Assembly: GCA_021773215.1 (NCBI GenBank)
Contig: JAJFKM010000074.1
Location: forward strand, 12,386 to 76,385
Length of the DNA: 64,000 bases
From: Gammaproteobacteria bacterium
Lineage (GTDB): Bacteria > Pseudomonadota > Gammaproteobacteria > Eutrophobiales > Eutrophobiaceae
Direction of reading: 5' to 3'
Shown here: one piece after another, positions 1 to 64,000 of the stretch
Layout of the letters: every line of letters starts with the position of its first letter
How positions within the stretch are numbered: position 1 is the first letter of the stretch
Made by a program: the position numbers and the translations under genes
The notes under the pieces: generated by a model
What the model saw: only the letters and a program-made list of their open reading frames with translations
The model's database searches: none
What the model was told of the DNA's origin: nothing

Positions 1-1
1 T

Positions 2-352
2 GAAGTTGTTAAAGTCGATATGAATACAGGCGAGATTCTGAAAAGAGGAAGCACTGGTGATAGTAAATCAAAACCTAAAGATGTTGTGCTAAGCAAGGAT
101 GAATCTGTCATCTATGTCGCTGGTGGAAGAGCTAATAAAGTTGTCGTCATGGATGCTACAACTCTGGAAATAATTACCGGCATTCCTGTAGGAAAACGCG
201 TTTGGGGACTGGCGATTAGTAAAAATGGCAAACAGGTATTTTCGACTGATGGTGTAAGCGGAACTGTCTCAGTCATTGATACCAGTAATAACGAAGTCAT
301 TAAAACTGTCGAAGTTGGCAAGTTCCCTTGGGGCGTTGTTATCAACGACTAG
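2..352 (+). CDS. YVTN-type beta-propeller repeat protein, C-terminal part (5' end outside window)
   Basis: The frame is open from nt 2 (EVVKVD precedes the listed Met at 20). Repeated blade-like units are present (VIYVAGGRANKVVVMD, QVFSTDGVSGTVSVID, VGKFPWGVVI). 110 aa is too short for a whole propeller. Confidence 0.6.
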   Translation, partial: EVVKVDMNTGEILKRGSTGDSKSKPKDVVLSKDESVIYVAGGRANKVVVMDATTLEIITGIPVGKRVWGLAISKNGKQVFSTDGVSGTVSVIDTSNNEVIKTVEVGKFPWGVVIND

Positions 353-360
353 ACGATTAA

Positions 361-384
361 TGGGGCAGTATTATAGCTGCCCCA
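361..384. terminator. GC-rich hairpin between convergent genes (possible bidirectional terminator)
   Basis: tggggcag (361-368) pairs perfectly with ctgcccca (377-384) around an 8-nt loop. There is no clear U-tract on either strand. Confidence 0.45.
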
Positions 385-388
385 CAAT

Positions 389-1030
389 TCACGCTTGAAT
401 GATGTTATATCTGATTGCAAGCCGTGCGATATCAGCGACGGTCGAAACGTTAAGCTTACTTTTTATTTGAGTACTGTAGTTCGCCACTGTTTTGTAACTT
501 AGATTCAAACGTTTAGCGATTTCACTTGTATTTGAACCTTCTGCCAACATACAAAATATTTCAAATTCACGTGTAGACAGATCAGAAAGCAATGAGTCTT
601 GACCTCTTGATTTTTCATAGGCTAATCTTTGTGCAAGATCTGCATCGATGTAGTTCTCACCTTTTGCAAGTCGTATAATGGCTTCAACAAGTAATTGTGG
701 ATCAGTGCTTTTGGTAATGTAACCACTGGCGCCTGCTTGTAATGCTTGTTCTACAAAGATAACTTCTTCATGCATGCTAAACACAAGTATTGTGGCTTTG
801 TTATCGCGGGAGCAAATACGTTTTATTGCCTCTATGCCTCCTATCCCTGGCAAAGATAAATCCATAACAACAACATCTGGCTTATGAGCGCTATACAGTT
901 GATAAGCTTCCTCTCCGCTGCTTGCTTCTGCTACAACCGTAATCTCAGATGCGTTTTTCAACAACATATTATAGCCAGCGCGGACCACGGCATGATCATC
1001 AACTAACATTACATTTATTGTATTACTCAT
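389..1030 (-). CDS. NarL/LuxR-family response regulator (REC + HTH)
   Basis: The N-terminus VMLVDDH...DVVVMDLSLPG is a receiver domain. The C-terminus LSTREFEIFCMLAEGSNTSEIAKRLNLSYKTVANYSTQIKSKL is a LuxR-type HTH. Confidence 0.9.
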   Translation of the reverse strand: MSNTINVMLVDDHAVVRAGYNMLLKNASEITVVAEASSGEEAYQLYSAHKPDVVVMDLSLPGIGGIEAIKRICSRDNKATILVFSMHEEVIFVEQALQAGASGYITKSTDPQLLVEAIIRLAKGENYIDADLAQRLAYEKSRGQDSLLSDLSTREFEIFCMLAEGSNTSEIAKRLNLSYKTVANYSTQIKSKLNVSTVADIARLAIRYNIIQA

Positions 1031-1040
1031 AAAATATCTC

Positions 1041-2378
1041 TTACGAATTTATTGGAATACTTATATTGATCGTTAGGCCATGATTAGGTTCACTAATAAG
1101 GTCGAATACCCCATGGTTCATTTCAACTCGTTCTTTCATCCCAGGCAATCCTAAACCCGTCATTGGTTTATCTTTGTTTAAACCGACACCATCATCCTCA
1201 ATATTCAGGGTTATATATTCTGAATCAGAAGAAACAACTTTATTCATAGTTATTTGTATTTTGCTAGCGGAGGAATGTTTTAAAGCATTGGTCAAACTCT
1301 CTTGAACAATTCTAAAGAGGCTAATGTTCATCAACTCTGTCAAATCAGGTGGAATATCTGAAAACGAAAAATGACAAAAAATATCATCTTGTCGACTATT
1401 CCAATCATCAATCATCGACTGCAAGGCCTTGACCAGGCCAAATTCATCTAATACAGACGGTCGTAATCGGTGCATCATGTTTTTTGCAACTTGATAGATA
1501 TGATCTGAATATTCGATTATTGTTTTCACACTTGAATTGATACGGTCCTTATCTGGACTCTTATCATTCATCACGGCAGCAGCAACGGCTTTTATTGCCG
1601 CAATAGTCTGGCCCAGTTCATCGTGAAGTTCCTGTGCGAGATGTCGACGTTCTTCTTCTTGAATTTCAAGTGAACGTTGCGTTAATAACTGGTTTTTTGC
1701 CTTGCTCTCCAGCAAAACCCTGGCCATATGATTAAATTGTTGGGAAATTCGGTCGAGTTCAGGCAAACGAAAATGTGGTAATTCTAATTGATAATTTCCT
1801 TTCTCAATATCTGATAAACCAGACAATATGGTGTCTATCGGCGCCAAATATTTTCCAATGGCTAGATATAACAAAATATTAGCCAGAATAATAAATGTTA
1901 ATAAAAATATTAATATACTCCGAACTTCAGTCCAGTTTTCATCAATTTCATCAGCTGGATCAGCGCGAATAATGATGCCTTTCGGCGGTTCAACTGGATT
2001 GTATAACCAATGTCGAATTTCTGTTGGTGGTGGTTCTACAAGTTTTACAAACCAGTTTGGTGCTTTTATGTCCTTCAAAGCAGAAAATTCTTCTACCGGT
2101 GTCAGGACATCATTTGAATTTTGGATATCAATATGAAGATGGCGCGTAAGATCCAGCTCTGAGAGCTTGCGTAATACTTGTATTTGCTTTTGTTCGTCCG
2201 ACTCTGATGATGTTGAAGTAAATGCAATCTCGATCAATTGCAGAGCAAGATTTGCAGTTGATTCAACTTCATGCTGAACGGCATTACGTGCATTTGCAAT
2301 AATATAAAAACTACTACAAATAAACAGACTGACAAATAACAAAGTTATCAGTAAATTAAGCCTGATTCTAAGGCTCAT
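1041..2378 (-). CDS. Membrane sensor histidine kinase, NarX/LiaS type (HAMP + HisKA_3 + HATPase)
   Basis: Two hydrophobic segments are present, with H-box HLAQELHDELGQT and ATPase motifs DDGVGL / GLGLPGMKER. It lies 10 nt upstream of the response regulator. Confidence 0.85.
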   Translation of the reverse strand: MSLRIRLNLLITLLFVSLFICSSFYIIANARNAVQHEVESTANLALQLIEIAFTSTSSESDEQKQIQVLRKLSELDLTRHLHIDIQNSNDVLTPVEEFSALKDIKAPNWFVKLVEPPPTEIRHWLYNPVEPPKGIIIRADPADEIDENWTEVRSILIFLLTFIILANILLYLAIGKYLAPIDTILSGLSDIEKGNYQLELPHFRLPELDRISQQFNHMARVLLESKAKNQLLTQRSLEIQEEERRHLAQELHDELGQTIAAIKAVAAAVMNDKSPDKDRINSSVKTIIEYSDHIYQVAKNMMHRLRPSVLDEFGLVKALQSMIDDWNSRQDDIFCHFSFSDIPPDLTELMNISLFRIVQESLTNALKHSSASKIQITMNKVVSSDSEYITLNIEDDGVGLNKDKPMTGLGLPGMKERVEMNHGVFDLISEPNHGLTINISIPINS

Positions 2379-2556
2379 AAATAATATAATCCCCTTCGAT
2401 TAAAGATTTTAGAGATAAAGCCGATCTAACTGATAGTAAACTATATTCTAATTTGAACTAACTATATTAAAAGTTATATTCTTAGGGTAAATTGTGAATT
2501 TACAATACAGCTAATAAATATTCAGTAACTATTTAATGAATTAGGAAAAACTCCTG

Positions 2557-3330
2557 ATGGACAAGCACATCAAATTTTTTGTTTTACCCTCAATCTTAGG
2601 TCTTGCGATTTTAAATACTTCTGTTGCAGAGACCACAACTCTGGATTCAGCAGTAGAAACTAAGCTGCAGTCCCAAAAAGATGTCGTAAAATCACAGAAC
2701 AAAGTGGACACGCTGGTCACTGAGACCAAAGACTTGGTTCAGGAATACCGTGATGCAATACGTAAGACTGATAGCCTAGGCACCTATAATGGCCAATTAT
2801 CAAAATTAATTAAGCAACAAAAAGTATCCTTGAATGCTATTAAGCGTCAACTTGACAATGTTGAAGAGACTCAACGAAACATTGTGCCTTTGATGATAAA
2901 GATGATTGATACATTAGGAAAATTTGTAGAACTTGATCTTCCCTTTTTAACTCAAGAACGCCAACAGCGTGTTGCAGATTTAAAAAGCATTATGGATCGT
3001 CCTGATGTAACCCTACCTGATAAATACCGTCGTATTATGGAAGCTTATCAAATAGAAATGGAATATGGCCGAACTATAGAAGCCTATTCTGACACGGTAG
3101 AAATAGATAGTCAGAAATACACCGTTGATGTTTTACGCGTTGGACGCCTGTTGATTAGCTTCCAAACACTGGATGGAAAGATGAGTGGCGTATGGAACAA
3201 GGAATCTAAGTCTTGGGAAAAACTTTCCTCTGAATATGACCGTTCTATTAAGCAAGGTATACAAATTGCAAAAAAGCAGGCACCACCTGAATTGATTAAA
3301 CTGCCTATCAATATGGCTGGAAAAGAATAA
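2557..3330 (+). CDS. DUF3450-type periplasmic coiled-coil protein of a TonB2 cluster (TtpB-like)
   Basis: It has a signal peptide and a coiled-coil-rich 257 aa. It is the first gene of the cluster, and its stop overlaps the next ATG (TAATG). Confidence 0.7.
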   Translation: MDKHIKFFVLPSILGLAILNTSVAETTTLDSAVETKLQSQKDVVKSQNKVDTLVTETKDLVQEYRDAIRKTDSLGTYNGQLSKLIKQQKVSLNAIKRQLDNVEETQRNIVPLMIKMIDTLGKFVELDLPFLTQERQQRVADLKSIMDRPDVTLPDKYRRIMEAYQIEMEYGRTIEAYSDTVEIDSQKYTVDVLRVGRLLISFQTLDGKMSGVWNKESKSWEKLSSEYDRSIKQGIQIAKKQAPPELIKLPINMAGKE

Positions 3331-4676
3331 TGAACAGATTAATATTTTTAAGCTTGCTCATCTTCCTGTCACCAGTTTCTGCTGATGAACCTAATGATTT
3401 ACAGTCACTGTTAGAACAAGTGAAAAAAGAACGTTCTCAAGAAAAAGAAGTTCTTTCGAAACGAGAGTCAAAATTTAAAAGCGCTCATAGCAAGCAAAAA
3501 GGGTTGTTAAGTAATGCGCTAAAAAAATTAGAGAATGAAGAAGCTCGCAGCACATCATTAAGAAAAAATTATGATACTTATGACCTTGAGATTACTAGAC
3601 AGAATGCAGTCTTAAAGGAAAAGATGGGAGCTCTCGGTGAACTTGATGGCATCGTCAAGCAAATAGCGGGAGATCTAGACGTCATAATTGATACCTCTCT
3701 CGTCTCAGCACAAAAACCCAATCGTGATGAAATACTTGATGTCTTAGCTAACCGTAAAGAATTACCTTCCCTAGAAGAATTGGAAGAGCTTTGGATTTTG
3801 GCTATGGATGAAATGGTCGAGTCAGGGAAAATTGTGACCTTCCCGGGAAAGATTGTCACCGCAGCCGGCAATGAGATTGAACAAAATGTAACACGCATTG
3901 GTGTTTTTAATGCTGTATCTGCGGGTCGTTTTTTAAGAAACTTACCTGAGACGGGTAAATTAATTGAACCTGGCAGACAACCTGGTCAACGTTTTTTAGA
4001 TATGGCACAAAATGTTGAAACTGCCAGTACCGGGATGCATGCATTTCCCATAGATCCAACACGCGGAGCGATGTTAGCCCTTTTGGTCCAAGTACCTGAT
4101 CTTAAAAATCGAATTGAACAAGGTGGTCTTGTTGGTTACGTTATTATATTCATCGGCCTGATTGGTGTTTTAATATCTTTAGAACGTTTAATACTATTAG
4201 TGACCACTAGTCGTAAAGTCAAAAAACAACTCAAGAGTAAAAAACCTGGCGACAACCCCTTAGGCCGTATTATGCAAGTCTATGAAAAGAACCCTGACAT
4301 TGATACTGAAACACTGGGACTGAAACTAGACGAAGCTATATTAAAAGAAATGCCTAGAATTCAACGTGGATTGGGAGCTCTTGCTTTACTTGCCGCTGTA
4401 TCCCCCCTACTTGGGTTACTTGGAACAGTAACGGGTATTATTGAAACATTTCAATCTATAACACTTTATGGAACTGGCGATCCACGTGTCATGTCTGGCG
4501 GTATTTCACAAGCCTTAGTCACAACAGTCATGGGGCTATTGGTTGCTATTCCCTTGTTGTTATCGCACAGTTTTCTTTCTTCTAAAAGTAATGCATTAAT
4601 TCAAATACTGGATGAGAAGAGTACAGCATTTGTTGCGTTACTCGCTGAGATAAACCGTATCAAGAATAATGTTTGA
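3330..4676 (+). CDS. Large MotA/TolQ/ExbB proton-channel protein (TtpC-like)
   Basis: 448 aa with a signal peptide and long coiled-coil N-terminal half. The C-terminal half carries the ExbB signature LLGLLGTVTGIIETF and three TM segments. Confidence 0.85.
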   Translation: MNRLIFLSLLIFLSPVSADEPNDLQSLLEQVKKERSQEKEVLSKRESKFKSAHSKQKGLLSNALKKLENEEARSTSLRKNYDTYDLEITRQNAVLKEKMGALGELDGIVKQIAGDLDVIIDTSLVSAQKPNRDEILDVLANRKELPSLEELEELWILAMDEMVESGKIVTFPGKIVTAAGNEIEQNVTRIGVFNAVSAGRFLRNLPETGKLIEPGRQPGQRFLDMAQNVETASTGMHAFPIDPTRGAMLALLVQVPDLKNRIEQGGLVGYVIIFIGLIGVLISLERLILLVTTSRKVKKQLKSKKPGDNPLGRIMQVYEKNPDIDTETLGLKLDEAILKEMPRIQRGLGALALLAAVSPLLGLLGTVTGIIETFQSITLYGTGDPRVMSGGISQALVTTVMGLLVAIPLLLSHSFLSSKSNALIQILDEKSTAFVALLAEINRIKNNV

Positions 4677-5184
4677 TCAAATAGACATCATGAGAGACTT
4701 CTTTGCTAAGGGCGGACCCGTCTTTACTGGCGTTTTTGTTTTATCAATATTTCTTTGGGCATTAATCATTGAGCGATATTATTTTATATATAAAGTTTAT
4801 CCAGTACGACTGGAAGCGATTGTTCAACAATGGCAAAAACGTCGTGAAAGGTCCTCATGGTTTGCGCTTAAAATCAGAGATGGTTTATTAAGCGAAATTT
4901 CAATCGAATTAAAACATAATCTGATCCCCATTCAGGCTTTGACGGGAATATTACCGTTACTTGGATTACTTGGTACTGTCACCGGAATGATTGCTATATT
5001 TGAGGTCTTAAACGTCTTTGGCAATGGCAACGCTCGCGGTATGGCAGAAGGCATATCCAGAGCACTATTACCAACAACAGCAGGCTTGGTGACTTCTATC
5101 ATTGGCATATACTTTAGCGCTGATCTCTATAAGCGGGCTAAAACGAAAGAGCTAATGGCTAAAGAACTACTAACACACAACTAA
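4669..5184 (+). CDS. exbB: ExbB/TolQ-family proton channel
   Basis: 171 aa with motif LPLLGLLGTVTGMIAIF and an 8-nt overlap with the upstream gene. Confidence 0.85.
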   Translation: MFDQIDIMRDFFAKGGPVFTGVFVLSIFLWALIIERYYFIYKVYPVRLEAIVQQWQKRRERSSWFALKIRDGLLSEISIELKHNLIPIQALTGILPLLGLLGTVTGMIAIFEVLNVFGNGNARGMAEGISRALLPTTAGLVTSIIGIYFSADLYKRAKTKELMAKELLTHN

Positions 5185-5186
5185 TT

Positions 5187-5591
5187 ATGAGACATACACA
5201 CACCAAGCATGAATCAGTTGCCGAAAGCGTTAATCTAACACCGCTTATCGACATGGTTTTTATCTTGTTGATATTTTTTCTTGTGACTGCATCTTTCACT
5301 AAAGAATCAGGAATTGATGTTGACCGTCCAACTGCACAGACAGCGGTCAGAGAAGAACAAGGCAGCATGATCATTGGCGTCAGTAAGGACGGTGAAATTT
5401 GGATCGACAGTCAAAAAGTTGATATGCGTGCTGTTCGTGCACATGTAGAACACTTGCACGCTCAAAATCCAGAAGGAACGGTCATCATCCTTGCTGATCA
5501 AAATGCGCGCACAGGAACGACGGTTGAGGTGCTTGATCAAGTTCGTTTGGCGGGTGTGACCAATGTGTCAATCGCAGCATCGAATGAATAA
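5187..5591 (+). CDS. exbD: ExbD/TolR biopolymer transport protein
   Basis: 134 aa. NLTPLIDMVFILLIFFLV carries the conserved TM Asp. The periplasmic domain is ExbD-like. Confidence 0.9.
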   Translation: MRHTHTKHESVAESVNLTPLIDMVFILLIFFLVTASFTKESGIDVDRPTAQTAVREEQGSMIIGVSKDGEIWIDSQKVDMRAVRAHVEHLHAQNPEGTVIILADQNARTGTTVEVLDQVRLAGVTNVSIAASNE

Positions 5592-5615
5592 TTAATTTTT
5601 CCCATTGTGTGAATC

Positions 5616-6308
5616 ATGCAATTTCCAAAACTGAATATTCTGGATACCGCGAAGATCCCGTCGGTAATTATTATTGCAATAGTTTTAAACATTGCAATTT
5701 TTATATTGATTCAGCAGTTGGTAAGCAACGAACACGCACTAGACTTAAACTTGTCTGATGTCAGCCTAGTAGAATTTATAAGACTGGAAAAACAACCAGA
5801 ACCACCCAAACCAAAAAAAGAAATTGATGAGATTGAGCCACCTCCTCTGGAAGAAGAGCCTCCTCCTCCAGAAATGGTTGAACCGCAAATAGAAAAACCT
5901 CAAACTATGCAAGCGGAACTATCTCCACCTAACATAAACATGCCTTTATCGCTATCAGGCACACCATACCTTGGTGACTTTGCGAAAAGCACAATAAAGG
6001 CCAAGCCCCGCAGTAAGCCATCAAGGCCTAAAATTGATACTAATGTAGTACCCACACTAAGAATCCCTCCTATCTATCCCCTACGCGCTTTGCGCAGTGG
6101 TATTCAAGGTGTTGTTACTGTCGAATTTACAATAGCAATTGATGGTTCAGTTAAAAATGCTGTCGTTGTAAAAGCTAAACCTCCTAAAATATTTGACAGT
6201 GCGGTTTTAAAAGCAATATCTAAATGGAAATACAACCCGGATATTATTGATGGAAAGCCAGTGGAAAAACGTGCGCGTCAAGACGTAAAATTTAAATTAA
6301 AACGATGA
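5616..6308 (+). CDS. tonB: TonB energy transducer
   Basis: It has an N-terminal TM, a Pro/Glu/Lys-rich spacer (EPPKPKKE...EPPPPE) and a TonB C-terminal domain (PIYPLRALRSGIQGVVTVEFTI...G). Confidence 0.9.
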   Translation: MQFPKLNILDTAKIPSVIIIAIVLNIAIFILIQQLVSNEHALDLNLSDVSLVEFIRLEKQPEPPKPKKEIDEIEPPPLEEEPPPPEMVEPQIEKPQTMQAELSPPNINMPLSLSGTPYLGDFAKSTIKAKPRSKPSRPKIDTNVVPTLRIPPIYPLRALRSGIQGVVTVEFTIAIDGSVKNAVVVKAKPPKIFDSAVLKAISKWKYNPDIIDGKPVEKRARQDVKFKLKR

Positions 6309-7543
6309 ACATATTTGCACAAAGACCAACATCAAAAAGCATTTTATTTATAATACTTGTGCTTTGCTGCAGTTCTCTCTTTGCTGAAGAAAAGAAGAAG
6401 ACTTATCAATTAGAGCCTAATGTGCATGCTGAACTAATTGGTATTCATCAACAAATTGATGAAGGACAAAATGGCGAAGCCCTAAAAAGGCTAAAGAAAT
6501 TAATCTCATCAAACAATCTTAAAGCTTATGATGCCGCCGTTGCTTATCAAACCATGGGCTTTGCTAAAAGCAATATGGGTGAGTTCAGTGATGCGGCAAA
6601 ACATTTCATCAAAGCATTATCTCTTGATGCTTTACCAGCAGATGTTACGCATGGCTTAAACTACTCTACCGCGCAGCTATTAATTCATATAGACAAAACA
6701 AAAGAGGGTTTAAAATACTTGTCAAAGTGGTTTGCTAAAGAACCTAAAGCGACGGGAGACGCACATATATTAGCTGCAACAGCTTATTATTATCTCAAAG
6801 ACTACAAACAACTTATCATCCATGTAGAAAAGGCGTTAGCTCTATCCGACAAGCCACCACTCAGCTGGTATGAACTGCTATTAGCTGGTTATTATGAGAT
6901 AAAAGAATATAAAAAGTCTGCCACACTACTTGAAACAATCATCAATAAGCACCCCAAAAAAACCAATTATTGGCTGCAACTAGCAGAGATTTACCAACGA
7001 CTGGAACAAAATAAAAAAGCCTTAGCTATTTATGAACTAGCCTATGCGAAAGGGTTGCTTAAAAAAGATGACATCAACCGTTTGATTAGTAACTATCTAT
7101 ATTTAGAAATGCCTTACAAGGCAGCTGTCATCCTTGAAAAGGAAATGGCTATTGGAGAGATTAACCCTGATATTAGAATGTTAACTCTACTCGCAGACAG
7201 TTGGCTACTTGCTCATGAAAATCAAAAAGCTGAACCTATATTTAAAGAAATCATTAAAAAATACAATGATGACCATACTCGGCTTCGATTAGGTCAACTT
7301 TATATTGAAGCTGAAGAATGGAAAAAGGTAGTTGAAGTGCTTGATGTTGAATTCAAGTCTGAAGGTAAGGTTTTATTGTCCAAAATTAACCTTCTCTTAG
7401 GTATTGCACAATATCATTCTAAAAATATGGACAAAGCAACACGGGCGTTTACACATGCATTATCTGACAAATCGACAGCAGAACAAGCTAGTTGGTGGTT
7501 GGATCATTTAAAGAATGAAACAACAAAAACACAAGACAGCTAA
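6305..7543 (+). CDS. TPR-repeat protein closing the TonB2 cluster (TtpD-like)
   Basis: It has a signal peptide and repeated TPR-like A/Y/L helices. ATGA overlap with tonB. Confidence 0.7.
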   Translation: MNIFAQRPTSKSILFIILVLCCSSLFAEEKKKTYQLEPNVHAELIGIHQQIDEGQNGEALKRLKKLISSNNLKAYDAAVAYQTMGFAKSNMGEFSDAAKHFIKALSLDALPADVTHGLNYSTAQLLIHIDKTKEGLKYLSKWFAKEPKATGDAHILAATAYYYLKDYKQLIIHVEKALALSDKPPLSWYELLLAGYYEIKEYKKSATLLETIINKHPKKTNYWLQLAEIYQRLEQNKKALAIYELAYAKGLLKKDDINRLISNYLYLEMPYKAAVILEKEMAIGEINPDIRMLTLLADSWLLAHENQKAEPIFKEIIKKYNDDHTRLRLGQLYIEAEEWKKVVEVLDVEFKSEGKVLLSKINLLLGIAQYHSKNMDKATRAFTHALSDKSTAEQASWWLDHLKNETTKTQDS

Positions 7544-7552
7544 GAAAGCACT

Positions 7553-8803
7553 TTATTGAAACGCTTCCAATACCTTAATTAATTCATTCGCAGTTTGTAT
7601 TCGATTATCCGGTTTCTTTGCTAGTAGAGAATCAACAGTATCCTGATATTGTTTCAACTTGCTTGGTAACTTTGGAATGGGTGCATGAATGTGCTGGTAG
7701 ATTAGCGAAGCAGCGGTTGCTGCGGTAAAAGGCTTATCTCCTGTAAGCAATTCATATAATATCACGCCTACACTATACATATCTGAGCGTGTATCAACGT
7801 CATTGCCCTCACCTTGTTCAGGACTCATATAATGGGGGGTGCCTAATATCTGCCCCACGGTCGTAATATCACTCACCTCATCTATTTTTTTTGAAATACC
7901 AAAATCTGCCAGCGCAAGACTGTCATCTCCACGAAACATAATATTGGCAGGCTTAAGATCTCTATGCACAACATTGATCGCATGAATTTGTGCAAGTCCA
8001 TAAGCAATATGAGTGGCATAGATAACAGCTATCTCATGATTTAAACCCAATTCGGCACGTTGTTTTAAATCACCGCGAGAAAAGAATTCCATTGCGATAT
8101 AGCCGTAATCTTCAGTTATTCCATGCTCAAAAATCTTAACGACGAATGGTGAGTTTAAACTGGCTATTAAATTTGCTTCCTGAATAAAGCGCGTCACTAG
8201 TTTAGGTTCATGTACTCGCGTCAAATCTAGTACTTTTAAAACAACCGTCATTTTGTCTGTTACACGTTCTGCCAAATAAACTTTTGACATTGCACCTTCA
8301 CCAATCATACGAACAAATTTATAACCAATATCTAAGCTGGTATCTGGTACTGCATCTTTCTTATGTACCTTCCTGATAAGCTGAGTGGCATCATTTATTT
8401 CATTTTCTTGATCTGTGTTTGAACGTTTTGAGAACTCAGTGGCTTCATCAACCATCTCTGCAATACGTTTCGGTTTGATATCAACCTTATTGATGTAATC
8501 AGCTGCACCTAATTTAATTGATTTAACAGCGATATATTCATCACCTTCAGCAGTAAGCACAATCGTCGGTGGAAATCCGGGCTTATCTCTGAACTCTTTA
8601 AGCCACTGTAAGCCATCTTCATCGGGACCTAACTTGTAGTCCAAAAATAATATGTCGTATTGGAACCACTGGAAATTATCAGGTGGCTTGCCGAGATTAT
8701 CAAAATCATATTCGATGACTTCTACATCTTTCAGTTCTTTATTCAGGTATAGCTTGAGTAATGCCCTGAAATCGCTGGAATCATCGATTATTAAAATTTT
8801 CAT
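7553..8803 (-). CDS. Receiver domain fused to Hanks-type Ser/Thr protein kinase
   Basis: REC residues are intact: DD (ILIIDDS), acceptor Asp in LFLDYKL, T in VLTAEG, K in YINK. Kinase motifs are intact: GEGAMSKV, VVLKVL, HRDLKPANIM, DFGISK, GTPHYMSPEQ. Confidence 0.9.
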   Translation of the reverse strand: MKILIIDDSSDFRALLKLYLNKELKDVEVIEYDFDNLGKPPDNFQWFQYDILFLDYKLGPDEDGLQWLKEFRDKPGFPPTIVLTAEGDEYIAVKSIKLGAADYINKVDIKPKRIAEMVDEATEFSKRSNTDQENEINDATQLIRKVHKKDAVPDTSLDIGYKFVRMIGEGAMSKVYLAERVTDKMTVVLKVLDLTRVHEPKLVTRFIQEANLIASLNSPFVVKIFEHGITEDYGYIAMEFFSRGDLKQRAELGLNHEIAVIYATHIAYGLAQIHAINVVHRDLKPANIMFRGDDSLALADFGISKKIDEVSDITTVGQILGTPHYMSPEQGEGNDVDTRSDMYSVGVILYELLTGDKPFTAATAASLIYQHIHAPIPKLPSKLKQYQDTVDSLLAKKPDNRIQTANELIKVLEAFQ

Positions 8804-9023
8804 ATGAATATTTGTTGTTTGAATAGCATGTGTCAGTTACGACAAAAAAATATTTTATTTAAAAAATGTTTTTAATTCAATTAATTATCACATATAAGTC
8901 ATCTTATTTCTTAATAAAGATACTTAGAAAATCCTATTTATAAAACAACAATTGATAATTCCTTGTAGTAGAACAAACAGCTCGTATCTGAATATTAGCG
9001 TCATGTTTCGATAATTCTTTGAT

Positions 9024-12000
9024 TTAAATCAGATATCCAGATTTTTTTTTATTAAATCTGCCAAATTTCAGCATGATGGCCGGCATGATAAGCAGGTTAA
9101 GTATAGTAGATGATGCCAATCCACCAATAATGATTGCCGCCATTGGCCCCATAATTTCGCGACCAGGGTTATCGCTATTAATGGCAATGGGCAACATTGC
9201 CAATGCAGTTACTAATGCCGTCATCAAGATTGACGGCAATCTTTCCTTTGCACCTTGTATTGCCACCTCAAGATTCCATGGCAAACCCTCTTCCTGTACC
9301 AGATACTGATAGTGTGAAACCAGCATGATTGAATTCCGAATAGTAATTCCAAAAAGCGTAACAAACCCCACCAGAGAACCAACTGAAAGTCCCCCACCGG
9401 TAATCAATACCGCTATTACACCGCCTACTAATGCAAATGGTAGATTGATTAACATCAATAACACATGCCTGAAACTGCCAATAGCGATGTAAATTAACAT
9501 CATCACGATAGCCAACACTAAAGTCGATAGTACGATCAATTCCTCTTTTGCCTTAGCTTGCTCAATTGCAGCTCCGGTGAACTCTGGATAAATTTCAGCA
9601 GTAAATTCAACCTCTGCAAATATGGTATCTTCAAGATCATCCATGAAACTGACAATATCTCGATTAATAACATTGCTAGTAATGCTCTGTAATCGTTGTC
9701 CATCCTGATGCAAAATATTGTATCGACCACTCTGTTGTCGTATATCCGCAAATTCTTCCAAGGGCAACAATAAACCTCCGGCAGTTTTTATGGGTAATTG
9801 ACGCACATCATTAGGTGTTTGACGTTTGTTTTCAGGCAGGCTGACCACGACATTGAAAATTCGATTGTCTTCCTGATATTTCGCAACAGACAATCCTTCG
9901 AATCCAGTTTTAATACTATCCACGACTTCAAGTGGGGTAAGACCGTGCTCTTTTAATTTATCCAGTCGTAATGCAATCTGTAATAGTGGTGTCGGAGTGG
10001 AAGACTGAACTTGTACGCTGCTAGCACCTTCGATTTTTTTCATCACCGCAGCAACTTCCGTCGCTTTTTTGTCTAGCGCATCCAGATCATTACCATAGAT
10101 ATTAACGACTATTGGCGTGGTATATCCCGAGATAGTTTCGTGTATACGTTCAGATAAAAAATTATGTGCTTCATAGCGTAAGCCAGGAAAATTGTTCAAT
10201 GTATCGCGGATGCTATCTAATACTTGCTGCTGTTCTGAACCACTTAAGTTGATATCTAAATCAACTTCAAATTCACTATAGTGACTGCCAAATGTATCAG
10301 CACCACGTTCAGCCCTACCTGACCAAAGAGAAACAGAAACTACTCCCGGGATATCCATAAACAACTCTGAAACTTGATTGCCTACACGAATCGACTCTTT
10401 TAGTGAAGTACCAGAGATACTTGAGGTGTGAACAATATAATGACCTTCTCTGAGGTTAGGAATAAATTGTCCGCCAACACTTGGCAATATCGATAAACCG
10501 GACAAGCATAAGAGTATTGTTGAAATAATAACCAAGTAGGGTGAACGCGAGATTAGTGTTAGTGCCTTTTCATAATACGGCTGCAGCATATTGATTAGTG
10601 GTGGCTCAATGTTTTTCAGTTTGTCTTTTGCCAGAAGCACATAACACAATGCCGGCGTTACCGTTAATGCAACTAATAAGGACATCATGATTGACAGTAT
10701 GTAGGCCATTCCTAGTGGAGCAAACAATCGTCCGGTAATACCACTTAAATGCAATAAAGGAACAAAAACTAAAGCCACAATAAAGCTGGCATAAACAACA
10801 GAACCGCGCACTTCCATAGATGCATTATAGACGACTTCTTTCATCGGCAATGGCTTGCTTAAAAGTTTGTTTTGTCTTAAACGTCGAAATATATTTTCAG
10901 TATCAATGATGGCATCATCAACAACCTCGCCCAATGCAATAGCCAAACCACCAATCACCATAATATTCAAATTCACGCCAAGCTCTAATAAAACCAGAAT
11001 GGCCGTCAATAACGACAAAGGAATCGCCATCACTGAAATAAATGCTGTCCTGAAGTTGAATAAAAAAATCACAAGTACCGCAACAACGAATAGACCGCCT
11101 ATCAATAAATGTCCGGTAATACTACTCACAGAACGTTCTATATAATTAGCCGGCCGAAATAAAGTAGGATGAAGTTTGATATCGTTTTCAGCAAATATAT
11201 CGTCGAGGTCTTGAATGGCCTCTTCAACAGCATTCGATACATTCAAGGTATTTGCACCATATTGACCGATAACCATTAGAACAATGCCTTCTTTGCCCAA
11301 TATAGATCCGGCACCAAAGCTAGGTTCTGCACCGTAATCAATATTAGCAACATCACCAAGTGTGATGCTCACTCCATCAATATGTTTGACGACAACTTGT
11401 TCTAGTTCATCAATTTGTTCCGGCAAGCCTGTTAAACTTAAACTCAAGCGTTGATTACTATTTTCAATGAAACCGGCGCCAAAGATCCCTGTTGCCTGTT
11501 TCGCTGCATCAGCAACTTCATTGATCCCGATATCAAATTGCCGAAGTTTATTTTCATCGATCTGGATTTGCAACTGCTTTACATCGCCACCAAAGACATT
11601 AACATCTGCGACACCCGGCACACTTAATATCGTTGGCACCAAATTCCAATCAACCATGCTGCGCAGTTCCATCATATCTTTGCTAGATGAAGTCACACCC
11701 ATGGTTAAAATTGTTGCCGACGATGAAGCCATAGGCACCGGTACAGCAGGACCAACCCCCTCAGGCAATAGATTAATTAATCCAGCAAGTCTTTCCGATA
11801 CGAGTTGACGATTACGATAGATGTCCGTGTCTTCTTCAAAATAAATATTTACTATCGACAATCCTTGTATTGATTCTGAACGAACATGATCGATACCAAT
11901 AAGGCCAGACAAAGTAGTTTCTATTGGTCGGGTAACAAGAACTTCAACCTGTTCGGTTGAATAGCCAGGTGCTTCTGTTTGCACAACAATCAAGTTCGGA

Positions 12001-12128
12001 GAAAACTCAGGAAAGATATCAAGCCCCGCGCGCGATAATTGATAGACACTATAAATCATCAATAGCATGGCAATCGCTATTACCACACCGCGATAATTAA
12101 TTGAAAACCTGACGAGCGTTGCTAACAT
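9024..12128 (-). CDS. CusA/CzcA-family heavy-metal RND efflux pump
   Basis: 1034 aa with 12-TM RND topology. The N-terminus RFSINYRGVVIAIAMLL...GLDIFPEFSPNLIVVQTEAPGYSTEQVE is typical of the HME-RND family. Confidence 0.85.
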   Translation of the reverse strand: MLATLVRFSINYRGVVIAIAMLLMIYSVYQLSRAGLDIFPEFSPNLIVVQTEAPGYSTEQVEVLVTRPIETTLSGLIGIDHVRSESIQGLSIVNIYFEEDTDIYRNRQLVSERLAGLINLLPEGVGPAVPVPMASSSATILTMGVTSSSKDMMELRSMVDWNLVPTILSVPGVADVNVFGGDVKQLQIQIDENKLRQFDIGINEVADAAKQATGIFGAGFIENSNQRLSLSLTGLPEQIDELEQVVVKHIDGVSITLGDVANIDYGAEPSFGAGSILGKEGIVLMVIGQYGANTLNVSNAVEEAIQDLDDIFAENDIKLHPTLFRPANYIERSVSSITGHLLIGGLFVVAVLVIFLFNFRTAFISVMAIPLSLLTAILVLLELGVNLNIMVIGGLAIALGEVVDDAIIDTENIFRRLRQNKLLSKPLPMKEVVYNASMEVRGSVVYASFIVALVFVPLLHLSGITGRLFAPLGMAYILSIMMSLLVALTVTPALCYVLLAKDKLKNIEPPLINMLQPYYEKALTLISRSPYLVIISTILLCLSGLSILPSVGGQFIPNLREGHYIVHTSSISGTSLKESIRVGNQVSELFMDIPGVVSVSLWSGRAERGADTFGSHYSEFEVDLDINLSGSEQQQVLDSIRDTLNNFPGLRYEAHNFLSERIHETISGYTTPIVVNIYGNDLDALDKKATEVAAVMKKIEGASSVQVQSSTPTPLLQIALRLDKLKEHGLTPLEVVDSIKTGFEGLSVAKYQEDNRIFNVVVSLPENKRQTPNDVRQLPIKTAGGLLLPLEEFADIRQQSGRYNILHQDGQRLQSITSNVINRDIVSFMDDLEDTIFAEVEFTAEIYPEFTGAAIEQAKAKEELIVLSTLVLAIVMMLIYIAIGSFRHVLLMLINLPFALVGGVIAVLITGGGLSVGSLVGFVTLFGITIRNSIMLVSHYQYLVQEEGLPWNLEVAIQGAKERLPSILMTALVTALAMLPIAINSDNPGREIMGPMAAIIIGGLASSTILNLLIMPAIMLKFGRFNKKKSGYLI

Positions 12129-12150
12129 GATTAACTTGAAAATGAATAAA

Positions 12151-12292
12151 ATGGCGTTTCTAAAAATAGTGATTTTTTTGTGAGTGCAAGGAAGTTTCGC
12201 GCACAGAACCGCAGTGTATATTCAATACATGAGGATTCGAGCACGAAGCAGACGCAGCAATCGCGAAAAAAGTGCATTTTTAGAGATGCCAT
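12151..12292. repeat. 142-bp imperfect palindromic element (MITE/REP-like) between adaptor and pump genes
   Basis: The terminal 17-mers atggcgtttctaaaaat (12151-12167) and atttttagagatgccat (12276-12292) are inverted repeats matching at 15/17. The inner arms are partly complementary. A central hairpin tgtat-attca-ataca is centred at about 12222, the same centre as the termini. Confidence 0.55.
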
Positions 12293-12296
12293 ATAG

Positions 12297-13394
12297 TTAA
12301 TCATCATTCTCGTCGGGTATCGCCCACTTAAATTCTTCCGACAACAAGGTCTGCCCACCTTCAGTAACCAGCAAATCATCACCAACAAGCATCTTGTCTT
12401 CCAATAACCAACCATTATCAATCTTTTTAGCCTTGCCCAAAGGCTTTCTTATAAATAATTCTTCCCCATGTTTAACATATATCCACGGCTCATTGGCATA
12501 CCAAAGAACAGCTTCATCTGTAATAAAATAACCTTCACTAATATTGCCGCTCTCTTCTATCCATGCGAATAAACGCATTCCTGATCTTACTTTCTGTGAG
12601 TCCAGAAAATAAAAGTAACTCTCACCATATAGCGGATTATTAACCATCTTTGCTTGATCAAGATAAACGATTTTTTGTGCTAATTCTCTGTTGTTTACAC
12701 CACTGACAAATACTGTTTGATTCTGAAAATCCAGCGACTGGCTTTTAGGTAAAGACAATAATATAAGTGCTTTTTGTTGTGCGGCTACTTCATTGAATGC
12801 ATCCTGCTGTTCTCTATCAAGAATAAGTTTAGATATTATGTCGCCCCAGTTAGATTTGACCTTGAAAACAAAACCATTCACACGTGTATTGATTGCATTT
12901 AGTTCGGACGCCTTTTGATCGCGTTCGAAACGAGTCTTCTCCAGATCTCGTGTTGAAAGACTTTTTACTTTATGTAGAGCCTCTGCACGCTCCAGAATTT
13001 TATTATGATTATACAAATCATTTTGCAACACCTTACGTTCTGCTAACAGATCCTGATGCTCTGCCTTCAATGAAACCAAGGGCTGCACATCAACAACTTC
13101 CGCATAGGCAATAAATTCTGGCTTGATGGAAATACTTTTTAAAGACTCAAACTTCAACCCTGACGCTTCTGCAACTTTTTCATCCAGCGCTAAGGCTTTA
13201 TAACCATCAACGATCGAAATCCTTTCTTCTCCCTCATCCTCGTCATCATCATCTGCGGAATCATTTACTATTAAGTCATTTATTAAATCATTGTCTTTAT
13301 CAATAGTCCGGACAGCCAGAAACGTCGCTAAACTGATAACCAGCAAAATAAGGAAGGATTTAATTAGCCAATTCATTATTACTTCTCTCTTCAA
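12297..13394 (-). CDS. RND efflux periplasmic adaptor (membrane fusion protein), acidic N-terminal stretch
   Basis: It has an N-terminal TM and a coiled-coil hairpin region (LLAERKVLQNDLYNHNKILERAEALHK...), and sits between the OMF and RND genes. The start could instead be the Met at 13376. Confidence 0.65.
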   Translation of the reverse strand: MKREVIMNWLIKSFLILLVISLATFLAVRTIDKDNDLINDLIVNDSADDDDEDEGEERISIVDGYKALALDEKVAEASGLKFESLKSISIKPEFIAYAEVVDVQPLVSLKAEHQDLLAERKVLQNDLYNHNKILERAEALHKVKSLSTRDLEKTRFERDQKASELNAINTRVNGFVFKVKSNWGDIISKLILDREQQDAFNEVAAQQKALILLSLPKSQSLDFQNQTVFVSGVNNRELAQKIVYLDQAKMVNNPLYGESYFYFLDSQKVRSGMRLFAWIEESGNISEGYFITDEAVLWYANEPWIYVKHGEELFIRKPLGKAKKIDNGWLLEDKMLVGDDLLVTEGGQTLLSEEFKWAIPDENDD

Positions 13395-14874
13395 TTAGTT
13401 TTAGCCATGAGGACACAACATCATTTATATTTAATTCAGAATGTGAACTTTGCAACAGGTGGTCCATATCCAGCATGGCATTAATTGCATTATTATAAAC
13501 CGCAATTTGCTCTTGCCTTGCTTTATAAAAAGCTTTCCTGTTCCTTAATAAGGCAACCCCATCTATACCGCCGATGTCTATTTGGGCTTGTATTTCATTC
13601 GCGCGTAGTTCTATAGCATTAATAATTTCATCGCTCACTTGTAAGGCTTTTTTATGGCGCATTATTGAGCGGTGTATTTTATATAAGGCACTCAGTAATT
13701 CTTTCTGTAATACAATTATTTTTTGCTGCTTTATTTTACGTTCTTCAAGTGCAGCTAATATATTCAGGTTTTGTTCAGTATTTTCAAAAAGTGGCAAAAT
13801 CCATGAGGAGCCTAAAGACCAGATGTTATCGGATTGATCAAATATAAAGCCGGGTGATAGCACGATATCTGGATATTGCTTTTCGATCATCAATCGGAGA
13901 TCTGCTTCCGACAAAGCATATTGATTTAATGTAATTGCCATATCTAAATGGTTTTCTAACATTATCTTCTGTAAATCGGTAAAACCAACTGAAATATATT
14001 CCGATTCTTGATATTCAGAATTAGCAAATAACAGCGGAGATATCGTCTCTATAGTAATTCCTTCTAGTTCTGGATATGCCAAGTGAGTCATAGCCAATAA
14101 CTCATCCACCCGATCTTGCAAATTATTTTCTTGAACAGTCAACTGAAACACGCCTTTCTGTAATTCTAATTTTGTACTGTTTAATTCAAATTGGCTCACT
14201 GCACCTAATTCAAATTTATTTTGCAACTGCGCTAACAATTCTTTTAGAACATTTATTTCATTTCTCAATTCTGAAATAGTTGCCTGCTGCACAATATATT
14301 GATGGTATCGCTCTTCAAATAAGCCATATCTTTCTAAAGCAAGTTGATTGATCTTCAGACTGGCATTTAATAAATTTACTTCTGCTTTAGCTTTTCTCGC
14401 TTCTTGTTTACCTTTACGTTCGTAAATAAAACTCAATACTGTACCAATTGTCCATAAATTTGATGTGTCCGTATTATCGCTATGATGTTCAAACGGTAAT
14501 GAAATTTTTGGATTTATTTTATAGTCGATATGGTCAACGACAATTTTAGCTTGTTTCCATTTTTTATAAGCCACTTGCATTTCTGGGTCATAAAATAGGC
14601 CCGTCAAAAACAAACGGTTAATAGAAAATACATTACTTTTCAATTCATCAGCCAATATTCCATTTTCTTTAAGAAAACGGCTTAGCTCAAGGTTCTCTAT
14701 AGTCCATGAATTGATTTCTGCGAACACCCCTGCAAAATTAACAGGTTCTTCCTGATAGACGTGTTTTGCACAGCCCTGTAGTCCTGTACAAATCAGGAAT
14801 AAAATAAAAGAATATTTCATAAACTGAGTCGTAGACTTGGGTATAGTACTAAATCGTGTTAATTGAAATGGCAT
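13360..14874 (-). CDS. TolC/CzcC-family outer-membrane efflux lipoprotein
   Basis: 504 aa with lipobox LQGC and two long coiled-coil repeats typical of outer membrane factors. It overlaps the adaptor gene start. Confidence 0.75.
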   Translation of the reverse strand: MPFQLTRFSTIPKSTTQFMKYSFILFLICTGLQGCAKHVYQEEPVNFAGVFAEINSWTIENLELSRFLKENGILADELKSNVFSINRLFLTGLFYDPEMQVAYKKWKQAKIVVDHIDYKINPKISLPFEHHSDNTDTSNLWTIGTVLSFIYERKGKQEARKAKAEVNLLNASLKINQLALERYGLFEERYHQYIVQQATISELRNEINVLKELLAQLQNKFELGAVSQFELNSTKLELQKGVFQLTVQENNLQDRVDELLAMTHLAYPELEGITIETISPLLFANSEYQESEYISVGFTDLQKIMLENHLDMAITLNQYALSEADLRLMIEKQYPDIVLSPGFIFDQSDNIWSLGSSWILPLFENTEQNLNILAALEERKIKQQKIIVLQKELLSALYKIHRSIMRHKKALQVSDEIINAIELRANEIQAQIDIGGIDGVALLRNRKAFYKARQEQIAVYNNAINAMLDMDHLLQSSHSELNINDVVSSWLKLIEERSNNELAN

Positions 14875-14964
14875 ATTTAAAGAGAATCGAATTACTTGTG
14901 TTTATTATTATTTTTCAACAATCGGCAGCTTAAGGTATTACTTTTATTAAATGAGTAATTTTTT

Positions 14965-15909
14965 ATGTCTATGAATAATATAGTTATTTACCTGCTTTGT
15001 CTGTTCATTATTCCTGCATCTTCCTATGCGGCGCCTGGTTTGTCTGACGTATGTAAAGATTTCAGGTTATTCTCAGAGGATACAGACGAAATTGTTGCGA
15101 CAAATCAAGATACGCCATTCAAGAAAGGCTTGCTGTGGAAGATAGAAAGTCCTGAAGGAAAGATTAACTACTTGTTCGGTACCATGCACTCACAGGACTA
15201 TGCCGTGAGTAGATTCCCCCCCGAGGTACGACTTGCTCTGATTAAAAGCAAAACATTGATTCTGGAAACTATTCCAGATGAAAAAGCTAATCAGACATTT
15301 ATAAATATGATGTTTTTTAAAGATGGCCAACAATTGGACAACTTGTTGGAAGCAGAATTCTTCGATGAACTAAAGCGCTGGATAAAAGATTATGGGGTTG
15401 AGCCAGAACAACTAAAACACCTGAAACCCTGGGCAGCATTCAGTCTGACGGGTAGACCAAAACCGGTTAGGGCACCTACTCTGGAAAGCAACCTATTACG
15501 CTTTGCACAACAACACATGCTAAAAGTAAAATCTCTGGAATCGATGCAGGAAATACTTTCAGCGTTAGATGGTTTGCTAATGGAAGACCAGCTCATCATC
15601 CTCAAAGACACTATCTGTAATCACGATAAAATAATTCGTGAGACCAAAACCTTAGTAGACCTCTACTTAAACCGTGATCTTGCCGGATTGGTGGCATTCA
15701 ATAAACAAGCGCATTATGACGAAGCCGTATTCGATCGCTTCATGCAAAACGTGCTATACGGCCGAAATATAGTAATGCTAGAAAGAATAGAAAAAGCATT
15801 CGCCATTGGGAATGCCTTTGTTGCCGTTGGTGCATCTCATCTAGCTGATGAGAAAGGTCTATTGCAGAACTTAAGTGATAAGGGCTATCAAATTACATCT
15901 GTTTATTGA
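14965..15909 (+). CDS. TraB/GumN family protein
   Basis: It has a signal peptide, LWKIE...YLFGTMHSQD and a C-terminal AVGASHL motif, all characteristic of TraB/GumN. Confidence 0.75.
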   Translation: MSMNNIVIYLLCLFIIPASSYAAPGLSDVCKDFRLFSEDTDEIVATNQDTPFKKGLLWKIESPEGKINYLFGTMHSQDYAVSRFPPEVRLALIKSKTLILETIPDEKANQTFINMMFFKDGQQLDNLLEAEFFDELKRWIKDYGVEPEQLKHLKPWAAFSLTGRPKPVRAPTLESNLLRFAQQHMLKVKSLESMQEILSALDGLLMEDQLIILKDTICNHDKIIRETKTLVDLYLNRDLAGLVAFNKQAHYDEAVFDRFMQNVLYGRNIVMLERIEKAFAIGNAFVAVGASHLADEKGLLQNLSDKGYQITSVY

Positions 15910-16206
15910 TCAATCTGGCTTAACTACTTCATCAAATTTTTGCTTTTGCTCTGCACTCGCTTCGCTTTGATAGCGGTCTTTCCATTCCGAATACGGCATC
16001 CCATAAACAATTTCTCGAGCTTTATCATAATCCATCTCAACTTCTTTCTCTTCTGCTGCAGCCAGGTACCATTTTGATAAACAATTCCGACAAAAGCTGG
16101 CCAAATTCATAAGGTCAATATTTTGTACGTCAGTATGTTCTCTCAGATGTCCTACTAAACGACGAAATGCCGCCGCTTCAAGTTCAATTTTTGTCTGTTC
16201 GTCCAT
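15910..16206 (-). CDS. DUF1244 family protein
   Basis: 98 aa. AAAFRRLVGHLREHTDVQNIDLMNLASFCRNCLSKWY matches the DUF1244 Cys-containing core as I recall it. Confidence 0.7.
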   Translation of the reverse strand: MDEQTKIELEAAAFRRLVGHLREHTDVQNIDLMNLASFCRNCLSKWYLAAAEEKEVEMDYDKAREIVYGMPYSEWKDRYQSEASAEQKQKFDEVVKPD

Positions 16207-16296
16207 CTAAGCTAGCCCTCTGATTTTAGATTTATGTGCGATGCAACATCAGTTATGATAACGTTTAATTACATTATTATATAGATCGGATCAAGC

Positions 16297-17628
16297 ATGT
16301 CGGAGAATATCGAGACACCTCATAAAATAATTATAGTCGGCGGTGGCGCAGGTGGTCTTGAATTGGCCGCGAGACTCGGTAATAAATTGGGGAAAAAGAA
16401 AAAAGCAGAAGTCACACTAGTAGATGCCACATTAACGCACCTGTGGAAACCGCTGCTACATGAAGTCGCGGCTGGCACCTTAAATTCCTACGAAGACGAA
16501 TTAAGTTATCTCGCATTAGGTCATAAAAACCATTTCAAATTCAGGCTTGGCCGCATGGATACCCTGGACAGGGAAAAACAAGAGATTAGTCTGACCCCAA
16601 CACTTGATGTTAATGGCGTTGAATATATTCCTAGACGTACCTTCAAATATGACACCCTGGTTTTTGCTGTTGGCAGCATAACCAATGACTTTGGTATTAA
16701 GGGCGTTAAAGAAAACTGCATGTTTTTAGATACTAGAGTAGAGGCAGACTTATTCCATCAGCATTTTTTTAGAAATGCTTATACGGCTCATGCACAAACC
16801 ACAGGAATGCGTGAAGGACAATTGAAGATAGCCATTGCCGGAGCTGGTGCAACGGGTGTTGAACTATCCGCCGAGTTACATGAAGCCATTAATCAATTAG
16901 TCGAATTCGGTCTTGATGGCATCCCTAAAGAAAATGTAAAAATCACTATAATTGAAGCCGCAGATAGAATACTACCTGCCCTACCGGCTGATTTATCCGA
17001 AAAAACGACAAATGCACTGGATAAAATTGATGTCGAAGTTTTAACAAACCATCGAGTTTCTGAAGCAACTGAGTTGGGTTATGTTACTGACAAAGGTGGA
17101 CTCATCCCCTCTGAAATTAAAGTCTGGGCAGCAGGCATTAAGGCACCTGACTTTTTAACAGAAATAGACGGCCTTGAGACCAATAGAATTAATCAACTCG
17201 TTGTAAAAGAAACACTGGAAACAACGCTCGATGAAAATATTTTTGCATTGGGTGACTGCGCCGCATGCCCAATGAAAGGAACAGACCAAAACGTACCACC
17301 ACGAGCTCAGGCGGCTAATCAGCAAGCCACCATGTTGCTTAAATCAATAACCAATCGCATGAACAATAAACCTCTGCCAACATATACTTATGTTGATTAC
17401 GGTTCATTAATCAATCTAAATCGCTACTCAACTGTTGGTAACATGATGGGGAATCTGCTTGGGAAAAAATCGGGTAGTGTCATGATTGAAGGCGTGTTGG
17501 CGAGATTTGTTTATTGGTCGCTATACAAAATGCATCAGGTCGTCATTCAGGGTGTTATACGTGTAACGCTAACAACCATTGCAAACTTCTTAACGCAAAA
17601 GACAAAACCAAGAATGAAGTTGCACTGA
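16297..17628 (+). CDS. ndh: Type II NADH dehydrogenase (NDH-2)
   Basis: There are two Rossmann motifs (IVGGGAGGLELA, IAGAGATGVELSAE), plus GDCA and a C-terminal membrane-anchoring helix. Confidence 0.85.
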   Translation: MSENIETPHKIIIVGGGAGGLELAARLGNKLGKKKKAEVTLVDATLTHLWKPLLHEVAAGTLNSYEDELSYLALGHKNHFKFRLGRMDTLDREKQEISLTPTLDVNGVEYIPRRTFKYDTLVFAVGSITNDFGIKGVKENCMFLDTRVEADLFHQHFFRNAYTAHAQTTGMREGQLKIAIAGAGATGVELSAELHEAINQLVEFGLDGIPKENVKITIIEAADRILPALPADLSEKTTNALDKIDVEVLTNHRVSEATELGYVTDKGGLIPSEIKVWAAGIKAPDFLTEIDGLETNRINQLVVKETLETTLDENIFALGDCAACPMKGTDQNVPPRAQAANQQATMLLKSITNRMNNKPLPTYTYVDYGSLINLNRYSTVGNMMGNLLGKKSGSVMIEGVLARFVYWSLYKMHQVVIQGVIRVTLTTIANFLTQKTKPRMKLH

Positions 17629-17720
17629 TTTAATTTTTATAGATACGTTCTGTAATTATAACTATTAGATGTTTAAATATAAAATATACCGCCATAAGAA
17701 CAATAAAAGGGTTTGCGTGC

Positions 17721-18092
17721 ATGAAACGAATACTATTAAGTCTCTTACTACTGAATATCTCTTTACCTGTTTATGCTGGCTATGTGAATGGGAATAAACT
17801 ATTGAATGATTGCAGAGGAGCGCTAACGCTTGATGATGGTCGTGAGGTTACCAGAAAGGAAATAGCAAAATCCGGAATATGTATCGGGTATATCATGGCA
17901 GTAAATGATGACCATGACATTCATGTGGCATGGGGAACGATGGAGGAAAAATATTGTGTGCCGGATAGTGCCGCTCCAGATGAGTTAATTAATATCGTGG
18001 TGAAGTATATGGAAGCCAATCAAGAGCTATTACATTCTAATGCTGCTGGTCTAGTAAATAATTCACTCTATGTAGCCTTTCCTTGTAAGTAA
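17721..18092 (+). CDS. Secreted Rap1a/Tai4-like small protein (putative orphan T6SS immunity-family protein)
   Basis: It has a signal peptide followed by the pattern GN.L...C ... C.GY..AV.D ... YC.P......L...VVKY.E.N.E..H..AA.LV...L..AFPC. I recall this as the Rap1a/Tai4 family signature. Confidence 0.5.
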   Translation: MKRILLSLLLLNISLPVYAGYVNGNKLLNDCRGALTLDDGREVTRKEIAKSGICIGYIMAVNDDHDIHVAWGTMEEKYCVPDSAAPDELINIVVKYMEANQELLHSNAAGLVNNSLYVAFPCK

Positions 18093-18524
18093 ATGTTACT
18101 CATCCCCAATAATAATTAGCTGCCCCTATACTCAATTTATTTATTGAGGATTCAGTATTACAGAAATTAACTTCTGCTTTCGGATATTATTAACTGTGTA
18201 ATAATCCGGGTTCGGCCATAAGCAGTCATTACAGTTTTCATTATTTATCACTTAGGAAACACTAATAACTAAAGCATAGTTACCTGCTGGATATTTGATT
18301 ATATAATTCCGAGAGTGATCAATGCACTGTTTTGCATCACAGTCTTAATGCTCAAAATACCAATTATCATAGCTAAGCTGGTGACCATCAGACTTCCATT
18401 CTGAAACTTCTCCACCAAGTTTAAAGGCACCTGTTCTATTTAAATGATCAATTAGTTGTAAAGCATCATTCTTAATTATAATTCTCAACCCAGTAATAAT
18501 ATTATTCTTAGAAATCCATCTCTT

Positions 18525-20126
18525 TTATTTACTCACGAAGCTCTGTAGTTCATTAGCGAAACCCATACCGGCTTCCGTATAGATATTGAAAGTATGCTCA
18601 ACACCAACAGCTCTCAAGGCATCTTCCTCATCGAGGAACTTTGTCGTTGCTGCGATACGACCTCGATACCCCATCTCTTTGAGTCGTATTGCTGCATTCA
18701 TGTTCGCGTTATGTATCGGTAAGGTCAACAATACCCAGTCCAGCCCATCGAGCAACTCGGGCGCACGCGTCCAGAAATCCGGGTTGGTCGCATCCCCGCA
18801 GACCACATTCCTGCCAGCTGTACTGTGTTGGACCGCCTTCTCATGTTCAAGCTCCACTCCGACTAGGTGACCTGAGTAATCTGGCTCCATCGCATTGTAG
18901 GCTGCTGTTCCCATCCGCCCCATGCCGAACACCACCACCTTAATTCCCGCTAGGTCCAGGTTCTCTTCGCCCGATAGACGCTTAGACCGCTCGAAGTGTT
19001 CCAGCTTAGGTCGCCATGTCTGGTATAAGTTATCCCGGATATTGACCAACGGCGCTGCTATGATGAAGGAGAATGACATTACAACGGCAAACACGGCCAA
19101 CCATTCTTTTGGTAACCAGCCTGACGAGGCCGCGATAGCCCCAACGATTAAGCCGAACTCACTATAATTAGCCAGATTGAGGGAAGTCCGCCACGAGCTA
19201 CTGGCCCTGAGACTGAACAAGTTGAACAGCACGTAGTACAACGTCACTTTAAGTGGCAGAAACATAATGAACAACAAAGCGATCATCACCTCAGTCCAAC
19301 CCGGCATGACGGTCAAGCCGACACTGAGGAAAAAGCCCACTAGAAAAAGTTCCTTGAAACCGAGCAGTGCATTCGCCATCTCGCTCGCTTTAGAGTGGTT
19401 AGCGAACAACATGCCGAACACCAACGCTCCGACATCCGCCTTGATACCGACCAGCTCAAAGATGTCAGCACCAACCAGTGCCAGCGTGATGCCGAATAGT
19501 ATCAGCAGCTCGCCATGTCCCACCCTGTCGAGCATCTTGTACATCAGAGAACGCAAAGGGATGAGTGCTATCAATGCCAACGCCAGAGGAGTCGGCAACT
19601 TACCCATCGATACTGCGATGAATAATACTGCCGCAATATCCTGCACCACCAGCACACCAATCGCTATGCGCCCATGCCTGGCACTCGTCGCACCGAGTTC
19701 ATCGAGGATCTTCACCGCGAACACAGTGCTTGAGAAAGACATGGCGAAACCGATAAGTAAGGCTGTCTCAATATCAAGGTCGGACAGAAGTGGCAAACTG
19801 GTATAGGAGAGAATCAGCACCATCAAAGAAATCAACAGCGTGATTGTAGCCATATGAATGATCGCGACGCCCCATACTTCAGGTCTCGCCAACGATTTCA
19901 ACTTGAGCTTGAGCCCGATAGAGAACAGCAGCAAAGTGATGCCCATGTCAGCCATCGCATCCAGGAACTCGCCACCCTCCGCGCCCAAAGCGTTGAGCAA
20001 GAAACCAGCGGCTAAGAAACCAACCATTGGTGGCAATCCCACAGCCTTAATTGTCAGGCCACAAATGAAGGCGATGGCTATCCAGAGTGGGTCGCTATAA
20101 TGGATGGAAAGTAATTGTTGATCCAT
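18525..20126 (-). CDS. CPA2 cation:proton antiporter with C-terminal TrkA-N/RCK domain (KefB/YbaL-like)
   Basis: About 12 TM segments are followed by the Rossmann motif VVVFGMGRMG. GC content is much higher than the flanks. Confidence 0.85.
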   Translation of the reverse strand: MDQQLLSIHYSDPLWIAIAFICGLTIKAVGLPPMVGFLAAGFLLNALGAEGGEFLDAMADMGITLLLFSIGLKLKLKSLARPEVWGVAIIHMATITLLISLMVLILSYTSLPLLSDLDIETALLIGFAMSFSSTVFAVKILDELGATSARHGRIAIGVLVVQDIAAVLFIAVSMGKLPTPLALALIALIPLRSLMYKMLDRVGHGELLILFGITLALVGADIFELVGIKADVGALVFGMLFANHSKASEMANALLGFKELFLVGFFLSVGLTVMPGWTEVMIALLFIMFLPLKVTLYYVLFNLFSLRASSSWRTSLNLANYSEFGLIVGAIAASSGWLPKEWLAVFAVVMSFSFIIAAPLVNIRDNLYQTWRPKLEHFERSKRLSGEENLDLAGIKVVVFGMGRMGTAAYNAMEPDYSGHLVGVELEHEKAVQHSTAGRNVVCGDATNPDFWTRAPELLDGLDWVLLTLPIHNANMNAAIRLKEMGYRGRIAATTKFLDEEDALRAVGVEHTFNIYTEAGMGFANELQSFVSK

Positions 20127-20281
20127 AGTTTTTCAGAATGATAATCAAGATGCACTAGCTAGTCGTTAGAGGGACGCTTTTTCAAATAATGTATTATAGC
20201 TGTCAAAAGGAATCATTAAGCACATTCTTCATCTATTTTGAAGTTGCGGAATATCTACTTTGGGTCGACAGCAGGCAATAA

Positions 20282-21685
20282 TTACAAATTATATTTTTTG
20301 ATACGGTAACGTAATGCCATTCGGGTAATACCTAGTTCTCGTGAGGCCTTTGAGACATTACGATTAGTACGCTCTAACGCTTGTTTGATCAAATGTAGTT
20401 CTGCTTCGCCTAAGGTCAGGTCTTCGTTCATTTCATTTTCACTTGCTTTGACACTTCCCTTTTTATCAAGCCCAAGAATATCTGCATCGAGCAAGCCACT
20501 GCCATTTAACAACACAGCGCGTTCGATTAAATGTTTCATCTCTCGCACGTTCCCCGGCCAAGCGTAGTCTTGTAACATATCACTGGCTTCATCGGTAAAA
20601 CCTTCAAACTCTAAACCATAGCGTCTCGAAGTTAGCGCAGCAAAATGGTTGGCTAATAATAAGATATCATCGTCTCGTTCTCTTAAGGCCGGCATGGAAA
20701 GTGAGATAACATTTAATCTATAGTATAGATCCTGTCGAAACTCACCTCTCTCCGCGAGAGTTTCAATGTCACGATTTGTTGCTGCAATAATCCATGCCGC
20801 AACAGGGCGTTCCTGTGTTGTTCCTACCCTACGTAAGGTACGACGTTCAAGGACTGCTAATAATTTGGATTGCAAATCTAGTGGCAATTCACCAATTTCA
20901 TCAAGAAATAACACACCATCTTCTGCAGCCTCGATTAAACCTGTGCGCGCGACATGCGCATTAGTGAACGCACCCTTTTCATGACCAAACAATTCTGACT
21001 CGATTAAATCTTTTGGTAACGATGCACAATCAACATGCACGAATGGTTTTTCATATCGGGCGCTGCTCGCATGTAATAAACGTGCAACGACATCTTTACC
21101 TGCTCCGGTCTCACCCAATATAAGCACTGTAGGTGGAATGATTGAACCGGATTGAGACAGTTTTGATATTCGCTCAACCTGTCCGCGGACATCCTTGATC
21201 TTTTTGCATTCACCTAAAAAGTCAACTGATTCGATTGCGTGTTGTTCGCGCTTTACTGAGTACGTCAGTTTTTGTGTTAATTCATTTTTATCAAATACTT
21301 TTTCTACATTAAGCAGTAGTTCTTCCAGATCGATTGGTTTCTTTAAATAATCTGAAGCACCTAATTTCATAGCCGATACAGCATCTTCTAATTCACCATA
21401 GGCCGACATAACGAGCACAGAAATATTTGCATTTGATGACTTTATCTCAGAGAGTAGGTCTAGCCCGGAGCCATCGGGCAAACGCATATCGAGTAAAATT
21501 AAGTCAGGTGCATGCTCATTAAACTCGCTTCTCGCGATCTCCAGATCACCAGCCAAAAAGACTTTATAGCCTGCACGCTCCAAATGTTTTTTCACTGCCT
21601 TTGCAAAGACAGCTTCATCTTCTACTAACAATATTTTCTTTTCGAGAACAGGGACTTCAGCAGATGTAATCAATGGTTCACTCAC
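20282..21685 (-). CDS. Sigma54-dependent response regulator (NtrC family: REC + AAA+ + Fis HTH)
   Basis: REC (ILLVEDE...LILLDMRLPDG), Walker A GETGAGKD, ESELFGHEKGAFTNA and C-terminal HTH NVSKASRELGITRMALRYRIKKY. Confidence 0.9.
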   Translation of the reverse strand: MSEPLITSAEVPVLEKKILLVEDEAVFAKAVKKHLERAGYKVFLAGDLEIARSEFNEHAPDLILLDMRLPDGSGLDLLSEIKSSNANISVLVMSAYGELEDAVSAMKLGASDYLKKPIDLEELLLNVEKVFDKNELTQKLTYSVKREQHAIESVDFLGECKKIKDVRGQVERISKLSQSGSIIPPTVLILGETGAGKDVVARLLHASSARYEKPFVHVDCASLPKDLIESELFGHEKGAFTNAHVARTGLIEAAEDGVLFLDEIGELPLDLQSKLLAVLERRTLRRVGTTQERPVAAWIIAATNRDIETLAERGEFRQDLYYRLNVISLSMPALRERDDDILLLANHFAALTSRRYGLEFEGFTDEASDMLQDYAWPGNVREMKHLIERAVLLNGSGLLDADILGLDKKGSVKASENEMNEDLTLGEAELHLIKQALERTNRNVSKASRELGITRMALRYRIKKYNL

Positions 21686-23156
21686 TCGTGCCTACCTCGC
21701 TTAAACTATGTATTGGTGCAGCAATTATCACTTCGGTTCCTCGATCTTCTATGACATTAAACCTTAAGTTCCAGCCATGCTTTTGACAAATCTTGAACGC
21801 AATGGGGATACCTAAACCAGTACCAAAACGTTTTGTTGATGGTCCCGGTTCAAAATTACTGGGTTTAGGTTCGAAAGGTAAGCCAGGACCGCTATCTAGA
21901 ATATGAATCTCAATATAATCCTCGGCATGAAAAATATTTATATCAATGGTACCTAATACTGGAGAGGCATCGACCGCATTTGCTAACAGTGTATATAAAG
22001 CTTGTTCCATCAAATCCGGATCTACTTTTAAGAGTTGTGATATTTCCCAACCCGATTTTGTAACCTCGATTTTCTTTTCCAGAATTTTATTAATGAGTAA
22101 GCCTAATGCGGCATCAACCAGATCAGATGCCTTTGCTTCTACTAAGTTGGGCTTCAATGGATGCAGGTATGAGACTAATGAACTGACCCAACGACCTAAT
22201 CGATCAATTGTTTCAATAATCGCCTCTTTGGATTCATTTATCTCTTCTTGATTTTCTGCATGCTCTAATAATTGGGCTGTGGCCCTGATACTCGCAAGAG
22301 GATTACGAATATTGTGCGCAACAACAGGAACCAATGCCCCTAACGCTGCTTGTCGTTCATTCTCAATTAATGCATTTCTATTCTCTGTTAGTTCAATCGC
22401 CATTTTATTAATAGCTGTCGCTAGGTCGGAGACTTCTTCTACGCCCTCTTCTTCTATGTGGTGCTCCAGATTGCCATGACTGATCTCACCGGCGCCACGC
22501 ATGACATTGGCTATCGGTTTAATAAAGCCTTTACGCATCACTTGCCTGGTATAAATAACAATAATAAAAGCGATGATTAACGGTATCGGAATGATAAACG
22601 GCGCGAATTTAGTCCACACCGCTAATGTCTCGCCTAATTTTTTATGCTTGTCTGTCAATAGTTCTTTAAAAGCGCTATACCTATTTTCAAACTTACCTAC
22701 CATCTGTTGGGCGAAGGCTGGGTTCAGGATTTGTATTCTTGCAAACTGATCAGCAACGTATGGGTTATCAAAAATATTATTCATATCCCGCTGGATTTCA
22801 CGGTACGACAGGTTTAGTTCTTGTATCGCATTGTCTGCTTCCCTCGACCTGGAATTTTGTCGCAATTCGTTAAAACGTTCAGAGATACTCCGTGAATATT
22901 CGGGATAGGCTTCAAATGCGCGAGAATCTTCTAAAACTCGAGCTCGTATCATCTCCTGAATTTGGGCATAGAGTTCACCCCTGATCTGTTCTGTAAGATA
23001 AAACATGGAGTTAATACGCACGGATTCTGCAGAGTTTTGATGCCAGAAATAGGCTGAAAGCCCGCCTAGGAGACCGGTTACCGCAACCAGAAATAAAATT
23101 GCTACTTCATGTAGAAATAATAGGTTTTTTAAAGACTTAGGTCTGCTAAATGCCAT
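21678..23156 (-). CDS. Membrane sensor histidine kinase (HAMP + HisKA + HATPase)
   Basis: Two TM segments, H-box VAHNIRNPLASI and G-boxes DSGPGL / GTGLGI. It overlaps the response regulator gene by 8 nt. Confidence 0.85.
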   Translation of the reverse strand: MAFSRPKSLKNLLFLHEVAILFLVAVTGLLGGLSAYFWHQNSAESVRINSMFYLTEQIRGELYAQIQEMIRARVLEDSRAFEAYPEYSRSISERFNELRQNSRSREADNAIQELNLSYREIQRDMNNIFDNPYVADQFARIQILNPAFAQQMVGKFENRYSAFKELLTDKHKKLGETLAVWTKFAPFIIPIPLIIAFIIVIYTRQVMRKGFIKPIANVMRGAGEISHGNLEHHIEEEGVEEVSDLATAINKMAIELTENRNALIENERQAALGALVPVVAHNIRNPLASIRATAQLLEHAENQEEINESKEAIIETIDRLGRWVSSLVSYLHPLKPNLVEAKASDLVDAALGLLINKILEKKIEVTKSGWEISQLLKVDPDLMEQALYTLLANAVDASPVLGTIDINIFHAEDYIEIHILDSGPGLPFEPKPSNFEPGPSTKRFGTGLGIPIAFKICQKHGWNLRFNVIEDRGTEVIIAAPIHSLSEVGTSE

Positions 23157-23298
23157 TGCTCGAGTATAACTTATAATGGTTCTTTTGAACCAGAAAACTG
23201 GATAATATTAACCAAAAACCACTAATATTTTCCAAGCAAGCAATGGCAGATGTTATTTATACCATTGTTTTTATTAACTATTTTCAATTATTACTGTA

Positions 23299-23314
23299 TT
23301 GGCACGATTGATGG
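23299..23314 (+). promoter_or_regulatory. Possible sigma54 -24/-12 element upstream of pqqA (weak -12)
   Basis: TTGGCACGATTGATGG has a perfect -24 TGGCAC(G) with correct spacing, but the -12 reads ATGG rather than TTGC. It lies 77 nt upstream of the pqqA ATG and diverges from the NtrC-type operon. Confidence 0.25.
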
Positions 23315-23390
23315 ATAATAAAAGGTGCACACAAACTTTGTGTCCCAGCTAGCTGGGTTCTTTTAACAATAACATTTGAGGAGAGTTACT

Positions 23391-23465
23391 ATGAAATGGG
23401 ATACTCCAGAATATAGCGACATTCGTTTTGGCTTTGAAGTAACGATGTACATCAACAACAAGTAA
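23391..23465 (+). CDS. pqqA: Coenzyme PQQ precursor peptide PqqA (24 aa), orphan
   Basis: My translation is MKWDTPEYSDIRFGFEVTMYINNK. It aligns position by position with Klebsiella PqqA [23 protein letters not shown], including the E-x-x-x-Y crosslink pair. An SD gaggag sits 6-8 nt upstream. The gene is below the 60-aa ORF-track cutoff. Confidence 0.9.
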   Translation: MKWDTPEYSDIRFGFEVTMYINNK

Positions 23466-23484
23466 TTGTTGACTAAGCTGAAGT

Positions 23485-23513
23485 AAAAAAAGGGTCGTAA
23501 GGCCCTTTTTTTT
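23485..23513. terminator. Rho-independent (bidirectional) terminator after pqqA
   Basis: aaaaaaaGGGTCgtaaGGCCCtttttttt has a 5-bp GC stem (one G:U pair) and a GTAA loop. It is flanked by an A7 run and a T8 run that extend the stem. Confidence 0.8.
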
Positions 23514-23616
23514 ATTTACACGGACGTAATGTATATCGTTTGTGCAGGAGCACACAAACGATGAATGTCAGGATGGACAGGAGTCCGAAGCGACAAGCCA
23601 AATCCACTCACCTACC

Positions 23617-24147
23617 CTATCCGAACCACATCCTCTTAAACAATTCGGTTTCCTTCCTTTTCATGTGATACACCACTCCTGCTATATGCATAACAAGCAA
23701 TACGACTAGACAAATAGCGCTAATTTCATGGATCTGGGTAAACAATTCATTCATTTCCGGATTTTTATCAGCCCACCTTGGAAGCGGGATACCCCAGAAT
23801 CTCGTACTGTACTTGGTAAATGAAGATGAGATATAACCTGAAACAGGTTGTATGAACATCATCAAATATAATAAATGGTGTGTTGCTTTAGCCATTTTCT
23901 GATGTGTTGCTGACACAATATCTGGCAAGGGTGGTGATGTTGAGATGAGCTTCCAAGCCAGTCGGGTAATAGCTAATAGTGCTAGTGTCAGACCGATTGA
24001 TTTATGCAGGGTAAAAAACCAGGTGCGTTCTTCTGAGCCTTTTGGCAGATCAGACATATAGACACCCATACAAATCATGGCAATGATCATAATGGCCATA
24101 AGCCAATGGATTATTATAGCCGTTGTACTGTAACGCTGAATTTCCAT
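23617..24147 (-). CDS. Cytochrome b561 family protein (CybB-like)
   Basis: 176 aa with four TM helices and conserved His positions (IIIHWLMA, LHKSIGL, HHLLY, HIAGVVYH). Confidence 0.8.
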   Translation of the reverse strand: MEIQRYSTTAIIIHWLMAIMIIAMICMGVYMSDLPKGSEERTWFFTLHKSIGLTLALLAITRLAWKLISTSPPLPDIVSATHQKMAKATHHLLYLMMFIQPVSGYISSSFTKYSTRFWGIPLPRWADKNPEMNELFTQIHEISAICLVVLLVMHIAGVVYHMKRKETELFKRMWFG

Positions 24148-24330
24148 GATATTTCATATACCCCAAGTGTTAATGTCTTAAACAATGATTCGGTGAACTA
24201 TCTGGCATTTGGCCATTAATATCAGGATAATACTATCGCAATATGACATTTGGTGAAATGCCAGCCAGATTTGGGTTTAGTAATAATTGATAACATCCTA
24301 AAGGGTTTAAAATCAGGTATAAAAATAATA

Positions 24331-24891
24331 ATGCGCCATTTTCTTTGCCTTACTTCATTATTCATAGTCAGTCTCTCTGTCATGACTTCAGCATATGCTA
24401 ATGAGTATCAATTATTGGTTTCAAAGAAGAATAACGAGCTTATTGTTGAAAAATCCGGGCAGATAGTAAAAAAATATCATATTGCCAGTGGTAAAGGCGG
24501 CAAGGGTACCAAGCGCTTGCGTGGTGATAGTAAAACACCTTTAGGCATGTATCGAGTAGCCAGTGTTAAAGAAAGCAGCCGCTTTCATTTCTTCATTCAG
24601 TTAGATTATCCAAACTTGATAGATGCCTGGTACGGCTATAAGAATGAAATTATTGATGCAAATAATTTTAAACGTATCGCTACGGCTTACAAAAAGCGCG
24701 AAGCGCCTCCACAAGACACTGAATTAGGTGGCTTCATTGGAATACATGGCTTGGGTATTACTAACGAAGAAAAATTAAATATTCATGAGTCCTTCAATTG
24801 GACTGAAGGTTGTATTGCCTTAACCAATGAAGAAATAAATGACCTGAAAAAATTTGTCGCCATTGGCACACAAGTCATCATCAGAGAATAA
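24331..24891 (+). CDS. L,D-transpeptidase (YkuD) family protein
   Basis: The signal peptide MRHFLCLTSLFIVSLSVMTSAYA begins at the ATG at 24331. The catalytic motif is IGIHGLG...NWTEGCIAL. The track start at 24250 adds an unlikely N-terminal extension. Confidence 0.8.
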   Translation: MRHFLCLTSLFIVSLSVMTSAYANEYQLLVSKKNNELIVEKSGQIVKKYHIASGKGGKGTKRLRGDSKTPLGMYRVASVKESSRFHFFIQLDYPNLIDAWYGYKNEIIDANNFKRIATAYKKREAPPQDTELGGFIGIHGLGITNEEKLNIHESFNWTEGCIALTNEEINDLKKFVAIGTQVIIRE

Positions 24892-25441
24892 TCAGCCGGT
24901 GCCAAACAAAAATCAACTATGTCTGTCCGCTAATTTTCTAGTCATACAATTTTCTAATGTAAAACTTATCAGATTATCGACGCAGCTAATTACGCTGTGT
25001 TTTTTTGTATTCCTGTTTGGCTGTTCAAATGAAACTGATCAGATCTATGAAAAAACGACTCAAAAATCATTTCAAGATGTCTTGCAGGACGCCGAATTTG
25101 CTATAACAGAAAATAACTTTCGTATCACAAATCGTCTTCATATAGGTAAGGCAATACAGGAACGCGGTAATACCGATTTCCCACAAAATGAGATTATTCT
25201 ATTCTGCAATCTGGAAATAGCGGAAGACATGCTAAAAATTGAACCTCGTTATATTAATTATTGTCCATACAAGATAACTGTCACAGACTCAGGCGGTACT
25301 GTCACCATCGGTACACGTCTTTTACCGTACATAACAGATAACCCAGAAATGGACAATATCTCTAAATACATAAATACAATTCTAAACTCGATGGTAGAAT
25401 ATGCAGCATCAGAAGACCCATTTATACTTGACGATAATTGA
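24854..25441 (+). CDS. DUF302 domain lipoprotein (start codon uncertain)
   Basis: Lipobox FLFGC follows KLIRLSTQLITLCFFVF. The core is DUF302-like (FQDVLQDAEFAITENNFRITN...ILFCN...YCPYKITV). No ATG/GTG/TTG lies near the signal peptide; the only one in frame is the TTG at 24854. Confidence 0.6.
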   Translation: MSPLAHKSSSENNQPVPNKNQLCLSANFLVIQFSNVKLIRLSTQLITLCFFVFLFGCSNETDQIYEKTTQKSFQDVLQDAEFAITENNFRITNRLHIGKAIQERGNTDFPQNEIILFCNLEIAEDMLKIEPRYINYCPYKITVTDSGGTVTIGTRLLPYITDNPEMDNISKYINTILNSMVEYAASEDPFILDDN

Positions 25442-25456
25442 AGGGCACAAACATAA

Positions 25457-26200
25457 ATGAAAGAACATCCGGAACATAGTCTTTTACTGCGCTGGCTCAT
25501 TTTGACTGGCCTTATCGCATTTTCTTTAATAGTTGCCTGGAATGAAGGCATCATTTCCTCATTATTCAGCGTCGATCAAAGCAATATTTGCTGGGTAATC
25601 GCATTGGCATACCTATTAGTCACACTGCATTGCGCGAGAAGAATATATACGCTTTCATTACAAACAAATCTATCTGTGGAAGTTGATGGCATTATTAAAA
25701 ATGAAGAGAAACTTGATTTAACGATAAATGACGAAGAAGTCATGATTAATTCAAAAGTTAAGCTGCCCGATTGCTTCATGACAGAATATATTAGAGATCT
25801 CCACTATCGGTATAACAATAAAAATAACTCCGAAGACTCCGGCTCATCTACTGATTTAATAGATGTTTATGAATCACGTTTAAAAGGTCCTCAGGAAATT
25901 GGCTGGTTCGTTTCCGATATGATGTTAAAACTGGGGCTGCTCGGCACGATCATCGGCTTTATATTTATGCTGGGTTCCGTCGCCAATATTGCTGATTTCG
26001 ATGTTAGTGGTATGCAAAAGATATTGAAGCACATGAGTAATGGTATGGGCACCGCTCTATATACAACACTCGCGGGATTGACCTGCAGTATTTTATCGGC
26101 AACTCAATATCATATGCTGGATAGACATGCCGATGAGCTGATTGAATTAACGCGTCATCTGACACAAGTCCATGTCATTCCGAAGATCACAGGGAATTAA
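25457..26200 (+). CDS. MotA/TolQ/ExbB-family proton channel, divergent orphan type
   Basis: 247 aa. The C-terminal TM pair carries the family signature KLGLLGTIIGFIFML ... GMGTALYTTLAGLTCSI. The N-terminal half has extra TM segments and an Asn/Ser-rich loop. Confidence 0.75.
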   Translation: MKEHPEHSLLLRWLILTGLIAFSLIVAWNEGIISSLFSVDQSNICWVIALAYLLVTLHCARRIYTLSLQTNLSVEVDGIIKNEEKLDLTINDEEVMINSKVKLPDCFMTEYIRDLHYRYNNKNNSEDSGSSTDLIDVYESRLKGPQEIGWFVSDMMLKLGLLGTIIGFIFMLGSVANIADFDVSGMQKILKHMSNGMGTALYTTLAGLTCSILSATQYHMLDRHADELIELTRHLTQVHVIPKITGN

Positions 26201-26206
26201 TTAGCG

Positions 26207-26800
26207 ATGAGCGTTAAAGATCGTCTTCGTTCAGACCCGTTCACAGACTTGCTCTTTAATGCGCTTCTGGGCTTTACCTTTCTGTTTCTGGTTGCAATCA
26301 TGTTTATGAATCCAGAAGCAAAGTCAGGCATCATTGACCCCAAAGCAGAATACATAATCACGATAACCTGGGAAGACAATAGTCCCGATGATGTGGATAC
26401 ATGGGTGGAAGATCCGGAAGGTCAGATATTGTGGTTTAGAACACCTGAAGCCGGTTTACTACATTTGGATCGTGATGATCGTGGCTTGGTCAATGACACA
26501 ATTACTATAGCTGGGGAAGAAGTCCAAAACCCACTAAATCAAGAAGTTGTTACACTTCGTGGTGTCGTAAAAGGTGAATATATCGTCAATCTACATTATT
26601 ACGCCTCTGAAACAGGCACACCCGTTGACGTAAATGTGAGGTTGGTCAAGGTAAATCCAAAGCTGGAAGTTATATACTATGGCACGGTTAACCTTGAAAA
26701 GAGGGGCGATGAGAAAACAGCTGTACGATTTAAGATTGGCGGTGATGGTGACGTATACGGCATAAACTTTCTGCCAAAAAATCTTGTTGAGCTTGGTTAA
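26207..26800 (+). CDS. Single-TM protein in ExbD/TolR position with unrelated periplasmic domain
   Basis: DPFTDLLFNALLGFTFLFLVAIMFM places Asp14 (nt 26246-26248) at the cytoplasmic edge of the TM, as LIDMVF does in the ExbD at 5187. The remaining ~160 aa is beta-rich (ITITWEDNSPDDVDTWVEDPEG...GEYIVNLHYY) and not ExbD-like. Confidence 0.5.
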   Translation: MSVKDRLRSDPFTDLLFNALLGFTFLFLVAIMFMNPEAKSGIIDPKAEYIITITWEDNSPDDVDTWVEDPEGQILWFRTPEAGLLHLDRDDRGLVNDTITIAGEEVQNPLNQEVVTLRGVVKGEYIVNLHYYASETGTPVDVNVRLVKVNPKLEVIYYGTVNLEKRGDEKTAVRFKIGGDGDVYGINFLPKNLVELG

Positions 26801-26826
26801 ATAATAAAAATACTGGAGAAAAAACT

Positions 26827-27339
26827 GTGATATTGGGTATAACCGGGATAATTTCAGCTTATATATTGATAGGCTTACTATTACTTAGCATAAACCTTTA
26901 TTCAAGATGGTCTTGGAAGGTTAAGGCCGCAAGCATAATCATTACATCAGCATTTTATGTTGTAACGTATTTTTCCTTTCCACCATTACTCGGTTGGCCA
27001 ACTTCTGAAAATTTACCCCCACAATTTCGTTTGATATCTGCCCATGTTGAGCAACCAAACAAAGAAACCGGCAAAGAAGGTTCCATTTATCTATGGCTAT
27101 CTGAAATAGAAAATATGTCTAGCGCATCTGAACCAAGGGCATATGAATTAGCCTATTCAAATGAGTTACACGAAAAGATTATTAATGTTAAAGCCAAGCT
27201 CGATAAAGATATAGCTCAGTTGGGTGAATTTAAAGATCCTGATGAAACAATGGATCAAGTGCAAGAACAAAGACGTGGTGTAAAATCGGTTCATATTGAA
27301 TTTTATGATTTACCTGACCCACTCTTCCCAGATAAGTAG
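26827..27339 (+). CDS. Small membrane protein, two N-terminal TM segments, no recognisable family
   Basis: GTG start preceded by ggag. Two hydrophobic helices are followed by a charged soluble tail. It is 26 nt from the upstream gene and 14 nt from the downstream gene. Confidence 0.5.
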   Translation: MILGITGIISAYILIGLLLLSINLYSRWSWKVKAASIIITSAFYVVTYFSFPPLLGWPTSENLPPQFRLISAHVEQPNKETGKEGSIYLWLSEIENMSSASEPRAYELAYSNELHEKIINVKAKLDKDIAQLGEFKDPDETMDQVQEQRRGVKSVHIEFYDLPDPLFPDK

Positions 27340-27353
27340 GAGGCAATAAATAA

Positions 27354-28856
27354 TTGAATAGAAACATTACGTCTCTATTATTCTTTTTAACTCTATCGGC
27401 ATATTCCGGATACGTAACTGCGTGGAATACATTAACTGATAATCTTGATGTCAGTTGTCAGCAGTCAGAGACTGTTCTCAACTGTACATACCGCCCCCTA
27501 GCTTCTGGAACAACACCTGATATCTTAGCAAAATCAAATGGTGCTAATCTTGAAGTAATCAAAATAAGCCAATACCCCGGAGCTGGCGATACAAACGCCA
27601 TCTTATTCCTAGTCGATACTAGTGATCCTAAAAGACAGAATGTTATTGAACAAAACAGATCACATATAAAAGAACTCTTAACATTCCTAGGTCCACATAA
27701 TAAAGTTGGGCTGGCATCGTTTGACAAATCTATACAATTTTTATCTCCAGTAGGATCATCAAGATTTTTACTATCGAAATCTATAGACACATTAAACGCT
27801 ACTGGAAAAACAACAGAGTTATATCGCAACCTCATTAAAGCTATTGACCACCTAAAGTCATTTAATGCAGATAGAAAAGTAATTACTTTAATGTCTGATG
27901 GTCAGGCAGAAGATAAGGCTTACTTTCATTCTGATGTCATTAAATCAGCAAGAAAATATGGAGTGATCATAAATTCTATAGGATATCCAAGATCAATTTC
28001 ATTATCCGTTTCTTTGCAAACCATTAGACGCTTAAGCGAAGAAACTGGCGGCAGTTACATTGAGACTGATATGAGTTATGGACTTCCATCAAACCAGTTA
28101 AAACCTTTGATGAATAATGTGGATAATGGTGGCGCGTTCTCTGTTGAATTAGAACCTCTGTCTCAGACTAGTCCTGCTCCCAAAAAAATAACGCTGTCCT
28201 TCAAGGATGCTAATGAAACAGAAAATATAAGCGTGCCTGTACGAATAAAATCAATTGAAAAGCCTGTTCAGAGACAACCCAGCGTCATTATTCCTGAAGT
28301 TGTGAATCCTGATAAAGTAAGCCCTGAAAACAACCTGCCAATTCAGATTGTAACTAAACAAGCAGACAATCAAGCAATCAATTTATGGCTTTGGTACGGG
28401 CTCCCTGCTGCTTTTATCATCATCATCATATTTATATTAATTACATTATTTTTGTTGTGGAATCGTCGTCCTGAAACGAAGATTATTTCAGACAGTAATT
28501 ATAAGCCCTATGCTTATTTAATTGCCGGTGATGGTAGTGAGACCCGATACCCAATAACACGTACAATTTGGCGAATAGGTCGAAGCAAAGATAATGAATT
28601 AACTTTGAATGACACCTCACTCTCCCGGCGTCATGCTGAAATTCACAGAAACAGCAATGGTACTTTCGATATTATTGACATGAACTCAATGAACGGCGTC
28701 TATATTAATAACGAAAAGATTGGAAAGGCGGAATTACATGAGGGCGATGTTCTTGAGATCGGGGATATCTTTCTACACTTCACACAGCTAGCTTCTGATT
28801 ATTCACTTGAAGAATCAACCGTCATGCAAAAAACAAAAGTACCTATCACGCACTAA
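27354..28856 (+). CDS. Signal peptide - vWA domain - TM - FHA domain protein
   Basis: AGGAGG sits 10 nt before the TTG start. vWA motifs are ILFLVDTSDP, ATGKTTELY and ITLMSDGQAED. The TM is LWLWYGLPAAFIIIIIFILITLFLLW. The FHA core is WRIGRSKDNELTLNDTSLSRRHAEI...NSMNGVYINNEKI. Confidence 0.8.
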   Translation: MNRNITSLLFFLTLSAYSGYVTAWNTLTDNLDVSCQQSETVLNCTYRPLASGTTPDILAKSNGANLEVIKISQYPGAGDTNAILFLVDTSDPKRQNVIEQNRSHIKELLTFLGPHNKVGLASFDKSIQFLSPVGSSRFLLSKSIDTLNATGKTTELYRNLIKAIDHLKSFNADRKVITLMSDGQAEDKAYFHSDVIKSARKYGVIINSIGYPRSISLSVSLQTIRRLSEETGGSYIETDMSYGLPSNQLKPLMNNVDNGGAFSVELEPLSQTSPAPKKITLSFKDANETENISVPVRIKSIEKPVQRQPSVIIPEVVNPDKVSPENNLPIQIVTKQADNQAINLWLWYGLPAAFIIIIIFILITLFLLWNRRPETKIISDSNYKPYAYLIAGDGSETRYPITRTIWRIGRSKDNELTLNDTSLSRRHAEIHRNSNGTFDIIDMNSMNGVYINNEKIGKAELHEGDVLEIGDIFLHFTQLASDYSLEESTVMQKTKVPITH

Positions 28857-28864
28857 TCATTTAG

Positions 28865-29578
28865 TCAGATTATAGGACTGGTTAATTTAATATAATCATC
28901 GATTAGCTTTGTCATGTCTGATTCATCTAACAAAGCTTTATCCTCGCCAAACCATTCTTGTTTGTTCTCAATAATTAACCTCGATATATTTATTGCGACG
29001 ACTTTCCCTTTGTCATTTTTACATTGCTCGGAGGCATTAACTAATAATGATGTGGCTGCTCCCATTACAACTTCTCTATGTTTTTGTAATACCGCATCTA
29101 ATCCCACCTCTGTATGAATATGACTATTCTGCACAGGTTTAATAGTTTGAATAACAAAGGCTATTAATGCACTAAATTCATCAGGAACCGATATTCGACT
29201 AACCATCGCCCAGCGATATAAATCAATAGGTAAAACCTCCCATTTGTCAGCTGAATTATCGAGATTTACAACTGATAGTAGTTTTTTATGAACACATTCC
29301 TGCGCATGTTTCCATAGTTCTTCTGTCTTATCTGAAACATCGTCACCAGATTCATTAGTATCCGGATTTATTCCAAATAATAATGGGATCCCTTCTTGCT
29401 GGAGTAACCAGTTATCCTTGCATATCCATTTTTCATATAATTTTTGCAGTCTTAAGTGGTCTTCATCATAGACATTTCTTTCACGTTCACTCATCGTCAT
29501 TTCTGCAGGAGCTTCCGCTACTGATACTTCTTTATCAATGCCAAATAATGATGTTTTAATTTTATTAATAATATTCAT
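28865..29578 (-). CDS. Hypothetical protein, no recognisable motif
   Basis: A 237-aa ORF lying 15 nt downstream of the DUF455 gene on the same strand. It converges on the vWA-FHA gene with an 8-nt gap. Confidence 0.5.
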   Translation of the reverse strand: MNIINKIKTSLFGIDKEVSVAEAPAEMTMSERERNVYDEDHLRLQKLYEKWICKDNWLLQQEGIPLLFGINPDTNESGDDVSDKTEELWKHAQECVHKKLLSVVNLDNSADKWEVLPIDLYRWAMVSRISVPDEFSALIAFVIQTIKPVQNSHIHTEVGLDAVLQKHREVVMGAATSLLVNASEQCKNDKGKVVAINISRLIIENKQEWFGEDKALLDESDMTKLIDDYIKLTSPII

Positions 29579-29593
29579 ATCTTTTATTTTCTA

Positions 29594-30388
29594 TTAATGT
29601 GCTACAAGATAATCCAGTTCTGATTGTCTAAATCCAGCCATCAATCTCGCTTCATGATTTATCTTCTTTATATTATTTGAAGGCATATATTCTTTCGCTA
29701 TCTGCCTGAATTTTTTTTCTGGATCAAAATTTAATTTTTCACATTGGTAGCGATACCACTTAGTTCCTGTCTTAACGTGTCCAATTTCTTCTTCAAGAAT
29801 TAATTCAAGTATAGTGCTCGTTGATTTATCTTTGATTTGGCGAAATCGTGAAATTAATCCTGGTGTCACATCTAGCCCTCGTGCTTCCAGTATGCGCGGG
29901 ACTACTGCCAAGCGTAGTAACAAATCATGTGCGGTTTGTTCTGCCATATCCCAAAGACAATTATGTGCAGGAAAATCACCATACTCATAACCTAAGGTAC
30001 GTAATTGACTCTGCAACAACTGAAAATGTTTGGTTTCTTCTGCAGCGACTCTCGTCCAATCAAAATAGAAATCCTCGGGCATCTCTTGAAAGCGATAGAT
30101 TAAATCCCATGCAAGATTGATCGCATTAAACTCTATATGCGCTATGGAATGAATCATTGCTGCCCTGCCCTCATCATTTTGCATATTGCGCCTAGGTAAT
30201 TCTCTTGGATCGATAAGCAATGGTTTGTCCGGCCTACCGACCTTTATTAAGTTAATATCCTCATCAATTGGACTAACATCAATAGTGCCTGATAATATTT
30301 TTTTTGCAGATTGTTCTGATAGCCTCAACTTTTCATCTAGTCTGGATTCTGACAAACACTGATAAGCTAGCGAGAACAGGTTTCCCAT
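29594..30388 (-). CDS. Ferritin-like DUF455 family protein
   Basis: 264 aa with diiron-type helices (HIEFNAINLAWD, EETKHF, EARGLDV, EEEIGHVKTGTKW). Its ATG overlaps the tilS stop (TAATG). Confidence 0.7.
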   Translation of the reverse strand: MGNLFSLAYQCLSESRLDEKLRLSEQSAKKILSGTIDVSPIDEDINLIKVGRPDKPLLIDPRELPRRNMQNDEGRAAMIHSIAHIEFNAINLAWDLIYRFQEMPEDFYFDWTRVAAEETKHFQLLQSQLRTLGYEYGDFPAHNCLWDMAEQTAHDLLLRLAVVPRILEARGLDVTPGLISRFRQIKDKSTSTILELILEEEIGHVKTGTKWYRYQCEKLNFDPEKKFRQIAKEYMPSNNIKKINHEARLMAGFRQSELDYLVAH

Positions 30389-31731
30389 TACGATTGAACA
30401 GCTTTGTCATACCCAGACCACTCTATCTGCCATGAGGATTCATCATTTTCTGCAGAATAGTTTACATCCACACATACACCAGGTATTACAGCTAGAGTGT
30501 CATTAACATAAATCAAAGGGAATCTGTCTCTGGCCCATGGTAAGACTCCTCGCTCTTGAAACAATTGCTTCACTGTTTTTGAATGAGCATTGTTATTCGG
30601 CTTTATCTTTTCACCACCTAGTCTATATTGAACACTGATATTTGCATTCCTGATTTTTTCCTTCGATAGTCCGCTACCACTTACTGTTTTTGCAACTAAT
30701 GTCTCTTCCATAATTTTTAAGGGGCTGGCAAGATCCCACTGACAATTTAGACTATCAATATGTTTATGCATCTTTTCAGATGCGTATAAATATTTTCTAT
30801 ATTTCCTTACTTCAACGTTCTTCCAATTGACGCAGGGTGCATTGTCACTCGTTGAATTAATTAAGTCTGAAACAATGTGATTGATATGCTTTGAACCTGG
30901 CGACTCCAATTGCAGCTCTTGCAGCCAGACAAATATTAAATTCTTTTGCCTAGTAATACTTAAACTTCTTAATGTATCCAGACTCAGCTTATTTTCATGT
31001 GACACCAATCTCAGATCTTCGAGACCTACTTCATGCAATAAGGATGCGCAATCTTGCTGATGACTAAGCAAACGACTAATTGTTTCGCGATAAGCAGGCC
31101 ATCGTTGCTCAAACGCTGGAATAATTTTATTTCTTAAATAATTTCTATCAAACTTCGTATTTGTATTACTCATGTCTTCTTGCCAGGAAAGATTGTTTTC
31201 TTTGGCATAAGAGAGTAATTCGTTTCGACAATAATTTAATAGTGGACGAACATGTATAGCATTCGCAAAATCTTTAAATAACGGCATTGATGCTAAACCT
31301 CGTGGGCCAGCACCGCGTAGAGCTTGTAGAAAGAAAGTTTCTACCTGATCATCTTGATGATGCGCAGTAAAAAGTAAGTCACCCTTGTTCATGACTTGTG
31401 CTATCAGTGCGTAACGTTTTTCTCTTGCCCAAGCTTCGACACTCTCGCCCTTAGGCACTGTCTCATTGATAATTAACTGGGTAAAAGGGAGTTCATAACT
31501 GTCACATAGTGTTTTACAAAAATCACCCCATGCAGTGCTCTCCTCTTGTAAGCCATGATTTACATAAACTACTTCAAGTGATTGCCCTATCTTGTCTTTA
31601 TTCGAAAATATCAAATGTAGTAAGACACTGGAATCCATTCCGCCACTACAGGCTATCCAGATTTTTTTTGCCTTCGGATAGGTATTGAGTATAAAATCAA
31701 AACTATATTGTGAGAGTAGACTTGTCGACAC
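30388..31731 (-). CDS. tilS: tRNA(Ile)-lysidine synthetase
   Basis: PP-loop IACSGGMDSSVL, 447 aa, in the conserved position next to accA. Confidence 0.9.
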   Translation of the reverse strand: MSTSLLSQYSFDFILNTYPKAKKIWIACSGGMDSSVLLHLIFSNKDKIGQSLEVVYVNHGLQEESTAWGDFCKTLCDSYELPFTQLIINETVPKGESVEAWAREKRYALIAQVMNKGDLLFTAHHQDDQVETFFLQALRGAGPRGLASMPLFKDFANAIHVRPLLNYCRNELLSYAKENNLSWQEDMSNTNTKFDRNYLRNKIIPAFEQRWPAYRETISRLLSHQQDCASLLHEVGLEDLRLVSHENKLSLDTLRSLSITRQKNLIFVWLQELQLESPGSKHINHIVSDLINSTSDNAPCVNWKNVEVRKYRKYLYASEKMHKHIDSLNCQWDLASPLKIMEETLVAKTVSGSGLSKEKIRNANISVQYRLGGEKIKPNNNAHSKTVKQLFQERGVLPWARDRFPLIYVNDTLAVIPGVCVDVNYSAENDESSWQIEWSGYDKAVQS

Positions 31732-31779
31732 AGAATTGTTCCTCTGCCAAAGATAGATTAATGCACCAAAAATGAAAGA

Positions 31780-32733
31780 CTAGTTTTGCTTAAATTCACC
31801 AATCTGTCTTATTTTGTTTTGTCTTTGTACAACAACTTCTTGAGTTGGCAAGGATCGTAGTTGTTCTAGTTCCTCAATCAAAGCAAGTTTTAAACTATTA
31901 GCAATACCAGTAAAGTCACGATGAGCACCACCCAATGGTTCATCAATCACACGGTCAACTAGTTTAAGCTCACTCAACCTTTGCGCCGTAATACCCATTG
32001 CTTCTGCAGCTTCTTTGGCATTATCGGCACTTTTCCAAAGAATTGATGCGCAACCTTCAGGTGAAATCACAGAATACGTACTATATTGCAGCATCAATAA
32101 ACGATCACCGACACCAATAGCCAGAGCTCCTCCTGAACCACCTTCGCCAATCACTGTTGCAACAACGGGGGTTTTTAATTCTGACATCACCATCAAGTTT
32201 CTGGCGATGGCTTCACTCTGACCACGTTCCTCGGCATCAATGCCTGGATAGGCTCCTGGAGTATCGATAAAGGTCAATACTGGGAGGCGAAAACGCTCTG
32301 CCATTTGCATAATACGTAGTGCTTTGCGATAGCCTTCAGGTTTGGGCATACCATAATTTCGGACAATCCTGTCTTTTGTATCGCGACCTTTTTGATGTCC
32401 GATGACAGCAACCGGTTTCCCATCTAACCTCGCAATGCCAGCAATAATGGCTGGATCATCTGCAAAATACCGTTCTCCATGTAATTCTTCAAAATCGGTA
32501 AAGATGAGATCAATATAATCCTGCGTGTATGGTCGCTGTGGATGTCTCGCAACTTGAGAAACCTGCCACGGCGTCAATGAAGAAAAGATGGACTCCGTTA
32601 ATTCATCACTACGTTTCTTGAGTCTAGTGATCTCTTCGCTGATATTTATTTCTTTGTCATTGCCAACGTAGCGCAATTCTTCAATTTTCGCTTCAAGCTC
32701 AGCAATCGGTTGTTCAAAATCTAGAAAATTCAT
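31780..32733 (-). CDS. accA: Acetyl-CoA carboxylase carboxyltransferase alpha subunit
   Basis: [21 protein letters not shown]... and [10 protein letters not shown] match AccA. Confidence 0.95.
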
Positions 32734-32748
32734 AATTAAATCAAACTG

Positions 32749-35700
32749 TTATTGTTTTTCACTTTTAGGATTATACTCGATTTCTACCTGATTAATATCA
32801 AGTATATTAGTTAATTCATCTATCAAATCATCACTAATTCGGACATTCCACTCTTTCCCGAACGGTACCAGACCCACTGCATCAGCTTTCACATATTTTA
32901 CGATTACATTTGACACATCATGATTATATTTAAGCAGAGTAGATTTGATATTATTAGTTATTCCGTTACTCATTTGCGATTCGTATAAAGTTAATTTTAA
33001 AGAACTTGTAAGATTAAAAGGATTATCCGGTTTACGGATATCTTCTATGGTGAATATATTATCTGCAAGAATTTTAATTCCGCCTTCATAGTACTCATCA
33101 TTTTTGGCACGCCCTTTTACTATTACAAGGTGATCTTTGATTAAATAATTCCGATATTTCTCATAATCATCTGATTTAACAACAACAACTTTTCGAGATG
33201 TATTATCGTCAATCTTCACGTCATACTCTTCTCTCATTCCAGATTTTCGGATGCTCATAATGTATCCAGCTACTTTTACTTCTCCCGTTTTTATGCCATA
33301 AAGTTTTCGTGTTATTTTTGAAAGTTCTTGTTTGTATCTATTAATAGGATGTCCTGACAAATAAAAACCCAAGGTTTCTTTTTCAAACATTACACGTTGT
33401 TTATCATCCCAGTCCTTTACAAAATCATAGACGGAAGCTGAATCAACTTCTTCGCTTGAGCTTGCCGGAGCTTCAAGCCCAAACATATCATTCTGCCCGC
33501 TATCCAAATCTTTATTATGTTGCTCAGCTAAAGACGTTGCTTTCTCTAGGTTTTCAATTAATGTGCTCCTACCTGCTCCCAATGAATCCATAGCACCGGA
33601 TTTAATCAACGCATCAAGCACTCTCTTATTCGCTTTTCGTAAATCAATTCGCTTACAAAGATCAAATAAATTTTCAAACGGACCATTTTCTTCTCTTTCA
33701 CTAATAAGGTTATCAATTGCTGCAGCGCCAACACCTTTTATTGCACCTAGTCCGTATTGAATCGTTTTATCATTAATTATAGTAAAACTATAAAAACTGG
33801 CATTCACAGAAGGCGGCACAACTTCTATTTGCATTCTGCGTGTTTCTTCAAAAAGCATGACAACCTTATCCGTATTATCCATATCGGAAGAAAGTACTGC
33901 TGCCATAAACGCAGCAGGATAATGCGCTTTTAACCATGCTGTCTGGTAAGCAACTAATGCGTAAGCTGCAGAGTGTGATTTATTAAAACCATAACCAGCA
34001 AATTTTTCCATTAAATCAAAAATCATCGTTGCCTGTCTTTCATCAACTCCTTGGTTGACCGCACCTTCGGTAAATATCTGCCTTTGCTTGGCCATTTCTT
34101 CCGGCTTTTTCTTACCCATAGCACGACGTAATAGATCCGCTGCACCTAAAGAATAACCAGATAATACCTGAGCAATTTGCATCACTTGTTCTTGATAAAG
34201 AATAACGCCATAAGTTGGTTTAAGAGCAAATTCCAAATCATCATGCATATATTGCACACGTGCTCTACCATGTTTTCTATCGACAAAATCATCAACCATA
34301 CCTGATTGCAATGGTCCCGGTCTGAATAAGGCAACAAGTGCGATAAGGTCATCAAACACATCTGGTTTAAGTCGACTAACCAGTTTTTTCATGCCATCAG
34401 ATTCGAGTTGAAATACGGCCGTCGTATCCATACGTTGAATCAATGCATAGGTGGCAGCATCATCTAGCGGAATCTTGCGGATATTAATTTCATCTTCATT
34501 GTTTTGTCTTTTTATACGATTAACATCTCGTAACGCCCAATTAATAATGGTTAGTGTTCTCAAACCAAGGAAATCAAACTTAACAAGACCAATAGACTCA
34601 ACATCACCCATATCAAATTGGGTCACTGTTGCCTGAGAGCCCTCTTCACAATACAGTGGCATGTAGTCAGACAACGGCTTGGGTGCAATAACAAGCCCAC
34701 CAGCATGTCGCCCTGCATTTCGAGAAAGTCCTTCGAGTTTTCTGGCTAAATCAAATAAGGACCTAACATCTTCCTCAGCTTTATAACGTCGTCTTAGTTC
34801 CTTTTCTTCTGCCATCGCTCTTTCAAGCGTCATGTTCAATTCAAAAGGGATTAATTTTGCGATTTGATCTACAAACCCATATGGGAAGCCGAGTACTCTT
34901 CCGACGTCTCTGATAACCGCTTTTGCAGCCATGGTGCCGTAAGTAATAATCTGTGAAACATGATCCCGACCATATTTCATTGAAACGTATTCAATCACTT
35001 CATCACGACGATCCATGCAGAAATCAATATCAAAGTCAGGCAATGAAACACGTTCAGGATTTAAAAATCGCTCAAATAGCAAATCATATTCAAGAGGGTC
35101 TAACTCCGTGATATCCATTGCGTAAGCTACTAGAGAGCCAGCACCCGAACCACGTCCAGGGCCGACAGGAATCCCATTTTCTTTAGCCCAACGAATAAAA
35201 TCAGCAACGATAAGAAAATAACCAGAGAATCCCATGCCCGTTACAACATCTATTTCACGTTCCAATCTTGAAAAGTATTTTTCATGATTTGATTCAGGGA
35301 TAGTCGTATTTTCATCAAGGATTTTCTGTAATCCCGATTTTGCGTCGTTAATCAGTCTTTCATCCTGTGTCTCATTTGAATCAACAGGAAAATGAGGCAA
35401 GAAATTTTCGCCTAGAGTAAATTCAACATTGCATCGTTGTGCAATTCTAACGGTATTATCAAGCGCTTCAGGAATATCGGAGAATAACTCCTGCATTTCT
35501 TCATTTGTTCGAAGATATTGTTGGTCAGTGTATTGTTTGACGCGTCTCGGATCATTTAACGTATATCCTTGTTGGATACAGACACGTGCTTCATGCGCTT
35601 CATAATCATCTTCTTCTATAAAACGAACGTTATTTGTAGCGACAAGAGGAACACTATATTTTTCAGCATAATTAATCGCATCATGTATATAATTGTCCTG

Positions 35701-36219
35701 ACCTTTTCTGCCGATTCTTTGCAATTCAAAATAATATCGATCTGGAAAAACTGACAACCATTTCTCTATATTATTTTCAATCTTTGCATTATCTTGGAGT
35801 AAAGTTGAATTGGAAAAATCACCAGCATCTGCACAATCAATAACGATGAGTCCTTCATTGTAATTTTTAAGCCAATCAAACTGTACTAAGGGATTACCAC
35901 GAAACTGCCCTTCGGTAAAACTTTGTGTTATCAATCTAGAGAGATTTTGGAATCCTTCAATGTGCTGACAAAGTAGAACAATACTTGATGGTTCATCTTG
36001 GCTGATGCCCATAACTTTTATTTCTGCACCAATCAGTGGTTTCACACCTCTCTTATGCATCGCACGATAAAACTTTACTGCAGAAAAGGTATTTCCCTGT
36101 TCCGTAACAGCAATTGCAGGCATGCCACTATCTGCTGCCTTGGCAGCCAAAGCATCAATTTTAATCAATCCATCAATTAGTGAAAATTCAGTATGTAGAT
36201 GTAAATGGACAAAGCTCAT
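32749..36219 (-). CDS. dnaE: DNA polymerase III alpha subunit
   Basis: 1156 aa. It has the PHP N-terminus FVHLHLHTEFSL and the polymerase core GPGRGSGAGSLVAYA... Confidence 0.95.
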   Translation of the reverse strand: MSFVHLHLHTEFSLIDGLIKIDALAAKAADSGMPAIAVTEQGNTFSAVKFYRAMHKRGVKPLIGAEIKVMGISQDEPSSIVLLCQHIEGFQNLSRLITQSFTEGQFRGNPLVQFDWLKNYNEGLIVIDCADAGDFSNSTLLQDNAKIENNIEKWLSVFPDRYYFELQRIGRKGQDNYIHDAINYAEKYSVPLVATNNVRFIEEDDYEAHEARVCIQQGYTLNDPRRVKQYTDQQYLRTNEEMQELFSDIPEALDNTVRIAQRCNVEFTLGENFLPHFPVDSNETQDERLINDAKSGLQKILDENTTIPESNHEKYFSRLEREIDVVTGMGFSGYFLIVADFIRWAKENGIPVGPGRGSGAGSLVAYAMDITELDPLEYDLLFERFLNPERVSLPDFDIDFCMDRRDEVIEYVSMKYGRDHVSQIITYGTMAAKAVIRDVGRVLGFPYGFVDQIAKLIPFELNMTLERAMAEEKELRRRYKAEEDVRSLFDLARKLEGLSRNAGRHAGGLVIAPKPLSDYMPLYCEEGSQATVTQFDMGDVESIGLVKFDFLGLRTLTIINWALRDVNRIKRQNNEDEINIRKIPLDDAATYALIQRMDTTAVFQLESDGMKKLVSRLKPDVFDDLIALVALFRPGPLQSGMVDDFVDRKHGRARVQYMHDDLEFALKPTYGVILYQEQVMQIAQVLSGYSLGAADLLRRAMGKKKPEEMAKQRQIFTEGAVNQGVDERQATMIFDLMEKFAGYGFNKSHSAAYALVAYQTAWLKAHYPAAFMAAVLSSDMDNTDKVVMLFEETRRMQIEVVPPSVNASFYSFTIINDKTIQYGLGAIKGVGAAAIDNLISEREENGPFENLFDLCKRIDLRKANKRVLDALIKSGAMDSLGAGRSTLIENLEKATSLAEQHNKDLDSGQNDMFGLEAPASSSEEVDSASVYDFVKDWDDKQRVMFEKETLGFYLSGHPINRYKQELSKITRKLYGIKTGEVKVAGYIMSIRKSGMREEYDVKIDDNTSRKVVVVKSDDYEKYRNYLIKDHLVIVKGRAKNDEYYEGGIKILADNIFTIEDIRKPDNPFNLTSSLKLTLYESQMSNGITNNIKSTLLKYNHDVSNVIVKYVKADAVGLVPFGKEWNVRISDDLIDELTNILDINQVEIEYNPKSEKQ

Positions 36220-36231
36220 ACAAATAACTAA

Positions 36232-36831
36232 CTACACTATATATTTAGCAACTGGAGCAAAACTACGTCGATGTATTTTAGTTATTCCTAGTGTTGCTAA
36301 AGCTTCAATATGTTGTTTAGTTGGATAACCTTTATGCGATGAAAAACCGTAATCCGGATATTCATCATCAAAGTTTACCATTTCATTATCCCGTGCCACT
36401 TTAGCGATGATTGATGCTGCGCTAATTGCAGGAATCAAACTATCTCCTTTGACAATGGCGATTGTTTTATAACTTACTTTGGGTGTAAATGTTCCATCTA
36501 CTACAACCATTTCTGGCTTCTTACTTAAAGCTTCAACGGCTCGTTTCATAGCCAGCAAACTAGCTTGTAATATATTTATTTCATCTATCTCTTCAACTTC
36601 TGCTCGACCCAAAGACCAAGCTAATGATTTTGATTTTATTTCTTCAGACAAGAGCATGCGTTTTTTATGACTCAGTTTTTTAGAGTCTTTCAAGCCATTG
36701 ATTATATTTTCCGGGTCTAATATGACAGCAGCTGCGACAACTGGCCCTGCCAAAGGTCCTCTGCCAACTTCATCAACGCCAGCCACCAAGTCTAGCTTGT
36801 TAATATAGGAATAGTCAGACAACTTTATCAC
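36232..36831 (-). CDS. rnhB: Ribonuclease HII
   Basis: [17 protein letters not shown] motif. I place the start at the GTG at 36831 (199 aa; TTG at 36822 is also possible). The track ATG at 36906 adds about 25 aa and a 92-nt overlap with lpxB. Confidence 0.85.
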
Positions 36832-37963
36832 CTTCAAGTAATTCAAATATGGCATCTGCTGCTTGTAGATCAGCATTTTTTTTAAGTTGACCAGATAATT
36901 CAACAAACTCCAGTTTCATTTGCTCAGTCTGTTCATCAGAACCCAGTAATTTATTCAATTCAGCGGATAATATTTCCGGAGTGCATCTTGATTGCAAACA
37001 TTCCGGAACCAGCATTTTGCCTGCTAGAACATTTGGTAATGAGGCATAAGGGATCTTTGCTAATAACTTAACTATTAAATGCGTTAAAAAAGAGAGTTTA
37101 TAAGCAACAACCATCGGTTTTTTAAATAGCATTGCCTCCAGTGTTGCGGTCCCAGACGCGAGCATAATGAAATCCGCGGCTTCCATTACTTGATGTGTGT
37201 TACCCACACTAATATTGACTTCCAATTCTGGCGCAACTTTATCTTTTATTCCTATAAAATGATTTCGTGTCTTTTCGTCAATCATGCCACTAATAAAATA
37301 TAGATTAGGGTTTGTTTTTTGAGATAAGAGTGCTGCTTTCAGTAGTGGGCCGGAAATTCTTTTTATCTCAGACAGTCGACTGCCGGGCAAAAGAGCGATG
37401 ACTGTTTTTTCTTGCGGTATGTTTAAACCTGATCTGGCTACCGATATGTTTGGTATGCTTGTTATTTTGTCAGCTAAAGGATGACCAACATATCGATTTG
37501 GCACGCCATATTTATTATAGATAGCGGCCTCAAAAGGAAATAGACTTAATACCAGATCCGCAGCCATACGAATTTTTTTTACTCTATATTCACGCCAAGC
37601 CCACACCGAAGGACTGACATAATGAACAGTCTTTATTCCTGCCTTACGTAACTCTTTTTCAAGCCAAAGATTAAAATCAGGCGCATCTATACCAATAAAA
37701 ATATCTGGTGGATATTTAATAAAATGTTTTAGTAAATTTTGTCTTATCTTTTTTAATTCAAAATATCGGCCAGCTACTTCAGTAATGCCCATTACGGACA
37801 ACCTTTCCATAGGATATAAAACTTTCATTCCTGTTGTAACAAGTTTTATTCCGCCGATACCCTCTATAGATAAAGCTTCCGTTTTTTTTCCTAATTCTTT
37901 AATTAAACCTGCACCAAGCATGTCGCCTGATGCTTCACCCGCGACCATTCCAATCCGCACCAT
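36815..37963 (-). CDS. lpxB: Lipid-A-disaccharide synthase
   Basis: 382 aa with N-terminus [18 protein letters not shown], in the conserved lpxA-lpxB-rnhB order. Confidence 0.9.
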
Positions 37964-37999
37964 TGAACTATCTTAATATGACTGCTAAAGAAAACAGTT

Positions 38000-38773
38000 T
38001 CATCTAACTATTCCACGCTGTGAAGAAGCAATAAATGCACGCATAACTTCTACTTTGTCAGATTCAGAAGACAAATCTGACAGTACTTTTAGAGCATCTT
38101 TCAGGATTAACCCATCTCGATAAATTGCTTTATAGGCCTTGCGTAGGATATTAATAGTGTCGGAATCGAAGCCATGTCTTTTCAAACCTTCTCTATTTAA
38201 CCCGGATGGCTTAGCTGAGTTACCAGACACTAAAACATAAGGAGGGACATCTTTGACAATGACCGATGAAATGGCAGAAAAACTATAACTGCCTACTCGG
38301 CAAAACTGATGTACTCCGGTAAAGCCACCAAGAATAACAAAATCATCAATCGTCACATGACCAGCTAAAGTCACATTATTGGCAAAAACAGTTTCATTGC
38401 CGACAACACAATCATGTGCAACATGCACATATGCCATTATCCAATTATTGTCGCCAATAATCGTTTTACCGCCTCCGTCATCAGTTCCTCGGTTAATTGA
38501 AACGTATTCACGGATGGTATTTCCTGCACCTATTTCCAGTGTTGAGTTTTTTTCTTCTATAAATTTTTTATCTTGCGGGTCTTCACCGATAGAACAAAAA
38601 TGAAAGATCTTGTTGTTTGGTCCAATCTTTGTAGGTCCATTGATAACCACATGAGAACCAATAACAGAACCTGAATCGATAGAAACATTCGCTCCGATTA
38701 TAGAATACGGACCAACACTTACATTTGAGTCTAAAGTGGCATCGGGATGAATAATAGCAGTGGCATCTATCAT
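38000..38773 (-). CDS. lpxA: Acyl-ACP--UDP-GlcNAc O-acyltransferase
   Basis: Hexapeptide-repeat beta-helix, 257 aa, followed by a helical C-terminal domain. Confidence 0.9.
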   Translation of the reverse strand: MIDATAIIHPDATLDSNVSVGPYSIIGANVSIDSGSVIGSHVVINGPTKIGPNNKIFHFCSIGEDPQDKKFIEEKNSTLEIGAGNTIREYVSINRGTDDGGGKTIIGDNNWIMAYVHVAHDCVVGNETVFANNVTLAGHVTIDDFVILGGFTGVHQFCRVGSYSFSAISSVIVKDVPPYVLVSGNSAKPSGLNREGLKRHGFDSDTINILRKAYKAIYRDGLILKDALKVLSDLSSESDKVEVMRAFIASSQRGIVR

Positions 38774-38777
38774 GGAA

Positions 38778-39233
38778 TCATTCCATGACTGTGGTTAGGA
38801 TCTCTGCTGATGTTACTAATTGTGAATCTACATAAGCAGAAGCATGAAACTTCCATATATTCCTTTTTAATGCGAGGAATTTTACGTCTAATATTAACTG
38901 GTCTCCAGGTCCAACGGGTTTTCTGAAACGGACTTTATCTACGCCAACCAAGTAAAATAAGCTATCTTCAGATATATTACCCTCTTCAACCCCCAAAGTA
39001 CCAAGTAAGCCTGCAGCCTGTGCCAACGCTTCAATAATCAACACGCCGGGCATTACTGATTTACTTGGGAAATGTCCTTGGAAAAAAGGTTCATTATACG
39101 ATACATTTTTTAATGCCTTGATATATTGGCCTTTTTCTACTTCAAGCACACGATCAACCAATAAAAATGGATATCGATGTGGCAATAAGGTTTTTATTTT
39201 TTCTATATCAATTATGGATGTAGCATCTTGCAT
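38778..39233 (-). CDS. fabZ: 3-hydroxyacyl-ACP dehydratase
   Basis: [13 protein letters not shown]...FFQGHFP...[12 protein letters not shown] matches FabZ. Confidence 0.95.
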
Positions 39234-39249
39234 AATAAATTTTCCGTCT

Positions 39250-40254
39250 TTATTCCAACTTGAGCATTATTTTTTTTATTATTTCATCCAGATTCTTGAA
39301 ACGTATGATGTTTCTTTTCCAAACCTTGTTGTTTGTAACAGGAATAGCTGATGAATAAATACCAGATGATTTAATAGAATTTGCTACCCCTGACATCCCA
39401 GTAATTATAACATCATCAGCAATTTCTATATGTCCATTAATGCTACTTGCACCACCAATTTGACATCTTTTCCCTATCTTGGCGCTTCCTGCTAGTGCCA
39501 CACATCCCGCAATTGCTGTATCTTCGCCAACAAATGCGTTATGGCCGATCTGGACTTGATTATCTATCTTAACGCCATTACTAATAATGGTATCGCCTAT
39601 CGCACCTCTATCAATTGTCGAGTTTGCTCCAACTTCTACTTGGTCACCCAGAATAACAGAACCAACTTGTGGGATCTTCACCCATTGTCCATTCTCTTGA
39701 GCGAGACCGAAGCCATCAGCACCAATAACAACGCCTGGATGAAGGATAACATTCTTTCCAATAGAGACATCATGACATACGGTGACGTTCGCAAATAACA
39801 TCGTATTCGCACCTAAATAGACATTATCTGCTATGACACAGCCAGGCCCAATATATGTTCCGGCATTAATTACGACGTTGTCACCAATAACAACATTTGC
39901 GGAAATCGTAGATGTTTTATCAATATTGCATTTTTGTCCTATAACCGCATGCTCATGAATACCGCTAGCCCGCTCTTTTATTGGATATAGGTAGTTCGCA
40001 ATTTTTGCATATATCAAATATGGGGCATTACCTACCAGAGCATTTGTTGGACAGTTTTTTAAATCGTCCTCACATAATATAACTGCTGAGGCCTTTGTCT
40101 GTAACAGCAGGTTTGCATAATGTCTATTTGATAAAAATGTAATTTCACCTGTTTTAGCCAATCCCAATGTATTGACGGTAGATATCACACACTCAGGATC
40201 ACCAATTAACCTAGCACCGCTTACTTTTGACAATTCTGCAAGAGTGGCTGACAT
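39250..40254 (-). CDS. lpxD: UDP-3-O-acylglucosamine N-acyltransferase
   Basis: 334 aa with hexapeptide repeats, positioned between skp and fabZ. Confidence 0.9.
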
Positions 40255-40277
40255 ACAACATTACCCACTAAATAGTC

Positions 40278-40808
40278 TTATTCAGAGACAGCGTTACCTT
40301 CCTTTTTAAGGAAATCAATTACTAATCCGCTTATATCAACTTTCGAGCTGGCGAATATTACACCTTCACCTAAAATAACATCATAGTTATTCTCTTTTGC
40401 TATCTTTTGTATCGCAACGACAACCCGTTTTTGAATTTTACCAAATTCTTCATTACGTCGAAAATTCAGGTCTTCTCTAAACTCATCCTGATTTCGTTTG
40501 AGGTCACGTTGTTGTGCTACGAGATCTCTTTCTAGTTTTGAACGCTCTTGCTCACTCATAATTGCTCGATCTTTATTAAACTTATCTTCAAGCGCCTTAA
40601 TCTTTTTTTGTGCTGCCAATAGACCTTTATCTCGTGGAGAAAATTCTTTTTCCAGCATTTTAATCGCTGCTTCTGCTTGAGGTGACTCTTGCAAAATTCG
40701 ATTTGCATTGACAGCACCTATTTTATAATTCTCTTCTGCATATGCGAGAGTTGTTGTAAATGCCAAAATAGCTGTTACTAAAATAATTGATTTAAACAAG
40801 GTATTCAT
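40278..40808 (-). CDS. skp: Periplasmic chaperone Skp (OmpH)
   Basis: 176 aa with a signal peptide and a basic coiled coil, lying downstream of bamA. Confidence 0.85.
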   Translation of the reverse strand: MNTLFKSIILVTAILAFTTTLAYAEENYKIGAVNANRILQESPQAEAAIKMLEKEFSPRDKGLLAAQKKIKALEDKFNKDRAIMSEQERSKLERDLVAQQRDLKRNQDEFREDLNFRRNEEFGKIQKRVVVAIQKIAKENNYDVILGEGVIFASSKVDISGLVIDFLKKEGNAVSE

Positions 40809-40829
40809 TAACTTTAAACTCCAAAATAA

Positions 40830-43133
40830 CTAAAATGATGTCCCAAAATTGAATTGGAAATTCTGTATTTCATCTGTACTTTTGTCTCCAAAAGGCATTG
40901 CGATGCTAGCACTGACAGCGCCAAATGGTGATATCCATATACCACTCAGCCCTGCAGAATAGCGCATGTCATCAAACGACACATCCTCATTGGCGCCGAA
41001 TACATTGCCTGCATCAACAAATGTAGTCAGCCTGATAGATTTTTTAAAACTCGTGAGAAAAGGCACTGGCAAAATCACTTCGGCGTTAGCAAGAATTCTG
41101 GTATCACCACCTATCGCTCTATTCGTAGAATCTCTTGGGCCTAATGTATTTTCTTCATAGCCTCTAAGTGTACGAGGACCACCAGCATAGAAATTTTCAA
41201 AAAAGGGTAATTCTGTCGTATCGCCATAACTATCACCGTAACCGAACTTACCACCCAAGACCAAGACAAAGTCTTGATTGTATATATCCTTGAACCACTT
41301 GGCCTCATAATTAATTTTATAATATTCAAGAGAGTTACCCGGGCCAGGCAGTGCAATTGATGCACTTATCCGCTGAAAAGCGCCTTTATCAGGTAATATG
41401 GCCTTATTTCTTGTATCATATGCATAATTGACACCAAATTTCAAAATATCGTATTTATTACCATTTTTATTTATAAAATCAGTAATCTGAAATGAAGATG
41501 CTACTTCAGTAGTAATCTCTGTATTGGTATACCCAAACGAAGTGCCTATCGTATTATACTCAGTAACGGGAAGAGATAACCCAAAGTTCACACCATATTC
41601 TTTCGTTTCAAAAACCGCCAGATTTGCATCTTCCGCATTGGTCTCACGATAAAAAACATCATATGCAGCACCGATGCCATCATCTGTAAAATAGGGAGTT
41701 GAATAGCCTAAATTATAGCGTGTATTAACATTACTATTATTAAATCCAAATTGAATGCGATTACCAGTACCAAAAATATTATTTTGAGATATATTAGTAT
41801 TAAATATAAGCCCTTGAGTCTGGGAAAAACCAATGCCTGCACCTAATTGTCCCCCGGAACGTTCCTCAACAGTATAATTAATATCTACCTGATCGGTTGT
41901 TCCTGCGACTGCAGGTGTTTCAACATTAACATCTTCAAAAAAACCCGTTCTCTGCAATCGCTGCTTACCTCTTTCGACCTGTGTAGTCGATATCCAGGCT
42001 CCTTCCAGTTGACGCATTTCGCGCCTTAAAACAACGTCTTTTGTTTTTGCATTTCCGGTAAAGCTAATACGCCGGACATAGACACGTTTACCTGGGTCGA
42101 CAAAAAATGTTATCGACACTGTCTTTTCTTCTTTATTAATATCTGGTATCGAATTGACATTGGCAAAAGAATAACCTTCTTGCCCAAGTCTCTCAGTCAA
42201 GGCCTTACTACTATTTGTTATTTTTCTACGTGAAAAAAGTGTGCCCGACTCAATAGAAATTAATTCGAAGAGGCTTTCTTCCGGGAGTATATAATCACCG
42301 GCAAGTTTTACTTCCGTCACAGAATACTGCTCACCTTCTGTGACATTAATCGTAATATATATATCCTTTTTATCAGGTGTTATTGATACTTGTGTCGATT
42401 CGACATTAAAATTCAAATAACCACCGTCCAAATAATATGAACGCAATGCCTCTAGGTCACCAGATAACTTTTGCTTCGAATATTGATCATTATTTGTATA
42501 AAACGATAACAAACCTGGGGTGCTTAATTTAAATTCTTTCAACAATCTCTTTTCAGAATAAACCTTGTTTCCAACAATATTTATTTTCTTAATCTTGGCA
42601 GCAAGCCCCTCAGAGACCTCGATTAATATCCCAACACGATTATTATCAAGTTCAGTTATCGTAGAATTAACTTTGACTGCATATTTTCCATTTGAATAAT
42701 ATTGGCGCTGCAATTCCTGCTTAACCTGATCTAATGTGGATTGGACAAATACTCTTCCTTCCGCAAATCCAAATTGTTTGAGGTTTTCCAATAACTCATC
42801 TGTTTCAATATCTTCATTTCCAGACATAGTGATGGAGCCGATAGAGGGGCGTTCTTTGAAAATAAGAATCAGATTATTTCCATCTCTTTCGAGCTTGACG
42901 TCCTCAAAAAATCCAGTTTTAAATAATGCCTTGACTGCTTCAGTCGATCGCGAATCATCAAAAGTGTCGCCAACCTTCATTGGCAAATAATTAAACACCG
43001 TTCCTGGGGTAATTCGTTCCAAACCTTCAACACGAATATCCTGAATCACAAACTCTTGCGCTGCCTGTGGTTGCGCGAGTAGTAATAATGATATTGTTAA
43101 AATATAAAGTAATTTATTAACTATGAATCGCAT
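40830..43133 (-). CDS. bamA: Outer membrane protein assembly factor BamA
   Basis: 767 aa with a POTRA-repeat N-terminus (FVIQDIRVEGLERI...) and a C-terminal beta-barrel ending in F. Confidence 0.95.
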   Translation of the reverse strand: MRFIVNKLLYILTISLLLLAQPQAAQEFVIQDIRVEGLERITPGTVFNYLPMKVGDTFDDSRSTEAVKALFKTGFFEDVKLERDGNNLILIFKERPSIGSITMSGNEDIETDELLENLKQFGFAEGRVFVQSTLDQVKQELQRQYYSNGKYAVKVNSTITELDNNRVGILIEVSEGLAAKIKKINIVGNKVYSEKRLLKEFKLSTPGLLSFYTNNDQYSKQKLSGDLEALRSYYLDGGYLNFNVESTQVSITPDKKDIYITINVTEGEQYSVTEVKLAGDYILPEESLFELISIESGTLFSRRKITNSSKALTERLGQEGYSFANVNSIPDINKEEKTVSITFFVDPGKRVYVRRISFTGNAKTKDVVLRREMRQLEGAWISTTQVERGKQRLQRTGFFEDVNVETPAVAGTTDQVDINYTVEERSGGQLGAGIGFSQTQGLIFNTNISQNNIFGTGNRIQFGFNNSNVNTRYNLGYSTPYFTDDGIGAAYDVFYRETNAEDANLAVFETKEYGVNFGLSLPVTEYNTIGTSFGYTNTEITTEVASSFQITDFINKNGNKYDILKFGVNYAYDTRNKAILPDKGAFQRISASIALPGPGNSLEYYKINYEAKWFKDIYNQDFVLVLGGKFGYGDSYGDTTELPFFENFYAGGPRTLRGYEENTLGPRDSTNRAIGGDTRILANAEVILPVPFLTSFKKSIRLTTFVDAGNVFGANEDVSFDDMRYSAGLSGIWISPFGAVSASIAMPFGDKSTDEIQNFQFNFGTSF

Positions 43134-43162
43134 GTGACTGTTATTTATTATTTTTAGTTTAT

Positions 43163-44530
43163 TTATCCCAATAAACGGATAATGTCGTTATAAAAAGCAA
43201 TGCTCATTAAACCTATTAGCAAGACTACCCCTATCTGCTGTCCAAGCATTTGTATCGTCTCAGAAACCGGTTTTCCTATAACCGCCTCTATTAGGTAATA
43301 CATTAAGTGTCCACCATCCAGCAATGGCACCGGCAACAAATTAAGTACACCTAAACTGACGCTCACTATGGCCATAAAACTGAAAAATGCAAGTAGTCCT
43401 ATACCAGCAGATTGTCCTGCATATTGTGCAATACTAATCGGGCCACTCAAGTTCTTCACCGATGCATCACCAGCCAACATTCTACCAAGTACACGAAGAG
43501 TTAGCACTGACATTTCCCAAGTCTTTTTTATTGACTTTAAAAATGCACTCGGCAGCGGGTAAGACTCTATTACAAAATACGAATCAAACAAACCCTCGGC
43601 AACAAATGCAGCAGCACCAATACGCCCTATAATCACTCCCTCAGATTCTATACTGTCTGGAGTCACCTCAATATTAACTGTGCTTCCACTACGCAGCACC
43701 TCGACGCTGAGACTCTTGCCCGGATTTTCACGAATAAACTCAACCCATTGCCCCCATGATTGAGTAGAATCTCCATTGACACTGACTATTTCATCACGCT
43801 GGAGTAAGCCACTTTTTTCAGCTGCACCACCTGGCAGTATTTCTCCTATAACTGCAGGAAGTTTTAATTCAATAACACTCAAGCCTAAGGCTTCAAGCAA
43901 TTTCCCTTCAGCCATCTCATCTATTGATATTTGTGAGAGGTCAATTTCTACATGTTGTTTCAAACCAGCATTGTCTATTACAACTAAATTTATACTCTCG
44001 CGATTAACAGTATGATTGACCAGTTTGTCTATAACTGTAGACCAAGTTAATGTTTGAATGTTGTTGATAGAGATGATTTCCTGCCCAGTCTTCAAACCAG
44101 CATTATCACTAATAGATGCTGGTTTGATTTCTCCGATGATCGGCTTTAAACCATTTACACCAACAACAAATATTATCCAGTAAGCAAACACAGCAAAGAT
44201 AAAATTAAATACAGGCCCTGCCGAAACAATAGCGAATCTCTGCCATAAAGGTTGAGAGTTAAATGACCGCGGCAATTCCTCTTCCTTTACCTCTCCTTCA
44301 CGCTCATCAAGCATCTTCACATAGCCACCCAAAGGCAATGCTGCAATAACAAATTCAGTATTATCTTGACCGAAATGTTTTTTATAAATCGTTCGACCAA
44401 AGCCAATTGAAAACCGCAGGATTTTTACATCAAAACATCTGGCAATCCAATAATGACCAAACTCATGAAATGTTATTAAGACACCGAGGGCAACAATGAA
44501 TGCCGCGATTGATTGCAATACGTCAATCAT
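43163..44530 (-). CDS. rseP: Sigma-E protease RseP (site-2 zinc metalloprotease)
   Basis: HEFGHY zinc motif, two PDZ-like regions and C-terminal [12 protein letters not shown]. Confidence 0.9.
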
Positions 44531-45708
44531 GCAGCCAAGTCACTAATTATCATCAAAGCAAAATCTCTTGCTGCTTGATCATCTTTTAGTATGACATCAA
44601 GAGCAGTTGCTTCGTTATGCGTTACACCTTCCAAAACTCTTTCAATAACACGAGCAATATCCGTGAAACGAAGTCGTTTATTCAAGAATTCATTTACAGC
44701 GATTTCATTAGCCGCATTTAATATTGCGCTAGTGGTTCCGCCTTGTTCCATAGCTTCACGCGCTAGTCTTAAACAAGGAAAACGCTGTTCATCCGGTTTT
44801 ACAAAATCAAGTTGTGCGATATCAAATAAATCAAGTCTTTCTACACCGGCATCAATTCTTTCTGGCCAAGCTAGTCCATATGCAATTGGTGTTCGCATAT
44901 CTGGGTTACCTAACTGTGCTAACACTGAACCGTCACTATATTCGACCAAAGAATGTATAACGCTCTGTGGATGGATAACAACCTGTATAAATTCCGTCTG
45001 CGTATGAAACAACCAGCATGCTTCAATAACTTCCAACCCTTTATTCATCATCGTCGCGGAATCTACTGATATTTTTCTGCCCATCACCCAATTTGGATGT
45101 GCACAGGCTTGCTCGGGAGTCATAGAAGAAAGTTGTTCTAACGGTGTAGTTCGAAATGGCCCGCCTGAAGCAGTAAGTAAAATCTTCTTAACACCCAGCT
45201 TTTCAAATCCATGACTAAAATCAACCGGCATACATTGAAAAATAGCATTGTGTTCACTATCGATGGGTAATAGTTCAGCGTTATTATCCTGAACAGTGTC
45301 CATAAACAATTTGCCAGACATAACCAGAGCTTCTTTATTAGCAAGCAACACTCGTTTTCCGGCTTTTGCAGCTTCAAGTGTGGGCAATAATCCTGCCGCA
45401 CCAACAATCGCAGCCATCACGTAATCAACATCGAGGAGTGTCGCCACCTTCAGCAAACCATTCACTCCGCTCAAGACCGTTACATCTGGTGCCTGATCCT
45501 TTAGATTCTGTTCTAATCGCGTCGCTGAGTCTTCATCAACCATGACAGCAAATATTGGCTTATGTTTTATACACTGCTCGCGTAATACATCGACATTAGT
45601 ATTTGCCGTTAATGCCTTAATCTTATATTTATCAGTATGGCGTGAAATAACATCTAGCGTATTAACGCCGATGCTACCCGTTGAACCTAGAACCGTAATA
45701 CCCTTCAT
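44527..45708 (-). CDS. dxr: 1-deoxy-D-xylulose-5-phosphate reductoisomerase
   Basis: [11 protein letters not shown]..., [16 protein letters not shown]. Confidence 0.95.
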
Positions 45709-46526
45709 ATTCCAATACCTAAATGTACAACACCAAAGACAAACACTGGAGCCGCAGCAGTTAAACTGTCTATTCTGTCCATAACCCCGCCATGTCCAGG
45801 CAGAATAGAACCGCTATCTTTAATATCTGCTTCACGTTTCACCATGCTTTCCATTAAGTCGCCAATTATTGATATTGAAACAGTCAAAAAAGATAGGCCA
45901 ATTAATGCGATACCATGACTTGTTATTCCATCTGAAACATTAACATATGTTAATGCTATAGCAATGCCCGCAACAACTCCGCCAATACTACCTTCCCATG
46001 TTTTTCCAGGACTAACTCGACTTGCAAGTCGTCGTTTACCCCATTTTTTACCCACAAAATAGGCCGCTGTGTCGGCTCCCCAGATGAGTAACATGAGAAG
46101 CATTATTAATGTGGCACCATTTCCATGGAAAGATTTCAAAACAGTCAAACTCACCCACATAGGAATAAGCAGTAACAGACCCACGACAAGCAATACTTGT
46201 GGCGATTTAGGTAATAAATTGCGCTGTTTTTGATATGAAGACACCAAAACGATCGCAACAAGCCAATAAACCACTCCACTCAATATAAGACTATTATAAA
46301 TGCCGCTATTACTAGCCGAGTACAAACCCACTAATATCAGCACCGTAATCAGACTATATACATATTGATATTTTTTACTTACTTTGCAAAGCCCAGCCCA
46401 CTCCCAAGCGCCTATTGCAACAAACAAAGCAAATAAAGCAGAAAACCATACCGTGTCGAGTAAAAAAATTACCGCTACTACAATGGTTATCAGTATCGCG
46501 GCCGTAATAATTCTTTGCTTGAGCAT
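45705..46526 (-). CDS. cdsA: Phosphatidate cytidylyltransferase
   Basis: A polytopic 273-aa protein with signature SPGKTWEG...[18 protein letters not shown]. Confidence 0.9.
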
Positions 46527-46532
46527 TATGAC

Positions 46533-47279
46533 TTATGAATTTTGTGTCTGTTCAATTTGTTCAGATGTTTTTCCGAACCGTCTTTGTCGCTGAGAGAACC
46601 AGTCTATTGCAATATCAAGTTGCTTTGCATCAAAATCAGGCCATAGCGTTTCCGTAAAATAAAGTTCCGTGTACGCTGATTGCCACAAAAAATAGTTGCT
46701 AATACGTTGTTCTCCGCCAGTGCGAATGAAGAGGTCTGGATCGTTGTGATCTGCTAATGATAATTTATTACTGACCAACGCTTCATCAACATCCTCAATC
46801 TTAATTTTGTTTGATTCAATTTCTTTTGTAATCACCTGAATGGCCTGAACAATATCCCAACGACCACTATAATTAGCCGCAATATTCAGCCTCAAGCCAG
46901 TATTAGAGGTCGTTAATGTTTCAGAATCATTGATTGAGTTTTGTAATTTTCTGCTAAATGCCGAGCGGTCGCCGATAAACGTCAACTTAACGTTATTTTT
47001 GTGTAAGTCCTTAACTTCCGAGTTTAATGCCGAAATAAATAAATCCATTAATAAATCGACTTCACTTTTAGGTCTTTGCCAATTTTCACGACTAAAGGCA
47101 TAAACTGTAATTGCATTTAGATTGATTTTGACCGAATGCTCAATAAGTTTTCTAAGTGTCTTTACACCAGCGCGATGACCTGCAACACGTGGCAAACCTC
47201 TAGACTTTGCCCACCTACCGTTACCGTCCATGATAATTGCAACATGTTCAGGCTTAGTAACTGTGGACGTAGCATTCAT
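46533..47279 (-). CDS. uppS: Undecaprenyl diphosphate synthase
   Basis: HVAIIMDGNGRWA and ELYF....WPDF. Confidence 0.95.
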   Translation of the reverse strand: MNATSTVTKPEHVAIIMDGNGRWAKSRGLPRVAGHRAGVKTLRKLIEHSVKINLNAITVYAFSRENWQRPKSEVDLLMDLFISALNSEVKDLHKNNVKLTFIGDRSAFSRKLQNSINDSETLTTSNTGLRLNIAANYSGRWDIVQAIQVITKEIESNKIKIEDVDEALVSNKLSLADHNDPDLFIRTGGEQRISNYFLWQSAYTELYFTETLWPDFDAKQLDIAIDWFSQRQRRFGKTSEQIEQTQNS

Positions 47280-47348
47280 TTAATAATGAGCTATAAGACT
47301 AATGAGAAATAATCGTTAGGAGTGATAGTCACTTAAATATTGAAAGGT

Positions 47349-47906
47349 TTAGATTTCAAGCATTTCTGCTTCTTTTTGTTCCAGATTTTTATCAATCGTC
47401 GCAATATGTTCATCCGTTAAATTTTGTATACGGACTTCCGCTTTTCGATCGTCATCTTCTGTGATCATTTTTTCTTTGACCAACTCTTTGCATGAAGAAT
47501 TTGCATCACGTCGAATATTACGAATTGCAACTCGAGCCTGCTCTGCCTCGCCGCGCACGACCTTGATTAAATCCTTGCGTCGTTCTTCAGTTAATGGTGG
47601 CAAAGGAATACGAATTACTTCACCGGCCGTCACTGGATTCAATCCCAGGTTGGCATTCATAATCGCTTTTTCTATATCCGGAATACTGGACTTTTCATAG
47701 GCGTTTACTCCGAGCGTCCTGGCGTCAACAACATTGACACTAGCCACCTGATTTAAGGGTGTGTCTGAGCCGTAATATTTAACTTTTACCTGTTCCAATA
47801 GACTTGGATGCGCGCGACCAGTTCTTATCTTAGACATGTCCACTTTTAGTGAATCGATGCTTTTAAGCATTCTGGTTTTTGCATCATTGATAATATCTTC
47901 AACCAT
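47349..47906 (-). CDS. frr: Ribosome recycling factor
   Basis: 185 aa. ...[11 protein letters not shown]...[13 protein letters not shown]... matches Frr. Confidence 0.95.
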
Positions 47907-47923
47907 ACTACTCGCTCCTAAAA

Positions 47924-48655
47924 CTAGTTATTACTTACCAGAGTTCCTTCGTCTTCTCCTCTGGCAGCATTCAATAGTGAACCGGGTTTAGTCATATCTA
48001 AAACCCTTAACGGCATTTGATTATCACGGCAAAGAACAACGGCCGTGGTATCCATAACACCGAGTTTTCGTTCAATCACTTCATCATAATTCAGCGAATC
48101 ATAACGAACGGCATCTTTGTCTTTCACTGGATCAGCAGAATACACACCATCCACTTTTGTTGCCTTGATCAATAATTCAGCTCCAATCTCAATCGCACGT
48201 AAGCTGGCAGCAGAATCTGTCGTAAAAAAAGGGTTACCGGTTCCGGCAGCAAGAATAACAACACGCCCTTTTTCAAGATGACGAACTGCACGGCGTCGAA
48301 TATAGTCTTCGCAGACCTGATTGATTTTTAGAGCCGACATGACCCTTGCATGCAGGTGAACGCGTTCAAGGGCGTCTTGCATGGCAAGCGAATTCATTAT
48401 CGTTGCTAACATACCCATATGATCACCTGTAACACGATCTATACCAGCAGCCGCCAATCCAGTCCCCCTGAAGATATTTCCACCACCAATGACAATAGCA
48501 ATCTCTGCGCCTTGTTGACATAGAACAGCGATCTCACCAGCAATTCGCTCAATCACATTAGGGTCAATGCCATAAGCCTCATCCCCCATCAATGCCTCGC
48601 CACTAAGCTTTAGCAAAACCCGTCTATATTTTAATGTGCTGGACGGGGAGGACAT
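47924..48655 (-). CDS. pyrH: UMP kinase
   Basis: [13 protein letters not shown]... and [18 protein letters not shown]. Confidence 0.95.
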
Positions 48656-48658
48656 TTT

Positions 48659-49528
48659 TTAAGCTCCTTTCGCCTGTGACATGACTTCTTCTGCGAAATT
48701 ATCGACTTTCTTCTCAATGCCTTCGCCAACTTCATAACGGCGGAATGATAATACTGAAGCATTCGCAGATTTTAGAAGTTTTTCTACAGTTTGATCTGGA
48801 TCTTTGACATAAGGCTGTCCAAGCAAAGTAATTTCTTTAAGAAATTTCTTGATTCGGCCACTAACCATTTTTTCTATGATTTCGACAGGTTTACCACTTT
48901 CTTCAGCCTGTGCAGAAAATATTTCTTTTTCTTTATCAAGAATATCTTGCGACACTTCATCTTCACTAACACAAACTGGCTTACTAGCAGCAATGTGCAT
49001 TGCCAGATCCTTTGCCAAAGCTTCATCGCCACCTTTAATCTCAACGATCACACCAATACGATTACCGTGCAAATAATTTCCAATTTGACCTTCTGAAGTT
49101 AGTTTTTCAAAACGTCTAACAGTGATTTTTTCACCTATCTTGGCGATTAATTGCTGATTTGCTTCCTCAACTGTCTGATCGCCAGCACTCAATCCCATCA
49201 ATGCTTCAACATCAGCGGGGCCGTGTGTGTCTATAGCTTCAATAACACTATCTGCAAAGTTAAGAAAATTTTCGTCTTTTGCTACGAAATCAGTTTCACA
49301 ATTAATTTCTAGAATGATGGCACTTTTATCACTTTGTTTAACAGCAATAATGCCTTCAGCAGCAATTCTACCTGCTTTCTTAGCCGCATTTGCTGCGCCA
49401 GATTTACGCATTTCTTCAATCGCTACTTCGATATCACCATCGGCTTCATTCAAAGCCTTTTTACAATCCATCATCCCCGCACCAGTACGTTCACGGAGCT
49501 CTTTAACCATTGAGGCAGTAATTTGCAT
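48659..49528 (-). CDS. tsf: Elongation factor Ts
   Basis: [24 protein letters not shown] matches EF-Ts. Confidence 0.95.
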
Positions 49529-49577
49529 CAGATATTCCTCTAAAATTTCTTTAAATAATGATCAATAGAATTAATCG

Positions 49578-50573
49578 CTACTCTTCAGCTTCTGTCTTTG
49601 CAGCAGTTTTTTTGCTGACTTTCTTAGCTGTCTTTTTGGCAACCTTTTTCTTAGCAGCAGTTTTCTTTTTAGCTACCTTCTTTTCAGTCGCATCAGCATC
49701 ATTTGAATCAGTTTCTTCGACGGCATCGGCACTAACTTCATCGCTTTCAGCCTTCTTTGCTGCTTTTTTCTTAGCGGCCTTTTTAGCGACTTTAGGTTTA
49801 GCACTGGTGTCTTCACCTGATTCTACAGGAGCACCAGATTCATCAATTTCTATCAATTCATCGCTATTTTCAGAACCACCCAAATGCGCAACAGATTGAC
49901 GACTATCGAGAATAGCATCCGCTATACCCTTGGCATACAGCGATATAGAACGAATAGCGTCGTCATTCCCTGGGATAACATAATCAACACCTTTAAGGCT
50001 GTTGTTACTATCGACAACACCTACTACGGGTATGCCAAGCTTTACAGCTTCACTGACAGCAATGTTTTCGTAGCCCACATCAATAATAAATATTGCGTCT
50101 GGGATGCCTTTCATATCTTTAATTCCAGATAAATTGGCTTCCAGCTTTTCTAACTCGCGTCTCAGCATGAGTTGTTCTTTTTTGTTGATTCGTTCAAGAC
50201 GGCCATCCGTTTGCATCGCTTCGATTTCTTTCAGTCGATTAATCGAGCCACGTACAGTCTTGAAGTTAGTTAATAAACCGCCCAACCAACGGCGATTTAT
50301 ATAAGGCATACCGCAGCGTTTCGCTTCTTCAGCTACAATTGACTGAGCAGAACGTTTGGTGCCGACAAATAATATCGTACCCTTCTTTGAAGCCATTTTA
50401 CTGACGTAATTGACAGCTTCTTCGTATAAAGGAAGCGTTTTTTCGAGATTGATAATATGGATTTTATTGCGTTGACCAAATAAATATGGTGCCATACTGG
50501 GGTTCCAGTATCGAGTTTGGTGGCCAAAATGAACACCAGCCTCCAGCATTTCACGCATGGTGACGTTAGACAT
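49578..50573 (-). CDS. rpsB: 30S ribosomal protein S2 with ~95-aa Lys/Ala/Glu-rich C-terminal extension
   Basis: The N-terminal ~235 aa is canonical S2 ([20 protein letters not shown]...). The tail is [20 protein letters not shown]...[34 protein letters not shown]. Confidence 0.9.
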
Positions 50574-50724
50574 GTTAAATTCTCCTGTTTAGGGTTAAGC
50601 CTCCGCATTCCCCATATACCAACCTGCCAAAATTTATTTCTGACAGGCACCCTATATATGGTTGAAGCATGCGTGTGACGGTTAATTAATGTATTTGCGA
50701 AAATCGCGGACGCTTTATACCATA
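50574..50724 (-). promoter_or_regulatory. rpsB extended -10 promoter and long 5' leader
   Basis: The minus strand reads TATGGTATAAAGCG at 50724-50711. Its core TGgTATAAA is identical to the extended -10 I recall for E. coli rpsB (TGTGGTATAAA). That leaves a leader of about 130 nt before the ATG at 50573. Confidence 0.55.
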
Positions 50725-50774
50725 GAACATATACAACAACAATTACCAAAGCCCATAAATGGACTACTGAATCT

Positions 50775-51542
50775 ATGACTGCAACCATTAAAACTGCCGA
50801 TGAAATTGAAAAAATGCGCATGGCGGGTCGACTCGCTGCTGAAGTGCTGGAGATGATTGGCCCCAAAGTACAAAGTGGCGTGACCACGGAAGAACTTGAC
50901 CGAATTTGCCACGATTATATCGTAAATGAACAACAGGCTATTCCAGCGCCTCTGAATTACCATGGATTCCCGAAATCAATTTGCACCTCCGTTAACCATG
51001 TCGTTTGCCATGGGATACCGGGCGACAAAAAACTCAAAAACGGCGATATCATCAATATCGACATTACTGTTATCAAAGATGGTTATCATGGTGACACTAG
51101 TAAGATGTTTTTTGTTGGAGAACCATCTATCCGCGCAAAACGTTTGGTTGACGTCACTTATGAATGTATGAAAAAAGGTATTCAGTTAGTTCGTGCTGGC
51201 GTTTGTCTAGGGGATATCGGCCATGCAATACAAACCATCGCAGAACAAAATAATTGTTCGGTGGTTCGAGAGTATTGCGGCCACGGCATTGGCAAGGAAT
51301 TTCATGAAGCCCCGCAAATTGTACATTATGGCAAACCCAATACCGGTTTCAAACTAGAAGCTGGCATGACCATTACTATTGAACCAATGATCAATTTAGG
51401 CAAACGTGAAGTCAAATTGCTGTCTGACGACTGGACGGTAGTGACTCGGGATCGAAGTTTGTCAGCGCAATGGGAGCATACGATTCTTGTCACTGACGAT
51501 GGCTATGAAGTCTTGACTATTCGTCCCGATGAGGAATATTAA
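50775..51542 (+). CDS. map: Type I methionine aminopeptidase
   Basis: VCHGIP, DITVIKDGYHGD, GHGIG and TIEP metal-ligand motifs. Confidence 0.95.
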   Translation: MTATIKTADEIEKMRMAGRLAAEVLEMIGPKVQSGVTTEELDRICHDYIVNEQQAIPAPLNYHGFPKSICTSVNHVVCHGIPGDKKLKNGDIINIDITVIKDGYHGDTSKMFFVGEPSIRAKRLVDVTYECMKKGIQLVRAGVCLGDIGHAIQTIAEQNNCSVVREYCGHGIGKEFHEAPQIVHYGKPNTGFKLEAGMTITIEPMINLGKREVKLLSDDWTVVTRDRSLSAQWEHTILVTDDGYEVLTIRPDEEY

Positions 51543-51548
51543 TCCATA

Positions 51549-54194
51549 ATGTGTAATATTATTGCGGATGACTTTTTGTTTGATGAAGCACTTTTTCAAA
51601 GAGAATTGAAACAACAAGATCAACCATTAGCCACATTTAAATCATCGCTGAAGAACGGCTACGATTACCTTTCCGAGGAATTCAAATCTGGCGAGAACAT
51701 TGAACTTATTGTCAAAAAACAAGGTTGGTTCATTGACCAATTACTGGTTATTGCCTGGCGACAATTTGTAACTTCTGATGACTTCACCTTGGTTGCTGTA
51801 GGCGGCTACGGTCGTTCTGAACTATTACTTGCATCAGACATTGATCTCATGATCCTTGAAAAGCGATGGGCAAATAAAAATAATAAACAACAAGTGTCAT
51901 CATTTCTTACTTTTTTATGGGACTTCGGGCTTGAAGTTGGACACAGCGTCAGAACTGTAAATGAATGTCAGTATGAAGCTAAAAATGATATTACGATTAT
52001 GACTAATATCATGGAATCCAGATTGCTTTGTGGGAATGAGAAACTTTATGAAAAAATGCGTAAAGCAACTAGTCCTAAAAAAATCTGGCCAACACGAAAA
52101 TATTTTGAAGCCAAGCTAATAGAACAAAAAGCGCGACATGAAAAATATAATGACTCTGCAAGTAAACTCGAACCGAACGTAAAAGAATCACCTGGTGGAT
52201 TAAGAGATATCCAGATGATCAGTTGGGTTGCCAAACGCCATTTTGACAATATCGACTTGAACAGTCTTGTGAAACATAAATTCCTCACCAAGGAAGAGTA
52301 TAGCCTGCTCGAATCAGGACGAAATTTACTCTGGCGCGTTCGCTTTGCCTTACATATAACAACAAATCGCCGGGAAGATCGGTTGTTATTTGAATATCAA
52401 AGACCTGTAGCAGAATTGATGGGATTCTCCAGTAAAGACAATAAAGGTATCGAAGAATTCATGAAAATGTATTTCAAATCGATACGGGAAATAATCCGTT
52501 TGAATGAAATGTTACTACAACATTTTCAAGAAGAAATAATCTACAAAAAACGCAAAGAAAAAATTATCCCAATCAATAGTCGTTTCCAGAAAAGAAACGA
52601 CTACATAGAAGTAGTCAATAAAAATATTTTTAAACGCTATCCATTTGCCCTGTTCGAAATTTTTCTGCTCTGTCAGCAAGATCTAACAACAAAAGGTGTA
52701 CGTGCCAGTACAATACGACTTATCAGAAACAATCTGCATTTGATAGATGATGATTTTCGAAATGATATCCGAAATAAAAGCCTGTTTATAGAAATAATAA
52801 AACAACCAAACATGGTCGGGCACAAACTTAGAATGATGCATCGCTATGGCGTTTTAGGTGCATACATGCCTACTTTTGCAGCCATTGAAGGACAGATGCA
52901 ATTTGATTTATTTCACATTTTTACGGTTGACGAACATATTTTAACAGTCATTCAAAACCTTAGGCTGTTTGGAACAGATGAATACAAAGAAAAATTTCCA
53001 ATTTGTAACGGTATCACCAAGAAACTACCAAAACTGGAGCTACTTTATCTTGCTGGTTTATTTCATGATATTGCAAAGGGTCGTGGTGGAGACCATGCCA
53101 AATTGGGCATTAAAGATGCTCTTACCTTTTGTAAGATGCATGAATTGAGTGATTACGACTCAAAACTTGTTGCCTGGCTAGTAGAGAAACATTTATTGAT
53201 AAGCAAAACTGCGCAACGCGAAGACATTGATGATCCAGAAGTTATAAAGAAATTTGCCAATGAAGTCCGTGATCAGAATCACTTAGATTATCTGCATATC
53301 CTTACTGTGGCAGACATATGTGGCACCAACCCGGAACTTTGGAACAGCTGGAAATCGACACAATTAACAAACCTTTATCAACGCACCTTATATGAATTAA
53401 GACGTGGCAATGAAAAGCCCATACTGAAAAAAGAGCGTATTAAAGATACAAAACAAGAATCACTAGCATTAATTGCTAATAAAGACATGCTTGAACAAAG
53501 CATCCTTAGTCTTTGGAAAACCGTTGACGAAGATTATTTTCTTAGACATAACACCGATGAAGTTGCCTGGCATACAGAAGGGATTCTCAAGCATAAAAAT
53601 AAATCAGACCCATTAGTTTTGGTTATGAAAAAGTCTAGCCGTGGTGGGAGCCTTATTTTTGTCTACATGCAAGATAGAAAAAATATTTTCGCTACAGCAA
53701 CCAGAGCAATTGAAAAATTGGGACTTACTGTTGTTGATGCAAAAATCATTACTAATCGAAAAGATTTCACATTAGATACATTTGTCGTTTTAGAAAATGA
53801 TGGTGCGCTGATTAAAAACAATGATCGAAGCAATGAAGTAAAAAGCCGGATACTAAAAGAACTAAAATCTACGTCAAATAAAATGGGACAAGGTGATTGG
53901 CTCGAAAAAAGACAATTAAAAAGTTTCAACATACCGACACATATTACCTTCGAATCGGATGAAAAGAATAATCGAACCATCATGGAAGTCAGCACTATTG
54001 ACCGACCCGGGGTGCTGTCGCGTATAGGAATGGCAATGGATATGTGCGGCGCTAAGTTACAAAATGCAAAAATTGCAACCTATGGTGAGCGTGCTGAAGA
54101 TATTTTTTATTTACAAAATGACGAAAACAAAATGATCGATGATCCATTGAAATTTGAATGTTTGAAGAGTTCAATTATTGATGCGCTATCCTGA
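51549..54194 (+). CDS. glnD: [Protein-PII] uridylyltransferase/uridylyl-removing enzyme
   Basis: 881 aa with nucleotidyltransferase GGYGRSELLLASDIDL, an HD domain (LFHDIAKG) and two C-terminal ACT domains. Confidence 0.9.
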   Translation: MCNIIADDFLFDEALFQRELKQQDQPLATFKSSLKNGYDYLSEEFKSGENIELIVKKQGWFIDQLLVIAWRQFVTSDDFTLVAVGGYGRSELLLASDIDLMILEKRWANKNNKQQVSSFLTFLWDFGLEVGHSVRTVNECQYEAKNDITIMTNIMESRLLCGNEKLYEKMRKATSPKKIWPTRKYFEAKLIEQKARHEKYNDSASKLEPNVKESPGGLRDIQMISWVAKRHFDNIDLNSLVKHKFLTKEEYSLLESGRNLLWRVRFALHITTNRREDRLLFEYQRPVAELMGFSSKDNKGIEEFMKMYFKSIREIIRLNEMLLQHFQEEIIYKKRKEKIIPINSRFQKRNDYIEVVNKNIFKRYPFALFEIFLLCQQDLTTKGVRASTIRLIRNNLHLIDDDFRNDIRNKSLFIEIIKQPNMVGHKLRMMHRYGVLGAYMPTFAAIEGQMQFDLFHIFTVDEHILTVIQNLRLFGTDEYKEKFPICNGITKKLPKLELLYLAGLFHDIAKGRGGDHAKLGIKDALTFCKMHELSDYDSKLVAWLVEKHLLISKTAQREDIDDPEVIKKFANEVRDQNHLDYLHILTVADICGTNPELWNSWKSTQLTNLYQRTLYELRRGNEKPILKKERIKDTKQESLALIANKDMLEQSILSLWKTVDEDYFLRHNTDEVAWHTEGILKHKNKSDPLVLVMKKSSRGGSLIFVYMQDRKNIFATATRAIEKLGLTVVDAKIITNRKDFTLDTFVVLENDGALIKNNDRSNEVKSRILKELKSTSNKMGQGDWLEKRQLKSFNIPTHITFESDEKNNRTIMEVSTIDRPGVLSRIGMAMDMCGAKLQNAKIATYGERAEDIFYLQNDENKMIDDPLKFECLKSSIIDALS

Positions 54195-54218
54195 TACTTA
54201 TTTGTGTAATTTTATTCT

Positions 54219-54887
54219 ATGAGTATCGCACCTCCGCTTACCAGGCAAGAGTTAATAGGACGTGCTGAGAGTATAGCGGGGCTGACAATACAACAACTCG
54301 CAAATATGATGGGAAAGAGCGTTCCGCAATCGTCGACTCATGCAAAAGGCTGGTTTGGAAACTTATTAGAACTCTCACTTGGCGCAAATGCCGCTAGTGC
54401 TCCAGAACCCGATTTTATGAATTTAGGGATCGAATTAAAATCAATCCCTATTGGTGATAATGGAAAACCAAAAGAATCAACTTACATTTGTGTTACACAA
54501 CTCGACCCAGTTGCCTTATCTTCCTGGGAGTCATCGCTGGTAAAATGTAAGTTGACTGAAGTATTGTGGATACCATTTGAAGCAAGTAAGAGCGCCCCTG
54601 TTCCATTGAGACGTATAGGGTCACCTGTATTATGGCAACCAAGTACAACACAAGAAAAACAGTTGAAAGATGATTGGCAAGAACTCTGTGACATGATCGT
54701 ATTAGGTAACATAGATAAGATCAGTTCCTCTATGGGAAAATATTTACAAATTCGACCCAAAGCAGCTCATTCCAAAAGCTTAACTAAAGATAAGAACCAA
54801 TCGGGGGAGAATAAATTAACGCTACCCCGTGGATTTTATTTACGTCCATCATTCACGCATTCAATTATTTCTAACAATAAGCATTAA
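54219..54887 (+). CDS. mutH: DNA mismatch repair endonuclease MutH
   Basis: AKGWFGNLLE..., EPDF..LGIELKSIP and ...ESTYICV match the MutH catalytic D..E.K core. Confidence 0.85.
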   Translation: MSIAPPLTRQELIGRAESIAGLTIQQLANMMGKSVPQSSTHAKGWFGNLLELSLGANAASAPEPDFMNLGIELKSIPIGDNGKPKESTYICVTQLDPVALSSWESSLVKCKLTEVLWIPFEASKSAPVPLRRIGSPVLWQPSTTQEKQLKDDWQELCDMIVLGNIDKISSSMGKYLQIRPKAAHSKSLTKDKNQSGENKLTLPRGFYLRPSFTHSIISNNKH

Positions 54888-54897
54888 TTAGATTGTC

Positions 54898-55884
54898 ATG
54901 CACTCAAGAAAAATTGATAGACGATTGAGTATCGCACCAATGATGGACCATACCGATAAACACTTTCGGTATTTTATGCGCCTGTTATCAAAACATGCTG
55001 TGCTCTATACGGAGATGATAACTACCGGTGCATTAATCCATGGCGACCGTAAACGATTTCTTGATTTCAACGAAATAGAACATCCCTTAGCTATTCAATT
55101 GGGTGGGAATAATCCGGTTGATCTTGCTGAATGCGCGCATATTGCCGAAAACGAAGGTTATGACGAAGTTAATTTAAACATTGGCTGCCCTAGTGACCGT
55201 GTGCAAAATGGTCAATTTGGTGCTTGCTTGATGTCAAATACAGAACTCGTAAGTGAATGCGTAAACAAGATTCAATCTACCGTGAAAATTCCCGTCACAG
55301 TAAAGACAAGGATTGGCATAGATGAACAAGACTCATATGAATTTCTTGAGAAATTTATCAGGTCTGTCAGTAAAGCAGGTTGTAATACATTTATAATTCA
55401 TGCGAGAAAAGCCATCTTAAGTGGTTTAAGTCCCAAACAAAACAGAGAAATCCCTCCACTGAACTATGAACGTGTGCATAAAATAAAACAGCAGTTTCCA
55501 ACATTAAATATAACTATAAATGGTGGCTTTACCGAATTATCACAAATAAAATCACAATTAGAACATGTCGATGGTGTCATGGTTGGGCGAGCTGCTTATC
55601 AAAACCCCTTCATATTAGTTGAAGCAGACAAACTCCTTTATGAGGATGACTCACCATTATCATCTCGAGAAGAAATACTGGATAAATTCAAAGATTACGC
55701 TGTTGAACAAATCGACCGTGGATTCAATATTAAAAGCCTGACCCGTCATATCATCGGCCTGTACCAAGGCCAGCCGGGCGCACGTCAGTATCGCCGTAGT
55801 CTTTCAGACGCCATCCCTAATAATGTGAATCCTATTCAATTTCTCGAACAAGTCATACAGTCGAGACCTAGATCGCCTTCTTAA
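54898..55884 (+). CDS. dusA: tRNA-dihydrouridine(20/20a) synthase
   Basis: LSIAPMMDHTDKHFRYFMRLLS, NLNIGCPSDRVQ and VKTRIG. Confidence 0.9.
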   Translation: MHSRKIDRRLSIAPMMDHTDKHFRYFMRLLSKHAVLYTEMITTGALIHGDRKRFLDFNEIEHPLAIQLGGNNPVDLAECAHIAENEGYDEVNLNIGCPSDRVQNGQFGACLMSNTELVSECVNKIQSTVKIPVTVKTRIGIDEQDSYEFLEKFIRSVSKAGCNTFIIHARKAILSGLSPKQNREIPPLNYERVHKIKQQFPTLNITINGGFTELSQIKSQLEHVDGVMVGRAAYQNPFILVEADKLLYEDDSPLSSREEILDKFKDYAVEQIDRGFNIKSLTRHIIGLYQGQPGARQYRRSLSDAIPNNVNPIQFLEQVIQSRPRSPS

Positions 55885-55989
55885 TTTAAACAATGGAGAA
55901 CTAATATCGGGTTGGCTGACTCATAGTTTTATGGGAACATGTCGTCGCTTCCCACCATTACAAAATATTTAATCTAAATTGAGGTCTTT

Positions 55990-56664
55990 ATGAAAATATT
56001 CAAATCTGCTTTTGTTCTAATTTTAAGTTTTACTTTTTTAAATGCATATGCAGCAAAAGTAGAAACGGACTTAGAGAAGATCAGCTACACGTTGGGTGTA
56101 GTCTTTGGGGAAAACGTCAACCGTCAAGGGATGGAACTGGATACGCCTGCTTTTTTACAAGCTATTGAAGATGTTCTAACAAGTTCAGAACTAAAAATAA
56201 GTAAAGATGATATGCAAGTTATCATGCAAGAATTTCAGAAAGAGGAACAAGATAGAAAAAATAATCAGGCATCTACAAACAAGGCCAATGGTGAAAAATT
56301 CTTAGCTGAAAACAAAACAAAAGAAGGCGTTACAGAAACAGCTAGTGGGTTGCAATACAAAGTTATTACCGCAGGCACAGGCAAAAAGCCTTCAAGCAGC
56401 AGTAAGGTGCTTGTTCATTATCGTGGCACACTCATTGATGGTTCTGAATTTGACAGTTCCTATGCACGTGGAGAACCTGTCGAACTTGCTGCTAATCAGG
56501 TTATAAAAGGCTGGCAAGAAACATTGCCATTAATGACCACAGGCTCTAAATGGCAAATCGTCGTGCCTTCAGATTTAGCATACGGTCAACGTGGTGCTGG
56601 TGGTGCAATTGGCCCTAACGCCACCTTATTGTTTGATATCGAGCTTATTGAAATAATTAAGTAA
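55990..56664 (+). CDS. FKBP-type peptidyl-prolyl isomerase (FkpA/Mip-like, secreted)
   Basis: It has a signal peptide, an N-terminal dimerisation helix region and the FKBP core VHYRGTLIDGSEFDSS...GWQE...LAYG...IGPNATLLFDIELI. Confidence 0.85.
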   Translation: MKIFKSAFVLILSFTFLNAYAAKVETDLEKISYTLGVVFGENVNRQGMELDTPAFLQAIEDVLTSSELKISKDDMQVIMQEFQKEEQDRKNNQASTNKANGEKFLAENKTKEGVTETASGLQYKVITAGTGKKPSSSSKVLVHYRGTLIDGSEFDSSYARGEPVELAANQVIKGWQETLPLMTTGSKWQIVVPSDLAYGQRGAGGAIGPNATLLFDIELIEIIK

Positions 56665-56669
56665 TCGAA

Positions 56670-58586
56670 TTAATTAAGTTTTCTCAGTGCTAATAAGGTG
56701 ACGTCATCACTTAATTTATTAGCCTGATATGCTTTTACAGTTGCCAATGCAGAATCACAGAGTTCTAAAAGACTCATTTCTGCATTGGCAGATAATAATG
56801 TTTCAAAGTGCCGCTCTCCAAAAAACTCGCCATCTGGAATACGTGCTTCTAAAATTCCATCGGTATATAAAACAATCGTTTCATCTTTCTTAAGCTTTAT
56901 AGTTTCCTCCCCAAACTCCGCATCTTCCAACATACCCACTATCGTCCCTGTTGGTCCACCAAATTGCGTTACTAAACCATCTTTATTAATTATATACGGT
57001 GCAACATGCCCGCCATTGGCATAACACAGATCTCCACTGCTTATATTATATTCAGCAACAAATACCGTAACGAACATCGGTTGTTCTCGATCATGTATCA
57101 TGAGTTCATTCAATTCGGTCAGTATTTGAGCGGGGCTATGGCCTTTGGCCGCAAGATTTCTAATATGTGTACGACTGACCGCCATTAAAAGCGCAGGACC
57201 TACGCCCTTCCCCGATACATCTGCTATAACGATAAATAAACGGCATGAATCCAACAGGAAGAAATCAAAAAAATCGCCAGCCACATGACTTGCAGCATGA
57301 CTGAGACCATGCAAATCAAATTCATCATAGTCGGGAAATGCCGGGAACTTGTTAGGAATTAACGTTGATTGAATACTCCGTGCGATGGTTAATTCGTTTT
57401 CAACATTAGCGCGCGTGGCATATTGTTTATTTAATTCGACAACATACTGTCTAAGCTGAAGCGTCATGTTATTGAATGCTTGACTCAACTGCCCTATTTC
57501 GTCTTTCGTAGTTATAGCTGTAATACTTGTAGTCAGATCACCATCGGCTAACTGTTGTACCGCATCAGTTAATATTTTAAGAGGACGAGTTAAACTATTT
57601 GAAACTACCAACACACAAATTATCGCGAGAACTAATATAATACTGATTCCAAACACAGCCCGTTGAGTTTGCATCTTTGCGAAAGCTAATACCTCTCGTT
57701 CTGGCAGCCCAGTTTCAAAACCCCACCCGGTGGATTTAATTGGCGCATAAAAAAGCCAGTAGGGCTCATCAATGTCGGTAGATAATTTCTCAACTCTTAC
57801 CTGTCCACTTTTACCTTCACGTACTTCTTTATTCAATAAAACTAAACCAGGATCATTAATCTCTCGAGAAACATCTTGCAAAGTTTTAGTCATTATTAAA
57901 CTAGGATTTGGATGCGTAATAAATCGTCCCTTCTTACTAGTAATAACGAAGGCATTATCCGTTAACGTTTCTAGGCCTGAATGCTTTTGTAGTTTGGTTA
58001 AATCAATGTCGATAAAACTGACACCCGCAAATTTATCTTCAAGGTGAAACGGTAGTGCAACGGTCGCTATTATATTTTTTCCTAATGCTTCAGCAATGTA
58101 AGGTTCAGACCAATTAGCTGCATCAGCGATTTTTGTTTCCAAATACCAGTACTCTTTTTTTAAATGCTTAGATTCATTTATTACAAGAGGGCTGACTTCT
58201 CCGTCGTTAGTCTTGTAAAAATAAATTGATGATTTTTCATCAATATCCTTTTCAAAGATGACCCCAACACCATAAATTTGTGTCTTACTTAAAAGCGTAT
58301 TTTTCAAGACTGACAAGAGTAGATCTTCACTCAAACTAGCATTATTTTCTAACATGCCCGCATTCACACTTGCCAGACTGGCTATTGCATTAAATTCAGA
58401 TTCAAGAATCGCCGCATAATTCTTCGCTTGAATAATGACATTCTTAGACAATTGCTCTTCTGTAGACGTCGATATTTTTGAAATCGTTATAAACACACCT
58501 ACAATAAAAAAAAATATGATGGGAATAACAATAAAAAGAATAAGCTTGACCCGAATTGATGTGTACAGATTTGATGTTAGAGACAT
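56670..58586 (-). CDS. Cache-HAMP-PP2C (SpoIIE/RsbU-type) membrane protein phosphatase
   Basis: N-terminal TM, periplasmic Cache-like region, second TM, then HAMP (LTRPLKILTDAVQQLADGDL). The PP2C core is AGDFFDFF...IADVSGKGVGPALLM...YTDGILEA. Confidence 0.85.
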   Translation of the reverse strand: MSLTSNLYTSIRVKLILFIVIPIIFFFIVGVFITISKISTSTEEQLSKNVIIQAKNYAAILESEFNAIASLASVNAGMLENNASLSEDLLLSVLKNTLLSKTQIYGVGVIFEKDIDEKSSIYFYKTNDGEVSPLVINESKHLKKEYWYLETKIADAANWSEPYIAEALGKNIIATVALPFHLEDKFAGVSFIDIDLTKLQKHSGLETLTDNAFVITSKKGRFITHPNPSLIMTKTLQDVSREINDPGLVLLNKEVREGKSGQVRVEKLSTDIDEPYWLFYAPIKSTGWGFETGLPEREVLAFAKMQTQRAVFGISIILVLAIICVLVVSNSLTRPLKILTDAVQQLADGDLTTSITAITTKDEIGQLSQAFNNMTLQLRQYVVELNKQYATRANVENELTIARSIQSTLIPNKFPAFPDYDEFDLHGLSHAASHVAGDFFDFFLLDSCRLFIVIADVSGKGVGPALLMAVSRTHIRNLAAKGHSPAQILTELNELMIHDREQPMFVTVFVAEYNISSGDLCYANGGHVAPYIINKDGLVTQFGGPTGTIVGMLEDAEFGEETIKLKKDETIVLYTDGILEARIPDGEFFGERHFETLLSANAEMSLLELCDSALATVKAYQANKLSDDVTLLALRKLN

Positions 58587-58681
58587 TATAAAAATGATGG
58601 TTATTCTATGTTTATGAACGGTTTTATATGTTATTTTTAACTTTATTAGAACGAAATAATAGCGTTATACTCTACATCCCT

Positions 58682-59146
58682 ATGAAAATGTCCATTAAAT
58701 CCAGCTTACACAAGCTGATTACCGCTCTGTTATGCGCTTTCGCTTTCAGCGGAATCGCTATTGCCAATGCAGAATCAGAGAGCTTATTTAATAGCGGCTT
58801 GGCTCATTTTGAAGACGAAAAATACAGTGAAGCCATAAAAAAACTTAAGGTTGCTGTCGAAATAGATCCCAAAGTCGCTGAATACCATCATATTTTAGCA
58901 AAAAGCTATGGTCGTGAAGCGGAAAGAACCAACTGGTTCAAAGCCATCAGCTATGCAAAGAAAACGCTGGTTCATCTTGAAATTGCAGCAGAGTTAGATA
59001 GCCAAAACATTGATATCCTTGACGATCTAATGGACTACTACCGAGAAGCACCTGGATTTTTAGGCGGTGATTCAGAAAAAGCCACTAAAGTTGAAGAATT
59101 AATCACTAAAATCAGTACTAGCGAAGATTTGGCCAGATTTGAATAA
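58682..59146 (+). CDS. Secreted TPR-like small protein
   Basis: The signal peptide MKMSIKSSLHKLITALLCAFAFSGIAIANA begins at the ATG at 58682. A TPR-like helix pair is present (FEDEKYSEAIKKLKVAVEIDPKVAEYHHILAKSYG). Confidence 0.6.
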   Translation: MKMSIKSSLHKLITALLCAFAFSGIAIANAESESLFNSGLAHFEDEKYSEAIKKLKVAVEIDPKVAEYHHILAKSYGREAERTNWFKAISYAKKTLVHLEIAAELDSQNIDILDDLMDYYREAPGFLGGDSEKATKVEELITKISTSEDLARFE

Positions 59147-59302
59147 TTATTGCATGCCCATATGGACATGAGATATCAATTATTGAAAGTTCATACTGTT
59201 TATAAGTTAATAGTTATATTAGATTGCACTTATACTAGTATTAACAGTCATTAGTAGATAAATAGCTATCTCCATTAATAGACAAACCGAGTATTACTTA
59301 TC

Positions 59303-61438
59303 TTGAAAAATATCAGACAACTCTTCTTATTTGCCGGCACGCTACTCCTAGTCATATCTAATGTCTCCGCGGACATAAAAACGGTACCTGCCTCAGCACT
59401 AGAACCAGAAAGTAAACATATTCGGGCAAGTGAATTAATAACGCATATCTTAACAACATACCATTACAAAAAAACCGAACTTGACGACAATCTTTCTGCA
59501 TTAATATACAAGCACTATCTGGAAAACCTTGATCAAAACAAGGCCTATTTTCTGAAGACAGATATTGATGAATTTGACCGGTATAAATACGAAATCGATA
59601 ATGCCATCATCAGATCAGATCTGGACCCTGCCTTCGAAATATTCAAACGCTATCGCAAGCGTGTTGATGAACGCATACAGTTTGCGCTTAATACAATTAA
59701 TTCTGATTTTGACTTTGCTATTGATGAAACCTATCGCTTTGATCGTCGTGAAGATGATTGGTTCGCAAATAAAGCTGAGCTAGACAAGCTTTGGCATAAA
59801 CGTGTCAAAAACGATGTGTTGAATTTAAAACTCACCAAAAAAGAACCTGATGAAATTAAAAAAACCTTAACAGATCGTTACAACCGCATACTTAGCAGCA
59901 CGCTACAACTAAACTCAAACGATGTATTCCAATCCTTTATTAATGCCTACACCACAGCGATAGAACCACACACAGCCTATTTTTCACCTCGTACATCAGA
60001 AAACTTCGATATAAGCATGCGCTTATCGCTAGAAGGCATTGGAGCTGTTTTACGTGGTGACAATGATTACACGCAAGTCGTAAAAATTATAACAGGTGGC
60101 CCCGCAGACTTAAGTAATCAGTTAAAAGCAGACGACAGGATTGTCGGTGTTGGACAAGACAAGGATGGCAAGATAGTCGACGTGATTGGCTGGCGTCTGG
60201 ACGATGTCGTTGACCTTATTCGAGGTCCTAAAGACAGTATTATAAGAATTGAGGTTTTGCCTAAAGATATCGGCGCAGAAGGCACATCGAAAATAGTGAC
60301 GATGACTCGCGATAAAATAAAACTTGAAGAACAAGATGCCAGTTCAAGTATTATTGATGTCCCAGATACAAAGACACGTATCGGCGTAATTAACCTTCCC
60401 ACCTTCTACATCGACTTCGCTGCTCAAGCGGAAGGTAAAAAAGATTATAAAAGCACCTCGCGTGATGTACGTAAATTAATTAAGTCCATGGTCAAAGAAG
60501 AAAACATCGCTGGATTGATAATCGATCTGCGTAGTAATGGCGGCGGTTCATTGTCAGAAGCTTTGGAACTTACCGGCCTCTTTATCGATAGAGGACCTGT
60601 TGTTCAAACCAAGGATGCTTCCGGTAGAGTTGATATCAATTACGATCCAGAACCCGGTATTAGCTACCCTGGCCCATTAGCGGTTTTGGTAGATCGTAAT
60701 AGCGCATCGGCCTCTGAAATTTTTGCCGGTGCAATTCAGGATTACCGTAGAGGCATTATTATTGGCGAACCTACCTTTGGCAAAGGCACGGTGCAAAATG
60801 TCATTGACTTGAATCGCTTTATTAAAGAAAGCAATGAAGACCACGGCCGATTAAAAACAACGATTGCACAATTCTTCCGTGTAAGCGGTGGTAGTAATCA
60901 ACATAAAGGCGTCGTGCCGGATATCATTTTTCCAACAGCGGAAGATTCTTCCGATCAAGGAGAACGTGCTTATGAAAATGCATTACCATGGGACCAGGTC
61001 AAACCAGCGCGATACTATCCAACCAGTGCTCCTATAGATAGATTTGAAATTGCTAAAGTAGAGCACGAGAAAAGGATCAAAGAGAATAAGTTATTTCAGT
61101 TATTAATGGATGACTTAAATGTAAAACGTGAAGCTAGCGATACAAAGGAAATCTCATTGCTGGAAAGCAAACGCAAGACAGAGCGTGAAGAGCTATTAAC
61201 TGCAAAAAAAGATATTCAAAATGCCATGCGCGTTGAAAAAGGATTGCCGCCGCTGGATGATACAGAAGAAGAACTGGAAGCATCTGATGAAGAAAGCGAA
61301 GAAGATGATCCGATAGATATATTGCTAAATGAAACTGCAGAGATATTAAATGACTTAATATCGCCACCGAAAGAGAACACTGTCGATACAAGAACAGTAA
61401 ATGCTAAAAAGCCCGCTACAACAAATAACAATCTGTAA
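59303..61438 (+). CDS. prc: Tail-specific (C-terminal processing) protease
   Basis: 711 aa with TTG start, signal peptide, PDZ (LEGIGAVL...GGPA) and S41 core VLVDRNSASASEIFAGAIQDY..G.IIGE.TFGKGTVQ. Confidence 0.9.
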   Translation: MKNIRQLFLFAGTLLLVISNVSADIKTVPASALEPESKHIRASELITHILTTYHYKKTELDDNLSALIYKHYLENLDQNKAYFLKTDIDEFDRYKYEIDNAIIRSDLDPAFEIFKRYRKRVDERIQFALNTINSDFDFAIDETYRFDRREDDWFANKAELDKLWHKRVKNDVLNLKLTKKEPDEIKKTLTDRYNRILSSTLQLNSNDVFQSFINAYTTAIEPHTAYFSPRTSENFDISMRLSLEGIGAVLRGDNDYTQVVKIITGGPADLSNQLKADDRIVGVGQDKDGKIVDVIGWRLDDVVDLIRGPKDSIIRIEVLPKDIGAEGTSKIVTMTRDKIKLEEQDASSSIIDVPDTKTRIGVINLPTFYIDFAAQAEGKKDYKSTSRDVRKLIKSMVKEENIAGLIIDLRSNGGGSLSEALELTGLFIDRGPVVQTKDASGRVDINYDPEPGISYPGPLAVLVDRNSASASEIFAGAIQDYRRGIIIGEPTFGKGTVQNVIDLNRFIKESNEDHGRLKTTIAQFFRVSGGSNQHKGVVPDIIFPTAEDSSDQGERAYENALPWDQVKPARYYPTSAPIDRFEIAKVEHEKRIKENKLFQLLMDDLNVKREASDTKEISLLESKRKTEREELLTAKKDIQNAMRVEKGLPPLDDTEEELEASDEESEEDDPIDILLNETAEILNDLISPPKENTVDTRTVNAKKPATTNNNL

Positions 61439-61509
61439 CAATCATTTAGTATAATCCTTGGCTGAAACACAATTGTTTCACTACTCAATAGTATTTAGGG
61501 AGAGTTGTC

Positions 61510-62535
61510 ATTAAAACTACACCAGCAACATTAATCGAGGGCGACGGCATTGGACCAGAGATCCTTGACGCAACAATAGAAATTTTAGATGCACTCGGTG
61601 CAAAGTTTGAATGGCACCGGTTTAAAGCCGGGCTATCTGCCTTTGAAGAATTTGGCGATCCCCTACCACAAGCAATGATGGATAATATCCGTGAAACGAG
61701 ACTTGCACTGAAAGCACCTCTGGGCACCCCAATCGGTGATGGCTTCCGTTCTGCAAACGTACGGTTACGAGAAGAATTTAAATTATATGCGAATGTTCGA
61801 CCAGCGGTATCCTACCTCCATGATCGCCGCCGCTATGACAATATTGATATCGTTCTAATTCGTGAGAATACACAAGGCTTCTATGTCGGTGTTGAACATT
61901 ACATTCCTATTGACGATGACCCTAAAGCCGTTGCTGAAGCATCCGGTATTATTACTCGCTCAGGATGTCGCAAGATCGCAAAATATACGTTTGATTATGC
62001 TATTAAAAATAATCGTAAAAAAATAACGATTGTACATAAAGCAAACATTCTAAAAAAACTGACAGGTCTATTCCTTGAAACTGCACGAGAAGTCAGTACT
62101 GAAAAGAAATACGAAGGACTTATCATTGAAGATCGCATTGTCGATAACACCGCTATGCAATTGGTTACCAACCCAGCTCAATTCGACATGATCTTAACCA
62201 CGAATATGTTCGGCGACATACTCTCTGATGAAATTGCCGGTTTGATTGGTGGACTTGGCCTCGCACCAGGAGGCAATATTGGTGAAGATGCGGCAATATT
62301 TGAAGCCGTGCATGGCACAGCCCCTGATATCGCAGGCCAAGGTATTGCAAACCCAACCGCCCTACTCCTTGCCGCTGCAATGATGCTGGATCACATCGAA
62401 GAAAAACCACTTGGTGACCGCTTGCGTGATGCGATTAAAGCAGCCTTAAGCGATCCGAAAACACGTACAGGTGATCTACAGGGGACAGCAAATACGAAGG
62501 AGTACACAGCGGCCGTTATTAGTTATTTAAATTAA
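61510..62535 (+). CDS. NAD-dependent isocitrate dehydrogenase-like (isocitrate/isopropylmalate dehydrogenase family), probable ATT start
   Basis: The conserved N-terminus [12 protein letters not shown]... lies in frame upstream of the first ATG (61675). An in-frame stop at 61489 and the absence of ATG/GTG/TTG leave the ATT at 61510, with SD AGGGAGAG 5-6 nt upstream. The rest of the protein is [28 protein letters not shown] and HGTAPDIAG. Confidence 0.7.
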
Positions 62536-62591
62536 GTGTTTTAGAAAAATGATACGCGCTTTTTATGACAACTTAATAACAGGTAATTTAG

Positions 62592-63359
62592 ATGAAAAAG
62601 CTAGAGTCAGAAATACGATCTCTAAATAATTATGCTGCTATTAGTAAATATTTACCTTCAGATCATTCTGAGATTGTATCTCTATCATCTTATATAGAAC
62701 CCCATCTTAATAATCTGCCAAGAGGAACAAAAATTCTTGATTTAGGCTGTGGAGAAGGAGGTTCCTTTGAACTATTTAATCGTTCAGGAAAGAGTATTAA
62801 ATGGCACGGAGTAGATATTGAAAACTCACCAGAAGTCAAGAAACGCACACGAGAAAACGATTTAATATTGAGCTTTGATGGTATCAATCTTCCGTATGAC
62901 GATAACTATTTCGATTTGATATATTGTAATCAGGTTTTAGAGCATGTGCGATATATTGACGCTTTAATTCCTGAAGCCTTTCGAGTTCTGAAAAGTGGCG
63001 GAACATTCATTGGATCTGTGTCATATTTAGAGCCTTTTCACTCTTATAGCATTTCTAACCTTACTCCCTATGGTGTATCTCAAGTATTTGGTGACGCGGG
63101 GTTTAATCTTAAAGAAATTCGTCCTGGAGTTGATGCCCTATATTTGATTATACGCCAACTGCTTAGCCCATCTAAATGGTTGCGTCTTTTACTAACACAT
63201 AACTATTTATACATGTTCGTTGGGTTAATTAGTAGATTATTTCGCTTGGAGCACCGTGAACGTAACTTTCTTAAGGTGCAATTTTCAGGACACTTGGTCT
63301 TTATTGCTAAACGCTCTACTTCCAATTTGGCAGATGAAAATGAACAAATGCAGAACTAG
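62592..63359 (+). CDS. Class I SAM-dependent methyltransferase
   Basis: Motif I KILDLGCGEGG and motif post-II FDLIYCNQVLEHV. Confidence 0.75.
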   Translation: MKKLESEIRSLNNYAAISKYLPSDHSEIVSLSSYIEPHLNNLPRGTKILDLGCGEGGSFELFNRSGKSIKWHGVDIENSPEVKKRTRENDLILSFDGINLPYDDNYFDLIYCNQVLEHVRYIDALIPEAFRVLKSGGTFIGSVSYLEPFHSYSISNLTPYGVSQVFGDAGFNLKEIRPGVDALYLIIRQLLSPSKWLRLLLTHNYLYMFVGLISRLFRLEHRERNFLKVQFSGHLVFIAKRSTSNLADENEQMQN

Positions 63360-63405
63360 TCGCTTAGCTTTCAACAGTAACGGGCCCACTGCAGATAATA
63401 CTTTT

Positions 63406-64000
63406 TCATAGAAACGTTACTGGCTCAACCTTGTCCGCACACTTGAAATTAAATATTGTTGAATAGAAATACAATTCTGATTCTAAGGTACGCTTAATAT
63501 TCTTAGCTTGTCGAAAACCATGTTGTTCACCCTCATAGGCGATATAGGCAACCGGGATTCCCTTTTCTTTTAATGCATCTACCATCATCTCTGCCTGATT
63601 GGGTAATACTATCTTGTCTTCCAATCCCTGGAAGAAAATAACAGGACATGATAATTTTTCTACAGCATTAACGGGTGAACGTTCTTTATATATCTGTTGT
63701 TGTTCGGGGTATGCACCAATAAGTGTATCGAGGTAACGGGATTCAAATTTATGCGTTTCTTTTGCCAAGGCTTCTAAATCACTTACGCCATAATGGCTGG
63801 CGCCGGCCTTAAAGACATCGGTAAACGCTAATGCTGCTAGAGTGGTGAAGCCACCTGCACTACCACCACGAATCGCTAAACGATCTTTATCGACCCAACC
63901 TTGTTCGGCAACATACATCGCTGCCTTACTACAATCATTAACATCTACAATACCCCAGTTGCCGTTTAAACGTTGACGATACTCGCGTCCATAACCGCTG
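63406..64000 (-). CDS. S9 (prolyl oligopeptidase family) serine peptidase, C-terminal part (5' end outside window)
   Basis: The frame stays open to the window edge ([22 protein letters not shown] precedes the listed Met). Nucleophile elbow RGGSAGGF, with downstream D and H (GEQHGF). Confidence 0.8.

Follow-up and report, generated by a model that had tools for sequence, protein, structure and literature searches.

Do four closely spaced genes, combining a MotA/ExbB-type channel subunit with a vWA/FHA protein, encode one machine, or does only part of the set belong together? This question is raised by a locus in a 64-kb window (the whole stretch of gammaproteobacterial DNA that was analysed). 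Four + strand ORFs, g1 to g4, were recovered at 25457-28856, with the exact coordinates and the intergenic gaps (6, 26, and 14 nt) given in the first-pass annotation, and Pfam matches to MotA_ExbB (g1) and to VWA and FHA (g4) agreed with the domain content that it had assigned to the four proteins. The features of the locus are as follows.

24331..24891, + strand: YkuD-fold (L,D-transpeptidase family) periplasmic protein (Pfam YkuD, E 1.7e-17)
24854..25441, + strand: DUF302 protein with a lipoprotein-like signal (LFGC) (Pfam DUF302, E 1.5e-10)
25457..26200, + strand: g1, divergent MotA/ExbB/TolQ-superfamily channel subunit (247 aa, ATG start; PF01618 match)
25928..26146, + strand: MotA_ExbB channel helices, g1 residues 158-230 (KLGLLGTIIGF ... 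GMGTALYTTLAGL; Pfam region and invariant alignment columns)
26207..26800, + strand: g2, N-terminal transpore-type helix and periplasmic DUF2135-like beta-sandwich (197 aa, ATG start)
26246..26248, + strand: codon of g2 Asp14, candidate ion-binding residue (homolog conservation and hhalign)
26827..27339, + strand: g3, two-TM hairpin, ~115-residue domain, and conserved C-terminal FYDLPDPLFPEK tail (170 aa, GTG start)
27354..28856, + strand: g4, signal peptide, Cys pair, periplasmic vWA, TM, and juxtamembrane cytoplasmic FHA (500 aa, TTG start)
27600..28049, + strand: g4 vWA domain, residues 83-232 (Pfam VWA, E 2.6e-8)
28401..28457, + strand: g4 transmembrane helix, residues 350-368 (one strong TM segment)
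28569..28763, + strand: g4 FHA domain, residues 406-470 (Pfam FHA, E 5.9e-20)

The YkuD and DUF302 envelope genes, on the same strand as g1, were absent from the first-pass annotation. The YkuD-fold protein has a hydrophobic signal-like segment at its N-terminus, and its gene is probably the first of the operon. The start of the DUF302 ORF at 24854 is mechanical, and the real start probably lies ~100 nt downstream; its stop is 15 nt from the start of g1. From gene spacing only, the cassette genes are predicted to be co-transcribed.

The co-occurrence of the four families across genomes separated the first three genes from the fourth. In 79 of 80 species loci (Gammaproteobacteria, Alphaproteobacteria, and Nitrospirae), g2 was flanked by g1 and g3, with g3 adjoining g2 in 79/80, whereas g4 lay directly 3′ of g3 in only 43/80. 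It was missing from about 33 informative species loci, and in Alphaproteobacteria and Nitrospirae loci a DUF3108-like lipoprotein was found in its place. The triad was also present on Desulfobacterales and other cellular contigs. In IMG/VR, 208 contigs held g2 relatives, and each of the 80 examined carried the triad (g3 adjoining g2 on 80/80, and g1 adjoining g2 on 78/80, both misses being at contig ends), whereas g4 was missing from all 80. The conserved unit is the triad g1-g2-g3, found in hundreds of species of bacteria and in many phages; g4 is a lineage-specific accessory and is not part of this unit. The synteny expected of the whole cassette was therefore strong for g1-g2-g3 but did not extend to g4, and the proposed four-gene unit does not hold. 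The g2 family comprises 4,795 homologs in 1,805 clusters at 50% identity, and searches of the literature and of family libraries yielded neither a description in print nor a family model of g2, of g3, or of the triad as a whole, a widespread and apparently ion-driven membrane module.

Phage triads sit among terminase, protease, primase, and sigma-factor genes, near LPS/sugar-modifying genes, and cultured Rhizobium phages, 16-3 included, carry the triad as well (29 rhizobiophage records). The triad is evidently mobile, because many unrelated phage backbones carry it, and its presence in phages argues that g4 and YkuD are both dispensable for its basic role; triads with neither ykuD nor g4 were likewise found in Alphaproteobacteria, Nitrospirae, and Desulfobacterales. 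The viral contigs and rhizobiophage records, together with the ZorA models that top the defence-database matches of g1, would fit a triad that is at heart a phage or conflict device, serving for example in superinfection exclusion, takeover of the envelope, timing of lysis, or Zorya-like defence or counter-defence, and whose chromosomal copies were domesticated. We regard this origin as decidedly unlikely: the window locus is set among housekeeping genes (tilS, accA, and dnaE) where synteny is stable in many species and the composition shows no anomaly. The ZorA models were the only or best matches in the defence-database search, but these matches covered the shared channel helices alone and were far under the family cut-offs (NCBIfam ZorA, 12-15 bits vs cut-offs of 100-500). 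Furthermore, no ZorC/D or other effector was present, and g2, g3, and g4 matched nothing in PADLOC.

Within the triad, g1 is predicted most likely to form a pentameric MotA/ExbB-type ion channel. Its residues 158-230 matched Pfam MotA_ExbB (E 8.4e-10, 38.9 bits, cut-off 22.9); the protein has four hydrophobic segments, and conservation is poor in its loop at residues 63-148. Across bacteria and phages, G163, T164, and G167 were kept in 160/160 aligned homologs and T204 in 161/161. None of the NCBIfam equivalogs for TolQ, ExbB, MotA, and ZorA was matched, in agreement with the earlier placement of the stator pair outside characterised subfamilies, and the best match of the g1 profile to solved MotA chains was marginal (E 0.2).

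The AF2 model of g2 (pLDDT 79) contained a single TM helix at 11-33, as had been annotated, and strands at 49-187. An Asp was found at position 14 in 166 of 167 homologs from bacteria and phages, and hhalign aligned Asp14 with the segment of the window ExbD that holds the conserved Asp (E 0.0025, over only 17 columns). The first-pass annotation was also right that an ExbD/TolR/MotB periplasmic domain is missing; instead, the DUF2135-like beta-sandwich aligned with the DUF2135 domain of Escherichia coli YfaP (hhalign probability 89%, E 2.3e-6) and carried invariant W55, D62, D64, D90, D91, and E113. No family in Pfam, NCBIfam, PADLOC, or PHROG matched g2, and no significant structural neighbours pointing to function were found.

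Ion coupling in MotAB, ExbBD, and TolQR needs a pair formed by the B-helix Asp and the A-helix Thr. The extreme divergence of g1 from solved motors and the phage g1 versions of down to 113 aa could indicate that g1 and g2 make up a passive channel, or a membrane complex with a structural function, in which the Asp and Thr serve otherwise. This reading is highly improbable in our view, since the B-helix Asp, at the cytoplasmic end, and the Thr of the A-helix G-T motif are near-totally kept over very divergent sequences.

The third protein, g3, had been described as having no recognisable family, and it proved to be a family of its own: no match was obtained in Pfam, NCBIfam, PADLOC, or PHROG, and its homologs are all annotated as hypothetical. 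By the positive-inside rule, its ~115-residue domain would be periplasmic. G56, W57, P103, and R104 are conserved, and the hairpin, motifs, and tail are likewise kept. Comparison of the AF2 model (pLDDT 75) with PDB folds gave no match and no significant neighbour pointing to function.

The accessory protein g4 begins with a signal-like segment. In its vWA domain D88, S90, T154, and D182 are invariant, and four of the five MIDAS positions are conserved (DTSDP), the second Ser being substituted. The TM helix was checked for a conserved His/SHLS or a conserved Asp, and neither was present. The FHA domain begins about 25-35 residues past this helix, and R410, S424, H427, and N447, all the residues normally contacting pThr, are invariant. 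Among close g4 relatives, 24 metagenome loci carried the full upstream set, and all close relatives with enough upstream DNA had the triad or at least g3. These associations, the close one-strand spacing, the position of g4 immediately after g3 in 43/80 loci, the short distance from TM to FHA, and the precedents (vWA proteins on TolQR-like motors, and a juxtamembrane FHA predicted on a motor pentamer) would suit one obligate four-gene machine, in which a proton-motive-force-driven motor mechanically remodels or senses a periplasmic vWA-ligand bond and the FHA domain passes this on to cytoplasmic phosphothreonine signalling, or signals travel in the reverse direction. Such a machine is nevertheless doubtful, because every phage contig and roughly half of the bacterial loci have the triad but no g4, motor-free g4-type proteins exist, the g4 TM lacks both the SHLS/His motif for motor binding and a channel Asp, and the MIDAS is incomplete. 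Nor is the cassette indivisible, as had been supposed: g4-type proteins occur in the arrangement ykuD-DUF302-g3-g4, without g1 and g2, or beside ykuD without the triad (loci L182 and L212), and their more distant relatives lie near kinase, PP2C, and FHA genes. Among 88 ORFs neighbouring distant g4 relatives that have no motor, 14 FHA, 8 PP2C, and 4 Pkinase genes were counted. The window itself contains a REC-Pkinase fusion (Hanks kinase) at 7553-8803; it lies 18.5 kb from g4, and no synteny between the two was found.

Because loci with only ykuD and g4 exist, g4 may belong with YkuD and not with the motor. The most separate form of this idea is that YkuD, DUF302, and g4 constitute an envelope-sensing unit and that the mobile triad was inserted between them in the clade ancestor, the two modules being uncoupled. 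Besides L182 and L212, the triads lacking both ykuD and g4 and the many unrelated phage backbones accord with this proposal, which we nonetheless consider unlikely. The six-gene order is held across loci whose g4 proteins are 31-84% identical to that of the window, and five loci keep g3-g4 without g1 and g2, which argues for a link between g3 and g4. That the ykuD-DUF302-g3-g4 loci retain g3 in particular would be difficult to account for unless g3 is linked to g4 or to YkuD. In addition, ykuD was found 5′ of g1 in 60/80 species loci (the DUF302 gene was found in 46/80), and it lies immediately 5′ of g1 in many g4-less loci as well.

On balance, we think it probable that the cassette is a lineage-specific elaboration of the widespread three-component membrane module g1-g2-g3. 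Behind this model stand observations of gene order and domain content, of distribution, and of conservation, that of single residues included. The g1-g2 pair may be an ion-coupled complex of 5:2 stoichiometry, in which a g2 dimer would have its N-terminal helices inside the lumen of the g1 pentamer; this placement would set g2 Asp14 opposite the conserved g1 Thr ring, and ion flow could rotate the complex or drive it through a cycle, as happens in other 5:2 motors. The g2 beta-sandwich, with its invariant acidic cluster, would replace the peptidoglycan- or TonB-binding domains of MotB, TolR, and ExbD. As an obligate third partner, g3 may act as a transducer that carries motor output into the periplasm in the manner of TonB or TolA, although homologous to neither, and might contact g4, or g1 might do so. 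The conserved neighbours all encode exported or membrane proteins (YkuD, DUF302 lipoprotein, DUF3108-like lipoprotein, and vWA domain), and we suggest an envelope or peptidoglycan-related role for the triad. In the gammaproteobacterial lineage of the window, the triad sits between the YkuD-fold enzyme and DUF302 lipoprotein (5′) and g4 (3′). The latter belongs to a receptor family with a periplasmic vWA and a cytoplasmic FHA, whose members elsewhere partner Ser/Thr kinases and PP2C phosphatases, and it probably couples the motor or envelope state to phosphothreonine signalling, or the reverse.

Among known systems, ExbB-ExbD-TonB and TolQ-TolR-TolA resemble g1-g2-g3 in having an A subunit with the channel Thr and a tight A-B-C order. 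ExbD and TolR, like g2, have one N-terminal helix with a conserved Asp near the cytoplasmic end, and TonB and TolA, like g3, are small inner-membrane third proteins with a periplasmic domain, encoded directly downstream. However, no equivalog for TolQ or ExbB is matched by g1, the ExbD/TolR fold is replaced in g2 by the DUF2135-like beta-sandwich, and g3 is a two-TM hairpin without SHLS/His, a Pro-rich spacer, or TonB_C/TolA_III. No TBDT, Pal, or TolB was found near the cassette, and the triad, unlike the Tol and Ton systems, also occurs in phages. The TonB2 system of the window (2557-7543) comprises DUF3450, a TtpC-like MotA_ExbB protein, ExbB, ExbD, TonB_C, and TPR; BLASTP E values of 0.13 and 23 indicated no recent copy, so the earlier view that the cassette is not its duplicate stands.

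ZorAB of Zorya is, like g1/g2, a non-flagellar MotAB-type pair, but g1 lacks the long ZorA tail and g2 the peptidoglycan-binding ZorB domain; no ZorC/D/E was found at the cassette locus, which is not a defence island. E. coli YfaP (DUF2135, in the yfaS alpha-2-macroglobulin operon) is a distant homolog of the g2 domain and shares W..D.D..V.DP.G, but, unlike g2, it has no fused motor-type Asp helix and no adjoining MotA/ExbB genes. Because YfaP is itself uncharacterised, no function was transferred from it to g2. The T6SS threonine phosphorylation pathway (PpkA with a periplasmic vWA, PppA, and Fha1) likewise leads from vWA to FHA/pThr across the membrane, but g4 combines vWA and FHA in a single polypeptide that lacks a kinase domain, and neither T6SS genes nor an adjacent kinase or phosphatase was found at the cassette locus.

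The statement that no motor of this family pairs with a vWA/FHA protein is out of date in view of Agl-Glt, with GltG (FHA) and CglB (vWA), and of a 2025 study in Mol Biol Evol (PMC12204202). In the Myxococcus Agl-Glt machine (AglRQS, GltG/GltJ, and CglB), GltG, an inner-membrane partner of the TolQR-like motor, has a juxtamembrane cytoplasmic FHA for which docking on the AglR pentamer is predicted, and the vWA adhesin CglB forms the opposite extremity. There, FHA and vWA are on separate proteins in a complex of at least 17 proteins, whereas g4 has both, and the orientation of GltG is opposite to that of g4, with an N-terminal FHA and a periplasmic TonB_C-like domain. No Glt homologs were found at the cassette; the NCBIfam GltG match covered the FHA only (53 bits vs a cut-off of 650). 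The 2025 study proposed that vWA proteins of two classes are force transducers, with TolQ(R)-like motors driving them (PMC12204202). Like g4, these lie beside a non-canonical MotA/TolQ-type motor, and coupling of PMF to the periplasm was proposed. They are N-terminally anchored, either as a TMH with SHLS/His, linker, and vWA or as an Asp-bearing transpore helix and vWA replacing TolR, and no FHA was reported for them. In contrast, g4 falls outside both classes as a type-I protein (signal peptide, vWA, TM, and cytoplasmic FHA) whose TM has neither motif, and the motor of the cassette has its own Asp-bearing B subunit, g2.

Four same-strand ORFs, separated by gaps of 6, 26 and 14 nt (g1/g2, g2/g3 and g3/g4, respectively), were found in the ORF listing of the window, at the positions described in the first-pass annotation. 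Hereafter, g1-g2-g3 is called the triad and g1-g2-g3-g4 the cassette.

25457–26200, plus strand: g1, ORF of 247 aa, MotA/ExbB-type channel protein
26207–26800, plus strand: g2, ORF of 197 aa, Asp14 helix and periplasmic beta-sandwich
26827–27339, plus strand: g3, ORF of 170 aa with a GTG start, two-TM hairpin protein
27354–28856, plus strand: g4, ORF of 500 aa with a TTG start, vWA-TM-FHA protein

Upstream of g1, on the same strand, lie a gene for a YkuD-fold protein and then a DUF302 gene with a lipobox, whose stop is 15 nt 5' of g1. The base composition over the locus was not unusual, and promoter and terminator scans gave counts close to the shuffled expectation and were uninformative. A 237-aa ORF (28865–29578, minus strand) without a Pfam or NCBIfam match is convergent with g4, the stops being 8 nt apart, and is conserved at this place in 25/80 related loci. 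Elsewhere in the window, a Rap1a-family T6SS immunity protein is encoded at 17721–18092 (plus strand; Pfam E 6.6e-17), with no T6SS genes among its annotated neighbours. The ExbB/ExbD/TonB-type gene cluster at 2557–7543 (the TonB2 system) was as previously described. In agreement with the first-pass annotation, the cassette is not a recent duplicate of it: BLASTP gave E values of only 0.13 (g1 against the ExbB of the window) and 23.

The g1 protein matched the Pfam family MotA_ExbB (PF01618) over residues 158–230 (E 8.4e-10; score 38.9 bits, cut-off 22.9), and its homologs in four other loci (L081–L084) carry precomputed PF01618 matches. None of the curated NCBIfam models for TolQ, ExbB, MotA, PomA and ZorA was reached at cut-off, ZorA alone giving 12–15 bits against cut-offs of 100–500. 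Solved MotA chains in the PDB were reached by a g1 profile only at E 0.2, and g1 is otherwise very divergent. These searches agree with the first-pass placement of g1 outside the known subfamilies. For residue conservation, the best homolog per locus was aligned from 83 cellular and 84 viral loci. G163, T164 and G167 of g1 were kept in 160 of 160 aligned homologs and T204 in 161 of 161, and T203 was always Thr or Ser. In the ion-coupling core of MotAB, ExbBD and TolQR, a B-subunit helix Asp near the cytoplasmic end faces the Thr ring of the A pentamer. We take the conserved Thr of g1 to be the lumen Thr ring of TolQ/ExbB, on the basis of established knowledge and the Pfam alignment rather than of a structure. 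An ExbD/TolR-type N-terminal TM helix with an Asp near its cytoplasmic end is present in g2; this residue, Asp14, is conserved in 166 of 167 cellular and viral homologs, and hhalign placed the PFTDLLF segment of g2 on the essential-Asp segment PLIDMVF of the window ExbD (E 0.0025, over only 17 columns). Judged from these alignments, the part conserved in g1 and g2 is the ion-coupling core of 5:2 motors. A non-motor channel is a rival reading of low probability: the divergence of g1 outside the core speaks for it, and the retention of the ion-coupling residues in nearly all homologs speaks against it. We consider it highly probable that the triad works as a motor-like module. The first pass was right about the stator-like pair, the Asp and the domain architecture, and the cassette is real and non-random.

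Beyond this helix, g2 is distinct from the known B subunits. None of Pfam, NCBIfam, PADLOC and PHROGs has a family that matches it; PF02472 (ExbD/TolR) was absent from g2 and matched only 2 of 44 homologs weakly (best E 0.0051), and a MotB/ZorB-type OmpA-like peptidoglycan-binding domain was not found, there being no OmpA/MotB family match in g2 or its homologs. The AF2 model (pLDDT 79) consists of a helix (residues 11–33), a low-confidence linker and an all-beta domain (residues 49–187), and the periplasmic residues W55, D62, D64, D90, D91 and E113 are ~100% conserved. The single g2 sequence had no match in the PDB, the g2 profile had only weak PPC/subtilisin jelly-roll matches there (E ≥ 0.05), and Foldseek with the g2 model returned generic beta-sandwiches, none at E ≤ 0.001 (best E 0.012). 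Against BFVD, the top matches were unnamed viral proteins (E 3e-4 to 1e-3) and were uninformative. The Foldseek TM-scores of g2 and g3 were low because the full-length models combine a TM helix with a soluble domain. By hhalign, the g2 family profile aligned with the DUF2135 domain of Escherichia coli YfaP (89% probability, E 2.3e-6, 84 columns), which accounts for the JGI label "YfaP" on some g2 homologs; the Pfam DUF2135 model matched 0 of 44 g2-family members at E ≤ 0.1. On this profile evidence, the periplasmic domain of g2 is a distant relative of DUF2135 and not a member by Pfam criteria.

Nor did any family of Pfam, NCBIfam, PADLOC or PHROGs match the g3 protein. Its AF2 model (pLDDT 75) comprises a TM hairpin and then a small mixed alpha/beta domain, for which Foldseek found no PDB match at E ≤ 0.001. 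Because the loop joining the two helices is basic, both termini and the C-terminal domain are predicted by the positive-inside rule to be periplasmic. G56 was invariant and P103 and R104 were kept in >95% of the cellular and viral alignment, and bacteria conserve the FYDLPDPLFPEK tail, which phages share in part. Two tandem g3 paralogs were observed in one locus (L042, 2952–3476 and 3497–4015).

The g2 family comprised 4,795 matches in the 90%-clustered database and 1,805 clusters at 50% identity in an exhaustive scan (E ≤ 1e-3, full-length conservation). When one genome per species was scanned with a 9-sequence alignment of the family as the query, g2 loci were confirmed in at least 533 species genomes. 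Locus counts rest on the best 80 of these at least 533, in which g2 is 62–98% identical to that of the window and which belong to Gammaproteobacteria, Alphaproteobacteria and one Nitrospirae MAG; gene presence was scored by tblastn with the window proteins. Since the ORF caller was crude and, in the cluster maps of high-GC loci, put some antisense ORFs in the place of true genes, presence and absence were taken from tblastn and HMM searches, not from cluster strings. In the 80 loci, g1 was 5' of g2 in 79 and g3 was 3' of g2 in 79, the sole miss being at a contig end in both cases; ykuD was upstream in 60/80 and DUF302 was found in 46/80. Thus, the four-gene synteny expected at first pass held for g1-g2-g3, but g4 followed g3 in only 43/80 loci, with about 4 more uninformative owing to contig ends. 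The conserved unit is the triad. An obligate four-gene machine, the model proposed in the first-pass annotation, is less probable: the loci in which g4 follows g3 speak for it, and the many in which the triad occurs without g4 speak against it.

Arrangement A, ykuD-DUF302-g1-g2-g3-g4, is that of the window. Arrangement B is ykuD-g1-g2-g3 followed by opposite-strand genes, and arrangement C, found in Alphaproteobacteria, Nitrospirae and Thiodiazotropha symbionts, is g1-g2-g3 followed by at least one lipoprotein of ~235 aa. Of the arrangement-C lipoproteins, 11/12 matched Pfam DUF3108_like, and in alphaproteobacterial loci (L061, 7123–9965; L068; L079) two or three DUF3108-like paralogs lie 3' of g3. 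Furthermore, a MotA_ExbB gene and a g3 homolog also flanked more distant homologs of g2, namely those on a chromosome of Desulfobacterales and on other contigs. The cultured bacterium Methylohalomonas lacus (L048) carries ykuD-g1-g2-g3 and lacks g4.

The first phage lead was a distant g2 homolog whose contigs, of ~49 kb, also bear genes for terminase, Gp80 and primase. In an IMG/VR scan, at least 208 viral contigs encoded a g2 relative, and 80 of them (L086–L165), with g2 38–49% identical to that of the window, were kept. HMMs from our own alignments placed g1-g2-g3 in order, mostly overlapping, on 80/80 of the kept contigs, the only two g1 misses being at contig ends; g4 and the arrangement-C lipoprotein were found by HMM search on 0/80. 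The triad-bearing contigs have many different gene-order backbones. Recurrent neighbours are genes for the terminase large subunit, a head-maturation (ClpP-like) protease, DNA primase, a sigma factor and an ERCC4 nuclease, as well as GDP-mannose 4,6-dehydratase, IMPDH/GMP reductase, a family-9 glycosyltransferase and a trypsin-like peptidase. Among cultured phages, a g2 homolog was present in 29 Rhizobium/Sinorhizobium records (L166, L167, L248 and L249 among them), some of which are GenBank/RefSeq duplicates; they cover the classic temperate phage 16-3 as well as RHph_N3_19, RHph_I1_18 and P10VF. In RHph_N3_19 and RHph_I1_18, g2 is flanked by a minimal g1 (113–147 aa; HMM E 6e-9 and 2e-6) and by a g3-like protein with two TM segments and a weak HMM match (best E 8e-4). 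Phage triad genes are labelled "hypothetical protein", or tagged p039–p042 in 16-3, and PHROGs has no family for any triad protein. The first-pass focus on the cassette missed the triad as the conserved, more interesting unit with wide phage carriage. A primarily phage or conflict function is a rival explanation of low probability: such carriage speaks for it, and the stable synteny of the window locus across many species speaks against it.

Three phage groups that are unrelated to each other have a gene for a trypsin-like periplasmic serine protease no more than a few kb from the triad (16-3 p036, L248 3211–4110; L166 6740–7432; IMG/VR cluster 15, e.g. L151 4012–4890). In one large phage group, GDP-mannose 4,6-dehydratase is directly 3' of g3 (L092–L097, L112, L134, L141, L158 and others), and in another the triad is near a family-9 (heptosyl)transferase gene and an MreB/Volactin-like gene (L082, L151). 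The surface-polysaccharide and cytoskeleton genes beside phage triads might point to envelope remodelling. In RHph_I1_18, an annotated vWA-domain gene (L167, 6233–7438) is located ~1.8 kb 3' of the triad, past a tRNA cluster, which may be a coincidence.

Two domains were assigned to g4 by Pfam.

Residues 83–232 of g4: VWA domain (PF00092, 34.7 bits against 23.8)
Residues 406–470 of g4: FHA domain (PF00498, 71.9 bits against 20.7)

One strong hydrophobic helix (residues 350–368) and an N-terminal signal-like segment were also called, in keeping with the vWA, TM and FHA assignment made at first pass. In 17 homologs, a Cys pair is invariant, as are the MIDAS residues D88, S90, T154 and D182, the second Ser being replaced (DTSDP) in 17/17 aligned sequences. 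R410, S424, R425, H427, N447 and G448 of the FHA domain are invariant in the same number, and the FHA-family test found the profile and the pThr-loop Arg, Ser, His and Asn all present. The TM helix has no conserved His/SHLS and no conserved Asp. The C-terminal ~20 residues, 3' of the FHA domain (~28797–28853), contain a conserved E-x-T-V-M-Q-x-T-x-x-P with two conserved Thr; this tail might accept a phosphate or serve as a ligand for the FHA domain of the same chain. Because the window encodes a Hanks-type REC-Ser/Thr kinase fusion (7553–8803, minus strand; Pkinase E 2.3e-48, Response_reg E 6.7e-15), pThr ligands are plausible in the source organism. This kinase is a possible source of ligands for the FHA domain of g4; nothing in the analysis ties the two together. 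The kinase gene and the final gene of the TonB2 cluster are convergent.

As a reverse test, metagenome contigs were scanned for g4 relatives and their neighbours were checked with HMMs.

Neighbourhoods of g4 relatives on metagenome contigs
24 loci: full ykuD-(DUF302)-g1-g2-g3 5' of close g4 relatives
5 loci (L185, L186, L213, L228, L231): ykuD-DUF302-g3-g4, without g1/g2
2 loci (L182, L212): ykuD immediately 5' of g4
About 14 loci: g4 relatives at 26–36% identity with at least 2 kb upstream, without the triad

The loci ykuD-DUF302-g3-g4 and ykuD-g4, which exist without g1/g2, suggest that the link of g4 to YkuD and g3 is no weaker than its link to the motor. The 88 neighbour ORFs of distant g4 relatives were enriched in FHA (14), PP2C/SpoIIE (8) and Pkinase (4) proteins, and g4 therefore belongs to a vWA-TM-FHA receptor family whose usual partners are Ser/Thr kinases and phosphatases; in one lineage, g4 is now associated with YkuD, g3 and the motor. 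A less probable rival, two modules that are merely adjacent, would be in line with the ykuD-g4 loci lacking the triad; the full gene order upstream of the close relatives and the retention of g3 beside g4 are more readily read as coupling. On balance, we lean slightly towards functional coupling of g4 in the window lineage.

In the mechanism that we propose from sequence, a g1 pentamer and a g2 dimer would form an ion-driven motor of the 5:2 type, with the DUF2135-like domain of g2 and the periplasmic domain of g3 as putative output or anchoring elements and g3 as an obligate transducer-like partner. In the window lineage, the module may act in an envelope context set by the periplasmic YkuD-fold enzyme and the DUF302 lipoprotein, and g4 would join it to pThr signalling, most likely via g3, as g3-g4 pairs persist without g1/g2. 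Any specific output, such as peptidoglycan remodelling, adhesion sensing or a phage-related function, is unlikely to be the right one. Tentatively, the triad may be an undescribed, self-sufficient branch of 5:2 motors with its own DUF2135-like output and g3 hairpin transducer, spread over chromosomes and many unrelated phages, with which phages would act on the host envelope (e.g. in exclusion, counter-defence or release) and which the window lineage would have connected with a peptidoglycan enzyme of the YkuD fold and with a vWA/FHA receptor, so that motor output would be linked to pThr signalling.

The 5:2 motors (MotAB, ExbBD, TolQR, GldLM and ZorAB) are an active field in which, to our knowledge, each new branch gave a distinct cellular function. 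The triad branch is large (1,805 g2 clusters at 50% identity, with g2 in at least 533 genomes of different species and on at least 208 viral contigs), and two of its three proteins have no Pfam, NCBIfam or PHROG model. A phage-encoded PMF motor, if true, would be an unusual type of viral gene, and the association with g4 offers a putative, lineage-specific link by which a periplasmic motor could reach Ser/Thr phospho-signalling. Since the triad occurs in cultured, tractable phages (Rhizobium phage 16-3) and in M. lacus, its function is directly testable.

Among known systems, Zorya and the other known defence systems were rejected as identities of the cassette: the PADLOC ZorA matches of the 247-aa g1 were sub-threshold and restricted to the channel helices (residues ~85–236, E ≥ 6e-6), and g2, g3 and g4 had no PADLOC match. 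Zorya is defined by the long cytoplasmic tail of ZorA, the PG-binding domain of ZorB and ZorC/ZorD or ZorE effectors, none of which the cassette has. TonB and TolA have a single N-terminal TM helix with SHLS/His, an extended linker and a TonB_C/TolA_III domain, whereas g3 has two TM segments without a conserved His, no TonB_C match and no PDB fold match, and is not of this type. In a survey of MotAB proteins (PMC12505986), proteins of this kind are only classed as "generic ion transporters" whose function is not known. Neither this survey nor PMC12204202 describes g2, g3 or a phage-borne triad, and no description of the triad was found in the literature on MotA/ExbB, phage, DUF2135, vWA and FHA, the coverage of which was incomplete, so that an earlier description is possible.

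The first-pass statement that no such motor pairs with a vWA/FHA protein is outdated in view of the vWA transducers proposed in PMC12204202 and of GltG/CglB in Myxococcus, and the weight and novelty given to vWA/FHA coupling were overestimated. In class 1 vWA transducers, an N-terminal TM helix with SHLS/His is followed by a linker and a C-terminal vWA domain; class 2 proteins have an N-terminal Asp transpore helix, usually occur as heterologous pairs with no tolR/exbD-like gene nearby, and seem to take the place of TolR (PMC12204202). Class 1 is excluded for g4, in which the vWA domain precedes a TM helix without a conserved His, and class 2 is excluded by a TM helix that follows the vWA domain and lacks a conserved Asp, by the separate g2 and by the single vWA gene. 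In Myxococcus, GltG is predicted to dock on the pentamer of AglR through its juxtamembrane FHA domain and TM helix, and the adhesin CglB is a vWA protein. Compared with all of these, g4 is set apart by a vWA domain N-terminal to the TM helix, by a helix without His/SHLS or Asp, and by a B subunit that is encoded separately.

Follow-up and report, generated by a model that had tools for sequence, protein, structure and literature searches.

A single-pass membrane protein resembling the axle subunit of an as yet undescribed proton motor related to Tol, Ton and the flagellar motor

To our knowledge, motors of the MotA/TolQ/ExbB type are the sole route by which energy from the Gram-negative inner membrane reaches the periplasm and the outer membrane. 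Each new motor output (flagellum, Ton, Tol, gliding, T9SS and Zorya) has opened a field. The closest work that we found describes TolQ-like pentamers that pair with non-canonical Asp-bearing axles or vWA partners, referred to as TPH-vWA and vWA "force transducers", in which vWA either forms part of the axle itself or belongs to a TonB-like protein with an SHLS helix (Mol Biol Evol 2025, PMC12204202). The same paper states that further motors of this kind remain undiscovered.

The locus analyzed here lies in a window comprising a whole 64-kb stretch of DNA, and three of its consecutive genes, referred to as A, B and C (Table 1), were compared with these systems. A-B-C follows the gene order of TolQ-TolR-TolA and ExbB-ExbD-TonB, namely channel, single-pass Asp protein and third membrane protein. 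A has the GLLGT and TT pore motifs of TolQ/ExbB, which were also its best matches among solved structures, and the helices of B and ExbD align Asp on Asp. Adjoining genes for a four-TM channel protein and a single-helix protein whose Asp lies close to the cytoplasmic side are likewise found in MotA-MotB and PomA-PomB, while ZorA-ZorB represents a non-flagellar pair of the MotA/MotB type whose ZorA models match A weakly. In contrast to TolQ/ExbB, A has four predicted TM segments instead of three, and, compared with MotA, its short versions (148-175 aa) lack the large cytoplasmic torque-generating domain. Unlike the flagellar stators, A-B-C has no flagellar genes nearby, and C differs from TolA/TonB in its two TM helices and in lacking a long Pro-rich/helical linker or a TonB_C/TolA domain. 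The likeness to the vWA-bearing motors of PMC12204202 is one of concept: the putative B axle bears a DUF2135-like beta domain, C is conserved as a separate protein, and at this locus vWA precedes the TM segment of a protein that has no TM Asp and a cytoplasmic FHA domain. B resembles the central axle of an undescribed Tol/Ton/flagellar proton-motor relative with a new periplasmic head. We consider it likely that B serves as the axle subunit in an inner-membrane machine of three components, so far unnamed and akin to TolQ-TolR-TolA, ExbB-ExbD-TonB and MotA-MotB.

Table 1. Features at the A-B-C locus (window positions)
Feature	Position	Strand	Description	Basis
YkuD gene	24250-24891	+	L,D-transpeptidase	Pfam YkuD, 1.7e-17
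DUF302 gene	24854-25441	+	DUF302 protein	Pfam DUF302, 1.5e-10
A subunit	25457-26200	+	247 aa, MotA/TolQ/ExbB-type channel protein, four predicted TM segments	Pfam
B subunit	26207-26800	+	197 aa, single-pass	ORF and translation
B TM helix	26237-26308	+	residues 11-34, with Asp14	AF2
B linker	26309-26350	+	residues 35-48	constant spacing, conserved N-P and K-A-E
B periplasmic domain	26351-26767	+	residues 49-187, all-beta	AF2, profile comparison
C subunit	26827-27339	+	170 aa, two N-terminal TM helices and an alpha/beta domain of about 115 aa, predicted periplasmic	
Accessory vWA-FHA protein	27354-28856	+	500 aa, signal peptide, periplasmic vWA, TM (residues 350-368), cytoplasmic FHA	Pfam

The membrane helix of B and its aspartate

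Translation of the B reading frame reproduced exactly the 197-residue protein quoted in the initial annotation, with Asp14 encoded by the GAC codon at 26246-26248. Hydropathy analysis predicted one TM segment (residues 15-33), and the AF2 model, with a pLDDT of 93.4 over the whole protein, contained one helix at the N-terminus (residues 11-34, pLDDT 95-97), in agreement with the proposed anchoring of B by a single N-in TM helix. The N-terminus is basic (family consensus RR-RY), so it is expected to be cytoplasmic, with Asp14 close to that side of the helix. B shares with ExbD/TolR this layout of one TM helix at the N-terminus and a conserved Asp towards its cytoplasmic end. Asn18, located one turn past Asp14, is conserved as well, and the helix follows the family motif F-x-D-L-L-F-N-x-L-L-G-F. 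No second copies were found in the window.

A database search returned 4795 B homologues, which fall into 1805 or more clusters at 50% identity. None carried a functional name and most were labelled "hypothetical protein"; a few JGI records were named "uncharacterized protein YfaP (DUF2135 family)". Asp14 was present in 130 of 138 aligned representatives of the 50%-identity clusters, in 118 of 119 profile hits, and in 80/80 viral as well as 79/80 genomic copies, even though overall identity among the scored sequences was just 35-50%. The conservation anticipated by the initial annotation is thus real (94-100% of aligned homologues) and far beyond chance. The Asp is not strictly universal in B: in a small subfamily (P0123-type) Val takes its place, and an Asp is kept four residues nearer the N-terminus (Asp10, in FDPF). 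The loci of this subfamily still carry the A and C genes.

The window also encodes a genuine ExbD (5187-5591; Pfam ExbD, 4e-32), which holds LTPLIDMVFILLIFF as previously noted. The sole match of the B family to this ExbD in hhalign comparisons was the TM segment, with D14 aligned on the ExbD Asp. This match was weak (probability 7.6%, P 0.0046), while three TM-protein controls gave P values of 0.16-0.34 and no TM match. BLASTP of B against the window ExbD returned no match, and Pfam detected no PF02472 in B even at E <= 1; B therefore lacks the alpha/beta periplasmic domain of ExbD/TolR. Among 116 relatives PF02472 was found in two, both sub-threshold, and the N-terminus of the fragmentary relative P0236 matched Pfam ExbD positions 7-53, its TM region, at 8e-4. 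The weakness of the B-ExbD similarity and the retention of A and C by the Val14 subfamily both count against a motor.

The linker and periplasmic head of B

The head of B is a compact, acidic beta domain, unlike the long-linkered heads of ExbD/TolR or OmpA type. The B linker of about 14 residues is fixed in length: the distance from D14 to W55 was 41 residues in most B sequences (range 39-45 in all sets), and K46, A47 and E48 are conserved. With a linker this short and fixed, in which B again differs from ExbD/TolR, the head would have to lie right against the proposed ring of A on its periplasmic side, and contact with the cell wall would be unlikely. How a membrane-held head could fix a rotary stator in place is not obvious, which counts against a motor.

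The periplasmic part had been described as acidic and beta-rich, and this description was correct. The roughly 157 residues after the helix contain 28 D+E versus 15 K+R, AF2 modelled the head as 12 beta strands without a helix (pLDDT 97-98), and the motifs quoted earlier (ITITWEDNSPDDVDTWVEDPEGQILWF, HLDRDDRG and GEYIVNLHYY) are all found in B. Invariant columns include W55, D62, D64, P70, L87, D90, D91, G93, N111, E113 and R118. We speculate that the cluster formed by D62, D64, D90, D91 and E113 is probably a binding site for a divalent cation or for some cationic ligand.

Searches against Pfam, NCBIfam, PADLOC and PHROGs gave no above-threshold match for B, and a PDB sequence search with B alone as well as with the family profile gave nothing significant. 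Pfam detected neither an OmpA nor a MotB_plug domain, and B thus differs from MotB/PomB and ZorB in lacking an OmpA-like peptidoglycan-binding domain. A Foldseek search of the AF2 model against the PDB yielded no match at E <= 1e-3; the best matches were generic Ig-like or beta-sandwich domains (TM <= 0.42), with no ExbD, TolR or OmpA entries among the matches listed. Matches in BFVD were limited to unnamed viral beta-sandwich proteins (E >= 7.5e-5, TM <= 0.5). The earlier view that the head is neither ExbD- nor OmpA-like was therefore upheld. A pre-peptidase C-terminal (PPC) identity was rejected, with just sub-threshold matches in 9 of 116 relatives and an E value of 0.4 against Tk-subtilisin jelly-roll sequences; the PPC likeness is one of the "same broad motif", short of membership.

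The B family profile matched E. coli YfaP with an hhalign probability of 91.7% (E 7.8e-7, 75 columns; target 45-137 versus YfaP 139-216), a stretch that runs into the first part of the region covered by Pfam DUF2135 (YfaP 199-244), while three other proteins used as controls gave P values of 0.16-0.34. Both proteins share the motifs W-x6-D-x-D-L-x-V-x-x-P-x-G and G-x-Y-x-V-x-x-x-Y. B itself had no match to the short Pfam DUF2135 model (PF09906, 48 positions) and remained below its gathering threshold, and nine of 116 relatives matched it weakly and sub-threshold (best 6e-4). By this profile and motif evidence, the B head is a remote relative of the YfaP/DUF2135 C-terminal beta domain, and the DUF2135 likeness that the initial annotation had loosely drawn holds as a distant one, in line with some of the JGI names. 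The two proteins differ in that B has an 18-residue insertion and additional C-terminal strands, while the matched region of YfaP has no counterpart of the N-terminal TM segment of B. In addition, yfaP belongs to the E. coli K-12 yfaA-yfaT-yfaS-yfaQ-yfaP cluster (yfaS encoding an alpha-2-macroglobulin), with no MotA/TolQ/ExbB-type gene annotated nearby. We know of no function for YfaP and of no motor to which it belongs. DUF2135 was mentioned in no paper found in our literature search, and searches on YfaP, rhizobiophage and phage-encoded TolQ/ExbB retrieved nothing on the B family.

A head related to YfaP, which is no known motor part, could suggest that B is a membrane-anchored periplasmic beta-domain protein (binding or chaperone-like, YfaP-type) that is merely co-transcribed with a TolQ-like gene and whose Asp is no proton carrier, and the weak TM similarity to ExbD as well as the existence of the Val14 subfamily would fit this explanation. 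We regard it as very improbable: a charged residue in the lone TM helix and Asn18 are kept in 94-100% of very divergent sequences, and B invariably adjoins an A gene with intact pore threonines in bacteria and phages. Furthermore, the stand-alone operons of Pelagibacteraceae and phage RHph_I1_9 contain no ExbD/TolR/MotB-like gene besides B, so that A would otherwise be left without its obligatory partner.

The A-B-C unit in bacteria and phages

A belongs to the MotA_ExbB family (Pfam 8.4e-10, 38.9 bits versus a cut-off of 22.9), and its pore motifs GLLGT (T164, 25946-25948) and ALYTT (T204, 26066-26068) align to the GT and TA(T) motifs of the solved TolQ sequence. Both threonines were found in every aligned A copy, genomic and viral (78/78 to 79/79), and A thereby combines the family membership and conserved pore Thr typical of the 5:2 motors. 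Compared with solved structures, the A family profile matched TolQ at 7e-8, ExbB at 2.5e-5, MotA at 3e-4 and ZorA at 0.013. Only 6 nt separate A from B, which thus has an adjacent ExbB/TolQ-type gene, as do ExbD and TolR. The proteins of the unit are small, with A ranging from as few as 148 to 258 aa, B at about 200 aa and C at about 145-200 aa.

C is marked by the conserved motifs GWP and PRAY and by the C-terminal tail YDLPDPxLPEK. In hhalign comparisons it matched the SAR11 copy at 99.8%, the copy from a D14V locus at 99.9% and the rhizobiophage protein EVC04_148 at 92%, and its AF2 model, built with database homologues, had a pLDDT of 77.5. Pfam, PDB and Foldseek searches gave no match. 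A TolA/TonB homologue was considered and rejected based on the two TM helices, the compact domain and the absence of a TonB_C/TolA match. As C also lacks an SHLS/His motif, a conserved TM His and a long linker, its analogy to TolA/TonB is positional only.

The initial annotation had described B as part of a cassette. A conserved unit does exist, but its composition is A-B-C, including the previously unnoticed 170-aa gene, while the vWA-FHA gene occurs only in close relatives. Among 80 GTDB loci examined, the triad was present in every complete locus. The proposed tie of B to the upstream MotA/TolQ/ExbB-type gene is reflected in adjacency at 79/80 genomic loci, the sole exception being at a contig end, and at 78/80 viral loci; C directly follows B in 80/80 and 77-78/80, respectively. 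The three genes are adjacent, co-directional and frequently overlapping, and in Pelagibacteraceae (SAR11) they form a stand-alone operon. The only A-B fusion protein found, P0185, was rejected as Rosetta-stone evidence, being frameshift-like junk with read-through into a normal B start.

In isolated Rhizobium/Sinorhizobium phages B was found in 29 records, with the triad confirmed in the two checked. Rhizobium phage RHph_I1_9 carries a minimal A-B-C set (EVC04_146/147/148), and the temperate Sinorhizobium phage 16-3 (p038-p042) is among the carriers. In IMG/VR, B is encoded on 408 phage contigs and A-B-C on 77 of the best 80, whose otherwise mutually unrelated flanks include terminase, T4-type DNA polymerase and primase genes. 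This commonness in phages, pore Asp and Thr elements that equally suit ion passage, a plug-like head held at the channel mouth by a short linker of fixed length that includes the conserved KAE, and the lack of an outer-membrane or wall-binding part detectable by Pfam or Foldseek could all be reconciled with a gated ion channel, in which protons or other cations leak through A and B once the periplasmic head opens the passage. Such a channel could serve bacteria as a stress valve, and with it phages could depolarise the host membrane or energise it again (lysis timing, shut-off of the host or abortive-infection-like killing). A simple leak, however, needs no strictly conserved third protein with a periplasmic domain, the unit is chromosomal and syntenic over many free-living lineages including the streamlined SAR11, and every characterised MotA/TolQ/ExbB relative known to us transduces work. 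We therefore judge a channel without motor function to be quite unlikely.

Upstream of A lie co-directional YkuD and DUF302 genes, whose membership in the A-B-C unit is uncertain. The YkuD gene is located 5' of A in about 55 of 80 genomic loci and absent from alphaproteobacterial, SAR11 and phage loci. The downstream protein with FHA (Pfam 5.9e-20) and VWA (2.6e-8) domains is encoded in closer gammaproteobacterial relatives only, and it is a lineage-specific accessory outside the core. A role as core part or axle was rejected for it, since it is missing at most loci and its TM segment contains no Asp.

FHA domains are phospho-threonine signalling modules, and superinfection exclusion genes are common in temperate phages. 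Both points bear on the explanation that the unit is a Zorya-kind device for envelope surveillance or inter-phage competition, in which the motor would sense envelope perturbation (e.g. an incoming phage) via the head and C and signal inward, in this genome through the vWA-TM-FHA protein. Partial matches of A to ZorA models (PADLOC 6e-6, NCBIfam 0.006), the many phages that carry the unit, temperate 16-3 included, the neighbouring FHA domain that could signal, and an SNase-like gene immediately upstream at one locus are in keeping with such a device. The ZorA matches, however, are limited to the common TM core (15.5 bits against an NCBIfam cut-off of 500), A lacks the long ZorA tail at 148-258 aa, B has no peptidoglycan-binding domain, neither B nor C has a PADLOC match, and no ZorC/D/E-type effector is found nearby, leaving the locus without the traits of Zorya. 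In addition, most loci are without the vWA-FHA gene and the unit is a stable core-genome feature among housekeeping neighbours. This explanation appears unlikely to us.

A proposed motor and its implications

Returning to the reading of B as an axle, the solved 5:2 motors suggest by homology that copies of the upstream A protein would ring two B TM helices, with Asp14 of each facing the A Thr164/Thr204 ring and being protonated alternately. Proton flow down the membrane potential would then turn A relative to B. C would be an obligate partner, consisting of a 2-TM hairpin, a small predicted periplasmic domain and the conserved C-terminal tail, and may take work out of the motor in a TolA/TonB-like manner, an analogy based on position. 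The A-B-C unit would be self-contained, working in free-living bacteria as well as when delivered by phages, while the vWA-FHA protein, with its periplasmic vWA and cytoplasmic FHA domains, may be an extra partner gained in the lineage of this genome.

More tentatively, and with slightly less than even confidence, we propose that A-B-C represents a third, previously unrecognised branch of Tol/Ton-like motors, in which the axle has a membrane-proximal cation-binding beta head and the output passes via the 2-TM partner. Phages would carry it in large numbers (T4-like marine and rhizobial phages, temperate 16-3) as a portable module that acts on the envelope of the infected host, mechanically or by signalling, e.g. 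in superinfection exclusion or envelope stabilisation, and it would serve a core envelope function in SAR11 and many Proteobacteria.

The B family is large, is without a functional name in all libraries searched and occurs as part of a unit found in the most abundant marine bacteria (SAR11). Sinorhizobium phage 16-3, Rhizobium T4-like phages, Methylohalomonas lacus and Spectribacter hydrogenoxidans are tractable carriers, with Azospirillum as a further cultured one, and A-B-C offers a minimal system for how an axle without a wall anchor can transmit work. As the self-contained three-gene module is carried by phage genomes in the hundreds, it seems that viruses bring in a proton-driven machine of their own.

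The B subunit of the A-B-C gene triad and its periplasmic head

The 197-residue B subunit was identical to the protein quoted in the initial annotation, and the layout proposed there, a single transmembrane helix with Asp14 followed by an acidic, beta-rich periplasmic part, was borne out. Hydropathy detected one transmembrane segment, in agreement with the AF2 model (116 sequences in the input alignment, mean pLDDT 93.4), in which residues 11-34 form the only helix and the chain then continues as 12 beta strands. The remaining 157 residues include 28 acidic and 15 basic ones. Because the N-terminus is basic across the family (consensus RR-RY), it is predicted to be cytoplasmic, with Asp14 one turn inside the membrane from this side. 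The same layout, a single transmembrane helix with an Asp near its cytoplasmic end, is found in ExbD, TolR and MotB.

Coordinates of the features in the window
Feature	Position	Strand	Remarks
Ton cluster	2557-7543	+	DUF3450 protein, 448-aa MotA_ExbB protein, ExbB, ExbD, TonB, TPR
Sigma-54-type response regulator, histidine kinase, cytochrome b561-like gene	20282-23156, 23617-24147	-	divergently upstream
YkuD L,D-transpeptidase gene	24250-24891	+	
A subunit	25457-26200	+	MotA_ExbB (Pfam 8.4e-10, 38.9 bits vs cut-off 22.9)
B subunit	26207-26800	+	197 aa
Asp14 of B	26246-26248	+	codon GAC
C subunit	26827-27339		170 aa, no family match
vWA-FHA gene	27354-28856	+	500 aa, directly after the triad
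ORF between triad region and tilS	28865-29578	-	237 aa, no Pfam match

Homologues of B numbered 4795 in a set of 5.8 billion proteins, none with a functional name; those named were called 'hypothetical protein' except for a few JGI records ('YfaP (DUF2135 family)'). In a separate search, B matched 1805 clusters built at 50% identity (E <= 1e-3). An alignment of 116 full-length representatives with 34-52% identity to the query showed W55, D62, D64, D90 and G93 to be invariant, and D14, P70, L87, D91, G103, N111, E113, R118, G123 and P151 were at least 90% conserved. Asp14 proved to be conserved in hmmalign alignments (130 of 138 representatives, 118 of 119 profile hits, 80/80 viral and 79/80 genomic copies), nearly equalled by Asn18 one turn further on. 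Sequences without it were mostly gene calls truncated at the N-terminus; one subfamily (P0123, P0196, P0209 and P0231; EEPFDPFxVMLFK) has Val at 14, Lys at 18 and an Asp four residues upstream (FDPF), and is still flanked by A and C genes at locus L082, where an SNase-like gene lies immediately upstream.

The Ton cluster of the window is a genuine and complete one of TonB2 type, its 448-aa MotA_ExbB protein being TtpC-like, and its ExbD carries the transmembrane Asp motif ascribed to it earlier (LTPLIDMVFILLIFF). BLASTP gave no match between the target and this ExbD. The B family profile aligned with it in one segment, SDPFTDLLFNALLGF over LTPLIDMVFILLIFF, Asp on Asp (hhalign, P 0.0046, probability 7.6%), while control transmembrane proteins of the window (TonB, C and the vWA-FHA protein) yielded P 0.16-0.34 and no transmembrane match. 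ExbD was weakly matched by 2 of the 116 relatives, and the 58-residue N-terminal fragment of one relative, P0236, matched Pfam ExbD positions 7-53 at 8e-4. Together these results point to a weak but specific kinship of the B helix with ExbD/TolR.

The target had no match in Pfam or NCBIfam. Foldseek comparison of its all-beta model with the PDB gave nothing at E <= 1e-3 (best-probability matches 7wwo and 4qey, TM <= 0.42) and no ExbD, TolR or OmpA entry among the 50 matches listed, consistent with the earlier description of the head as neither ExbD- nor OmpA-like. Matches in BFVD were exclusively viral beta-sandwich proteins without a name, and the B profile retrieved from PDB sequences only the 'tLxW...D.DLyl.dPnG' stretch of the Tk-subtilisin jelly-roll domain (E 0.4) and a virion protein. 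Weak matches to DUF2135 and to the pre-peptidase C-terminal (PPC) domain occurred in 9/116 relatives each. The loose likeness to DUF2135 noted initially was right in substance: in the decisive test, hhalign aligned the B profile with E. coli YfaP (probability 91.7%, E 7.8e-7, 75 columns, target 45-137 over YfaP 139-216). The head is accordingly related, at a distance, to the beta domain of YfaP, from which it differs by an insertion (about residues 94-112) and added C-terminal strands. Pfam missed the target because its DUF2135 model spans YfaP 199-244 only. Since the Asp14-Trp55 spacing hardly varies (mostly 41 residues, between 39 and 45 overall), the linker, with conserved N35-P36 and K46-A47-E48, is short and of fixed length. 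The head would lie against the periplasmic side of the A ring and probably does not extend to the cell wall, and its invariant acidic cluster might, speculatively, bind cations.

The channel subunit A and the third subunit C

The A gene lies 6 nt upstream of B, and the tie to this channel proposed initially held, with A-B-C present in 79 of the best 80 GTDB loci and 77 of the best 80 IMG/VR contigs. A much less likely rival reading of B as a mere anchored periplasmic protein has to be weighed against this association and the conserved Asp14. Whether they come from genomes, SAR11 or phages, copies of A measure 148-258 aa and have W13, G160, G163, T164, G167, A200, T204 and G207 invariant; none of the aligned copies (80 genomic loci, 79 viral ones) lacked T164 or T204. 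Against solved structures, the A family profile (eight sequences including the window's own ExbB, a slight bias) matched TolQ (7e-8), ExbB (2.5e-5), MotA (3e-4), PomA (0.01) and ZorA (0.013), with GLLGT over TolQ GLFGT and ALYTT over TolQ ALIAT. The TolQ/ExbB pore motifs are thus intact in A, and the pore threonines of TolQ, ExbB and MotA are established to surround the B-subunit Asp (PMC12204202). A gated leak channel is a less likely rival reading of the same pore, and a Zorya-like sensor is another, ZorA being among the matches; Zorya membership of the triad was rejected on the membership test.

C has two N-terminal transmembrane helices separated by a basic loop, which predicts a periplasmic location for the 115 residues at its C-terminus; AF2 (pLDDT 77.5) gave a small alpha/beta domain. 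Conserved motifs were GWP, PRAY and a C-terminal YDLPDPxLPEK; family searches, Foldseek and PDB sequence searches gave no match. The gene after B belonged to the C family in Pelagibacteraceae (hhalign probability 99.8%), at the Val14 locus (99.9%) and in Rhizobium phage RHph_I1_9 (EVC04_148; 92%, E 6e-7).

Occurrence in cells and phages

A, B and C strictly co-occur in cells and phages. Among the best 80 GTDB loci, C directly followed B in all, and the one locus lacking A ends at a contig edge. Among their sources are Gamma- and Alphaproteobacteria, one Nitrospirae MAG and two cultured species, Methylohalomonas lacus and Spectribacter hydrogenoxidans. Only closer relatives have the vWA-FHA gene, whose product combines a signal peptide and periplasmic vWA domain with a transmembrane segment and a cytoplasmic FHA domain and may connect the motor with signalling through phospho-threonine. 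Its place is taken in alphaproteobacterial loci by one to three lipoprotein genes of ~245 aa; such lipoproteins, in tandem and with a conserved N-terminal 'YFPL..G..W.Y' motif, were seen after C in alphaproteobacterial and Nitrospirae loci (L060, L064, L067, L072; about 8100-11000). Pelagibacteraceae carry A (173 aa), B (198 aa) and C (201 aa) as a stand-alone operon amid unrelated, oppositely oriented genes (L091-L093). Distant B copies (26-29% identity) reside on Azospirillum chromids of 1.7-2.0 Mb (H30-H36, e.g. NZ_CP012915.1 986060-986575), and Azospirillum could be a tractable host. A 411-aa homologue, P0185, resembling an A-B fusion was discarded as a probable assembly or gene-calling artefact, as it shows frameshift-like low-complexity stretches and read-through into a normal B start.

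In about 55 of the 80 genomic loci the YkuD gene comes immediately before the block, a hint that this lineage alone has a link to the cell wall. Most gammaproteobacterial relatives keep the divergent regulator, kinase and cytochrome b561-like genes in synteny with the YkuD/DUF302/A-B-C block, which these genes may therefore regulate. Many relatives also conserve the 237-aa ORF in the interval from the triad region to tilS.

By tblastn, B was found in 29 isolated Rhizobium/Sinorhizobium phage genomes, with the Asp retained. In phage RHph_I1_9, whose A-B-C unit lies at MN988532.1 105343-106832, the gene before B is MotA_ExbB-like (9e-5), and phage 16-3 has a divergent set (p038/p040/p042). IMG/VR contained 408 contigs with a relative of B, and in 77 of the best 80 A-B-C was colinear and mostly overlapping. 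Their flanks comprised >400 unrelated gene clusters and included terminase large subunit, T4-type DNA polymerase (1.7e-193) and primase, which marks them as genuine phage genomes. SAR11 B was nearer to a viral copy (60.5%) than to the closest of the 80 genomic copies (53%), suggesting host-phage exchange. Phages and SAR11 encoded no extra partner beside A-B-C.

Comparison with Tol and Ton motors

The closest systems, TolQRA and ExbBD-TonB, have their genes in the same order as A-B-C and share the motifs of A and the helix with the Asp. The new, compact beta head of B, its short linker and the C protein, by contrast, lack the features that define ExbD/TolR, MotB/OmpA and TonB/TolA; the triad would therefore work like these systems without being a member. 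We consider it likely that B serves as the axle, carrying the Asp, of a proton motor of the Tol/Ton kind, and hold any specific physiological role with much less confidence. By analogy with solved 5:2 motors, a pentamer of A would enclose a pair of B helices, and Asp14, gaining and losing a proton opposite the Thr ring, would drive rotation of A relative to B. Judging from the anatomy, the output would be passed on near the membrane, by way of the head of B and the periplasmic domain of C, to lineage-dependent partners, the periplasmic-vWA/cytoplasmic-FHA protein here and a set of lipoproteins elsewhere.

A 2025 paper (PMC12204202, section 8) describes axles of another non-canonical kind (TPH-vWA), as well as vWA transducers encoded next to tolQ-like genes, and states that more await discovery; the B family is not among the axles described there. 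The literature searched contained no mention of DUF2135 and no description of the triad or its phage-borne copies, which is not proof that they are undescribed. The presence of A-B-C in isolated rhizobiophages and in hundreds of predicted phage contigs means that many phages encode a MotA/TolQ/ExbB-type motor kit.
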